Below are positions 1-64,000 of a DNA stretch of 64,000 nt, piece by piece. Every line of letters begins with the position of its first letter. Position 1 is the first letter of the stretch. The notes under the pieces were generated by a model. That model worked only from the letters and a program-made list of their open reading frames with translations. It ran no database searches and was not told where the DNA came from. Both the position numbers and the translations under genes were made by a program. The DNA comes from Flaccisagitta enflata (lineage: Eukaryota): the NCBI GenBank assembly GCA_965153355.1, contig OZ231126.1, positions 18,166,001 through 18,230,000 of the forward strand. Reading direction: 5' to 3'.

Positions 1-39
<39 letters not shown>

Positions 40-574
40 TGTGTGTAAGTGTGCGTGTGTGTTCTTGAGCGGGCGTTAACAAGATTTCTTACTGATTCTT
101 CCCCTACCCAATAGCTCATTGAAGAATACTGCCCAGTCGTAATGCCCATTGGCTTCATTTCAGAATGGACTCAGACAATTACGCGAGAAAAGTGTTTCAT
201 TCCACTCATCCACTTAGCACAACTCAAGATTTCTTTCAAATCGATTTTCACATCATTTTTGACGACGCTGTCAAACAAAATCCAGGTTTATCGATGTTTT
301 TCTCTGTTTTGTCTGTCCATGAATGACGAGGGGGTGGGGGTGAAGGAGGATCATGAGGTATTTGTTTGTTTGCTGTCTGCGTGTGTTTTTCCCCCATGTT
401 TGTGCTTGTGTTTGTTTCCTTCGATTCATGTCCTCTCTCTCTCTCTGTCTCTCTCTCTCTCTCTCTCTCAAATCTCTAAATCATTGATCAAAATTGAATT
501 TTCTATTCCGTTGTAATAACATATCTCATCTTCTGTTATTGTGTTTTCGCCATCTTTTTTTTTTCTCCGGGCAG

Positions 575-704
575 ATGGAAGCGTTGAATTCAATGAGTTT
601 GTTCATCGATTTCTCAAGCTTTTTCCCGTCGCCCATAAACTGGAAAATAGACTTTTTGCCGATATTCAGCCGCCCGCCTTCATTCCAACTCCTTACGGGG
701 GCAG
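575..704 (+). CDS. CHS: Chitin synthase, in-window exon 1 (gene starts upstream of the window)
   Basis: CAG acceptor and GTAAG donor; reads (D)GSVEFNEFVHRFLKLFPVAHKLENRLFADIQPPAFIPTPYGGR, containing the TPYGGR motif of animal chitin synthases. Confidence 0.9.
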
Positions 705-855
705 GTAAGCTGAAACATTTTGGCTACCTGGCCACTATCTCGTTTTTTTTATATATATGATTGTATTCACACATAAATAAATGTGTAGCAGTACAACTAA
801 CTACAACATCAAGGCATAAGAGTACAGGAGCAATGCAGGAGGCAAATAGATAAAC

Positions 856-3696
856 TCAGTTCAAAAGAACATGTGCGAGGTTACACGCATCCAAAGCACG
901 TAAACGGTTTGAAAATTTCGCGTAGCGTGATTCTATCAATTGTTCCCATGTGGGACGTGACAAAAATTGCTGAAGTGCCGTGACACTCTCAGACCAGCGG
1001 TAGCCAAATAGCCGTCGAAACAGAGAGTTGTATGCCACTCGAAGTTGACGCCGTTCATCGCGGTTGCTGACAGTCACAATCTCGATGCCATAAGTCAGAA
1101 TTGGCACGCAGTGCGATTCAAGAAGCCGCAACATGACAATGTCGTTTGACTTTCCTTCAATTCGGAGTATTGAATTTGCGCAGCGATAGAATTTGCGAAT
1201 GCGTTCGGTGATGCAGCAGTCGAATCCTTTGTTGCTTTTTAGCATGATGCCGAGGTATGGCCACTTATCTGTCCAATCAATCGGTTTGTCGTTCAGTGTG
1301 AGAGTGTGCGTTATATGGATCTTTTTGCCGAAGACCAGATTTCGGGATTTTTTGGCATTTAAGGCAATGTCCCATTCTAAGCAGTACTCGCCACAAACGT
1401 CAAGCAGTAGCTGCAGGCCCTTGATCGACGGTGCCAAAATCGCCATGTCATCTGCGTAGAAGAGGCCAGCTGCAAAATGTTTACCATAGTGGCACCCCTT
1501 ATTCATCTGTTTCAGTTTTTTGATGAGATCGTCGACATAAATGGAGTAAAAGTCTGGCGACAACACACCTCCTTGTCTTACTCCAGCAGAAATATGGAAC
1601 CATTCACTGTAGTGATTGTCCCATTTCACCCGACAAATAAGGCCATCATACCATGAAATGATTATGTCGAGGAACACAAGAGGTGTGTTACGATCAATGA
1701 GTTTGATGAACAGGCCTGAATGAACAAGCCTGTCGAAAGCCTTGCTCGCATCCAGAAATGAGCAAAAGACACGGCTGTCATTGTTTATGTAATATGTCAC
1801 GGTCTCCTTAAGACAGTGAAGCGCGTGAACGGTTGAACTGTTCTTCTTGAACCCGAATTGATGAGAAGATGTTGATAGATGATCAATGTATACGCGCTTA
1901 AGCACATGCTCAAATAGCTTTGACATGATAGGGGAAATGGTGATTCCTCGATAATTATTTGGATCGCCGGCGTTGCCTTGCTGATCTTTGATGATGGGCA
2001 CCATAAATCCAGAGCGGAATTGATGCGGCACATAACCATGTCTCATCATCTGGTTGAAAAGATCTGTGATTCTAACCAACACATTCAGTGGAGCATAGTG
2101 GAGATGTTCTGCTGATATGAGAGACTCGTCTGAGCTTTTACCTTTTTTCAGAGATGAGAGTGCCTCAATTACATCTGGTAACATAATGTAAGTCGATTTG
2201 CAGTCACAGGATTCATTGTGCTTGTTTACATAAGCAGCGTAAGCAGATGAGAATCGATCGTTGAGTCTGTCAACATTTTCGCGATTATTTGGAGTGGAAT
2301 TTGACTTAAAATTTTGCATGAAGACATTTGCTATATCTGCCTTAGAGGAGCAGCCGTTGACAACTGGCGCAAATGGACTCTTATTTGCATTGTAGAGTCT
2401 CCTCCATGTTCCCCAAAACGTCTGGGTGTCAGAGTCGCTCAATGAAGAATGAAGGCGGTCCCATGCCGCCTGTTTTGGCGCACGTTGTGCAGCCCTGATG
2501 GCCTGTTGATAACAAGCACGCATGCGCAGACGTTCCTCATGTATTGGCCCCTGCCTTGGGCGACCTTCACTTATCCATAATGAATGAATGTCGATGGACT
2601 GATTTTTAAGCACTGTGAGACGCTCATTCCACCAATCCTTTTCCGTGCCAGGTTTGAAACGTGGCAAACACGAGTCAGCAGTTTGAAAACAGCTCACTAA
2701 GAAGTCGTATTCTTACTGAATGGCGGCGCCACAGGCCTCATCACGACATCTACACCTATTTGGACAGGAAGAACGTAGATTAAGGCGAGGGCAGAGATTC
2801 ACTAGATCGTGAAGCTTTTGAGAGTAATCTTGAATTTTACCATCTGAGATCTTGTCCCATCTGAGGTAAGCATCAGGCTCTGTTTTTGTTTGATCAGGTT
2901 TTGATCGATGAATTTCAGCAGCGAGATTCAGAACAATGGGCAAATGGTCAGATAGATTGTCGCCTTCGTCAATAACTGCATGATTCGAGATGGAATTTGT
3001 GAAGAGTGAGTCGCTAACAATGAAGTGATCGCTCCACTTTTTTTGATTGAGAGAATTGTGGTGGTATGTAAACGTGTCTGGTGGCAGGAAAGAGTCACAA
3101 CATGATAGATTGTGTCGCGTCATAAAGTCACTCCAATGAATGTCAAAAGGCGCATTTCCTTTTAGCTCAGTATTGAGATCGCCACCAATGATTATGAGAT
3201 GATTGGGATGTTGCTCAATTATTGTATCAAGCATAGCAATAGCGTCATTTGTCTCATTGAAGCACTCTGCTCGATTGGCTGAGTTGAAAAAAGGCATGTA
3301 CGCGCATAGAAACAAGAAGTCTTTGTTTCCCGTGTTGAGCTCGATGCCGACGATGCGTTTGTGTTTAAAATTTGAGAGTGGCGAAACGAGGTGATTTAGG
3401 TCAGGTGACCAACTTATACTAACACCCCCATATGGTCGTCCAGTCATGATGCCCGATGACGTAGCATCTTCCATGCCACTTCTGGCTACAAATTGCGTCC
3501 CTAAAGACTGCATCAATGGAATTTGTTTCTCAGAAAGCCAAAGCTCCTGAGCCATCCAAATCCCTCCATAATTTTGCAAACATGATTTGTGATAATCACT
3601 CGATTTTTTAAATGAATGTAAATTGTGAGATCCAACTGGTATTGATATAAGAGAAGCAGCGAAGATAATTGTGAGCCAAGATGCTAATCTGGACAT
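856..3696 (-). pseudogene. LINE ORF2 (AP endonuclease plus reverse transcriptase) with one in-frame nonsense codon
   Basis: APE motifs QELWL, GRPYGGV, GGDLN, SDHLP; RT motifs NYRGIT, FLDASKAFD, GVRQGGVLSP, YADD, YLG; TAA at 2713-2715 separates two ORFs in the same frame. Confidence 0.92.
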
Positions 3697-3724
3697 TGAG
3701 CCACGGCCAGCAGACGTATTATTT

Positions 3725-3831
<107 letters not shown>

Positions 3832-3832
3832 C

Positions 3833-3907
<75 letters not shown>

Positions 3908-4249
3908 TTTGTTGGACGCGAAATCCCAGTCTCTAATCCGACAATGGATCGGCCAGACTGATCTTGCCATGGCCTTGTCGCGATGGGCTCTCTCGACTCT
4001 AACTTTGGCCGTCTTTGTGCCCTTAAAATGGGAGTTGAGTAGCCAGATGTCCTTGACCTCGACCCCGTGAGTATGTAACTGTCGGCGAATTTGGTCGGCT
4101 GTCGTTGTTTCAGCCAATCGTTGAACCGAGAACTGCCAAAAGTCTCGACCTCGAGGGGCAACTCCTTTAAGTTCCCCATTGTCATTTGTCCCAGTGACTG
4201 GTTTAGCGACTGATTTTCTTCTCGCCTTCTTTCCTCTGGGTCCTCTCCA

Positions 4250-4870
4250 CACGCCACGGGGGAGGCTTTCATAGGTCAAGAAAAATTCTCGGTCATAATG
4301 GCGAGTGGTTTGGGCCTCAGGAAGGTTCACTTTATCACTTCATACCAAAACGAAAATTTTTTTACTTCAAAATTTTTTTAAAATGCCGTAAAATGCCGTA
4401 AAAAGCCTCAAAATTGGCATTTTTGACGTTTTTTTTTGGTCCAAAACCGCCGCTTTGGTCCAGAGATGGGCAAACAATGACTATCTGGCACTAAGACACA
4501 TTCATGCAAAAATACAGGCCATGAAAACTGCTAAAAATGCTATTTTTACGGCTTTTTACGGCATTTTACAGCGTAAGATGATACTGAATGATGACGGGTT
4601 GGCCTGTATTTATGCATGAATGTGTCTTAGTGCCAGATAATCATTGTTTGCCCATCTTATGACCATAGCGGCGGTTTTGGACCCAAAAAACTGTCAAAAA
4701 TGCCAATTTTACAGCTTTTTACGGCATTTTACGGCATTTTAACAAATTTTTGAAGTAAAAAAATTTTCGTTTTGGTATGAAGTGATAAAATGAACCTTCC
4801 TGAGGCCCAAACCACTCGCCATTATGACCGAGAATTTTTCTTGACCTATGAAAGACTCCCCCGTGGCGTG
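4250..4870. mobile_element. Fold-back MITE with CAC...GTG ends and 4-bp TSD (Chapaev/CMC-like)
   Basis: Long TIRs CACGCCACGGGGGAG.CTTTCATAGG...; TCCA duplicated at 4246-4249 and 4871-4874. Confidence 0.88.
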
Positions 4871-5211
4871 TCCATTGTTCTTCATTCTCTTTCAAATTCA
4901 CCACTTGATCGGCAAAAGTCTGTGGTGGTGGAACGATGAGAGGCGAAGTAAGTGAGAGAGGAGATGGAGGAGGAGGAGGAGGAGATAGGTTGATTGCAGG
5001 TGACGGGACTGAAGACGCCGTCGACGACGATGCTGATAGCGCCGCGAGAGATGACGCCGGTAATGAGGACGCCGCCCGAGATGACTCCGGAAGTGGCGTT
5101 GTTACAATTGGTGACGCGATCAGGGAGGGCGCCAAGACTGAAGGCGCCGGGAGTGAGACCGATGCGAGCGAAGTTGTAGTTGGTGGCGTTGTGAATTGGG
5201 ACGCCCCGACA

Positions 5212-5733
5212 GATGACGCCGCGATAGATGACGCCGCGACCGATGTAGCCGCAACTGATGACGCCGCGACAGATGACGCCGCGACCGATGATGCCGCGAC
5301 CGATGGCGCCGCGACAGATGACGCCGCGACCGATGATGCCGCGACCGATGGCGCCGCGACAGATGACGCCGCGACCGATGACGCCGCGACAGATGACGCC
5401 GCAACTGATGACGCCGCGACTGATGACGCCGCGACCGATGACGCCGCGACCGATGACGCCGCGACCGATGACGCCGCGACCGATGACGCCGCGACAGATG
5501 ACGCCGCGACAGATGACGCCGCGACAGATGACGCCGCGACAGATGACGCCGCGACAGATGACGCCGCGACAGATGACGCCGCGACAGATGACGCCGCGAC
5601 AGATGACGCCGCGACAGATGACGCCGCGACTGATGACGCCGCGACAGATGACGCCGCGACTGATGACGCCGCGACAGATGACGCCGCGACAGATGACGCC
5701 ACGACTGATGACGCCGCGACAGATGACGCCGCG
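5212..5733. repeat. 15-bp coding minisatellite (GATGACGCCGCGACA)n, about 35 copies
   Basis: Directly visible; encodes (SSVAA)n in ORF1. Confidence 0.95.
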
Positions 5734-6607
5734 AGAGAAGGTGATGTCGCCTGAGGAAAGTAAGGCAACGCTGTTGCGTCCAGACGCTGTCTCACGTTGT
5801 TGACGTAATGACGAGATGATTTTCGTAGTGTGCGACTGATTTCGTCTTCTGTGTTGATCGGCGTTGCCGGAATGGAACGCCTGGTGTGACGTGACGGAGT
5901 TGAGAAAGTAGAATCGTTCAGTTCATTCACCTCTGCGATGGATGATTCCACTCTTTTGTCAATCCTTGTGACGATGTTGATGACAGATGACAGTTGATGT
6001 TGAAGTTGAGAAACTATCGTTGCTAGTCCATTAACATCAATTTTATCAGCTTCAACCGATGGGAGACGCGAAGGATTGGCGGCCAAAAATACAGATTCTA
6101 TGACTCCGCCTTTTTTGCAGTCAATCACCTCCCAAATATCGAGGATGTCCTTGGTGACCTTGGGAAGCGCGTCTTCCTTGGTCGTGTTGAGACGTTTTTT
6201 TCTAAATTCCGTTATGAAATTTGAGAGATTGAGCTTTTCGCATTCGCTGATGAGAAGTTGCTTGGCTGTAACAGCTTCTTCGTGTGAGTAAAATCCGGAT
6301 ATAACCGAAAAAAGACTTGTGCGATATAGCTTGTCAGCATAGAAAACGAGAAAACACAGTAGTTCGTTGGTTTTTGTATTAGCCATAGTTGAGGAGGGAT
6401 TGAGAGTTTGATTGATTAGTAGATATGCTTTTTCGTTTGTAAACGCGATATGGTTTGCCAAACATCGCAGATAGAAAAGGGGTGGAGATAAAAAAGGCAC
6501 CTTTTCCACTGTATGTCCGTTGAAGTTTTTATATTCACCTCTTTATTTTATGTGCGACAAAGCACCTCTATAACTGGCTGTGTCCGTTGGTTGGTCGGTC
6601 GGGTAAT

Positions 6608-7563
6608 GGACATTAGACAAAACACAAAAGGTGTAAATATCATATCGTTAGCTCTGATCCAACTTCTTGAGAAAGAATAAAATATTGTATGTAACAACCA
6701 GTGGTTGAAATTACAGCTAGCTGTAATATTACAGATTGAAACGTCACAGCCGGCTGTAATGAACAAAATAATGTAAGACGTGAAATCTGCCAGCAAAAAA
6801 TGAAGCGCTTCACCCGACTTTTGCATCAATAGTGGGTTAATTGTCTATCCACAAATGTTATCATTGCTCAAGATGTCACTGGATACACTTGATATGTACG
6901 TCTGCTCCATATTCTATGCTTTAAACCGCCTTTTGATAAATAATTCTCATGGAAAATGTCAAGAATATAAAGATTATTAGTGAAATTCTGTTGACATTTT
7001 TTTCTTTTTTCTCAGGTCGAAATTATAAGAAAGCCACACCCAGAAGAATTTTGCATTTTCAAGAACATAGTTCTCTCTAAAAACGATTTGGGAAGAAAAC
7101 TATGCTCTTCGTTTTTTCATTTTTTCATTTTCTATGCAAACTTATAATTTCGACCAACCCCTTGTCAGTGACAAAATAGAAATTTGAAGAAATTTTCAGT
7201 AATTCTTTTTCAGTAATTCATGCTAAATCTGAGTCTCTTGGTAAACGGATGCAAATTTTGCTTTCAAATATCATGCATGTCTTATCTCAATCACTTTTAA
7301 TCACTTGTTTTTCTATTTTCACTCGTGTATATTTTCTATTTTGACCCATTTTGATACCCTAAATGTTGGCTTCGCGGGCACGCTGTCGTAAGCAATAACT
7401 GGTTGGCAGAATTACAGCTGCCTATAACATTTCAATTTGAAAGATTACAGCCGGCTGTAATTTCAACCACTAGTTGTTGCATATACTATTTTGTTCTTTT
7501 TCAAGATGTGGGATCAAAGCTAACGGTATGATATATACACCTATTGTGTTTTGTCCATTGGCC
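6608..7563. mobile_element. Degenerate MITE with long imperfect TIRs, inserted in a HINE-like element
   Basis: 6615-6760 is an imperfect reverse complement of 7410-7556; boundaries approximate. Confidence 0.6.
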
Positions 7564-7785
7564 GTACAATGCCGTAACATCGTTGAATTTCGAGCAGTTT
7601 TTTTTTTATCGCTGCTCCTGCCCAGACGTCCGCGAATACGGTGCCCTTTATACAGCATTGTTTTTGCCGATTCAAAGGTCAATCAGCGAAACGACCTTGA
7701 CGAAGTCGGCCTTGACCACCGCCGCAAAAACGGGGAAAACCTGACACTAAGCGTCTTAAGTATAAGCGTCTTATCATCCTATCAG

Positions 7786-7845
7786 GCTGCAATGGACACT
7801 TTCTGGTGAAACGCAGCTCACGATTCATCTTAAGGACAGTCGCAG
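7786..7845 (+). CDS. CHS: Chitin synthase exon 2
   Basis: AG/GT bounded with matching phase; RLQWTLSGETQLTIHLKDSRR fits the expected L.W.L...L..HLKD segment after TPYGGR. Confidence 0.85.
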
Positions 7846-7871
7846 GTGCCTCAAGAAAAGGGAAACATGAG

Positions 7872-7944
<73 letters not shown>

Positions 7945-8446
7945 TTGTAAGGGGAGAAAATGATAAGTGGAGTATGTACTGGATATCATCACCAGAAGCT
8001 TAGTTCAGGATACCAATAAAGGCGGCTATCGCCGACTGGAAAAAAAGTCATAAAAAGGGTCTCATTTCTCATTGACATTGCATGTTTCTCAGTGTGTGTA
8101 TCTCAAGCTTTCCCGTTGATTGTTTCTACTTTTAGTTGCGTGCTCCGCGACTCTACACCTCGCTTTGTTGTCCATCCGTCCGTCCATTCATCCGTCTGTC
8201 AGTCCATTACACTTTACTTTTTTTGGGTTTTTCCTGTCTTTGGCCTCACTGCTCCTGCCCAAATAATCCAATGACCTCAAATACTGCCCCTTCCCACCCG
8301 CACGCAACTGGGGTAGCCGTGTATCCAGCCTTTATTTAATCTCTGTGTGTCAGTGTCTCTTTTTCTCTGTGTCTTTCTTTCTCTGTGTCTTTTTTTCTGT
8401 GTCATTTTTGAATGTGTGTGTCTATGGCTTTCTCTCTTTCTCTCAA

Positions 8447-8530
<84 letters not shown>

Positions 8531-9394
8531 TCTCTTTTTTTCTCTTCCTCTCTCTTTCAACCATAAGTAATTAGAGCGAAATGTAAAACCTAGCAACAAA
8601 AAAATTTGAGTCAATGTGCGTAAAATGTTTACTTTTCTTTCTTGTTAGACAGGACCCAAAATTATGATCAATGAAGAATATTGTTTTTCGCAAAAAACAT
8701 AGAAAAAAATTCAAAACATCATAACTTGAAAAATAATTTTTGTAGGAACCTCTGGTTGGCGCCATTTGAAAGAAAAAAATAGCTTAGCTGTGAGTATCAT
8801 AAAAAGTATCACCCCAGCCAAAAAACTACCCAACTTCCTAAAATTGCTCAAAATTAAAAGTGGAAAACTTTATTTTTCCTCTACGTTTCAAAAAGTCGAA
8901 TTACGTAATTCGACTTTTTTTCAACAATTATCAGTTTTCAGAGGAATCGCTTGTAGTTGTACTTGTACTCATGGACATGGGAGAGTGATTAGATTTTTGG
9001 CTGAACATGGTTCACAACCACTGAACATCCAATGTTGAGGCAGATCACTCACCTCAAATTGTAACGGTTACGTCCAGGTGCCGTGAAAGATAGAGATAAA
9101 AAGAGAGAGAAAAGAAATTTTGACCATAGGAAAACCATCACCGTTTGAAACCTCTGCAAATGATCTTTGCTGGTTAATCTGTAGATTTATTTGTTTCTAG
9201 AATGAGTAATCACAATTGACAAGAAGGTTTTGAAAAAACGGTGTTCACTTTGAAAGCTCTTCCATTTGAGATACTGACCTCAGTGACCTGGGACCGGTCT
9301 ACAATGAAAGAAAATTCATAAAACATCTAAACAAAACAAGGCCGGATACACGGGCCAAGACGGTGCGCCTGGCGTTGATACTTCTTAGCTCAAC

Positions 9395-9560
9395 TAGCTC
9401 TATGAGCCCTATTTGAAGCTCTGTTAGCCCTATTTTAAGTTCTATCAGCCCTATTTCAAGCTCCATGAGCCCTTTTGGAGCTCTTTGAACCCTATTTGGA
9501 GCTCTATGAGCCCTATTTGAAGCTGTATTAGTCCCATTAGAAGCTCTATGAGCCCTATGT
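9395..9560. repeat. 21-bp tandem repeat (AGCTCTATGAGCCCTATTTGA) in the Helentron 3' region
   Basis: Directly visible, about 8 degenerate copies. Confidence 0.8.
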
Positions 9561-9910
9561 GAAACACTTCTGGGTCTATGTTGAGCAAAATGAATGTAAT
9601 AGTACTGATACTTGATTCTACATGATGAACTGGTTAAGTTGCTATGCAAAAAAATAAACATTAAGTTTTCAATGAACATAACTCATATATTGAAAAATGA
9701 AAGAATGATATGAAGATGAATGTAAAAATGAAAATAAACAAGAAAGGAAACACAAAACACACAAATAAAAAAGAAAAATGAATAACAAAAAATGAAAACG
9801 AAAAATGAAAAACAAAAATAACTGTATGTTACAAAGTAGAGGCAGACTAACAATTTACATTGTGCTTTCTTTGATAAGCATGAAAATAATTCATTTTCAT
9901 TGAAAAAATA

Positions 9911-12900
9911 TCAATTACTCCATTTTACAATAGATATTGCAGCATGGTCTGAATAGTAAGGATAATTGACATCTATTTCAACCTTCCATGGCAGCTTCTT
10001 TGTATAAACATGATCAAGCAATCCCCCTTCTTTATGTGTTGGAACCTCCACCAATTGATCAAAGCCGCATGATGTGATTTTACGGATGATCATGTCTTTT
10101 GGGTCATTGAAGTAGTTGATGTTGAAATCTCCAAGGATGAAGCAAGGTCTTGCTCCTCGCGCCAAACTTCCAAGGTCATTGAGGAATTCTGTTTTATTGG
10201 CCCCTCGTGAGCAGTAGATATTGATGACATCATATTCTTGACAGGATACTTTGGACAGCTGATAAAGATTTCTATTGATAGCGCCAGTAATTTTGAACAT
10301 TGACTTGAAGTAGGTAGCAATCCCTTTTCCTCTTCCTTCACTGACAAGATGCATCTGATATCCAGGTAGGGAAAGTTGAAGATTTTCATGTTCTTTGCTG
10401 CACCATGTCTCCTGCAAAGCAATAACATCCGCTTGAAACTGAGCATCTTTTAGCAGATGCATATGGTTATGCTGGAGGGAACGGATGTTTAGAGTGACCA
10501 CCAGAGTATTCTTTTGTCTTTTCATTTGTACTTCATTCTTCTTTATTCCTTTGAGTCTGTTTAATTCCTCCATTGCAAGTGCAGAGGGATAGATCTTGTC
10601 ATTTGGAAACTTGTCAAGGATATAGAGCTGATTCAATGCTTGCACTCGACTCATCATCACATAGGCTTGTGCAGCTTCTCTGACAGATTGAAGATCGATC
10701 ACAAGAGGATCAGGCTTAAGAACAGTGCTTCCCTGCATTTTATGCGCGGTGCATGCAAAAGCAACCTTTAGAGGAAACTGAGTAGCACGCATGAAATCGT
10801 TCTGGGAGGATGGATTCTTGGATTGGTTAAAGGAAAACTCAATTTTTGCAATAGGAGTCACAGGCGTATCTGGGAATCTTCTTTGAAGTTGTTGAGAGTT
10901 TTTCTTTCGCATTTCTTTACCAACTTTTTCATTTTTAAAATGTACAAGAATTGTCTTAACTTTACCACCAGCTGTTTCAAAACCAAGTACTTTACCAATG
11001 GCACCATTTGCTAATGAGTCCAGAACATCAACATTATAGGTTAATATGACTTGCGCTCCAACTTTTAGGTTTAGAACAAATTGCAGAGGTGTGTTGTAAA
11101 TTGACATGTCCGACTTTAATCTTGGCTTCTTCACAGGCTTTCCAGATCGAGTAACATAAGCATCAAATGTATAAAGTTGGCCATCCAAGTCTTCTATTCT
11201 GTAGTCATTGATTCTATTCACTCCGGCGTTTGTGCAGATAATGTAGAGTGCTTCTTTTGGTAGATTGCTATCACCACGGGCCTTTACACGTTGTTCCAGA
11301 GTTTTGCAGTCATCTTCGGTTTGCTGTCCAGTCCTGATTCGATTTAATATCTCGGCGTATTCACCGTCTTCGCCTTGCCGATGATTATAGCTCAAGAACA
11401 GAACTTGAAATTTTTGCCAAAGTGAGTCTATCATATATGGTAGATGATAGTCTGCACATAATGGTTTCTCAAAGATGTAACGCCCCATAACAGGTTTCAG
11501 TTGCAGTATATCTCCAAATAGCAGCATGGCGCAGCCTCCAAAAACTTCATCCACATTTTGCTTAAGCTCCCTGAGGCGAAGATCGAGTTGGTAAAACATA
11601 TCAGCCTTTAACATGCTGAACTCATCAATTACAACCAATTTCAAATTTTTCAAATGTTCTCTTTTTTCATCACGTGTTTTGTCCCCAAGAGAAAGAAACT
11701 CATTTCCAAAATTGAAATTGAAGGCACTATGGAGAGTCATTCCATCTACATTTGCTGCCGCGCAGCCTGTAAATGCTGTGATGAGGATATATGGCTTATC
11801 TGGGTCATCTCCTGACTGTCTCAGACTTCTTTCAAACCACTGTCCAATGGCGTTAATCAGCATACTCTTTCCAGCCCCTGCTCCTCCTTGAATGATGTAA
11901 AGTGGTGGATTAATCTTCATTGGTGTTTTTCTGGCTATTTGTAATTGTCTAGCATAATTCAATGCAACATTTAGCACCAATCTTTGATCTGGATCTAGCT
12001 TAAGTGTCAGTTCCATTAATTTTTCGTCACTTTCCAATGTCACTGTCTTGAAAAGGCCTGTAGTGTTCTCAGAATCTTTCTCTAAGTTACTTGGATCTGC
12101 ATGAATAAAGTCTGGATGATCTTCCACTCCTTCTACCTCACATTCATCTCTATCTTGCTCATTCTGAGGGTCTAGCAGGTCACCAATTTCATCCTGCATT
12201 GCCTTAGCTGCTTCCAAGCCTTCTTCCACAGACTCAAGGAATTCCATTATTTTTTCTTTCACTTGCCAGAGGTTAGATTTCATGTAAGTTTGTTGGCAGA
12301 GCTCAAAATTCTCTTTTTCCCTCTCTAAGTTTCCTACTTTTCCATTAGAGTGGGGATGATAAAGCTGTAATTCACTGTAGTAGTACTCATGTGGCTGTTT
12401 TTCTTTATTGAACTTGTGATATCTAAGAACCTGGGATTTTCTTCGCTTCATGTATGGAAGTTCACCTGGTTTGAGGTTGTTTATCACTATGAACAAAGGA
12501 AGCTCTATTGCGTCATCTGATTCATCATAATTGTAAGTAACAATGTGGTTTTCATAGATTGCTTTCCCATTTACATCATAGATTTTTTTTACTTGAACTG
12601 GGGCATAATCAAAGTCTTCTGGTAATTTACTTGATGCCTGATATCTCTTAACAAATTGAGCATAGCAAAGATTCTTCAAATGTGGTTGAAGTTTGCAATT
12701 TCTTCTAAGATACTTTTCATAAATGGAGGGTTTTTCTTGATATTTACCTTGCCTTCCTTCTACTTCAACTACCTTTTCACATGATGCAACTTCATTTTCC
12801 TCTATCTTTTCAAGGTAGCGACTAGGGTTGAAGCCTGTTTGTGCAAAAACACATCCTATGTTGGAATCTTTCATGTGCATACTAGGAATAATGCGGAAAT

Positions 12901-15900
12901 AAGCCTCACTCTCACCCATTTGCCTATGTGTCAGGAAGACTGAAACCATTTTCTTTAATCTTGACCGAAGATCTTCATTCATAGAACTTTTGAGAGCTTC
13001 TTGTAAAACCTTCATTGTGCCTGAATCATCCTTACTGTAATAGTCACTGATGTAAGTAATAACTGCAAAATAATCTAGGCAAAGTTGAAAATCCATATTT
13101 CCATTCCATGCCCTTATCCATTCGGGGTTGTAAGTGTTCACCATTATTTCATCTACATCTCGCCTGTAATGGATAGAGTATCCTTTTTTGTTGACTGATA
13201 ATGCTGCTTCATACTCCTGAAGTCTGCTTTCTACACTTTTATCAACTTTTTCTGGGTTTACATGCTCAAGTAGTTTTTCTATCCTCTTTTTAATCAACTC
13301 TGTCAATCTTTCATTTTGGTAATCCAGTGATATTAGCTTTGCTTCAAGTGCCTTTAATGATGTACAACCGGCTTCATCCAGTATGTTTTGTACAAAGTAG
13401 AGCATATCCTCAGGTATTTTAACTTTTTCTTCCTTATTGTATTTCCCCTCATCAATCAATTCTTGGAATCTAAATTTCAGGTATCTTTCTGCAAATATAC
13501 TCTCAATATCATCATTGCAATATGAAGATATACCACGCATTGTGTCCTCATTCTCTAAGATTTCCATCACACCCTCAAGAAACAGAGTGTACCTACTCAT
13601 CATTTTTTTCCGTTGTGTCTCATCTGGAAATTGGATTCTTGATGGAGCACTTATGATGGTTTTATAAGTTGGAAATCTTGGGAATTTAAATCTACATGTT
13701 GTGCCATATTTTTTGCAAGCCCTTGCTGTGTGGTAGTGAACATTGACTTCTTTTACTATGTCATATGTCGATGGGTCTTTCAATGTAACAGAGATAAAAA
13801 GATCTGCAAATTTTACCAGAGACTGTTTGTGACTTATATCAAGCTTTTCTTCTGATTTTATGAAATTGAGTGCCTCAACTATTCTACAAACATCATCCCT
13901 GGGTAAGGCAGTGAACTTTTTCCAGTCCATCCATAATGTCCCATGTGCATGGGGAGCGCCCCTTAGTTGAAATTCTATCCGATAGTTGAAATACTCAAGT
14001 GTTAGAGGGGATCCGCTTGAAAGAACGATGTGCTTTAGAAACATTTTTAGCCTTTGCTGGAAGTTTAGGGTTGCATTTAATAGATTATTCTTGATGAATT
14101 CATGTTTACTGGGATACGCCTTTAGATAATCATCCAATTTTTCTCCATCTATGTAGAATTGTTCCCTGCCATTCAAGCATTCAAACTCAATTTTATGACC
14201 TTCCAGAAGAGATGTAAAGTTCTCTGGCCACCTTATGTCAGCACACGATAATGTAAAGAAAAAGGTGAAAGGACCAAGGTTCTCCAACTTAGCATACAAC
14301 TCTTGTCTTGCTTTTTTCCAGTAACGAGGGGTATTTTTGATTTGATCCAATACCATGTACGGATCATCAAGGGTGTAAATGCATGTGCCATCAGGCCTCA
14401 TTTTTTCAAGCCCTCTTTGAAATGAAAGGTTAATGTTCCTATGAATTTGCTTCTGTTCAGTGTGTGCTGCAGCCACAAAAGTGAAAGCAGGGCAATTCCC
14501 AAACCTATCATCAACATTGAGAATTCGTTGACACCAATATTCTTGTTCTCCCAACTTTACCTTTCTATCTTCGTCTTTCCCATTCCTGCCGTCAGGAAAG
14601 AGACAGGGAAATGATTTCACATCAATATTTTCTTCCTGCAGTATACTTTGTGGTATCTTGCCTTGACCAGGCGCAACTTGGGTGACATCATTAACATTCT
14701 CCTCTATGGCTATTTCAGGGTGATTTTCACCAAAGCAAGTTGAGCGATTGTAATTAAATTGGCTTTTTGCAATGACATCATTTTTCAAATACTCATTTTC
14801 TTCCTCTTCACAATCTTGAGTTTTGCTAGATTCATCAGGTTGTACAACATTTTGGGAGCTTGTATCCAATTCCATCTCATTCATTTCTTCTTCATTACAG
14901 CTTTGAGAATTGATCTCAAGATCTGATAGATTAATATCTTCCTCTGGAAACAGTATTCTGAATCCCTCTGGATCAGTTTTTTGGCATCTTTCTTTAAATT
15001 GTTTATCTTCAAGGATATTTTGGTAATAAGGGTTTTTTAGTTCTATAAAGGTACGTAAGGCTTGCATCACATTACTCATGTTTATCAGTTGTTGTCTATG
15101 CACCCCTGGAAAGTTCAGTCTGCGTTTCAGTTGTACAACAGTAAGGCTTGCATCTGTAGGAGTTCTAGGCAATTTTGTTATTGTTTCTGCCACATCTGCT
15201 GTAGAAACGGGAACACTCACTGTTTTGTCTTTCATAGCACTCATTCTAGTCTTTGGTAGTAGAACTATCTTTTGAAATATTAGGTTGAGGGCAATCAATT
15301 GCTGTTCAAGCTCACTCAGATTCAGCTCAGGATGATTCTTTCTATCAACGAGCTGCAAGTTGTTCTGATTTGACATGGGAGGCATGGCATTTCGCTCAAG
15401 ATAAGTTTTACATGTGTAGCAGACATGATTGCTAGATAATTGCTCTGGATCCATCCCTTTTAGGCAGGGAAGAAAGATATTTCGTAGTGGTATCGGCCCT
15501 ATGAACTTTGCAAAAGACTCTGGGTATTGCCTCTCATAACAGTCCTGCCATTCATCATCCAACTCTATGACTTGATTTTCATACAATTTTCGATGACAGC
15601 AGATACAAAAATATACGCGGCCTTTGCGAATGGATGCATAGAACCCTTTTTTTCGCTTGAATGCAGTATCTGAACTGTTCAATCTACTTTTTTGTTTGCT
15701 TATCTTTAGCTTTAGTCTATATTTTTCCACATCCTCTGCTATTTGTTTGGTTCTTTCATTTCGTTTTTCGTTTTTTCTCTTTTCGTCATAAGCCTCTTTG
15801 TCTTCATCCATTTCCCTTTGCCTTTCATTTCGTCTTTCATTTTTTCTCTTTTCATCATAAGCCTCTTTGTCTTCATCCATTTCCCTTTGCCTTTCATTTC

Positions 15901-17581
15901 GTCTTTCATTTTTTCTCTTTTCATCATAAGCCTCTTTGTCTTCATCCATTTCTCTTTGCCTTTCATTTCGTCTTTCATTTTTTCTCTTTTCATCATAAGC
16001 CTCTTTGTCTTCATCTATTTCTTTTTGCCTTTCATTTCGTTTTTCATTTTTTCTCTTTTCATCATAAGCCTCTTTGTCTTCATCCATTTCCCTTTGCCTT
16101 TCATTTTGTTTTTCATTTTTTCTCTTTTCATCATAAGCCTCTTTGTCTTCATCAATTTCTTTTTGCCTTTCATTTCGTCTTTCATTTTTTCTCTTTTCGT
16201 CATAAGCTATTTTGTTTTCATCCATTTCTTTTTGCCTTTCATTTCGTTTTTCTTGTTTCCTTTGCTCTTGATAACGACTTAAATCTTGTTCCATTTTACT
16301 ACTGCGACATTTTCGCTGTCTTAATTTTGATTTTTCCTTTTCTTCAAGATCATTTTCATGTTCCATTTTATTACTGCGACATTTTTGCTGTCTTAATTTT
16401 GATTTCTCTTTTTTTTCTAGTTCATTTTCATGTTCTATTTTTTCCATGTCATAGTGGTTCTGACAATTTTCGCTACGCTTTAGATGAGAAAACAATAAAG
16501 TGAATGATTTATTGCATCCCTTGCATAGAATCTTTTGCTTGCACTTTTCATCATTCTCCGTATCTAGAGATGACAATGACTCATTACTAGAATATGGCCG
16601 TTTGTTGTTTGATGTAGTTGGAAAATTTTTAGGGGCGTTTTGATTTGAGGGTTTTGCAAATGTCCGACTTTCTGTAGTGAATGCCTGTAGTTGTTGTGTG
16701 CATTTCTTTAATAAAATACCATAGCTTTGTTCAGAGCTGCTATCATAAGGTGTTTTTTCCCTAGGAATTTTGTCATCTTCACAAAGATACCATTTGCCTC
16801 CACTTTTTAAGTAAGCCCTGTTGTGACCCGCTTCTGCAGTGCCCATATGGGTTATTTGTCCAATAACCTCATATCTAATCTTATCAACTAGCACTTCAGA
16901 AGGAACCGTAACTGATGTCACATTCTTTACTGTTCTTGCATCAATGCAATTCATTCGTAATAGCTGGATGATTAGATACTCTGGGAAATCAATGAGACAA
17001 AATTTTTCCATATATTGCAGTGTAGGCGATTCGGAGGAGCTGTCAATGCAAAAGCTGCATCTTCTTCCATCCATTTGAATACTGGCCAAAAAGTGTTTTT
17101 TAACTAGATTGTCAAGATTAACAGGCATTTGTGATTTTGGTAATGATATCTTAAGAATCTTATCTGAACTTTCAACTGCTTGGGGAAATTGCTTACAGGT
17201 TGGACATGGGGATGATTTACCATTTATGAAAAATCTGTATTGTAGTGATGTTTTGAAGCTGAAAAAAGTGTTTGGACAATTATCCAGCAAAAAATTGAGG
17301 AATTCCATAGTGTCATGTTGCTCCCCTGAATTCAATGGTTTGTTTGTCACGGCTTCTAAATGATATCTTAAAGTTGAGGCACTAACCACCGATAAGGTTC
17401 CACATTTGGACAAAATTATATGAAGTGAATCCAACAAAGGACTGACTGACCTCCAATTGATCAGCTCAGATACAAATTCCGGAACATGTCGTAACAGTTG
17501 AAGATTACTGTTCAAGCTGCACATATTTCTATCACCGCCACCATTTTTTAATAGAAGTGGAGGAAACATACAAGCCATCAT
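9911..17581 (-). CDS. Helentron polyprotein (~2556 aa): USP/C19 peptidase, Zn finger, charged repeats, Rep (HUH), PIF1 helicase, AP-type endonuclease
   Basis: Rep motifs FFFTLSCAD, EFQLRGAPHAHG, YISDYYSK; helicase motifs GGAGAGKS, IDEFSM, GDILQLKPV, QFPLKVAFACTAHKMQG, YVMMSRV; endonuclease motifs LNIRSL, QETW, GDFN, LDHVY, SDH; first ATG after the (CT)n tract is at 17581. Confidence 0.93.
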   Translation of the reverse strand: MMACMFPPLLLKNGGGDRNMCSLNSNLQLLRHVPEFVSELINWRSVSPLLDSLHIILSKCGTLSVVSASTLRYHLEAVTNKPLNSGEQHDTMEFLNFLLDNCPNTFFSFKTSLQYRFFINGKSSPCPTCKQFPQAVESSDKILKISLPKSQMPVNLDNLVKKHFLASIQMDGRRCSFCIDSSSESPTLQYMEKFCLIDFPEYLIIQLLRMNCIDARTVKNVTSVTVPSEVLVDKIRYEVIGQITHMGTAEAGHNRAYLKSGGKWYLCEDDKIPREKTPYDSSSEQSYGILLKKCTQQLQAFTTESRTFAKPSNQNAPKNFPTTSNNKRPYSSNESLSSLDTENDEKCKQKILCKGCNKSFTLLFSHLKRSENCQNHYDMEKIEHENELEKKEKSKLRQQKCRSNKMEHENDLEEKEKSKLRQRKCRSSKMEQDLSRYQEQRKQEKRNERQKEMDENKIAYDEKRKNERRNERQKEIDEDKEAYDEKRKNEKQNERQREMDEDKEAYDEKRKNEKRNERQKEIDEDKEAYDEKRKNERRNERQREMDEDKEAYDEKRKNERRNERQREMDEDKEAYDEKRKNERRNERQREMDEDKEAYDEKRKNEKRNERTKQIAEDVEKYRLKLKISKQKSRLNSSDTAFKRKKGFYASIRKGRVYFCICCHRKLYENQVIELDDEWQDCYERQYPESFAKFIGPIPLRNIFLPCLKGMDPEQLSSNHVCYTCKTYLERNAMPPMSNQNNLQLVDRKNHPELNLSELEQQLIALNLIFQKIVLLPKTRMSAMKDKTVSVPVSTADVAETITKLPRTPTDASLTVVQLKRRLNFPGVHRQQLINMSNVMQALRTFIELKNPYYQNILEDKQFKERCQKTDPEGFRILFPEEDINLSDLEINSQSCNEEEMNEMELDTSSQNVVQPDESSKTQDCEEEENEYLKNDVIAKSQFNYNRSTCFGENHPEIAIEENVNDVTQVAPGQGKIPQSILQEENIDVKSFPCLFPDGRNGKDEDRKVKLGEQEYWCQRILNVDDRFGNCPAFTFVAAAHTEQKQIHRNINLSFQRGLEKMRPDGTCIYTLDDPYMVLDQIKNTPRYWKKARQELYAKLENLGPFTFFFTLSCADIRWPENFTSLLEGHKIEFECLNGREQFYIDGEKLDDYLKAYPSKHEFIKNNLLNATLNFQQRLKMFLKHIVLSSGSPLTLEYFNYRIEFQLRGAPHAHGTLWMDWKKFTALPRDDVCRIVEALNFIKSEEKLDISHKQSLVKFADLFISVTLKDPSTYDIVKEVNVHYHTARACKKYGTTCRFKFPRFPTYKTIISAPSRIQFPDETQRKKMMSRYTLFLEGVMEILENEDTMRGISSYCNDDIESIFAERYLKFRFQELIDEGKYNKEEKVKIPEDMLYFVQNILDEAGCTSLKALEAKLISLDYQNERLTELIKKRIEKLLEHVNPEKVDKSVESRLQEYEAALSVNKKGYSIHYRRDVDEIMVNTYNPEWIRAWNGNMDFQLCLDYFAVITYISDYYSKDDSGTMKVLQEALKSSMNEDLRSRLKKMVSVFLTHRQMGESEAYFRIIPSMHMKDSNIGCVFAQTGFNPSRYLEKIEENEVASCEKVVEVEGRQGKYQEKPSIYEKYLRRNCKLQPHLKNLCYAQFVKRYQASSKLPEDFDYAPVQVKKIYDVNGKAIYENHIVTYNYDESDDAIELPLFIVINNLKPGELPYMKRRKSQVLRYHKFNKEKQPHEYYYSELQLYHPHSNGKVGNLEREKENFELCQQTYMKSNLWQVKEKIMEFLESVEEGLEAAKAMQDEIGDLLDPQNEQDRDECEVEGVEDHPDFIHADPSNLEKDSENTTGLFKTVTLESDEKLMELTLKLDPDQRLVLNVALNYARQLQIARKTPMKINPPLYIIQGGAGAGKSMLINAIGQWFERSLRQSGDDPDKPYILITAFTGCAAANVDGMTLHSAFNFNFGNEFLSLGDKTRDEKREHLKNLKLVVIDEFSMLKADMFYQLDLRLRELKQNVDEVFGGCAMLLFGDILQLKPVMGRYIFEKPLCADYHLPYMIDSLWQKFQVLFLSYNHRQGEDGEYAEILNRIRTGQQTEDDCKTLEQRVKARGDSNLPKEALYIICTNAGVNRINDYRIEDLDGQLYTFDAYVTRSGKPVKKPRLKSDMSIYNTPLQFVLNLKVGAQVILTYNVDVLDSLANGAIGKVLGFETAGGKVKTILVHFKNEKVGKEMRKKNSQQLQRRFPDTPVTPIAKIEFSFNQSKNPSSQNDFMRATQFPLKVAFACTAHKMQGSTVLKPDPLVIDLQSVREAAQAYVMMSRVQALNQLYILDKFPNDKIYPSALAMEELNRLKGIKKNEVQMKRQKNTLVVTLNIRSLQHNHMHLLKDAQFQADVIALQETWCSKEHENLQLSLPGYQMHLVSEGRGKGIATYFKSMFKITGAINRNLYQLSKVSCQEYDVINIYCSRGANKTEFLNDLGSLARGARPCFILGDFNINYFNDPKDMIIRKITSCGFDQLVEVPTHKEGGLLDHVYTKKLPWKVEIDVNYPYYSDHAAISIVKWSN
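15740..16250. repeat. 69-bp coding tandem repeat (KRKNERRNERQREMDEDKEAYDE)n in the Helentron ORF
   Basis: About 7 copies visible in both DNA and protein. Confidence 0.9.
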
Positions 17582-17591
17582 GAATTTGCAT

Positions 17592-17650
<59 letters not shown>

Positions 17651-18162
17651 TTTCAATCGAGGAATAAGAAAAAAAGGCCTCAGATCAGAGTATCAACAAC
17701 CTAGCTTTTGGTACCAAGTGATTTCAAGTCGATAGGAGCTGATCAGAAGATAGAACAAAGTATTAATGAGAGGTAAAAAAAACAAAAAATAACAATGAAA
17801 ATTATTTACAGAAAATCCCTTCTTAAGCTCTAGGGTAGCAACTGGACAGCCTAGGTTTTGGTACATGGAGTACAGTGTATAGGCGATATTAAGTCGCGTT
17901 GCTGATATGAGCATAAAAGAATAAGGGGATATGGGGATTGGGAAAAAGAAAACTCTTGAGAATATCCAAGAAAATATTTCGAAATTTTCAAATATTGCCA
18001 GGATTCCGTAAGCAAGAGTGAAGAGCTCAGTGAGAAACGTCTTTTTATACAGAATTGATATGTCCGATGGAATTTGCAGATTTAAGTGTACTCAATTGGA
18101 GGAGGAAGAGGAGGAGTATTTTTTCGCTAACCATCCGGATCTGGTTTCAGCTGGTTTCGGCT

Positions 18163-18227
<65 letters not shown>

Positions 18228-18913
18228 TTTTGCTAGCTTGCGCTCCTAGTCCTAATCGTTTTTTTTTTTGAGCGACCTTCAATGTTATATATTTTGATAA
18301 GTATCTATGATACTAACATGATTATGACAATGAGAATAACGACGATGATCGTGAAAATGTTACGATGGGGAACTACACAATGATAAAAATGATAAAATGA
18401 TAAAAATGAGAATAGCAACAACAGAGACGACGTCGAAGAGGAAGACGACGACAATGATTATGATGATGACGAGTAACATGATCTATGAAAAAGATGAGTT
18501 TCGAAGTGACCTAACCGTAGAAAAATATGATGAATGAATGAACGAATGAATGAATGAATGAATGAATGAATGAATGAATGAATGAATGAATGAATGAATG
18601 AATGAATGAATGAATGAATGAATGAATGATAGTCATGTGAAAATGGCTCTAGCGTTTTTACCGAATCATTTTCGATCATTTTCGCCTTTTTCAGAGATTT
18701 TCAACTCGAGCGTGACGTGACCGACCAACCGACCGACCAACCAACCAACCGACAGACAGAGCTAGTTATAGAGGTGCTATGGCGCACCTAAAAAGCTCAA
18801 ATAACTTTTTTCTTCTCTTTACTTTATGCAACTACAACTTTTAAATTCTTAACCACATCCTTGTGCCATTTCTTAATCAGTTAATGAATGGATTTTGCTT
18901 TGTCCTTTGTAAG

Positions 18914-19039
18914 GATTCGTCATCGGAAACGTTGGTCCCAAGTTCTGTATATGTACTACATTCTATCCTTCAAACTTTCGGAAACGATCAAGAAAACCTC
19001 CCGTTGCTCATATTTGCCGGGGGCAACGCCTTGGCTCAG
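18914..19039 (+). CDS. CHS: Chitin synthase exon 3
   Basis: IRHRKRWSQVLYMYYILSFKL, the conserved KRWSQ.MY motif; AAG acceptor and GTGAG donor. Confidence 0.92.
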
Positions 19040-19621
19040 GTGAGCTTGTTTACGTCATTCTTTATGAAGACTGAAATTTGAAGAAAAGCGCTCGTAATTT
19101 TTTTTTGGAAGTCCAACATCCATCATCCAATATCCCGATTTTTTTTCTCTTTTTAATCTTTTTAGGGCAGCGGTCCTGAAGGGGTCGATGACCCATGCTT
19201 TCACACAATTTTCTGCTCCTTCTCCTCCTCCTTCTTCTCCGTACCCCCCCCCCCCATATCCTAGTTTCGAGCCCCAAATCCCAGTCTCCAGGCCCAAATC
19301 TCAGTCTCCAGGCCCCAACCCCAGCCTCGAGGCCCAAATTCTAGCCAAAATCAAAGCCTAGAGGCCCAGATATCAGCCTTGAGGCCCCAATCTCAGCCTC
19401 AAGGTCCAAATCTCAGCCAAGAGGCCCAGATCCCAGGACTGTGTCCTATGTTTTTTAGTATGAATATAGTTAACTTTCCACCAATTAATTGACTTTCTGC
19501 ACAGCCAAGCAAATTATTTTTGACAAAGATTAAAATCAATTTCATGAATATTTCAGCAAACGTCTTTTTCGTTGCATAGGACGAGATCTAAGTGTGCCTC
19601 ATGTTCAACGCAAGCTGATTG

Positions 19622-19701
<80 letters not shown>

Positions 19702-20444
19702 GCACGCACGCACGCACGCACACACACTCGATAGATACAAATTTGAAATTTCCGTCATTCATCGCATCTTGAAAATCAAAGCCATGGGAATTCCTTCTAG
19801 TTCTACGATGATTTCCCTTGATTTAGAACAGACATGAAATCTTCTAACTGTCACATCGGAAACACATCACAATTTTTATCAGAGGAGGTTGCATTGTCTA
19901 ACTCGGGAAAGGAAGAAAGATAGAAACAGGAACAGACGGAGAGACATCACTTTGAGCAACAAGCAAATAACAACAAGCAACACTGAAATCACATAACACC
20001 ATACACTGAATACACAAAGCTAAAAAGGTCTTACACTGAAAAATATTCATTACAGACTCTCTCTCCGTATTGTAAATCTAGAGAAATTGACATTCCTGGA
20101 ATACATTTTCGTGTAAACATTTTTCAGTACTGTATATTGTTTAAAATACAACCTTGTATGATAACTGTGTCATGATATGCCTGAGTAACGATCAAATGGG
20201 ACACACCATATGACTCACGTGTGTCGCCTACTGGACAGCAACACATTTACATTAGCCTAAGATCGCGCAGAGAGGAACGCAGCATCTGTAAAAAATTCAT
20301 TTGATTAAAACATTCATTTATTGATGAAATAGCATTCACTGATTAAAGAATAACATTCATTCATAAAAAACATTCATTCGAAGCGGACGCATCATTGGCC
20401 ATCTCGGCCTTGTTTTTTCATATATTAACATTTTCTTTCGGCAG

Positions 20445-20614
20445 CGAGGAAGATCGCGACCGGTATCGAATGCGCGCGGCAGACAACACCTTCATTCTGA
20501 CACTGGATGGCGACGTTGACTTTCAGCCGGAAGCTGTGACGCAGCTCCTGGAAACTATGCGCAAGGATTGGCGCACTGGCGCAGTTTGTGGCGTAATAAA
20601 ACCGCTGGGCAAGG
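20445..20614 (+). CDS. CHS: Chitin synthase exon 4
   Basis: NTFILTLDGDVDFQPEAV...GAVCG, the DxD motif region of the GT2 domain. Confidence 0.93.
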
Positions 20615-20619
20615 GTGAG

Positions 20620-20693
<74 letters not shown>

Positions 20694-20969
20694 CGAGAGC
20701 GAGAGCGAGAGCGAGAGCGAGAGCGAGAGCGAGAGCGAGAGCGAGTCACAGAGCGACAATAGAACAGAGGTGTAGAGAAGACTACGGACAAATACACAGA
20801 GGGACACTTAGAGAGATTAGATAGTTTAAGAAGGGATTGTTTGACTGCACCTTCGACAGGCCTTCACTATATACCCATTACTATCAAAAAAATCATTCCT
20901 AAAACAACTGAGTGAGGCAAATTAGGGAAAGCAATATCGGCCCTCATTCAGTCATTGTGCATTTTTAAG

Positions 20970-21117
20970 GTCCGTTGTGGTGGTATCAACTGTACGAGTA
21001 CGCATTGGGTCATTGGCTCCAAAAGAGCGCGGAACACGTGTTAGGCAGCGTGTTGTGTGCCCCCGGATGCTTCTCTCTCTTCCGAGGCTCTGCACTCTCC
21101 GATGAAAACGTGATTCG
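20970..21117 (+). CDS. CHS: Chitin synthase exon 5
   Basis: GPLWWYQLYEYALGHWLQKSAEHVLGSVLCAPGCFSLFRGSAL, with QxxEY and LCxPGCFSLFR motifs. Confidence 0.95.
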
Positions 21118-21749
21118 GTAAAGGAGATTGAAGACTTTGTTGAAGGCTTTTGCGACGTATTGGTGTCGCGATTCTAAGCTCTGTCGATCCATCCGCCCAT
21201 CCATCCGTCTGTCCGTCCATCCAACCGTTTGTCCGTATCGTACGAGACGATCAGTACGAAAGCTGCATTCGAGGCACTGCAGTTGTAATGTGTTTGTGTA
21301 TGAATGTGTGTCACTGCAGCCCTCTTAAAAATGTTTTCCTTCCGAGTAGCATGATTTTACCCTTCAAGTCTTCTGACATGAACAAGGCCGTATACAGGGC
21401 AGCATTAGTCGCGGACGGGTGGGCAGGAGCGGAAAACCTCAAAAAGTGACTTTGTAACAGACTGACGGCAGGACCGACGGACCAAAAAGCGGCTTATAGT
21501 CGCGAGTCCGCGACTAAAAATCCAACTCCACCAGGGAAAATACAAAAACAGAAACCCCAATCTTTTGCTTTTATTGACTGACAAAAACATAGAAGAAAAC
21601 TATCCTTATTTAGCTGACTGCCTGAAAAAAAATGTGTTCCTGACTGAAAATTCTAGTCTTCCTCCTCAGGCTTCTCTAGATCTCTGCCCCTTCCAAAACC
21701 TTCCCACTCACCCTCTTCCATTCCAAATTTCTCTCTCTCTTTGGCTCTG

Positions 21750-21842
<93 letters not shown>

Positions 21843-22267
21843 TCCTTCTAATTCTTTTTTTTCCTCTTTTTCTTTTTCTTTTTCTTCTTTTTTTCTTTTT
21901 CTCCTTTTTCTTCTTCCTCTTCTTCCTCTTCTGCCAAAATCTTCCGACACATCCCCTTCTCTTCCGAGTAGCGGCGCTACCCGCTACTCCACTTTTAAGA
22001 GGGCTGTGTGTCAGTATGTGTTTGTCTAGAAGCGGGGAGGGGTTGTACGCTCATGTGGCCATGCCCACCGATCCGCGATGATATTTTAGCGGACGTTGTT
22101 GTTAGGTTTTGACATTTACTTCAAAATCTACTGCGTGCTTTCGCTAGTGGCTGAAATGGACCCATAGTTTCCCGTGAACGTTCGCGAGTATAAGATGAAA
22201 CCATCTGGCTGTCCAATTGACAAAAGTAGCGTGAAAAAGTATCTGACAAACACGTTTTTGTGCAAAG

Positions 22268-22358
22268 GTGTTACACGCGTAACTCGGAAAAAGCGTCGCA
22301 GCGAATTCAGTTTGATCAAGGAGAAGACCGATGGCTTTCAACGCTTCTCATCCAGCAG
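22268..22358 (+). CDS. CHS: Chitin synthase exon 6 (catalytic EDR)
   Basis: CYTRNSEKASQRIQFDQGEDRWLSTLLIQQ. Confidence 0.95.
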
Positions 22359-22399
22359 GTGTGATAATTGATCGAATGGTCAAAGAAGACTGAAGAAAA

Positions 22400-22474
<75 letters not shown>

Positions 22475-22499
22475 ATACTTGTACCTGCACAAGAACAAA

Positions 22500-23160
22500 C
22501 TGTCTAGGTAACAAAAGACTAATAGCCGAGGATCGACCTAAGGTCATTTCAGAATTTCATTGTTTTTTGCTTCTTTTGGCAATAATAAGGTTTTGATTCA
22601 AATAATCCACTTCAAATGTAATCCAACAAAAAGCCAAATGTGAACAAACAATTTGGGCCGTTGTTGCAACACAAGTCCATACAAAAGGCTTGCACCCATG
22701 TACCCATTTAGGTTCTCAAGCCATATTGGCAAGTCCAATGATAACGCCAAAATAGCACATTTAAACATGTATCCTTTTCTTGATAAGACCGATCTTACAA
22801 TTTTTGCACATCCCAATAAGGTTATTTTTAGGCACATCTCCATGGATAGTTAGGAAGGTACTATTTTAAGATATTTGAGAAATTTTTCAAAGATCACTCC
22901 AAAGCCATCAATCACCGGAATAACAATACATTCACAATTCTACATTTTGCCTAATTCTACTCTCAGTCCACTGTATTTAGTAATCTCTTCATTTTCCTTA
23001 AACTGTACGTATGCATCACTTGGGCAGCTTATTTCTATAATGAATATTTTTCGTGTTGCTTTTTCTCATAGGATAATGTCTGGCTTGTTTGCGCCAATTT
23101 GTCTGTCATGTCCCAAAGTAGTTCGATGTTTTGGTTTATTATAATCTCGGTTGGGCGATG
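22500..23160 (-). mobile_element. Degenerate 3' fragment of an RLE-type non-LTR retrotransposon (R4/Dong-like)
   Basis: Minus-strand translation with stops and a frameshift: NIELLWDM..NKPDIIL*EKATRKIFIIEISCPSD..KENEEITKYSGLRVELGKM*..IPVI..LKITLLGCAKIVRSVL. Confidence 0.7.
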
Positions 23161-23173
23161 CAGGTGCCATTTA

Positions 23174-24082
23174 CAGTGCGGCGCATAAAAAAGAGAACAG
23201 CGTTTAAATTGGTCAATTCGTTTGGACGCAGTGACGCTTTGAAGAGAAGCCATGAAAAATGGAGTGGGGGAAACCTTAATTATGGCAAAATAAAAAAAAA
23301 CCGAATTACTTGTTTGTCAGTGTTTCATATCCAAGCACTGAAAAAAACATAGCAAAATTCATGACCGTTATGAAGCTCTGCGAAAGATCTTTTAAATGAG
23401 ACCTTGCTGGATGCCCTAGCTCCATTCGTTTAAAAATCGCATTAGTATAAAGACAGGTTGTCAAAAATTGGGAAAATCACAACATGATTTTGATAGGTTA
23501 TCTTAATTCTAACATAAAAATTAAACCCATTGAGTTAGATATTTGTTCTTGGCGCCATTTTAAAGAAAATTCAAAGCTCTTTAATTTGCCCATGGATATT
23601 AAGTAGCTAAGACAATCCTGAGCTGCATTATTGACAAAAACGGACAGACTATAATTGCTCATTTGAAAAAATTGAAATGAGCATTTTTTTGGATCAGTGA
23701 TTTTTTTCTTCAAAGCTATGCCATTTCTTAACAAATTGAGCTACAATGACCAGCAACGTCGCATTTGGAAGATTTTTTGCAGAGCTTTCAAACAGTCATG
23801 AATTTTATGTGTCTTAGGCCAATATTTAAGCAGAAACTACCAATACAAAGTGTCCTTTGCCATAGTTGCTTTTACAGTTTGGTGCCGCCTCACCATTGAC
23901 CACCTTGCCAACTTGTACACCTCGATGGCATGCTGTATGGAGCTTAGCATTCAAGCTGAGGGCGGATCCATCAACTACTAACGCATGAGCAACATATTCA
24001 TCCCTATTTGGTTTTGAAATTCAATTGAAGAGCAATATAATACTGTTTCCAAAAAACGTTCTCTTTTTAATGCGGCGCACCG
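23174..24082. mobile_element. Tc1/mariner-type MITE
   Basis: TIR CAGTGCGGCGCATAAAAAAGAGAAC / GTTCTCTTTTTAATGCGGCGCACCG with TA on both flanks. Confidence 0.8.
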
Positions 24083-24296
24083 TACTCTGTTTGAATAATA
24101 TATGTTTTACGGAGACCATGGTGAATGTAAGATACTACATTGTTCTGCCTGTCTGTCTGTCTAGGTATTCCTTTTTGGCCAATGTTTCACAGCCGGAAAG
24201 TGTCGGTAAGTTGAGTCTTTAAAATAAGGCACTCGTGCCACCATATTAATATGGCCAATTCCTGGAGACCGCAGATGCAAGCCTCAGATTGAGGTG

Positions 24297-24342
<46 letters not shown>

Positions 24343-25779
24343 GTGAGCGCGAGAGCCAGAGAGCGAGCGCAAGAGAGCCAGAGAGAGCCAGAGGGAGAAA
24401 TCCTCCATTATGGTTCTTGACGTTTTTAAGTCTGGGTCCTTTCTATTTTGGTTATCTCTTGCTCCCTCTATGACTAAAGACCCTAATTTAGAACGAACAT
24501 AGATAAACTGACACCAACGGCCAACTCACTGATATATTCTCGCTTATCCTCCAGTTTTCTTCTCCCTACTGTTTCTGAAAGATAAGATGACATTCTAAGA
24601 AAAGAATGGAAGAAAAACGTCGTATAACTTTAGGTATAAAGTGACAGTGAGAGAGAGAGAATGAAAGAAAGAGAGAGAGAGAAAGAGAGAGAGAGTTTTT
24701 GTTGATTTCGAGCAATCATGTTTCACTTAGTTCGCTCAATCCTGTTAAAGTGCGCGCGCGCCTGCGCATCTGAAAAAAAAAAAATAAAATCCGAAACTGA
24801 AATAGAATCCAAAGCTGCAAAGCTGAAATGAAATCTACAAAAGGGGATGTTTTTTCTGATGCGAACCAAATGGGGAACTTCAAGTGCTTCGTTGCACAAC
24901 TTGAGCTTCCAAGATTAGCGTATATTCCGCGAGTGCATAAAATGCGAGAGAGAAAAAAGAACGAATGACGCGGGGTAACAATATCGTTGCGGACGGGTGG
25001 GCAGGGGCATCCAACCCCCAGCCTCACCCAAACCACAGTCCTTACCCCCCGTCCAACACACACGAATAATACTAACTGCAGCATCATAAATACGCGTGTT
25101 TCGCGTTTTCAACTCGAGCGGACCAACGGACCAACGGAAAAAGCTTCTTATAGAGTTGTGTGTCCGCAACTAAAAAAAGTCATCCAAGGATTACATTTGG
25201 TCATCGGTGCCCGATGCCCTGCATGGAGTGACCAGCTGAAGAAGTGGAGTGAGAGCAGGGCAGTGGCCTCAAAGGGTCCATGTCCTGCAGGACACAGGGG
25301 TGAACTTCAGGCCTCTGGGAGCGAATTTAAGGTTTTGAGGGTTGATTTATTACTAGGGGGTAGGTATGAAGCATGAGGGATAGCATGAGGGGTATGAGGG
25401 GTCTGCGGTCTCATATGAGGTCAAAGCTGAGTTTAGGTTTGGAGCCTGAGAGGGCAAATTGGAAGGCTAAATCGAGACCTAAGAGGTCAGATTATAGGCT
25501 TAAGAGGACAAATTTTATGGTAATTCAGAACGTAGATTGACTGGCACCAACGGCCAATTTGCTTTTACATTTTCTTCCTGTCTCCTTTGTCCCATGTACA
25601 ATTTCTAATATCTAAATTGTTGTGTCCAATATCAAGATCCGATTGATATCACTCATGATTTTCAATAACAAGGCCGGAAACGTGGCTACCCAAGTCGCGA
25701 GCGGGTTGGCAGGGGCAGGGGCTTGTGGAAATAGGCCTGACGTTAAGGAAATTCATATGTTTATATTCTTCATGCAAAG

Positions 25780-25984
25780 GGATGGCGAGTACAATACAAT
25801 TACAACGCGGTGGCTTACACCAACGCGCCGAGCACCTTCGACGAATTCTTCAATCAACGTCGACGATGGAGTCCTTCCACTTACGCCAACCTCCTCGACT
25901 TGCTGTCCAACTCCTCGGCCACATCCAAAAAGAACGAAAACATCTCCTGGGTCTACATGCTCTATCAGGGAACGATCCTTTTTG
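25780..25984 (+). CDS. CHS: Chitin synthase exon 7 (QRRRW)
   Basis: GWRVQY...AYTNAPSTFDEFFNQRRRWSPSTYANLLDLL; GTAAG donor. Confidence 0.95.
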
Positions 25985-27645
25985 GTAAGTATAAGCGCTG
26001 ACATCAAGGCCAAACGTTTAGGCTCACCAAATCTTAAGCCCGGCTAACTTTGCCGCTTCTTTCATCACTTTTCATTCTCTTCTTTACTCATCAGCTTTAT
26101 ATCTTCTACCTTTACTATCTAAATTGGGAAGGATTAGGCAAGATTCTAGCTTCTTGAAGCATGTAGGTCAAGGCTCGTAAGAGCAGCGTGAACACTCTCA
26201 AAATCGCGTTGTTCTATGCAACAGCTAAGACAATAACTCTATCTTGATCGACCTCTTGCCCGCTATCACTCTGGGAAAAGATGCTCTGATGGAGTTTGCA
26301 GAGGAAATGCTTGGCGTTTTGAGAGAAGAGGAGAAGAAAAGGGAAAAGGTAGAAGAAGAAAAAGAAGAAGAAGAAGAAGAAAAAGAAGAAGAAGAAGAAG
26401 AAGAAGAAGAAGAAGAAGAAGAAGAAGAAGAAGAAGAAGAAGAAGAAGAAGAAGAAGAAGGAGGAGGAAGAGGAGGAGGAAAAGGAGGAGGAAAAGAGGA
26501 GAAAGGAAACTAAGAGGGAAAATCAGAACTTCATGTTAATCAGTGGTACCAATTGCCCCTATGTTAATGCATGAAATGATATGGTAGTGATAAGGGCAGC
26601 GGCAAACAATCTCAACCTTTTCGCTAAAATCCTGATAAAGGGCGCCTTAGCCCATTTTTGACCATGGTCACGGGCAAAAGTAGTGACTAAGGCATTGTGG
26701 GTTTGGCCATGAAAAGGCCGAGGCTCGGTTTTGAGGTCAAATCCGAAATATGGTTTTGCCTTCAGACCCAACTTTGTACTCTACTGTCCGTGTCTGTGTC
26801 TGTGTCTGTGTGTGTTTGTGTATGTGTTTGTTTGTTTCTTTTTTCTTTCTTTTTCTCTTTTTTTTTAGTCGCGTGCACGCGACTCTACACCTCGCTCTGT
26901 GGATCGGTCCGTCCGTTGGTCCGTCTGTCCGTCACATTTTTAAAATTATGACTTTTTAAGGTTTTTTAAGGTAATTTACGATACTCTAGGGTATTTCAGG
27001 GTACTTTAGGGTATTTCAGGGCACTTTAGGGTACTAAAGTTATTCTAAGTACTTGAGGTACTTTAGGGCACTTTCAAATATTTTTAGGTCTATTTAGATA
27101 TTTTTGAGTGTTTTTGGGTATTTTTGGGTATTTTTGGGTATTTTTGGTCATTTTTGGGTACTTTTAGGTATTTTTAGGTAATATTGGGTATTGTATTATA
27201 TCGATACTGTATCAATATTGTGTCAATATTGTATTGACATTGTATCAATACATATCGCGCGGCCTTGAGGGAAGGCACTCTTTTGTTTGTCATTTCCAAA
27301 TGCACGCGACTGTTGCCCTCTTGGGCTTGTTTCTTCTTAGTTGTGGGCACGCAACTCTATAAGAGGCTTTGTCTGTCCGTCCGTCCGTCTGTCTGTCGGT
27401 CCATCAGCATGAGTCTGAAACCGTGGAAAAAAACGCCATACGCAAGGCCTTAGTGGTGACTAATATAAAAGTTTCAGTGGCTGCTTAGGTATACAATATG
27501 CTCACTTATTTTCATACTGTCATCACTTTCACTCTTTCACTCTTGTTGTTCATCTTTTTTTTAAGCCTTTACCATACTTTTTTTTCTTTGTCATTTTTAG
27601 GTGCGCCAAAGCACTTCTATGTGTCTTTATTTGTTTATATTTTGA

Positions 27646-27726
<81 letters not shown>

Positions 27727-27729
27727 CTA

Positions 27730-27762
<33 letters not shown>

Positions 27763-27777
27763 TTCTCTTTCTCTTTC

Positions 27778-27867
<90 letters not shown>

Positions 27868-28527
27868 TTCATGAGACAGGAAAAAAATCAAAACGCGATC
27901 TGGCTGAAGGACAACAAAAGCTATCACAGGGTCATTATCAAGCCCCATAGCGTTTTTGTCTTTGTAACCTGATCTTGCTTATCCAATGGGGGATTAATGG
28001 TGTTCCTTACTCCATAGCTCAGCGCTAAATGCCACACCATCGCGGTAGGGTTTTGGCTGGTGACATATCTCTCTTGAAGCGATGTTCAGACGATTTTTTA
28101 AGAGAATCAAATGGATGGACCAGGCCTCGTGATTTTGGAGCAGCGAGCAGCGTCGCTTCTCGGCAGGGAAAGGGAAATGTCGGCAGGTCTCAAAGATAGA
28201 AGAAGAAGAGGAAGAGGGAAAGAGAGAAAGAAAGAAAGAACATTGATATCATTTGCATATTGTAGTTTTATAATGACTTCTCTAGTTTTACTTAGAGGAT
28301 TTAAAAAACTATGAATTTATATAAAAATCATAATCAAAACTAAATCCCTTATATTGTGAACAAAAAAGAAGGAAAATCATTATCGCATGTAACAATAATT
28401 AACATCGTCATGTGTTTCATGTAGCCTCCCGCCGAAAAGTGGAGATTGATGATACAAATACTGAAAAAAATCCTTAAGCTTTGAAATGGTGTAGCTGTCA
28501 CTTTTGCGTAAACGTGTGCGCTCGGTC

Positions 28528-30202
28528 CTCTGCTGCGAAACTGGCGGTTTTGTCGCTATTTCTAGCGAATTTTGGGGCCCCCTAGCGACAACCTTTTGCC
28601 ATCTAGCGACTAGCGAATTATCTAGCGATTTTCTCTGAGACACCTAGCGAATCTAACTATTTCTAGCAGATTCTAGCTATTGCTAGCTAATTTTCGCTAT
28701 TTTCTAAAAAATACTCGCTTTTTTAACTAGATTTTACCATTTATCCTCTTTTCTACTCTGTACTTCAGTTGTAAATCAACTGTGTGATGACCATATTGTA
28801 AAGTTTTTGAACCTGTATGTTACCATTTGGACTAATCATTTTTGCTAGTTAATGACTGGTGGTTGAGAAAGGCCCTATGATTTCGGATATCGACACTAGC
28901 TTTGTCAAAAACGATCAGAATGAGCAATCGTGAAATGGTTTTTAGTTGCGGACACACAACTCTATAAGAGGCTTTGTCCATCCGTTGGTCCATCCGTTGA
29001 TCCATACGTCCGTGAGCATGAGTGTGGGGTTGAGGGATGGGTTGGGTCCAAAGGGGGGTTGGATGCCCCTGCCCACCCATCCGCAACGATATTGTGACCC
29101 CACGTCACTTGTTTGCATTCTATTCTATATGACTCTTACAACACATTGATTAACAGGAAACTAATGATTTTTTTTGACAATCGACTCCTAGATACAGCAC
29201 GATGGGAGCGAAGACAACCTAGACTGGACGATAGATTTTAAATATTTTAATTTCATTTGATTTATAAAAAGAATAAGATTTATGCCAATTAAAAGTTGCT
29301 CTATTGCTTGTATATGTTAGCTTCTCTCATTTTTCATCTTTTGAATTAACTTCATCAGACCTTCATTTTTCATACTTCTAACCTAGCCTATCAGGTCGGG
29401 CAAAAAATTTTAGATAATTTAGAGAAAAAAAATCAGCTTAATTTGATTATTTTCACAGGTTTTACAGCTATTTTTCAAGAAGAATAATTATGTAAATTAA
29501 TATTTTGGCAAAGCTTAAATCAGGCATATAACCTGTAAAAATGGCCCAATTAAGCTGATTTATTTTTCTTAACTACATGAAATTTTCTGCTTGACCTGAT
29601 GAGCTAGGTTAGAACATTGAAAAATGGAGTCCTGATGAAGTCAAGTCACAAGTTAAAGAATGAGAAAAACCAATATATTCAAGCAATAGAACAACCTTTA
29701 ATTAGCATAGATCTCAACTTTTTATACATCTAATAAAATTAAGAAACCTAAAATCTATCCTCCAGTCTAGGTCGTCTTTGCTCCCATCGTACTGTATCCT
29801 CAGTGGCATACATGGCGACGGATACATATGTCTTTCTTTATTTCAGAGTAAACCAAATAAAACGGATCATGGCATTTTTGTCGCTGTCCTTTAAAAGAAA
29901 CTTTAATTACTAAACGTTTCAAATCCCCAATACCTAACCCCTATGCCTCCAGTTTACAGTTTAAGTATCTAAGAAATAAATGGGAAAACAATGGTCAACA
30001 AACAATATTCTCAGAACCCCTCTCTCCCTCTTCCCCCTATAAACAGACCAGTAATGGTTTGTTTATTGATTTTTTCATGACCTCATTACATATATACAAA
30101 TCTAGCGAATTTTCTAGCTATAGAAAAAAATAATCTAGCGAATTCTAGCGATTTTTGGGGCCCCAACTAGCGAATTTCTAAAAGCTGGAGTTCCCACCAT
30201 AG
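28528..30202. mobile_element. hAT-like non-autonomous element inserted into the TIR of the outer element
   Basis: 8-bp TSD GCTCGGTC at 28520-28527 and 30203-30210; imperfect TIRs; CTAGCGA subterminal repeats at both ends. Confidence 0.78.
29195..29794. mobile_element. Tc1/mariner-type fold-back MITE
   Basis: TA|CAGCACGATGGGAGCG...GCTCCCATCGTACTG|TA with long imperfect inverted arms. Confidence 0.82.
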
Positions 30203-31574
30203 GCTCGGTCGCCAAACTGGATACTTGGGATCCAGATCTGGATACTTTTAGGGGTGCCTAGATACCTGAAAAAGCATCTGGATCCTGGCTACTAATCTGG
30301 ATACTTTTGGGAGAAAAATTTAGATACTCCAGTTCAAATCTGGATAAATGAAATAGTGGTTTTAAAACATTTTTTTAAACATGCTCAACTACTTTTTTTA
30401 GGTAATGGACATAAATCTGGGCTAAAAAAATAATTTTTAGTCGCGTGCTACGCGACTCTATACGCCACTTTTTGGTTGGTCCGTTGGTCGGTCCGTTGGT
30501 CCGTCGGTCCGTAACAAAGTTGTTTTATAGGCTTCTTATCGCGTTTTTTATGCCTCTGAATAGTGGAGAAGATGCTTTTTCAAATGTCTTTAAGAAAAAA
30601 AAATGTTTGTCTGTCTGTTTGCCTGACTTTTCTGAAAGTGCCGACGCACGCGACATAGGTCTAATGACCTTGTTTTATCTTGGTTAAGTAAATGTTTACC
30701 TGATATAAATGTTCATATGTTTGTGAGTCAGTTGCTGGATTTTTTGGATGATGCAAATTTGGCCATATTGCCTTTGCCCCTGCTTACCGGCCAAGCATCC
30801 AATATTGTTTTTGAATCAATTCAAGATGCTCTTACTAAATTATGAATGACATAAAATAACTGTATCCTAGAAAGTATTTTGCCTTCATAGTTTTCCTTAA
30901 GTCTTCACAACCTTCATAGCCTTCATAGCCTTCATAGTTATCCTAAAGAGGCCCCAGATTTCTCATAGTATCATAAACAGTGTTTTTAATGTCGGACACA
31001 CAACTCTAGAACTTGCTAATTGCTATATTGGTCTGTCTGTCTGTCCATCTGTTTATTTGTTGGAAACTTTTTAAAAATGTGAGCAGTTTTTTAGTTGCGT
31101 GCTATGCAACTCTACCCTGAATTGTTTGTCCATCCATCAGTTGGTTGGTTGGTCGGTCCCCTTTTTATTTTTTTGCGTTTTTTGAGCTTTTTGCTCTCGT
31201 GACCTTTTCTTTCACTGCTCCTGCCCACCCAAACGCAACTGGGGTAGCTGTGTAACCGGCCTTGTTACTATACTGCCTTAGCCCACCTGTCCGCAACTAG
31301 GGGGAGTGTATTAGGCCTTGGTAATGAAAATTAGCCATTACAAAATATCTCTATTCTTTTAATCTTTCTAGTTATTACTTTTAGTTCTAATTGTACCAAA
31401 TCAAGTGGTACCTGTAAAGATTGGTTTTGTACATCAAGGTGTGCCATTTTTTTTTTTGCTATTTGATTAATTTTACTTATGGGCGCCGCCTACCTTACTT
31501 TTTATTATAAAAAAAAGGCAGTGCTGGGGCCAAAATACTTCCTGTACTTTCTCATTGAGATTAGGGGTTATGAG

Positions 31575-31855
31575 CAAGCCCGGGCGATTTTGCATTTTCT
31601 TTAACAATACAATACACTATACAATTTTTCATAGTATTGGGCCAATACAATACAATACCAATACAATACAATATCTTAAAGAATTGTACCCAATACGTAA
31701 CAATATTCAATTTACTTAATAAAAAATCTTTGTTAAATCCTAAATAAATAGTTGAAGCTTTATCTCATTTTTTCATATCTCTTTTATCTTTGCTTCTTTA
31801 GGTAAGTCTCTTTGTCTGTGTTTGTCCCTGTGTGTGTGTTTTTGTGTGTGTGTGT

Positions 31856-31939
<84 letters not shown>

Positions 31940-32348
31940 TTCTCTCTCTCTCTCTCTTTTTTTTTCTCTCTCTCTCCCCTTGAGTGTACTGACCCAGGAT
32001 TAGATCTGAGGGAAAATCGATCTTTCCTCCTCCTCATCCTCATCCTCTTCATCTTCATCTTCATCTTCCTCTTCATCCTCTTCTTTTTCATTTTTTTTCT
32101 ACACTTCCTAAAAAATCGATCTCTCCTCATTCTCCTCATCCACCTTACTTTATCCTCTTCTTCTTCCCTACTTTTGTTTTTCACCTGTCTGTTTGACCTT
32201 CCTAAGAATTTTACTATTTTCTCAAAAAAAGATATTGTATTGTATTGTATTGGGCAAATAACAATAATCATAGTAGGTATTGGGTAAACCCAATACTTAC
32301 AAGTATTGTATATACAATACAATACCCAATACGAATCGCCCGGCCTTG
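31575..32348. mobile_element. hAT-like MITE
   Basis: TIR CAAG(C/G)CCGGGCGATT; 8-bp TSD GTTATGAG; CAATA subterminal repeats. Confidence 0.85.
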
Positions 32349-33807
32349 GTTATGAGCAAAATAATCATATGGCTATAAAACTAGGATGTGCAAGATAATC
32401 CCTGCTGTTACAAGCCAACTTGACTCCATAAGTTTTCTATGGCAATCTTTTCTCAAACCCTCTTTGCATTGTTGATTTAAAGAGTTATGAGCTCATGAGT
32501 TGCAGCATCTTCTACATTAATCAGCCTATTTATATTACACAATTGTTTTTTTTATAAACAAATATCATTATTCATATTGATTTCTTTAATAAAACGTTAT
32601 CTAGATACTAATTTAGATACTAGCAAAAAATCCTAGATACTTTCTGGATACTTTTTGGGGTTTCTTTAGATACTTGGCCTCCACTGCATTTGGCGACCGA
32701 GCGTGTGCGCTTGGGGAGGTGAGAGCCAGCTTTGTCAAGATATTGGTTTGCGGGTGGTTGATCAGCCCAAGTACGATTAAGTGGCGGAACTCGGGTTTGA
32801 TAGGTAACCCCCTGCTTAATACACTGACCCTCACCTTTTAGTTACTCGGCACTCGGCAGCGTATAGGGGAATATTTTAGCTTGTCGGCAGAAAAGAATAA
32901 TGAAGAGGCCTGGGATGGACAGACTACGGCAGACAGACAGGCAGATAGACAGACAGATTACAGATCCACTTTGCGCTCAAAATTGAATGGTATCTCAGCA
33001 TGCAGCATTCTCCGCACCTTTGACGATGAGATGAAAAGAGGGAGATAGAGAAGAGATAAGCAGAGTTCAATTCGACGGTTGGTAAACGGCAAAATACAAT
33101 AAATGATAAAAAATCAGTCATGATGCCATCGATGATCAACTAAATACTAATTGCAATTCGAGAAAATGTTAGTTACAGCTGTCATTAACTTTTCTAGACA
33201 AATCTTCTCCCTCGTTAGTTACTTTTAGAAAGAGAAAAATCGACTCAAACTGTCAACTAGAAGACACAAAGAAGCAGCAGAAGTGAAGCGCTTCCCAAAG
33301 AAGAAATATCCTTTTGGGCGCCGACATCGAAGGGACCGATGACCTATGCTTTCACATATGCGAAAATTTCTCCTCCTCCGTTGTCAACCCCCCCCCCCTC
33401 CCACCACCAGGCCCATATCTCCGCCTTGAGGCCAATATCCTAGCCTTGAGACCGAAATCCCAGTCTTGAGGCTCAAATCCCTGGCCCAAGGTCCAAATCC
33501 CAGCCTTGAGGCCAAAATCCCATCTTAGTGGTCCAAATCCTAGCCTCGAGGGATTTGGGCCTCAAGATTGAATTTGGGTCTCAAGGCTAGGATATTGGCC
33601 TCAAGGCTAAGATATGGGTCTGGAGGTTGGGGGGGGGGCGGGAGGGGGATACAGAGGAGAACAAGAAGGTGAAGGAGGAGAGTTTCCTATGGGTCATTGA
33701 CCCCTTCCTCAACTACAATCATAACCCACTTAAGCAGGGCATGGGTACTGCTGACCGTCGTAACGCTTTCGCGACGAGAGTCAGAATCTGTGACTGCAAT
33801 TAATGCC

Positions 33808-33895
<88 letters not shown>

Positions 33896-33973
33896 GTGAT
33901 GATGAAAATGATGATGATGATGATGATGATGGTGATGATGAAAATGATGATGATGATGAAAATGATGATGATA

Positions 33974-34008
<35 letters not shown>

Positions 34009-34026
34009 GATGAAGATGAAGATGAA

Positions 34027-34057
<31 letters not shown>

Positions 34058-36295
34058 GTAATGATGTTGATGATGATGATGATGGTAATGATGTCGATGA
34101 TGATGTTGATGATGATGATGTTGATGATGATGTTGATGATGTTTATGGTGTTGATGATGATTATGATCTCGAATACTACGAAGCAAAGGAAGTGTCACCT
34201 CCGCTGCAACGATTATTAACCAAGTCGCATTTGATTAGCTTAGCTTAGCGCCAGCGACTGAAAATTCCCTCCACGGGAGTGAAAGTCTTAAGAGCGTGAG
34301 AAGGTGAGATGGTGAGATGGTGAGAAGGTCAGCGGCGCCCATTGCTTATGAATTAGCATAAATGGGGATATCTAAAGAAACCATTGAACTACGATTTCAA
34401 ATAGTATTTCTACAGTTCTATTTATCATATTAGAGTATAATATTAGAGTTTAGGCCCATGTGATGGGAATTAGATTGAAGGGCTAAGACTTGAGTCTTGA
34501 GGGTGTGTCTACGATTTCTGACTTGAGGCTAAGATTTCGACCTAAAACCTGAAATTGGGCTTTGAGGGTGAGACATGTGCCACAGAAATGCAATCATGGA
34601 AAAAAGTCTTCCAGGCGAAAATGGGGCCATACGACTGCTACATTTGGGTGCTTCACATAGCGAAAGTTTCGAGTATCCCTCCACTGTACTGAGATAACAT
34701 GGAGGAGCAAAAATTATGAAGATGACCGCCTTTGTATCTTTTTCAAATTCCTTCATCTTCATTTTTGTTTTGACTTTTAAGTCCCCACAGATATCCCATA
34801 AATTAGCAAAGTCCTGTGTAGTTAATACTAGTTATGTAATTAAAAGGGCAATTATTTGTTTTAGAAAATCATCGTGTTTGTGAGAATAGACTAAAATATC
34901 AGAATATAAACCGTGTAACTTACTTAAAAGGCAAATTAACAATTCAAAAAATGTCAGTAAATCGTTATATTCCACTGCATTATGTAAATTAAGTCCTCAA
35001 AAACAATTAGCTAAGAAACGGAAGATGAACTATTTTTGATAAAAGAAAAATTGAATAAAGACGGTGAGAAGAAAACAAGGCCAACGATGCGTCCTCTTTA
35101 AATGAACGTTTTTATAAATGAATGTTTTTTTTATGAATGAATGTCATTTGTGAATGATTGAATGAATGAATTACTTGATGTGTGCTTCTTTTACTGGGGT
35201 AGAACCACTTTTCTGTTGAAAAAATGCTTGATTTTGATATTTTTAATGAATGCGTTGCCAACCAACCAACCAACCCACCTACCGATCAACCGACCGACCA
35301 ACCAATGGACACAGCCTACCAGTAATAGCGGCTTTCGCTGTGAGGAAAAAAGTTGTAAGCGTTGTTCACTTTTCACCAAGCTTTTGTCTTCAGTCACTGC
35401 AACTCTTTTTATTTATTAGATCAAATTAAGAGCAATTGTATGTAGTGGTTGCACTGAAAATCAGAGAAGAATAGGACAGAGCCAAATGAGCTAGATGAGC
35501 TAAAATATTCAAAATCACTCAACCAGACAACCAGCTATGCTTACTGACATGCTTTGTTGTATTTGCATGCTTAAATCAAAAGATTTATCTGTTTTGAAAT
35601 TAAAAAAAAAAGCAAACTAAATGAGCTAAATGAGCTAGAATACTTAAGAACACCCTCACAGATGAGCAGCTCTGCTCACTGACATGCTTTCTTGTATTTG
35701 CTTGCTTAAATATCTATCAATTTATTTGCTCATTTATCATATTTGAATTCAGAAAAAAACAAACTGAGCTAAGGTAGCTTAATCAGCTAAAATGCTGAAA
35801 ATCACCCTCACACATGAGCAGCTATGCTCATAAACATGTTTTCTTGTATTTGAATGCTCAACCTAACTTAGATACATTCCTTTGTTGATCCTACACAAAA
35901 TCATAAAAAATCGAAAAAAATTCAATTTGAATTTTTCGTAAATAAATCTTTAAAAATTCATAATGCAAAAAACATTTGTCCCAGAGACTTCTGCTTGGCG
36001 CCAAATGAAAGAGAATTATGCGGTATTTTAAATTTACTAACCCTATCAATTTCGTTTGAGGGACCAATCGGTTGGTAGAGATTCACAACTTCCTAATAAG
36101 AAAATGAAAACCCTGTTTCTCTCGAATATGTCAAAAAGTCGAAGACTGACTTCGACTTTTTTCCGATTATAGAGATGCGAGGACGCATCTAAAAACTTAA
36201 GATTTGAACCTAGAATGGCGAAGAGAGGCCGTCGCGCTGCCGGGTAAAAAAAAAAACAACGGAAATCTGAATAATTCTATAATCATCGAACTCAG

Positions 36296-36567
36296 GTTCT
36301 GTCATCGCCCCTGGCACCGTACTGTTGATTCTGGCCCAAAACGTGAGCTACGTGATGACGGAGCAATTCGGCTCCTCTGCGACGGAGACGGTTCAGTGGT
36401 CTATCATTTTAGCAGCTTTCGCCTACGTCATCGTCACTCTCAAATGCGGAATCAAGACCCAAATTAGCGTCGCTTTCGTCGCCACGACGCTCTTCGCGCT
36501 GTTAATGACCACTGTCACCGTCGGAGTCGTCAAGAGCATGGTGGTTAATAAACTAGCCAACCTGCAG
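36296..36567 (+). CDS. CHS: Chitin synthase exon 8 (transmembrane helices)
   Basis: GSVIAPGTVLLILAQ...FALLMTTVTVGVV; phases fit both neighbours. Confidence 0.88.
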
Positions 36568-37079
36568 GTGTGTGGAGAGAGAGAGAGAGAGAGAAACAGA
36601 GCGAGAGAAAGAGAGAGAAAGAGAGAGGAAGAGAGAGAGAGATAGAGACAGACAGACAGACAAACAGACAGACAAACTGACAGCCTGACAGACAGACACA
36701 CTGACAGAACGACTCACAGACAGACAGACAGACAGACAGACAGAAATCAAGGATAACCATTAAAGCATAAACCGCTTGCAAAAATTCAAAAAAGTCAAGA
36801 AAGGCACAGATGGAAGGACAAAATGACAGACGCTCCCTGGATCTCTCCGATGAACAACTCCTCCGATAGACTAGAACAATGCATTATCTACATATACAAT
36901 TAAGGCGGCTATCGCCGACTGCAAAAAAAAGTGGTAAATGGGAATCACTTTTTTCCAGTGCATGTTCTTCTGAGACTGTGTGTGCATTTCATGCTGCATG
37001 GTTGATTGCCTGTCTTTTTTGTTAACGAATCTCTGTCTATCTGTCTTTCTTGTCTCTTTTTGTCTCTGTCCTTCTCGGT

Positions 37080-37206
<127 letters not shown>

Positions 37207-37292
37207 TGTGAAATTCTCTTTCTTTCTCTGTCTCACAAGAGGCAATATATAGAGTACATCGACCCTCCATTTTTCCTATTTTTCGCGAATTA

Positions 37293-37745
37293 GCATTTTT
37301 GACAGTTTTTTTGGTCCAAAACCACTATTATGGTCAAAAAATGGGCAAACAATGATTATCTGGCACTAAAACATATTCATGCATAAATACATGCCAACTT
37401 GTTATCAAAACATGCCATTTTTATGGCATTTTACGGCATTTTACGGCACAAAATGATACTAAATGATGACGGGTTAGCCTGTATTTATGCATGAATGTGT
37501 CTTAGTGCCATATAATCATTGTTTCCTATTTTTTTAACCTTAGCGGCAGTTTTAGACAAAAAAAACTGTCTAAAATGCCAATTTTATGGCTTTTTACGGC
37601 ATTTTACTGCATTCTAAAACAATTTTGAAGTAAAAAAATTTTTGTTTTGATATTAAGTGATAAAGTAAACCTTCCTGAGGCCCAAACCACTCTCCATTAT
37701 GACCGAGAATTTTTCTTGACCTATGAAAGCCTCCCCCGTGGCGTG
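37293..37745. mobile_element. Truncated second copy of the 4250-4870 MITE family
   Basis: Ends ...CTATGAAAGCCTCCCCCGTGGCGTG, nearly identical to the right arm of the first copy. Confidence 0.85.
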
Positions 37746-38486
37746 CGAAGGTTCCATAAATTGGAAACCTTAAACCGATCTAAAATCCAATGAATCCGTG
37801 TGCAAAATTTCCATTTTGCAGTAACGTGAACGAAAAAAAAAACAAGGTCAACAAACCTTAGTCGCGTGGTAACAAAGGTAATAAAGGTAATAAAGATAAT
37901 TAATTTAAGATAATAAAGATAATAAAGATAATAAAGATAATAAAGATAATAAAGATAATAAAGATAATAAAGATAATAAAGATAATAAAGATAATAAAGA
38001 CAATAAAGATAATAAGATAATAATGATAATTTATTTAAGGTAGTAAAGGTAAAGGTAATAAAGGTAAAGGTAATAGAGGTAAAGATAATAAAGGTAAAGG
38101 TAATAAAGCTATAGGTAATAAAGAATTAAATACCTAAACTACCCTAAAGTATCATTCAGTACCTAAAGTACCCTAAGGTGCCCTAAAGTACTTTTTATAC
38201 CTAGAGTACTCAAAAGTACCCTGAAGTACCAAAAGTACCCTAAAGTACCCTTAAGTACCTAAAGTACCCTTAAGTAACCTTAAATACCGTAAAGTACTTA
38301 TTAGTACATAAAGTAACCTAAAGTACCTTAAAATACCCTAAGATACCCAAAAGTACCCTATAGCACCCTTAAATACCTAAAGTACCCTATAGTAACCTGT
38401 TCACGCGACTAAAAATCCTTCATTTTGGCTCTTTTTCTTTCTCTCTTTTATCATGTCGTTTCATATTATGTCATTTTGTTAAACAG

Positions 38487-38626
38487 GATTTATTTTTGGT
38501 TCAACTTGGTTTGATTACTTGCTTCGCCGGTCTCCTTCACCTAAGTATGATGGAGGTTGTCTGCGCAACTGTTTATTGGGTTTTAATTCCCGGCATGTTC
38601 CTCCTTCTGCCTATCTACGCCTTCAG
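38487..38626 (+). CDS. CHS: Chitin synthase exon 9 (transmembrane helices)
   Basis: DLFLVQLGLITCFAGLLHL...YWVLIPGMFLLLPIYAFS; phase 0 in, phase 2 out. Confidence 0.88.
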
Positions 38627-38635
38627 GTGACTTGC

Positions 38636-38753
<118 letters not shown>

Positions 38754-40054
38754 ATTGTTGCTGTTGTTGTTGTGGTTTTCCATGTTCAATGTTTTCTTTT
38801 TCTTTGTTGCTTGTCTACTCTATGGTGATGCGCGCAAAACCAAGACTTAAAAAGACTTCAGCTTTGGCTGTCACAAATGTCTCTGTAGTTAACGCATAGG
38901 CGAAGTGACTGACAAAGCAAGGGAAGTGGCTTCACCCAATGGGAAATATGTCAAATATTTAACGTCTTCAGCCTAGCTTAGGAGACCAATTTACCATAAA
39001 GAGAGAGAGAGAGAGAGAGACAGACAGGCACACAGACAGACGTATAGGCTGAAAGAAACACGTGAAATAGCTAGACACCTAAAACAGACAAACAAGCCCG
39101 ACCGGGCAACTATGCGTCCGGAATGTGCCTCTGCGTGTATTGATCCAGTGACATATATAGACAGACAGATGGACGGACAGACGGGTGAAACGACTTAGTA
39201 GTAAAGGAGGCTCTCAAACCATGTTGGTTGATCATTTGTTCCAGTATAGGATGTCACCGTGGCCAAAAACAGCCGAGAAACGCGGTTTTGCACAGACGGA
39301 CGGACGGACGGACAAACGGACAGACCGACGGACCGACCAACGGACCGACCGACCGACGCACTGTGGGCTTAAATGTGCGCTAGGTGGCTCATTGGGGATC
39401 AACATTACATCTTTTCAATTATATTGTTCCTTATGAAATACACAAAATAAAAAACAATTTTACGCATATTTCAGATGTTATGAAACTGTTTATACCCAAT
39501 ATTGACTCATTTCAACTGGATTAAAGCTTTATGAGCTTAGAATACAAAAGAAGAGAAATTTGAGAAAACCAAGCTAAACTCTCTTACATTTAGTATTTGA
39601 ATTGTCTAAAGTTTTGACCAAATCTATAATATTTTTGTCTTTGTTCAATAAGATTCCTTAATACAGTGCTAAAAAAAAATCATTTTTTTGCTCATTTAGC
39701 TTATTTTGCTCATTTTTCTTCTAATCAAATATAGATTTTTACTTCATCCGCATTTTTACTTGTCCATTTCAGGGCAAGAAAATCGCATTTAGACGGAAAA
39801 GGACGCCCTTAGCCCTAACATTCTCAATTCAGGACACCTTAAGCTTCATTTTGGCACAGGTTTCAAGTTGTGCATCCTTGTGCGATTTTTTTTGTCACCA
39901 AGTAAAAAAATCATGAAAATAGATATATCTGAAAATAATTAGGTAATTTATCAGTCCTAGATATGTGAAAAATGATGTTTTTTTTTTACTTTTATAGCCA
40001 TTGAGACATTAATGAAGGAATCTAATCCAATAATGGAGATTTCATAAGCTTTTT

Positions 40055-41746
40055 GTGTTCCACGATAGTGGAACACTAAATATTAAGAAATTTTCCGTCT
40101 GTACGTCCGTCCGTCCCAGATTTTTCCTATGTAAAAATGTATGTCACGCAACCCAGTTTTCTCCAGTGTATGTCACACAACCCAGAATTCACCGATGTAT
40201 GTCACACCATCCAGTTTTTTCCGATGTATGTCACACCACCCAGTTTTCTCCAATGTATGTCACACAACCCAGAATTCTCCGATGTATGTCACACAGCCCA
40301 GAATTCTCCGATGTATGTCACACCACCCAGTTTTCTCCAATGTATGTCACACAACCCAGAATTCTCCGATGTATGTCACACTACCCAGTTTTCTCCGATG
40401 TATGTCACACCACCCAGAATTCTCCGATGTATGTCACACAACGCAGTTTTCTCCAATGTATGTCACACAACCCAGTTTTCTCCAATGTATGTCACACAAC
40501 CCAGAATTCTCCGATGTATGTCACACCACCTAGTTTTCTCCGATATATGTCACACCAATGTATGTCACACCAATGTATGTCACACAACTCAGAATTCTCC
40601 GATGTAAGTCACACCAGCCAGTTTTCTCCAATATATGTCACACAGCTTAGAATTCTCCAATGTATGTCACACCACCCTATTTTCTCCAATGTATGTCACA
40701 CAGCCAGAATTCTCCAATGTATGTCACACTATCCAGTTTTCTCCGATGTATGTCACACAGCCCAGAATTCTCCGATGTATGTCACGCCACCCAGTTTTCT
40801 CCGATGTATGTCACACAGCCCAGAATTCTTTGATATATGTCACACCACCCAGTTTTTTCCAATGTATGTCACACAGCCCAGAATTCTCCAATGTATGTCA
40901 CACCACCCAGTTTTCTCCGATGTATGTCACACAGCCCAGAATTCTCCGATGTATGTCACGCCACCCAGTTTTCTCCGATGTATGTCACAGCCCAGAATTC
41001 TCCAATGTATGTCACACCATCCAGTTTTCTCCGATATATGTCATACAGCCCAGAATTCTCCAGTGTATGTCACATCACCCAGTTTTCTTGGATGTATGTC
41101 ACACAGCCCAGAATTCTCTGAAGCATGTCACACTACCCAGTTTTCTCCAATGTATGTCACACAGCCCAGAATTCTTCGATGTATGTCTCACCACCCAGTT
41201 TTCTCCAATGTATGTCATAGAGCCCAGAATGCTCCGATGTATGTCACATCACTCAATTTTTCCAATGTATGTCATACCACCCAGTTTTCTCCGATATATG
41301 TCACACAGCCCAGCATTTTCCGATGTATGTCACACCACCCAGTTTTCTCCGATGTATGTCACACAGCCCAGAATTCTCCGATGTATGTCACACCACCCAG
41401 TTTTCTCCAATGTATGTCACACAGCCCAGAATTCTCCGATATATGTCACACCACCCAGTTATCTCCAATATAAGTCATACCACCCAGTTTTTTCTGATGT
41501 ATGTCACACAGCCCAGAATTCTCTGATGTATGTCACACCACCCAGTTTTTTCCAATGTATGTCACACAGTCCAGAATTCTCCAATGTATGTCACACCACC
41601 CAGTTTATCTCCACTGTATGTCACACAGCCCTGTATTCTTTGATGTATATCACACCACCTAGTTTGTTCCAATGTATGTCACACAGCCCTGTATTTTTCA
41701 ATGTATGTTACACAACCCCGCTTTTTCCACACACATACCCACACAT

Positions 41747-41812
<66 letters not shown>

Positions 41813-42148
41813 ACACACACACACAAGCGGCAGTGGGACCGCCCACAGGCGGCAGTGAGACCAGCCACAGGTGGCAGTGGGACCACCCACAGGCGGTAGT
41901 GGGGCCGCCCACAGGCGGTAGTGGGGCAGCCCACAGGCGGCAGTGGGACCTCCCACAGGCGGCAGCGAGGCCGCCCATAGGCGGCAGTGAGCTCCCCCAT
42001 GCATGGTAGTTAGGCCGCCCACAGGCGGCCATTATTTACAACACAGATTTGTCTGGTTATTATTATTAGATTTGTGTTATGAATTATTGCCTTTCTTTTT
42101 CATGCCAAATCAAGTTTTCGTGGAACACGTTATGGCGAACGCCACTAG
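40055..42148 (+). mobile_element. Non-autonomous Helentron-like element carrying satellite arrays
   Basis: 5' palindrome GTGTTCCACGATAGTGGAACAC, GTCC repeats, 3' subTIR CGTGGAACAC, hairpin TGGCGAACGCCA, CTAG end, T-rich flanks. Confidence 0.8.
40138..41715. repeat. ~30-bp tandem satellite (GTATGTCACACAGCCCAGAATTCTCCGAT / GTATGTCACACCACCCAGTTTTCTCCAAT)
   Basis: Directly visible; two unit types mostly alternate. Confidence 0.95.
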
Positions 42149-43602
42149 TTTTCATTCTCGACAGATAATCTAAGATTTTTTTTATTTTTGTCGAAATTTT
42201 TCGATTTTCATGAAAGAGTCCACTCAAAAATGCCAAACAATCTGCTACTGGTAATGTAAGCTCATATGTTACTTTGACTATTCTATATAGTTTCAGCCAT
42301 ATGATAGAGATGAAAATTTTCCCCTAGCCGAATCCATAGCCCAGGGTACGACGGACGGCCCGACAGACGGACGGACGGACAGACCCTCTTATAGAGATGC
42401 GTTCCTGACGGGCGCATCTAAAAAGAAATGGGCTGATCAGGCAAAAGTTCAGAATCAGACAGACAGACAAATTGACAGACGGACCAACAAAACGGCAGTC
42501 GGAAAACGTTACGATGGAAGTTGGACGGTTGTTCGTTAGGCATAATGAAATGTATTTGACGAATTGTAGACACCCATAAGTGAGAAAAACGTGAATTTTC
42601 ACACAGTAACTCTGTGCTTCATCAGACGCAGAAAAATGAGAAAAAGAGAGAAATGAAGTGATTTCCCACTTCTCTCACTTCATTTCTCTCTTTTTCTCAT
42701 TTTTCTGCGAGTGAAAATTCACTTATGGTTGTCTACTAAAGAAAAAGCAGGAACGAGAAACTTATCTACGTCTCATCAAGAGGAAGCGCAGTATTAGCAA
42801 ACATGAGCAAGAGATCGTTTCACTGCAAGAGCTCAGGATTGGGCTGTTACCCTACACTTTCACAAATGATTAGGGCAAGCGGTTATTAGTCGTGTGCACG
42901 CGACTCTACAACCCGCTCTATCCGTCTGTCGGTCCGTCACACTTTGCTTTTTTTCCCCGCCCCTGCCCACCCGCACGTGACTAAGGTAGCCGTGTATCCG
43001 GCCTTGTTTAATTTTCAATTAGAAGAATAGATGAAAAATGATCGTTGACGGTTCGCTCCGTAATCTTTTTTCGCGCTCTTTTTCTTTTTTTTTCCGGCAG
43101 ACTTTTCTAATTATAGTTTTCTTAAAAACGCATGGGAGAGCAATGTTAACATAAACAAGGCCAACACCTAAAAGTCGCGTGCGAGATTTACAGGGTAAGA
43201 AGGACTTAGAATGACTTAAAATGACTTAGAATGACTTAGAACGACTTAGAATGACTTAAAATGTCCAAAAAGGACTTAAAATGTCTAAAAAACCTAACGA
43301 CCAAAAATGACTTAAAATAACTTAAAATGACTTTGAATAACTTAAAATGACTTAGAATGACTCAAAATGACTTAGAATATCTATTAATGACTAAAAAAAG
43401 ACTTAAAATGACCTAAGAGTTGACGCTTCATTACAAAAAAAGTAAAGTGTGACGGACGGACCGACGGACAGACGGACGGACCGACGGACGGACGGACGGA
43501 CGGACGGACCGACGGACGGACCGACAAAGCGGGGTGTAGAGTCGCGTGCACGCGACTAAAAATCCATCGGTGATCCATTTGATATATTTCCTCGTCAATT
43601 AG

Positions 43603-43743
43603 CAACTTGAATGTGGTAACTTGGGGAACTCGTGAAGAGCAACAACAACAACAACCGAAATCAAAGTCTGTGGTTCACAACAAAGACATGGCAGCGCAAG
43701 AAACATCCTTTTGGGCCAAGATGAAAGACACATTCATCTCCAG
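43603..43743 (+). CDS. CHS: Chitin synthase exon 10 (WGTRE)
   Basis: NLNVVTWGTREEQQQQQPK, the signature (S/T)WGTRE motif. Confidence 0.92.
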
Positions 43744-44070
43744 GTGTTTACGAAATATCAACTGAGTTCTCTTTCGCCCTCTACGTCGGCCTGATGTTTG
43801 TGCCGATGTTTTGTTCGCCGCTCTTTTTTTTTCTTCTGTATTTTGTTGTGTTTATCTTTGTTTTGCTTCGTTTTCTTTTGTTTTGTTTTTTTACCAATAA
43901 AGGCGGCTATCGCCGACAGAAAAAAAGTTGTAAATGGGAGTTTTTTTTTCAGTGCATGTTCTTCTGCGTGTACATCTCATGCTGTCTGGTTGACTGCCTG
44001 TCTGTTTTTCTTATTCAATCTCTGTCTCTGTGTCTCTTTTTCCCTTTCTGTCTCTGCCTTCCTCTGTATT

Positions 44071-44172
<102 letters not shown>

Positions 44173-44194
44173 TCTCTCTCTGTCTCTCTGTCTG

Positions 44195-44350
<156 letters not shown>

Positions 44351-44412
44351 CTAATCCACGTGAAGTTTTTGTTACTATGCCATTAATTTTCATTTTTCTC
44401 CTTCACTCACAG

Positions 44413-44850
44413 ATGGTATAGACGCGCTTCGGTTGCTCATTCCTCCATTTACCAATCTCCACCATACTCTTCAACTGATACACGACTCATCTTACAAATT
44501 CAAAAAGAAATTCGCGAGCTCAATGAAAAGATTGACTCGAGTAGGAAAGAATCTGCCGCCGCCGCAGCCGCTGCCGCTTACTCCGCTGTCACCGACGCCG
44601 CTTCTGCCGCCGCCGCCGCCACTGGCGCTGGCGCTGGGGCGGCTGTTTCTTCGTCGAAAGCAGCCTCTTTTCCACTCATCTACGAGCCGTCAGAAGACAC
44701 CGGCATGGACATAAAGCGGCGCGTGATGATGACAACGTCATTGTCGCTCTCGGATGACGAAGCGGCGTCGGAAAACACGGTTGACGGTGAAGATGACAAC
44801 CAAGATGAAATTCCTTTGAAGGAAAAACCGGCGCGAGCCGGAATTGACTG
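44413..44850 (+). CDS. CHS: Chitin synthase exon 11 (coiled coil plus Ala-rich/acidic linker)
   Basis: Open frame in phase with exon 10: WYRRAS...LILQIQKEIRELNEKID...AAAAAAAA...GIDW; GTATG donor. Confidence 0.75.
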
Positions 44851-45118
44851 GTATGTAAATGACAGCAGAGGAACGAGGGGGAGGGGTTTCACTGTGTAGG
44901 TGAATAGGTGGTGATGAGGAGGTGAATTGGGGGAGGAGGGGGGAGGGGGGAGGGGGTGGAGGGCGGATGCGGAAGAGATGAAGGGATTGAAGAAGGAGCA
45001 GAAAACGGAGAGGAAAAGAAAATGACGTGTCTTGTGTTTGCAAGAAACTAAATAAGAGCAGGAAGAAAAGAGGAGGCAATCACAGCGTTCAGTTTTTGAT
45101 TCATTTAAAAGCCTTTTT

Positions 45119-45326
45119 AGTCGCGTACTACGCGACTCTACACCCCGCTTTGTCGGTCCGCCTGTCGGTCCGTCGGTCCATCCATCCGTCTGTCCGTCTC
45201 ACTTTGCTTTTTTTGTTTTTTTTGCGGTCTTTGGGCTCACTGCTCCTACCCAAATGATCAAGTGACCTCAAATACAGCCCCTGCCCACCCGCACGCAACT
45301 GGGGTAGCCGTGTATCCGGCCTTGTT
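45119..45326 (+). mobile_element. Representative HINE (DINE-1-like non-autonomous Helentron). Related copies near 8134, 21381, 24960, 26867, 28944, 30439, 31093, 42888, 43154, 50621, 51486, 58841 and 60740
   Basis: TTTT|AGTCGCGT..ACGCGACT palindrome, (GTCC/GTCG)n, CCTGCCCACCCG, subTIR, then GCCGTGTATCCGGCCTTGTT. Confidence 0.82.
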
Positions 45327-45713
45327 TTCTCTAAAAATTTCTCTAAAAATTTATGTGAATAAAGTTGAAACCCAGCTTAGTGGCCCCTCTATTTAACGGA
45401 TATCCGCATTTAAGAGACAACACTGTCTTGTCCCAATTTTTTTCAAGTTTTTCCAATGTTAAAAAACCTCGTTTTAAGGAACCTTTATTAAAGGGATATT
45501 CAGATTTAAGAGACAAATTTTTTAAAAATATCCCTTGTGTCAGGGGAAATTTGAAGTAAATTTGATGGATTTTGAGAAAATTTTACGTATCAAGATGATT
45601 TAAAAAGAAATTATAATATGAATGATAAAATATTTCCTCTACCATTTAAATTCTGCCATCAACTAACTTTATCATTGCTGATGAATATACTTAAGGCAAA
45701 TAGATGTGCTTAC

Positions 45714-46438
45714 CAGGGTTGGAAGGGTGGATTAATCCATTTGAAAAAATCCTGGATTAATCCAAATGGATAAAATGGATTTTTTCAAAAAAAAAATTGA
45801 AAAAATCTGGATTTTTTCAAAAAATTTTTATTTTTTTTTGCAAAAATGACCAAACCTCTAAGGAAGATATTTTTTAATGATTTCAAGTCCTGAATGAGAC
45901 CAACTTTTGTTTTCTCACAGATTTTTTTCTGTCTTTGAACCTATGAGGACTTTTGTTTCTGAGAAACTTTCTCATGACCTAAAGCATCTCGAACTCTGTG
46001 TGATTGAATCCAGGATACAGTTGAACGCTAGTAATAGATTTTATGAATTACATTTTTTCAAGAATGCGCTTTACATATTATCTTATGGAATAATTTTACT
46101 AAAGTTATGTGTATCCTTTTATCATATCTAGGTGTCATAATTTTCGCAGAAATACATCTTAATTATCTTTGAACCGGAATAACCAGGTGTAAAAAACTTT
46201 TCCACTGTTGCCTGTTGAACTGCTCAGTATTCATTTTATTAATCATTTATCTGTTATTTATCACATTTAATCATTGTATGCCCTATATCAATATCATAAC
46301 CAGTAGTTAATCACATCGTAAGGTGCATTTTTGAAAAAATCCACTGATTGAAAAAATCCACGATTTTATCCGGATAAATCCAAAATGGATTAATCCAAGT
46401 GGATTTTTTCAAAAAAAATGGATTTTTTAACAACCCTG
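45714..46438. mobile_element. hAT-like MITE
   Basis: CAGGGTTG...CAACCCTG ends; 8-bp TSD GTGCTTAC. Confidence 0.88.
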
Positions 46439-47098
46439 GTGCTTACACTGTAAATTATAAGTAATCAACAAAAAAAAATATCAAATAACAGTGGCAAAAA
46501 AAAAAACCGGACGCGGCGGTTTTTGATGCCTTTGACCGGCTCAGTCTCAACGAAAATACAAAAAATCAGTGACCGTTTGAAAGATCTTCAAAAGTTCTTC
46601 AAATCTAGACCAAGCAGAAAGTTTTAGCTCAAGTCGTTTAGAAATGGCAACAGTTTGAAGTGAGCATCACCATAATCTGTCAACAGAAGGAATTCTGTAC
46701 TTGTAATTCTGTCTTTAAAAGCATATAAAACATATCTGACAAAAGGAAACTAAGAAAAATTTAAGAGAAAATAAAAATACAACTCATTATCTACAAAATG
46801 GCATAGCAGACATTTTAGGTCAATCCGTTTAGAAATGGTAATCAAATACAGACATTTATCACATGAATTAAATTTAAAAAAATGTATCTGGCAAATATCA
46901 ATTTGATACTCTTTTTAAATTAACATAACTAAAGTTTTAAGTTGGAATTTTTGTTCAACTTAACTCAAAATAAAGAAGATTTTTCAGGAATCTTTAGAAT
47001 GGTCATGAATTCTATGTGACTTTTCCCAAAACATACCATTATGATAGAAATAAGTAGAGTCCGGTTTTTGCCTGTTAGTCACCAAAAAAGTGTTAGAT

Positions 47099-47610
47099 GG
47101 TCAGTGGTACCCGTGCCCTGCCTAAATGGTGCAGTTGTGGTTGAAGTTGAGGGGAGCAGGAAGCGGCCTGAAGGGAGTCAATGACCTGTAACTCACACAT
47201 ATGGGGGGGTTTTCTCCTCCTCCATCCCCCTCAAATCAGTATCAAGGCCCAAATTCAGTCTCAGGCTAATTGTGTGAGCTTAAATCACCTCCAGGGCCTA
47301 AATCCCAGCCTCAAGGCTCAAATCCTAGCTTCATTTTAAATCCTAGCCTGGGCTGGGATTGGGCTCAAGGCCAGATCTCACCAGCCCCTCTTGGCTGAGA
47401 TTTTGACCTTGAGGCAAAGATTTGGGCTTCAAGACTGAAATCTAGGCCTCCAGGCTAGGATTTAGGCTTTGAAGCTAGGATTTGGGCCTTGAGGCTGGGA
47501 TTTGGGCCTCAAGACAAATTTTAGGGGGGGACGTAGGAGAAGGAGGAGGAGAAAATCCCCGATATGTGTGAAAGCTAAGGTCATCGACCCCTTCAAGGCC
47601 GCTGTCCAAA
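47099..47610. mobile_element. Dispersed repeat family with internal 21-bp arrays (GAGGCCCAAATCCCAGCCTC) and inverted subterminal blocks; related copies near 19164, 25198 and 33316
   Basis: Shared GGGCAGCGG..GAAGGGGTCGATGACC.ATGCTTTCACA motif, present in inverted orientation at both ends. Confidence 0.65.
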
Positions 47611-48372
47611 AACAATGATTTTTATTTAAGGGATTTCTGATTTAAGAGACAAAAATATTCAGTCCCTAAAAAATCCCTTAATCCGAGGCTCCACTGTATG
47701 TGATAAGTACCTCTTTAAAAATGCATGGTGTATATAATTAAGTCGCTTTTGATTCCCCCCCCCCCCTGCCTTTGATTATCTTCCCCAAAAAGCAATAAAA
47801 CAATGTAGTTAAAGTTTAAATAGTATTGAATTGTGTTTTACTGACTGGTTTTCTTGATTTGGTACTGTCAAAAGTTATATTTTCCCCAAATTTTCTTTTT
47901 TTCTCTTTTTTCCCCAAACCCTTTGATTCCCCCTCCCCCACTCGGGGGGGGGGGGGGGAAGAGGAAACTCAATTATATACAAGCCTGACAATATCTCCCC
48001 ATTTTTTTAACCATCATTCATTCATTCATTCTTTCATTCATCCTTTCATTAATTCATCATTTCATTCATTTATTTGATTGCTTTTCAACTGTATGAATCA
48101 GGTTGGAAATTCAGCTTTTTGTTAATGACCCGTTATATTATGGGAAACTTGTGGCATAATCAATATTCCTTCAAAAAATTCATCTTAATATTGATATTTT
48201 GGCAGGAATACATTTGTCTTAGGATGTGTTTCCATGGCGACTAACACCCATTATCAATAAAGCATCCTTTTGTTAGTTCATTTCCAAGTACTGTACCAAT
48301 CCTTAATTTTGATTTGTTTTCGAGTCTAGACGACATTAACTGTACGTCGTTTTCGATTTTTTATCTCAAAAG

Positions 48373-48856
48373 GCTTGGGAAAGACGATCAACAACAACAC
48401 CAATGGCGCGGAAAATTGGCAAAACCCGTTGAGAAAATGGCGCGGAAAATTGGCAAAACCCGTTGAGAAAATGGTGCCGGCGAGAGAAGAAGAGGAATTC
48501 AATGAGGCCAATTTGAACCATACATTAAGCTTCAAGGCCAAGGTCGACGACAAAATGAATGGAGCAATGAAAGAGGAAAAGAAGGGAGAAAGTAATAAAG
48601 GAGGAGGCGTTCATGAAACAGGGTTTGAGAAGAAGGTTAAGGAGAAAGAGATGGAGGAGAAGCTAGAAGTCGAGGACAAAGAAGAGGAGGAGAAGGAGGA
48701 AGTAGAATTACCGCATTGGCAGATGCAAAAGTGGAATCTGCCTGAAGATGTAAGATCGTCGACGAAAAGTTTGAGCAAAAAGGAAATCCGATTCTTCGAG
48801 TGGATCGTCAGAGAATATCTGCATCCAATCAGGATGACGGAAGAAGAGAAGATTAA

Positions 48857-48857
<1 letters not shown>
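48373..48857 (+). CDS. CHS: Chitin synthase exon 12, carrying a 34-bp frameshifting tandem duplication
   Basis: Ends ...LSKKEIRFFEWIVREYLHPIRMTEEEKIK|GTGAG, resembling the E..FW..L...YL.P segment; the 485-nt length fits the phases only after removing 34 nt. Confidence 0.8.
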
Positions 48858-48914
<57 letters not shown>

Positions 48915-49125
48915 TGCGCGACTAAAGGCGAAAAAATATCACCCATACCATAATATTTCATGGAATAGAACTCATATTTCATAAAATAATTGAGTCTCTC
49001 TTTTTAATCGTATTAGTATCATTTTTCGTCTCGTCTTTTTCGATTGCCACCTTGTTTATAGCCTTTTAAACTTTAGGCAACGTGACTGACAGCTCTTATC
49101 ACGTTCCGTCTTGCTGTTATTAAAG

Positions 49126-49222
<97 letters not shown>

Positions 49223-49242
49223 ATGATGACGATGATGATGAC

Positions 49243-49327
<85 letters not shown>

Positions 49328-49362
49328 ATGATGACGATGATGACGATGATGACGATGATGAC

Positions 49363-49430
<68 letters not shown>

Positions 49431-49529
49431 CGATGACGATTGTGTTTCTTTTATCTCTTACAACGTTACCTCTCCCCCCTTTCCCTTTCCCCCCTTTCCC
49501 CCTGCTCCTCTTCCCCCCCCCCACTTTAG

Positions 49530-49775
49530 AGCGAGACTCAACTCTTGCAACTGCGCAATCACGTTTGCTTCTTCGTCTACATCTTAAACTTGCTGTGGAT
49601 TTTGCTATTGAGTCTGCTCAACACCAACGGGGTCATGAAGATGCGCCTTCAGCTCAACCACACTTCCGCTTGGGAACATTCTCAAGTCTTCCAAACGCTC
49701 TTCACCGACGAAATGGACGTCAACTTTCTCAACATGTCCATCATGTGCATCTTCGGCACCATTCTCGTTCTGCAG
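49530..49775 (+). CDS. CHS: Chitin synthase exon 13
   Basis: SETQLLQLRNHVCFFVYILNLLWILLL...IFGTILVLQ, the L..LRN motif plus late TM helices. Confidence 0.88.
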
Positions 49776-50046
49776 GTAGTCATTAGTCATAAACTACATA
49801 ATTGTATATCTGGAATCTTCGGACTTCTGAAACGAGACTACGAGAGTCAGTATATCATGTGTAGATCATTTGAATCATCATAGTCTTTTTTTTTCAAATT
49901 TGGTCAATTCGAATCCATTCAATCAACTAATACACAAAAAAGTGGGTAAATTGGAGCGGGTTTAGACTGTTACTGTAGGGGTATTTCAAAAATTTGTTTT
50001 TCGCAATTAGTGTCTACTGATTTTCCGGGGATTTACAGGGAAATTA

Positions 50047-50447
50047 CTACGCGAATCAATAAAAAAGCCGCACTTTAAAATGACAATTTACCATATTAGA
50101 TTTAAAAGAAATCAAGTAAAATTTTAAATCATCTTAAAGAGAATTTTCATTTAGCTCCAATTTATTATTTCTAGCTTTATTAGTTTAGAAATGGCATAAA
50201 AAAGAGTATTAACATTGTTATTTTCAGTTTTGCAATCCTATTAAAAAATAAGCTTTTTTCTAAAATAGAGGTACACTTTGACAAGCTCTACCTTCTAAAC
50301 GGTTTGAGATACAGACCTGGGATTGGTCCAGAATGAAAAAAAAATTAAAATCTTTAAAATCAGCTGAACAAAAAAAATTTGAAATAATTTTTTCTGTCTT
50401 TTATACTGACCTATAAAAGGGTGCGGCTTTTTATCTTATTTGTGTAG
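50047..50447. mobile_element. MITE with TA flanks
   Basis: CTACGCGAATCAATAAAAAAGCCGCAC / GTGCGGCTTTTTATCTTATTTGTGTAG imperfect TIRs. Confidence 0.6.
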
Positions 50448-50882
50448 TATCAAGATTTCAGTTCTAATCACTTTCACATAGCATACCTGATGCAAAATGA
50501 ATATTTAAAGTTAAAGAGGGAGTGTCTACGCATTTTGAGTATGTTCCACATGTGTTCATTTACCTCGAAATAGTTAGGACTGTGGTTAACCACTTGCGTC
50601 TGTTCCACGTGACATGAAAAAACAAGGCCGGATACACGGCCATCAGTTGCGGACGGGTGGGCAGGGGCAGAAATACGCGTAAAAAAAAATACCGACGGAC
50701 CGACGGACCGACCGACAGACCGACCGACGGACCGACCGACGGACCGACCGACGGACGGACAAAGCCTCTTATAGAGTTGCGTGTCCGCAACTAAAAACGA
50801 AAATTTGCTAATGCAAACTAAATTCGTTTTTTCAATCTTTTGCCATTCGACGTCACTCAACTCAATTTTGACTCTCACTCAC

Positions 50883-51000
<118 letters not shown>

Positions 51001-51340
51001 CACTCAGTCATGACATTCACGTAGAGCATTAATTAACGCCGGTAATGGCCCGATAGTTTCCCTTGCTCGTCGTCATTCTGTTGTTTGTAAATCAAATTTC
51101 ACTCCATAAAATTGAATTTTTTCTTTATCACGGCAGATTTCGTTCTCTTTTATTTTTGTTCCCTCTCATGAGTAAGCTTATTCTATCTGGTTTGTATCAC
51201 TCCACTCCTCTCTGTCTTTGTTTATGTCTATCCCTTTCTCTCTGTCTCGGTCTTTCTGGCTCTGTCTTGCTCTGTCTCTCTGTCTCTATCTCTGTCCCTG
51301 TCTCTCTGTCTCTCTGTCTCTCTGTCTCCCTGTGTCACTG

Positions 51341-51448
<108 letters not shown>

Positions 51449-52363
51449 GGCAATGTTCAAATAATTTTTGACATCTTTTGTTTTTAGTTGCGGACACGCA
51501 ACTCTATAAGAGGCTTTGTCCGTCCGTCCGTCCGTTGGTTGGTCTGTCCGTTGGTGAGCACGAGTCGAAAAGAGTGAAAACGCGCATTTCCGCCCCTGCC
51601 CACCTGTCCGCAACTGGTGGCCGTGTATCCGGCCTTGTTTTCGGAATCCTCCGCCAGAGCGAAGCTTTAATTTGAACTGATTTGGACAATTACATTTAAA
51701 ACCTAGCCCAACCTCGCCCTAACGCTGACCCTACCCCTAACCCTAAAACTAATCCCCATCCCTAACCCTATCCCCACCCCTAACCCTCAATCAATAAAAC
51801 GCTTAAAAAGACGTCGAAACGCTTAAAAACGAAACGCTTAAAAAGACGTCGAAAGTTCCTTGAAGAATACCTTGACGGCGTATCACAGTCCATCAAATCC
51901 CACCCTGATGGAAAAAAAACACCTAACGCCACTTTATCCCACTCCACCGACCTACACAGTCCATCAAATCCCACCCTGATGGCAAAAAAACATCTAACGC
52001 CACTTTATCCCACTCCTCCCACCTATATCCTCTTCGATCGACTGCAAGTGCAAAGATATTGATGGAAATGATTGTCAGTTTGAAAGATTTGATGTTCTTA
52101 TCTGACAAAAGGCGAAGACCATTATTGGTTGCGTGTAAGCGACTCCACGTGAGAGAGTGTCATTAAGTACTTCCGTCCAAACATTTATCCTGCTAGTTTT
52201 GGATAACGCACAACTGACCGAATGCTGATTGTTAATCATAACTGCTCCTGCCTTACAGCATACTGCAGGTTATATCGGTCGTGCATCCGACCATGTCTTA
52301 TCGTTTGTCTAGTGTCGAAAGTCTACCTAGTCGTGTTGATTTTTCTATTTTTTCAAAAATTAG

Positions 52364-52538
52364 GCTGTAGCCATGGTGATAAATCGTTGGAACAACTTGA
52401 AGCAACTCATGGCCGACACTTCGATCGACGTCTGCCAGTTTTCGCGTGAACTAAAGAGGAAAGAAAAAGAAGAACAAACAAAACGACAATTCTTCAAAAA
52501 ATTCAGATTTCGCAGCCACGAGGGCGTTTACAATTGCG
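52364..52538 (+). CDS. CHS: Chitin synthase exon 14
   Basis: AVAMVINRWNNLKQLMADTSID resembles the Q...ML.HR..T motif; donor G|GTGAG at 52539, with a same-phase alternative G|GCAAGT at 52548. Confidence 0.8.
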
Positions 52539-52586
52539 GTGAGAATGGCAAGTTTATGACACCTATGACCTCCCAACCCCCACCCT

Positions 52587-52664
<78 letters not shown>

Positions 52665-52741
52665 GCATTTGTACTTTGATTTTTTTTTTTACAGATCAAA
52701 GAACTCAGTTCAACAGTTGTTTGAATTTTCTTCTCCATATA

Positions 52742-53302
52742 CAGTATGATCCATCTGAACTGTAACATTTCACGACGGCATTGCTCAAAAAATAAAAGAG
52801 ACAGTTCAGTTCTGAAAAAAACATATGAAAAATAATTGCTTGGCATTTTATGATAACCTATTTCCCAGACTTTTCTTTCAAACTTTGATACTTTTTACAC
52901 ATAAAAGAATTTGTTGCAAATAATACTAAAAATGGTCATTTTTCTCTCTTTTTTTCATAAAATCGTATCCAATTACAATCTTTTTCAATTTTACCTTAAA
53001 CTACATTAATATTTTTCATATTTGAAACCTATCTGATATCAAAAAGGGAAAATTTTTAGATAATTAAAGCAATTCCAAGAAAAAAATTTTTTCACAATGT
53101 CACAAAAATGCTTGTTTTGCCAAGCATAATTATTGGTTCATTAAGAATTTAAGGGTTTAGATTTTCTAAAAAAATCCTGAGCATCAATCATCATAAAATG
53201 CCAAATCATTATATGATAGAGATTTTTTTCAGAATTAGATTATCACTATTACTTTTTAAGCGATGCCGTCATGAAATGTTACAGTCGAGATGAATCATAC
53301 TG
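52742..53302. mobile_element. Tc1/mariner-type MITE
   Basis: TA|CAGTATGATCCATCTGAACTGTAACATTTCA...TGAAATGTTACAGTCGAGATGAATCATACTG|TA. Confidence 0.82.
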
Positions 53303-53515
53303 TAGTATGTATAAAAATTGAAATGTAATCTATACAAAAACTGCATTTGCGCTGGCATTTGCGCCGGCAGTTGGGGGGGGAAATAGGAGTGGGGGCCCGG
53401 ATTTTTGGATTGTATGGGGGCCCGAAATTCCTTAGTGAGCCCCTGCCTGTAGGGAAATAGTGAGAAGATTCACACACAGATAGTACACTTAAGAAAGTAG
53501 TGAAAAGAATCATGA

Positions 53516-53909
<394 letters not shown>

Positions 53910-54055
53910 ACGTAAGAAACACTCGTGATGGCCACATAAACGCAATTTTGGCCGCGACTCCTCCAGGTGAAGACGTGAAAAAGCTTCGAACAAAAGACGT
54001 CAACAGCGTGAGAATGACGAGCGCCAAAAGATCTAAACGATCATCGCTTTACTAG
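53910..54055 (+). CDS. CHS: Chitin synthase probable terminal exon 15
   Basis: CAG acceptor after a (CT)n tract; phase-matched open frame DVRNTRDGHINAILAATPPGEDVKK...SSLY*; AATAAA follows. Confidence 0.65.
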
Positions 54056-54092
54056 CAAGTCCAACCGAGCCGGCGTAGCAGTTCTTAATATG

Positions 54093-54098
54093 AATAAA
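54093..54098 (+). promoter_or_regulatory. Putative polyadenylation signal of the chitin synthase gene
   Basis: AATAAA about 40 nt after the TAG of the inferred last exon. Confidence 0.45.
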
Positions 54099-56714
54099 CC
54101 GACGGACGGATGGACGGAAGAACCTTTCTGTTTTGGGCGGGGGGGGGGGGGGGATAACAAACGTTTATATTCCTATAACAGAAAAATCATCACTCTTACT
54201 TTTGATGTTTTACTTCATTAGAATCAATCAGAACTTTCACAATCTGGTAAGAAATACACCGCTTTTAGATAGGGCTGTCGCGAAAAGAACTCATAAGATA
54301 CTTGAGACAACCATTTGATTCTTTTTTTTCTGTTGTAGATAATTTGATTAAGTTTTGTTACAAAAAAAGAAATGAAGCCCCAGTGTGAATACAAATATAA
54401 TATTTGCTTTAAATTTCCTGACAAAAATTGGTAAATATTAGCCAAAAATGGCTTCTTTTTTTTCATGGAAAAAACGAGGTTAGATATCAGCATTGCTTCT
54501 TTTTTTTAATTATGGTGGTCCTATAGTGTTGGTTATGAGGAATTGATGATGTATGGTTCAAAATTCTAAAATATTTGACTGATTTGATGCAGTAATGATT
54601 GATCTTGACCCCAAAACACGGCAAAAACCTCAAGATATGGGGAAATTCTTTCAAATTCTAGACCAATCCCAATGTTTCAGCTCAACTTTTCAAGAAATGA
54701 TCACTTTATGAAATAAAGGAAGCAAACTGTCAATGCGGAAAATCCCTCAATGTGACACACGCAATACTGATTCATGTCAAGTGGGAGGCTTAAGTTTTTT
54801 AGTCAATGGGACATTCTTTGCTTGTAGCAAAATTATATTGTATATATGTTCAGTCTGTTGGCTTATTTCCTTTGTAAGTTTGTTAGAAAGTAAAGAAATT
54901 CCACCATTTTAAGATGAAATTTATTGTCCTTGATTAATGCAACATTTAAGTGTTTTTTGGTGTTTCTTTGGAAATGATTACAATATCTCCATCTATCTAC
55001 AGTGTGTGTTACATTCTTGGTCAAGGAAAGACGTAAGGCCAAATGGATATGAAGATACAACTGCAACTGCAATGAAAGAAACCTTTATTGTGCCTTAAGT
55101 ATTTGTTGTGAAATATTCTGCTTAGAGCAGTCTGCAAGGTGAAAGCTTAAGATCTAGGGTTTTTTCATGCAAAATTTCATAGCACTAGCTCCACTTCGGC
55201 CACTTTGGCCACCACTCCTTTTGAGTGAAAAAGTTGCTTGGCAAGTTTGAGCAAGTTTTGAATCAGAAAATGTTTCATTTCTAGCTGAAATTTCTTTAAA
55301 TGTCAAAAATTTTTTGAAAATGTGAAAAATTGATGAATATTCAGGGATTCTTGGCCAATTTGGTCATTTCTGCTCTTTATCATGAAATTAGCAATGTTTT
55401 TACATGAAAAGATGCTGAAAAATGCTGTTTTTTAGGGAAATCTTGTCAAATTTCAATACCCTGTGGAATCCAAACAGCTGGAGCCAGCGCTTTGAAATTT
55501 TGCAATAGACTGTAGGTTATGTACTTCTAGACAATATAAATCAGAGTTCCTCATCATAGATACTTTAAGCATAGTAAAGGTTGTATTTGATGACAGGGTA
55601 GCCTGTTCTGTCCAAGATTAGGAAGCCAAACGTAGTTGTAATTCAGCATGCATTCGGTCGACCACCTAGGAAATGAACAAAGAAATGATCTGCACTCGAT
55701 TTCATTCGAAAGCTCACTGGCCCATACAAACAGACACACACACAAACACAAACACAAACACAAACACAAACAAACACAAACACTCAATCAGACAATCATA
55801 TTGCATTCTTTGGACTCAGACCGAAATCAGTTTATTTTCGATTCATCTTTGGCGATGCTGCAGCTGGTGACCACTTTTGATGCTGCAGCTGGTGTCCACT
55901 TTTGCTGCTTGTCACGTTTCGCATGAACAAAAACTTGTGCCGCTGGGAGAGGCTAAAAAGGGATCTTACCCTGCATTAGGCAAAAAAGTGTGTCCAACTT
56001 TACGACGGTTCACAGTCGAGATTTTTAGCGCTTACGTCGAGAAGTATGACGTCAGCTAGTAATTCAAATTTCAGGACAATCGCATCAATAGTTTTAGAAG
56101 TTACGGCCTTTTTCATACTTAAAAAGTAAAAGAGAAAACCGGCGTTCTTTTTTTCCGTTCTTTCTTTGAACTCGCCCCCAATCAATTTTTTAAATTCTTT
56201 TGAAAAAGTGAGGTTACAGGATTTTGGATCTAGGTGAATAAAACAATTTTGTATCGATTGCACCCCACTTCTGAGAACCATTTTTTAAAAAAATATTTTG
56301 TAATTTTTTTTTCAAAGTCCCTGACACGCGATACAAAGAATTTCAAATTTTTTTTTAGAGAAAAAAAAATGAGAATACAAGATTTTGGATCTAGGCAAAT
56401 CAAACAATTTCCTATTGATAGCACCCCACTTTTGAAAACCATTTTTCAAAATGTGCGAAGTTTTTTGAAAAAAAAAATGAAAATACAAGATTTTGGATCT
56501 AGGCAAATCAAATAATTTCCTAATGATTGCACCTCACTTTTTTTTCAAAAAAAAAGAATTCTCAATAAGGGCTTTTTAGGAAGAAAATAATCATGTCTAG
56601 TCAAAGCCGATGGCAAGAGAAGTCGAATCTCCGTTGAACAAAACCAAGAACGCCTAGATCAGTGGAGATTTGTGCCTTCAATGACTCTCAACACTTCAGG
56701 GGGCAAGTTTTTTT

Positions 56715-59700
56715 AGTCGCATGCACGCGACTCTACACCTTGCCGTGTCGGTCGGTAGGTTGGTCTGTCGGTCCGTCCGTCCGTCCGTCCGTCCGTCCGT
56801 CACATTGTTAAAATTATGACTTTTTAAGGTATTTTAAGGTAATTTAAGGTACTCTAGGGTATTTCAGGGGACTCTAGGGTACTTCAGGGTAGTTTAAGGC
56901 ACTCAAGTTATTCTAAGTACTTAAGGTACTTTAGGATATTTTAAGATATTTTTGGGTTCTTGTGGGTATTTTTGATTATTTTTGGGTATTTTGGGGAATT
57001 TTGGGGTATCTTTGGGTATTTTTGGGTATTTTTGGGTAAACTTAGGTATTTTGGGTATTTTGTTAACTCTTTTTTGGACAGACGTTATAAAGGTTTTTTT
57101 TGGACAGACGTTATGAAGTTTTTTTATTGGACAGACGTTATGAATTTTGGAACATTGTGGAAATTGCGTAGTGGCAAGTAAGATAGGATAGAAAGGAGGG
57201 AGGGAAGGAGGATGAAAGAAAGGATTTTTTGGTTTAGTTCTAGTTTATGTCATTATGTAAATATGTAATTATGCTGTTATATTTGGGTATTTTCAGATAT
57301 TTTTGGGTACTTTTAAGTATTTTTCAGTATTTTTGGGTATTTTTGGGTATTTTTAGGTATTTTTAAGTATGTAAGCGAGTATGTATGTAAGTATGTAAGT
57401 ATGTACTTTTGAGTACTTTTGGGTACTTTTGGGTACTTTTGGGTACTTTTGGGTACTTTTGGGTGTTTTGGGTACATTTTCGATTCTTTTTTTTGATTTT
57501 TAAAACTTTGTATGAATAGAAAAGAAGGTATGTAGGTATGTAGGTAAGTATGTAAGTATGTAAGTATGTAAGTATGTATGTAAGTACGTAAGTACGTAAG
57601 TATGTAGGTAAATATGTAAGTATGTTGGTAAGTATGTAAGTAAGTATGTATGTAAGTATGTAAGTAGGTAAGTATGTAAGTATGTGAGTAAGTATGTAAG
57701 TATGTAAGTAGGTAAGTATGTAAGTATGTGAGTATGTAAGTATGTAAGCAAGTATGTAAGTATGTAGGTATGTAAGTATGTAAGTATGTAAGTATGTGTG
57801 TGTTTGTAAGTATGTAAGTATGTGTGTGTTTGTAAGTATGTAAGTATGTAAGTATGTAAGTATGTAAGTAAGTATGTAAGTATGTAAGTATGTAAGTATG
57901 TAGGTAAGTATGTAAGTGTGTATGTAAGTATGTAAGTATGTAAGTATGTAAGTATGTAAGTATGTATGTAAGTATGTAAGTATGTAAGTAAGTATGTAAG
58001 TAAGTAAGTATGTAAGTATGTAAGTATGTAAGTATGTAAGTATGTAAGTATGTATGTAAGTATGTAAGTATGTAAGTAAGTATGTAAGTATGTAAGTATG
58101 TAAGTATGTAAGTAAGTATGTAAGTATGTAAGTATGTATGTAAGTATGTAAGTATGTAAGTATGTAAGTAAGTATGTAGGTATGTAAGTATGTAAGTATG
58201 TAAGTATGTAAGTATGTAAGTATGTAAGTGTGTAAGTATGTAAGTATGTAGGTAAGTATGTAAGTAAGTATGTAAGTAAGTATGTAGGTATGTAAGTAAG
58301 TATGTAAGTATGTAAGTATGTATGTAAGTATGTATGTAAGTATGTAAGTAAGTACAGTGGACTACCGCCTTTTCGTCACCTGATTTAACAACATTTCGGA
58401 TTTAACATCCAAGTTTCTTTGGTCCCAAATTTTTGTAGGCTTTTGTAATTCTACCTGATTTAACGACACCTGATATAACAGCCAAACCTGATTTAAAGTC
58501 ACTATTTTTAGGTCCCTAGGAATTTTTTTCCCTGATTCAGTGACATTGACATGTTATTTCATTGAAGCTTTGATGTATCATTTTTATATATTAAACTAAA
58601 ACTTTAAATGCAAAAGTGAACAAAATAACAGCTTAAGAATGAAAAAAACTGTGAACAAAAAGATGAAATTATCATTAGTAGATTAATTCTTTATTGAAAC
58701 AAGGCCAACACCTTATAGTCGCGTGCAGTGGTTAAGACCATAAGACCAAAAGACTAAGAGACTAAGATTAAGACACTAAATGTAAATTGTATTGAAATAA
58801 CTTAAAAGGACTTAAAATGACTTAATATGACGTAAAAAAAAACAAGGACGGATACACGGCTACCGAAGTGGCGTGCGGGTGGGCAGGGGCCATATTTGAG
58901 GTCAACAGATCATTTGGGCAGGAGCAGTGAGGTCAAAAAAATAAAATCCGACAGACTGACCAATGGACCAACAGACAGATGGACAGAGCGGGTCATAAAA
59001 TCATGTGCATGCGATTAAAAATTTAAATCAAAATCAGCTATTTTTCAATGATATCTTTTTATCCCACAAATTAATTATGGTATCTTATACTTCTTCTTTT
59101 ACATGCTGTTGTGAGTTTTTACAAGGCTGACTGTTATGTTTGTCTGTCTGTCTTTCTGTTTGTCTGTCTGTCTGTCTGTTTGTCTGTCTCTCTTTCTGTT
59201 TGTCTGTAGCTCTGACTGTTTCTATGTTTGTTGACCATTTGCATAAAGGCTTGAAAACTATGATAATCAATAAGAAACTGATACTAGTCTTAGTTGCTCA
59301 TGAAGCAGTTTTAATAAATAGGAGAAAATTAGAAATTCGATTTAACGACATTCGGATTTAACGACCAAAAATCCCTAGTCCCTTCAGGGTCGTCAAATCG
59401 GGTTCCCACTGTATGTAAGTATGTAAGTATGTATGTATGTAAGTATGTAAGTATGTATGTATGTATGTACATATGTATGTAAGTATGTATGTAAGTAAGT
59501 AAGTATGTAAGTATGTAAGTAAGTATGTAAGTATGTAAGTAAGTATGTAATGTAAGTAAGTATGTATGTAAGTATGTATGTAAGTATGTAAGTATGTAGT
59601 ATGTATGTAAGCATGTAAGTAAATATGTAAGTATGTATGTATGTAAGTATGTAAGTATGTAAGTATGTAAGTAAGTATGTAGTATGTAAGTATGTAGTAA

Positions 59701-59808
59701 GTATGTAGTATGTTAAGTTTGTAGTATGAAGTTATGTAGTTGTGTGTAGTATGAAGTTGTGTAGTTTTGTGTAACTTAGCACGCGACTGTTGGCCTGTTG
59801 GGCTTGTT
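56715..59808 (+). mobile_element. Expanded HINE with (TATGTAAG)n and (TTTTGGGTA)n arrays and a nested insertion
   Basis: 5' AGTCGCATGCACGCGACT and 3' GCACGCGACT...GGCTTGTT termini. Confidence 0.72.
58355..59411. mobile_element. pogo/Tigger-like MITE nested in the TATGTAAG array
   Basis: TA|CAGTGG...CCACTG|TA ends; GATTTAAC subterminal repeats. Confidence 0.72.
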
Positions 59809-60073
59809 TTAAACGAGATGCGCTTTCAGCCTTTGAAATTTTAAGTTGTAGCTCGTCCCCTACCTGCATATTTCATAAAGTTCAGAATTTTCTTTGTTTT
59901 GTTTTTTTCCTATTTCTTTCTATAAAGTTAAGAGTAAAAAGGATTTTAGATGAATTGCCCTGAAAGACGACGACTTTCTTCTTCTATCAAACATCACTTG
60001 TTGCCATGAATATCACGTGTTAGTCTCAAAAGTGCGCTCCACTCGTCAGTGCAAGTGTCATGATTCTACAGTT

Positions 60074-60149
<76 letters not shown>

Positions 60150-60165
60150 CGACGACAACGACGAC

Positions 60166-60204
<39 letters not shown>

Positions 60205-61238
60205 AACGACAACGACAACGACAACAACAACAACGGCTTTGATAACAATGATAACAATAGACAATAGAGAAAAAACAATAGACAATAGACACATAGACAA
60301 TCCTCCAGGACCTACATTCATTCATTCATTCATTCATTCATTCATTCATTCATTCATTCATTCATTCATTCATTCATCCATTCATTCATTCATTCATTCA
60401 TGTATTCATTATTTCATTTATTCATTCATTCAATCATTCATTCTTTAATTCATTCGTTTATTCATTCACATATTTTTGCATTCGCGCAACCGTTAGACCA
60501 TAACTTGACTCGGTTAGTCTGAAAATGCACGCGCCGAAAAAAGAAATGCCGTTCGGGGCGACGCAAATTCGACGCTTGAAACGCAACGACGACGCGTCGA
60601 CGCGATTTTCGCGTTTTCCGATTTCTCTTCAATGTTGACGTTGAACAAGTTGATGAGGAGAGAGAGAAAGAAAATCGGAAACTTAGTCGGCGCAAAATAA
60701 AGCGCCTCAAATCGACTCTCCATCTGGCGCTCGCTTTTCAGTCGCGGACACGCGACGCTATCACCCAATTTTCGGTCCGTACGTCTGTCCGTCCGTCCGT
60801 CCGTCGGTCACAAAGTTGTTTTTCGACTTTTTCCTGTCCTGCCCACCCGTCCGCGACTAATGCTGCCGTGTATACGGCAATGTTTTTTTCTCGTTTCACT
60901 GGAATACACACGCGCTCTCTCTCTCTCTTTCGCTCTCTCTCTCTCTCTCTCTCTCCATGATTAAAAACTCATGCCGCTGGGAGAAGCTAAAAAGGGGTCA
61001 TACCCTGCATATTCCATGAAGTTGAAAATTTTCTTTGTTTTGAGTTTTTCTTATTTCTTTCTATTAAGTTAAATGTGAAAATGATTTTAGATGAAATCCC
61101 CTTAAAGACAACAACTTTGTTCTTCTATCTAACATCACTCGTTGATGTTTAAGGTAATCGTTCTCTTTTTATTCAATAACAGAGAATGTTTTGATGAAAT
61201 ATTAGACCAGAGAAAGGCGGCGAAATCAAAAGTTCCGA

Positions 61239-61344
<106 letters not shown>

Positions 61345-61350
61345 TCCATA

Positions 61351-61662
61351 AGGTGTGTCTGCATTAATCAGCTTATTCGTATATTTTATTTGAATATTAA
61401 TATCCGGATATTTCATTATGATGTGTCTGCATTCACCATCTTATTTGGATGTTTTATCTGGATTTCAATATCCGGATATTCTACATAGGGAATTTACAAA
61501 ATTCACTACGTGAAATATCTGGATATTGATATCCAAATAAAATATCCAAATAAGCAAATTAATGCAGACGCACTTTTAATTTTGTGAATTCACTATGTAG
61601 AATATCCGGATATTGATATCCAGATAAAATATCCAAATAGTATGGTGAATGCAGACGCACCC
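61351..61662. mobile_element. PIF/Harbinger-like fold-back MITE
   Basis: AGGTGTGTCTGCATT / AATGCAGACGCACCC ends with ATA and TTA flanks; internally duplicated arms. Confidence 0.6.
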
Positions 61663-62348
61663 TTAGTATGGAGACAAAAGGCACAATGACAACGCAATTA
61701 AAATGTAAATGTACTGTAATGCGCTTTTTACAATGGGAATATCCGTAGGTGTGAAGGATTAGCTGGCGCTCTTGCTTGTTACTAGCGCATGACACAAATG
61801 CTGAGAATTATAGGCTTTTTCAACTGGTGAGATTTTTCTTTTTCACGCTTTTATGATACAGGTTGAGAAGGGGATGAGTTGTTTTTATTTAATCCTGAGG
61901 ATAGTAGTGATGGGTCCGGATTAAACATCATTGAGAGCTCCAGAGGTTCTCATCCTTTGATTGGTTAGTGTTTGGTAGTAATGATGTCCATCTTTCATAC
62001 CAATATTTGTGTATCATTGTATTGGTGGGTTCGGTCAAAGTTGACCGAATATGTATGTATATATATATCAATAAGTGAGGAAAATCTTATTGTTGGATTT
62101 AATTCTTGGACCTTGGTGTTCTATCATCACAAAAAAAACCTTTACTCACGTTTTAATTAAAATCACTGGTTATATTTGGCCGATCTTTAAAAAAAAGTGA
62201 CGAAATAAAGGCCCTTCAAACTTTCAAGCAATCAACGCAAACCACGTCTCTCTTACTCAACGCGTTCAATTGTTACTTAACATCAAATGAAATATTTCAA
62301 TTTCGCTTTTGCCATTTCTACAAAATGACTTCTAAATGCTTTGAGCTA

Positions 62349-63504
62349 CAGTGGGGTTCATGGAATAACAGCCTAAACTGGAGGAAGGTATCAAAGTGTC
62401 TTAATTTCCTCTGACCAACTTGATATTTGAAACATAAGTTATTCATTTGATGCTTTTGTCCCTGAGTTTTTTGGTTGCTATGGAAACCAAAATTCTTATT
62501 TTAGAATTTATAACAGCTAAAATATCAATATTTCTACAAATATAATGATCCCACAGTATGTTCTGTAAGAATATTGCTTGTTTGGCCTTTGCTAGGGAGC
62601 ATCACACCTACTATCTTCGTGATAAAAATGTTGCAGCACATTCTGATCAATTACTCATAAACGATTTAACTTAACTACAAAAAATTGGTGACCAAATTAA
62701 AGCTCTTTAAATTTCCAAGCCAGTGCAATCCGCGTTTTCCTTTCTTGATTGGTTAAGAAGCTATTTAACTTTAAATGAAAGGCTTGCTTTTGAACGATTC
62801 TTAACTTGACTCAATTTCTTGTAATCTTTTCCATTCAAACAATCATAACTCATATGTTTTTTAATGAATCTAGGAAAAATTGGTGGCCAAAATGCAGAGT
62901 TTTTCAAGAGGCATCTTTTCTCTTTTTGACAAAACATAATCGGTGCAGCCTATAAAAAGTTATGGTCACTCAAAGATAGGAAAAGTAAACATTGCTTATT
63001 GCGCTAAAAGTTTTGAACGCTCTCACTCCTCAAAGCTTCCTGAGGCTCTGTAAATCACTTCCCTGGCAAATGGCGGCTATCATTGAGCTAGGGGGAGCTC
63101 AAATCAATAATTGATTGATTTACAGTAGTCTGGTTTAAGTTGTTTAATCAATCAAAGACCTAAAATCTCAAGTTGCAACATTTTTATTTCGAAGATAGTA
63201 GCAACCGCTAAATGATGCTCCCTAGCAATGGCTAAACAAGCGATATTCTTACAGAACATATTGTGGGAAAGTTGTTATTAACTTGATTTCAATCAATGTT
63301 CCCTTACTACATTAAAAAAAATATTGATATTTTAGCGGTTATGATTGTTTATGAAAATAATTCTAGTTTCCATAGCAACCAAAAAACTCAGGGACACAAG
63401 CATCAATTGAACAAGTTATATTTCAAATATTAGGTTTGTCAAATAAAATTGAATTACTTGAATAAGTTCCTCCAGTTTAGGCTGTTTTTCCACGAACCCC
63501 ACTG
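62349..63504. mobile_element. Tc1/mariner-type MITE with long TIRs
   Basis: TA|CAGTGGGGTTCATGGAATAACAGCCTAAACTGGAGGAA...TTCCTCCAGTTTAGGCTGTTTTTCCACGAACCCCACTG|TA. Confidence 0.88.
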
Positions 63505-63596
63505 TAGACAGATGCGGTTTGCATAGACTGCTCAAAAATCGCAGGACTTCAGTTATGTCACCAATCTCTCAATGATTCGCTGAAGCTGGAGCTAGA

Positions 63597-63983
63597 AGTC
63601 TCAATGTAGCAAATGGGATCAATAGATGGCGAGAATTTGCGGAGAATGGTCTGGAATGACATCATTCCAGACTACCTCGAAGAGCTCTACGAATTGCTTC
63701 CCTGACAAATGTCAGCCGTCTTACAGTTAAAGGGGGCTCACACTTACTATCTTCGCCAAAAATAATCTTTACTCTTTTATAATAAGTTCATTTACTTGTG
63801 TGAAAAATGAATGTAAAACGATTGTGGATCCATCAATATGTAATGTGAGCCCCCCTTGACTGGATCACGGCTGCCATTTGACAGGGAAGCAATTTGTAGA
63901 GCTTTTTGACATATTTGGGGGTGATGGCCCTACCGATCATTCCTGCTATTTTCTTGATCCCTTATTTTCACTACATTTAGACT
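63597..63983. mobile_element. Degenerate fold-back element, may extend past the window end
   Basis: 63681-63740 is an imperfect reverse complement of 63845-63905. Confidence 0.55.
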
Positions 63984-64000
63984 TAAACTTCCAAAGAGAC

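What the first reader, a model, noticed from the sequence alone, without database searches (positions are those of the whole stretch)
16700..17550. Helentron transposase fused to an apparently catalytically intact USP/C19 deubiquitinase domain
Seen in sequence: the N-terminus of the single uninterrupted ORF has a Cys box (LKNGGGDRNMCSLNSNLQLL, Cys codon 17519-17521), a QxD box (GEQHDTMEFL), two CxxC pairs (CPTC, CSFC) like the USP fingers zinc ribbon, and a His box (ITHMGTAEAGHNRAY...WYLCEDD, His codon 16823-16825). Established: the cysteine protease usually described in Helentrons is OTU-type, and USP is a different fold. Inference: this lineage captured a deubiquitinase independently. It might stabilise RepHel, process the polyprotein, or strip ubiquitin from chromatin, repair or silencing factors. 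I cannot confirm novelty without a search.
Basis: partly seen in the sequence, partly recalled or inferred. Interest (0 to 1): 0.85.

Follow-up and report, generated by a model that had tools for sequence, protein, structure and literature searches.

The report
Helentron transposase with USP deubiquitinase domain
An apparently intact rolling-circle transposon (Helentron) gene begins with a genuine USP-type ubiquitin-removing domain, a combination that is real and conserved but has already been catalogued in this transposon group.

Summary
One open frame on the minus strand (Met 17581 to stop 9911-9913, 2,556 codons) encodes USP, a CxxC..H..C motif, 23-aa charged repeats, DUF6570, Rep, PIF1 helicase and an EEP endonuclease. 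Run alone, the N-terminal 327 aa match Pfam UCH (PF00443) at E 5.5e-20. The AlphaFold2 model (pLDDT 91) matches USP12/46/18/2/30 (Foldseek E about 1e-21, TM about 0.7).

One departure: the usual Asp/Asn after the His box is Glu, followed by the conserved Asp. That feature marks the whole subfamily.

- USP is a different fold from the OTU and VTD deubiquitinases of Helentrons.
- The fusion is not private to this lineage. The HELIANO survey (NAR 2024) already lists UCH as a recurrent HLE2 domain.
- 5 of 120 long RepHel relatives carry an N-terminal USP.
- All Helentron-linked USP domains fall in one clade.
- Sister elements in the same RepHel clade carry an OTU-like domain at the same position, so the deubiquitinase reads as an exchangeable module.

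No biochemical test of a Helentron USP turned up in my literature searches. Verdict: new member of a known kind, modest interest.

The parts
9914..17581 (-). Complete Helentron coding frame of 2,556 codons from the first Met; stop codon at 9911-9913
   Evidence: ORF list and translation. It is the only copy in the window by tblastn.
16721..17530 (-). USP / peptidase C19 domain (Pfam UCH match). The confidently modelled fold spans about 16685-17557.
   Evidence: Pfam PF00443 E 5.5e-20. AF2 pLDDT 91. Foldseek top hits USP12/46/18/2/30. Profile against PDB hits USP15 at 3.4e-33.
17519..17521 (-). Catalytic Cys codon (Cys box NMCSLNSNLQ)
   Evidence: Read on the ruler. Aligns to the NTCFMNS Cys box of USP15/USP2. 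Cys in 35 of 35 covering rows of the close subfamily.
16823..16825 (-). Catalytic His codon (His box AGHNRAY)
   Evidence: Read on the ruler. Aligns to GHY of USP15/USP2/USP18. His in 26 of 26 covering rows.
16775..16780 (-). Glu-Asp pair (WYLCEDD) at the position of the USP Asp/Asn-Asp pair
   Evidence: Aligned to FDDS of USP15 and FNDS of USP2/USP18. In the subfamily, Glu 21 and Asp 3 of 24 covering rows; the following Asp in 21 of 24.
17048..17206 (-). Four zinc-ribbon cysteines of the fingers subdomain (CPTC ... CSFC)
   Evidence: Nearly invariant in the 24-row alignment. In the subfamily 37/37, 37/37, 34/35 and 34/35.
16463..16525 (-). CxxC..H..C zinc-finger-like motif (CKGCNKSFTLLFSHLKRSENC) just after the USP domain
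   Evidence: Position. The same motif follows USP in P0005, P0006, P0040 and P0095, and follows the OTU-like domain in P0200.
15663..16412 (-). Tandem 69-nt repeats encoding 23-aa Glu/Lys/Arg-rich repeats
   Evidence: Direct-repeat family D2, 8 copies at 69-nt spacing. Composition. Similar charged repeats occur in relatives.
15014..15394 (-). DUF6570, described as an HLE2 marker
   Evidence: Pfam PF20209 E 8.3e-10 on the sub-region. HELIANO names it HLE2-specific.
13940..14395 (-). Rep (Helitron_like_N) with an HAH motif at 13943-13951. A YISDY motif lies further on, at 13040-13054.
   Evidence: Pfam PF14214 E 1.5e-15. Motifs located; their functional names are recalled.
10979..11908 (-). PIF1-like helicase with Walker A GAGAGKS (11864-11884), Walker B VVIDE and the 2B domain
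   Evidence: Pfam PF05970 E 2.9e-22 and PF21530. Motifs.
9944..10495 (-). C-terminal EEP/AP-type endonuclease, the Helentron hallmark
   Evidence: Pfam PF03372 E 2.2e-10. SDH motif near the C-terminus.

Best explanation
This is the single large gene of an apparently intact Helentron (HLE2 rolling-circle transposon with a C-terminal AP-type endonuclease). Its N-terminal module is a USP-fold cysteine deubiquitinase.

Shown here: the fold, the in-frame fusion, conservation of the active-site Cys and His and of the zinc ribbon across a diversified transposon-borne USP family, and the presence of an OTU-like domain at the same position in sister elements.

Inferred: the domain is an active deubiquitinase working with a Cys-His-(Glu)/Asp centre. 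During transposition it removes ubiquitin either from the transposase itself or from host replication, repair or chromatin factors at the transposition site. That would protect them from proteasomal turnover or ubiquitin signalling. This is the role proposed for the VTD and OTU deubiquitinases of other Helentrons. On this reading the deubiquitinase is an exchangeable accessory cassette (USP, OTU or VTD) in front of a conserved DUF6570-Rep-helicase-endonuclease core.
For: - Fold and family: Pfam UCH E 5.5e-20; profile against PDB hits USP15 at 3.4e-33 and USP2 at 3.5e-30 over the full domain; AF2 pLDDT 91; Foldseek finds 460 matches at E <= 0.001, and the 40-odd rows printed are all USP structures.
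- Active site: the Cys box and His box align to the catalytic residues. In 38 close-subfamily rows at 41-71% identity, Cys is kept in 35/35 covering rows, His in 26/26, Glu or Asp in 24/24 and the following Asp in 21/24.
- Intact element: a 2,556-codon open frame with HAH, YISDY, Walker A and B, and SDH motifs.
- Recurrence: 5 of 120 long RepHel relatives have an N-terminal USP. P0045 repeats the architecture.
- Exchangeable module: in the 31-row RepHel clade (support 100) that holds this element, 4 rows carry USP. Five others (P0193, P0194, P0195, P0198, P0200) carry an OTU-like domain. Its evidence is Pfam OTU at E 0.02-0.045 in 2 of 5 rows, OTUD7B at 1.9e-4 by profile, an AF2 model at pLDDT 85, and Foldseek hits that are OTU domains in every printed row from E 3.6e-5. 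Among the 120 relatives, precomputed Pfam lists OTU in 11 and Herpes_teg_N in 3.
- Literature: Helentron VTD domains are active deubiquitinases in vitro, and their authors suggest they prevent degradation of proteins needed for transposition (PMC9741609, passages).
Against: - No activity data exist for any Helentron USP in the literature I searched.
- The canonical third catalytic residue (Asp/Asn) is Glu, and the Tyr of GHY is Asn. Activity or specificity could therefore differ.
- Substrate and timing are pure inference.
- Copy number, termini and transcription could not be examined.
- Many 'no deubiquitinase' relatives in the trees are probably N-terminally truncated gene calls on short contigs, so frequencies are rough.
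- The trees are FastTree only.
Confidence: 0.7

Rival explanations
1. The domain is a USP-fold pseudoenzyme that binds ubiquitin without cleaving it, for example to dock the transposase onto ubiquitinated chromatin or PCNA.
For: Glu replaces the canonical Asp/Asn, and Asn replaces the Tyr of GHY, in the whole close subfamily.
Against: The catalytic Cys (35/35) and His (26/26) are strictly kept across rows only 41-71% identical to ours. Pseudoenzymes usually lose them. The Asp right after the Glu is kept in 21/24. From recall, not from any call here: in several human USPs this second Asp is the more important residue.
Confidence: 0.12
2. The domain is specific for a ubiquitin-like modifier (ISG15, NEDD8, FUBI or SUMO-like), not for ubiquitin.
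For: USP18 (ISG15-specific) and USP36 (Fubi complex) are among the sequence and structure matches. The altered GHN/Glu active-site surroundings are subfamily-wide. Some zebrafish Helentron VTDs also act on NEDD8 (PMC9741609).
Against: USP18 is not closer than USP12/46/2/30 or USP15/2/8. Nothing specific links the domain to any one modifier.
Confidence: 0.1
3. The protease processes the transposon's own polyprotein in cis, releasing RepHel.
For: This role was proposed historically for the Helentron OTU protease (PMC4067079, passage). The domain sits at the N-terminus of a very long protein.
Against: USPs cleave after a ubiquitin-type C-terminus. The ORF has no ubiquitin-like Pfam domain and no [LR]RGG site.
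Confidence: 0.05
4. The domain is a recently captured host USP gene fragment carried as a passenger with no function, or the fusion is an assembly or annotation artefact.
For: Helitron-like elements are known gene capturers (PMC11417382). Only one copy could be examined.
Against: The same order recurs in diverged relatives at 33-43% RepHel identity. The catalytic residues are conserved. The frame is continuous across the junction. The nearest solved cellular USPs are only 15-21% identical.
Confidence: 0.03

Closest known systems
UCH-bearing HLE2 (Helentron/Helitron2) elements catalogued by HELIANO (Li et al., NAR 2024, PMC11417382)
   Same: Both have a Pfam UCH (PF00443) domain stably associated with HLE2 RepHel, and both carry DUF6570 as the HLE2 marker.
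   Different: That paper reports UCH enriched in subgroups c and d (mostly lungfish and axolotl) and the endonuclease enriched in subgroup b. It counts UCH among domains 'encoded in different ORFs'. Here UCH, RepHel and the endonuclease share one frame. Its supplementary tables and figures could not be seen, so UCH plus endonuclease in one ORF may be recorded there.
Zebrafish Helentron VTD deubiquitinases DrT1/DrT2 (Erven et al., Nat Commun 2022, PMC9741609)
   Same: A papain-fold cysteine deubiquitinase sits inside the open frame of an endonuclease-bearing Helentron, with its catalytic residues kept. The proposed role is protection of transposition proteins.
   Different: The fold is different (VTD/Herpes_teg_N, not USP). 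The VTDs are biochemically proven; this USP is not.
OTU-like cysteine protease of Helentrons (Thomas et al. 2014, PMC4067079)
   Same: Same element class. Sister elements carry it at the same N-terminal position, ahead of the same zinc-finger motif and charged repeats.
   Different: OTU fold, about 180 aa, no zinc ribbon. This ORF has no OTU match.
Cellular USPs (USP12/USP46, USP2, USP15, USP30, USP18)
   Same: The predicted structure matches solved USP catalytic domains at TM about 0.7, with Cys box, QxD box, zinc ribbon and His box.
   Different: Only 15-21% identity. Glu replaces Asp/Asn and GHN replaces GHY. It is a minimal domain of about 290 aa without insertions, attached to a transposase.

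Membership tests
Peptidase C19 / USP (Pfam UCH PF00443) | Sequence match above the curated family threshold | tested here: met
   72.5 bits against a cut-off of 23.9, E 5.5e-20, on the 327-aa N-terminus. Not listed when the whole protein was scanned.
Peptidase C19 / USP (Pfam UCH PF00443) | USP catalytic-domain fold | tested here: met
   AF2 pLDDT 91, pTM 0.86. Foldseek top hits USP12, USP46, USP18, USP2 and USP30 at E 1e-21 to 1e-20, TM 0.65-0.73.
Peptidase C19 / USP (Pfam UCH PF00443) | Cys-box catalytic cysteine and His-box catalytic histidine | tested here: met
   NMCSLNS aligns to NTCFMNS, and GHN aligns to GHY of USP15/USP2. Conserved 35/35 and 26/26 in the subfamily.
Peptidase C19 / USP (Pfam UCH PF00443) | Third catalytic residue Asp/Asn after the His box | tested here: inconclusive
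   Glu sits at the aligned position, followed by the conserved Asp. A carboxylate is kept, but not the canonical residue.
Peptidase C19 / USP (Pfam UCH PF00443) | Isopeptidase activity on ubiquitin | not testable with these tools
   Needs a probe or substrate assay.
Helentron (HLE2 with endonuclease) | Rep (HUH-type) domain plus PIF1-like helicase in one protein | tested here: met
   PF14214 at E 1.5e-15 and PF05970 at E 2.9e-22. HAH, YISDY and Walker motifs present.
Helentron (HLE2 with endonuclease) | C-terminal AP-type (EEP) endonuclease fused to RepHel | tested here: met
   PF03372 at E 2.2e-10, residues 2400-2583.
Helentron (HLE2 with endonuclease) | DUF6570 upstream of Rep (HLE2 marker according to HELIANO) | tested here: met
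   PF20209 at E 8.3e-10. Marker status from PMC11417382.
Helentron (HLE2 with endonuclease) | Element termini (subterminal inverted repeats, stem-loop, T-T insertion) and multiple genomic copies | tested here: inconclusive
   Only 11-12-nt inverted matches between the flanks, about what chance gives. One copy in the window. No genome held.
OTU cysteine protease (PF02338) | OTU domain within this ORF | tested here: not met
   No OTU match in the whole protein or in the sub-regions.
VTD / Herpes_teg_N deubiquitinase (PF04843) | VTD domain within this ORF | tested here: not met
   No match. Present in 3 of 120 relatives.

The most novel reading that the evidence does not exclude
The N-terminal deubiquitinase of animal Helentrons is a swappable cassette. 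USP, OTU-like and VTD folds occupy the same slot ahead of a conserved zinc-finger motif, charged repeats and the DUF6570-RepHel-endonuclease core. They have been exchanged between co-resident lineages: the USP tree and the RepHel tree disagree, and close RepHel sisters carry USP or OTU. That would make deubiquitination itself an obligatory step of Helentron transposition. In addition, this subfamily would use an unusual Cys-His-Glu/Asp centre with GHN in place of GHY, possibly with altered substrate specificity.
Probability: 0.35. Interest if true: 0.55.

Novelty: new member of a known kind. Interest (0 to 1): 0.3.

Why it matters
Three unrelated deubiquitinase folds (OTU, VTD and USP) now appear at the front of Helentron transposases. 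That strengthens the argument that escaping ubiquitin-dependent control is part of the life cycle of these elements.

This copy is a clean candidate for testing the idea. It is one uninterrupted frame with every expected motif in place, and its USP domain is small (about 290 aa) and confidently modelled. No Helentron USP or OTU has been assayed in the literature I could search.

On its own, though, the fusion is not a discovery. The association of UCH with HLE2 has been in print since 2024.

Tried and rejected
- Whole-protein Pfam scan did not list UCH. Scanning the domain alone did. I therefore re-checked the 120 relatives with an unfiltered hmmsearch, which gave the same 5 as the precomputed Pfam.
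- First PDB search used the wrong frame. Corrected.
- Word-indexed search for long proteins sharing the USP part found only 1 protein, P0002, a non-Helitron USP. This under-reports, because P0197, P0199 and P0233 exist.
- Scan of JGI metagenome contigs: alignment A1 had no usable conserved stretch. With A2, 229 pattern matches were found but none was confirmed by tblastn.
No genome is held for the window. Copy number, dN/dS between copies, transcription and termini therefore stay open.
- Search for terminal inverted or direct repeats between the flanks found nothing above chance.
- ESM Atlas nearest clusters are UCH proteins labelled Nucleocytoviricota, score 0.95. I treated this as a lead only. 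It was not followed and is not used as evidence of origin.
- Polyprotein-processing idea: no ubiquitin-like domain and no [LR]RGG site.
- P0125 (2,027 aa) has a related USP domain but no RepHel similarity, so it is not another Helentron.
Full report
**What is there**

On the minus strand, window 9911-17692 is one frame of 2,593 codons between stops. The first Met is at 17581, giving 2,556 codons. Immediately upstream lies a (CT)n microsatellite, which the stop-to-stop reading turns into LSLSLS. Scanned whole, the protein matches Helitron_like_N (residues 1100-1251), PIF1 (1929-2125), the Pif1 2B domain and Exo_endo_phos (2400-2583). A sub-region also matches DUF6570 (residues 767-893, E 8.3e-10). 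HAH, YISDY, Walker A GAGAGKS, Walker B VVIDE and a C-terminal SDH motif are all present (the functional names of these motifs are from recall). By coding capacity this is an intact Helentron, meaning an HLE2 element with a C-terminal AP-type endonuclease. It is the only copy in the window.

**The observation**

The Cys codon (17519-17521) and the His codon (16823-16825) are exactly where stated.

UCH was not listed when the whole protein was scanned. The N-terminal 327 residues alone match Pfam UCH PF00443 at E 5.5e-20, 72.5 bits against a cut-off of 23.9, over profile positions 7-250 of 254. Single-sequence phmmer against PDB gave only weak USP hits, the best at E 1.2e-4. A profile of 24 relatives (A1) hits the catalytic domains of USP15 (3.4e-33), USP2 (3.5e-30), USP8 and USP30 over their full length.

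AlphaFold2 on that alignment gives pLDDT 91.0 and pTM 0.86, with the ordered part at residues about 9-299. Foldseek against PDB returns 460 matches at E <= 0.001. The rows printed are all USP structures, led by USP12, USP46, USP18, USP2 and USP30 at E about 1e-21 to 1e-20, TM 0.65-0.73 and 15-21% identity. The USP fold is therefore established.

**Active site**

- The Cys box (NMCSLNSNLQ) and the His box (GHN) align to the catalytic Cys and His of USP15, USP2 and USP18.
- The four zinc-ribbon cysteines and the Q-x-D box are present.
- The position aligned to the canonical third residue (D in USP15, N in USP2 and USP18) is Glu. It is followed by the Asp that is nearly invariant in USPs.
- In 38 rows of the close subfamily (41-71% identity to ours), counting only rows that cover each position:
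  - Cys is kept in 35 of 35.
  - His is kept in 26 of 26.
  - Asn of GHN is kept in 26 of 26.
  - Glu occurs in 21 and Asp in 3 of 24.
  - The next Asp occurs in 21 of 24.

The Glu and the GHN are thus subfamily hallmarks under selection, not decay of this copy. From recall, not from any call here: work on human USPs reports that the second Asp can be the more critical residue in several family members. I rate catalytic competence as likely but unproven.

**Is it private to this lineage?**

No.

Literature. The HELIANO paper (PMC11417382; passages, sections 23 and 22 read; preprint passages) lists UCH among 20 domains stably included in Helitron-like elements. It describes UCH as 'almost exclusively' in HLE2 and enriched in HLE2 subgroups c and d, which come mostly from lungfish and axolotl. 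It reports the endonuclease and Herpes_teg_N as enriched in subgroup b, and it counts UCH among the domains 'encoded in different ORFs'. Its supplements were not available to me.

- An exhaustive phmmer search with the domain finds 707 proteins at E <= 1e-3, 24 of them at E <= 1e-30. Most of the best hits are 150-470-aa fragments on ENA contigs of 1-2 kb.
- P0045 (3,191 aa; its cluster has 4 members) has UCH 16-321, DUF6570, Helitron_like_N and PIF1 in one protein. It is only about 24% identical to ours in the helicase.
- Searching with the RepHel-endonuclease part gave 121 proteins, of which the best 120 were listed. Precomputed Pfam shows UCH in 5 (P0197, P0199, P0233, P0263, P0284), OTU in 11 and Herpes_teg_N in 3. 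An unfiltered hmmsearch with the A1 profile confirms the same 5 of 120, all at the N-terminus.

**Trees (FastTree, local supports only)**

RepHel core tree. It uses 110 of 121 rows. Eleven were dropped for not spanning Rep to helicase, among them P0284 (USP) and P0292 and P0294 (OTU). This element sits in a 31-row clade (support 100) together with the USP-bearing P0197, P0199 and P0233. P0263 lies in another clade. Its nearest relatives (P0178-P0182, 54-68% identity) start at positions equivalent to our residues 633-714. Most of them sit on contigs barely longer than the gene. They look N-terminally truncated, so they say little about whether a deubiquitinase is present.

USP-domain tree (78 rows). 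All 9 rows known to be linked to RepHel fall inside one 54-row clade (support 91). That clade excludes multi-USP and other fusion proteins. Ours sits in an 11-row clade (support 100) with short fragments.

This suggests one old transposon-borne USP family, not a recent capture. The two trees also disagree. The USP of P0197 groups with that of P0263, while its RepHel groups near ours. That hints at shuffling, but the supports are modest.

**A deubiquitinase cassette**

Five members of the same 31-row RepHel clade (P0193, P0194, P0195, P0198, P0200) have 430-610-residue N-terminal extensions without USP. These share a G(N/D/S)C..F ... HYESLHP motif. The evidence that this segment is an OTU-like domain is:
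- Pfam OTU matches below threshold, E 0.022-0.045, in 2 of the 5 rows, over profile positions 1-121 of 128.
- The profile hits OTUD7B at E 1.9e-4.
- The AlphaFold2 model has pLDDT 85.3.
- Foldseek returns 10 matches at E <= 0.001, and every row printed, to about E 0.02, is an OTU domain (OTUD7B, OTUD3, yeast Otu1 and Otu2, and viral OTUs), at TM about 0.4-0.57.

In P0200 this OTU-like domain is followed by the same CxxC..H..C motif, and in all five by charged repeats, as found after the USP domain here. Closely related cores therefore carry USP or OTU in the same slot. The explanation could be exchange, or differential loss from an ancestor that had two deubiquitinases. Erven et al. report 121 Helitrons with both VTD and OTU.

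**Mechanism**

Erven et al. (PMC9741609, passages) showed that the VTD domains of zebrafish Helentrons are active on ubiquitin, and some on NEDD8. They suggest these domains prevent proteasomal degradation of proteins needed for transposition. They also note that OTU domains may replace VTD and have never been assayed. Thomas et al. (PMC4067079, passages) proposed chromatin signalling or cleavage of Rep/helicase for the OTU.

My preferred reading is that the USP is a third solution to the same requirement. It would be a deubiquitinase delivered in cis with the transposase, acting on the transposase itself or on nearby host factors. Cis-processing of the polyprotein is unlikely, because the ORF has no ubiquitin-like domain and no [LR]RGG site.

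**Novelty and verdict**

Literature searches for Helentron with ubiquitin, Helitron with 'ubiquitin carboxyl-terminal hydrolase', and Helentron/USP/deubiquitinase returned only HELIANO as a source naming UCH in these elements. They returned no biochemical study of such a domain. The library lacks many subscription journals and Repbase reports.

The fusion is real, conserved and probably functional, but it belongs to a catalogued kind. What this copy adds:
- an uninterrupted USP-RepHel-endonuclease frame;
- a defined Glu/GHN subfamily;
- evidence that USP and OTU-like modules alternate within one RepHel clade.

Interest is modest (0.3).

**Left open**

Host organism, copy number, element ends, transcription, dN/dS between copies, and enzymatic activity all remain open.

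Noticed in passing
window 856-6542 (-): Three adjoining long open frames (856-2712, 2713-4275, 4719-6542). The first matches reverse transcriptase RVT_1 at E 5.3e-26, which suggests a retrotransposon a few kb downstream of the Helentron's 3' end. The other two have no Pfam match.
   Followed up: partly
window 9911-17692 (-), whole protein against the N-terminal 327 aa: hmmscan of the whole 2,593-residue protein did not report UCH at E <= 0.01, yet the isolated domain scores 72.5 bits. Long ORFs containing low-complexity repeats can hide a domain from routine annotation.
   Followed up: yes
window 15663-16412 (-): Eight tandem 69-nt units encode 23-aa Glu/Lys/Arg-rich repeats between the USP and DUF6570 regions. 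Comparable charged repeats sit at the same place in USP-type and OTU-type relatives. Function unknown.
   Followed up: partly
proteins P0020, P0021, P0039, P0115, P0116 (hits): Distant relatives of the domain include proteins with 10, 7 and 6 tandem USP domains, a USP-caspase fusion and an ankyrin-USP fusion. They lie outside the Helentron USP clade. The ESM Atlas nearest clusters are labelled Nucleocytoviricota.
   Followed up: no
alignment A1, columns about 430-480 (P0023, P0031, P0033, P0036, P0057, P0079, P0085, P0112, P0131): In 9 of 24 rows the USP domain is followed by a short conserved motif of the form (F/I)(V/I)PT.EWQE(V/I).. G..(I/V)P.G. This window's element has the CxxC..H..C motif there instead. 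Meaning unknown.
   Followed up: no
window 40001-42000, 50001-54000, 56001-60000: Strong GC skew in 2-kb windows (-0.33, about -0.29, and +0.29 to +0.38), far from the rest of the window. ORFs there have no Pfam match, so these are probably satellite or strand-biased repeats.
   Followed up: no
window 7870-7945, 8420-8560, 17590-17650, 18165-18225, 20615-20710: Repeated long (GA)n/(CT)n microsatellites flank the element. One abuts the start codon. They swamp the repeat searches and gave no usable element termini.
   Followed up: partly
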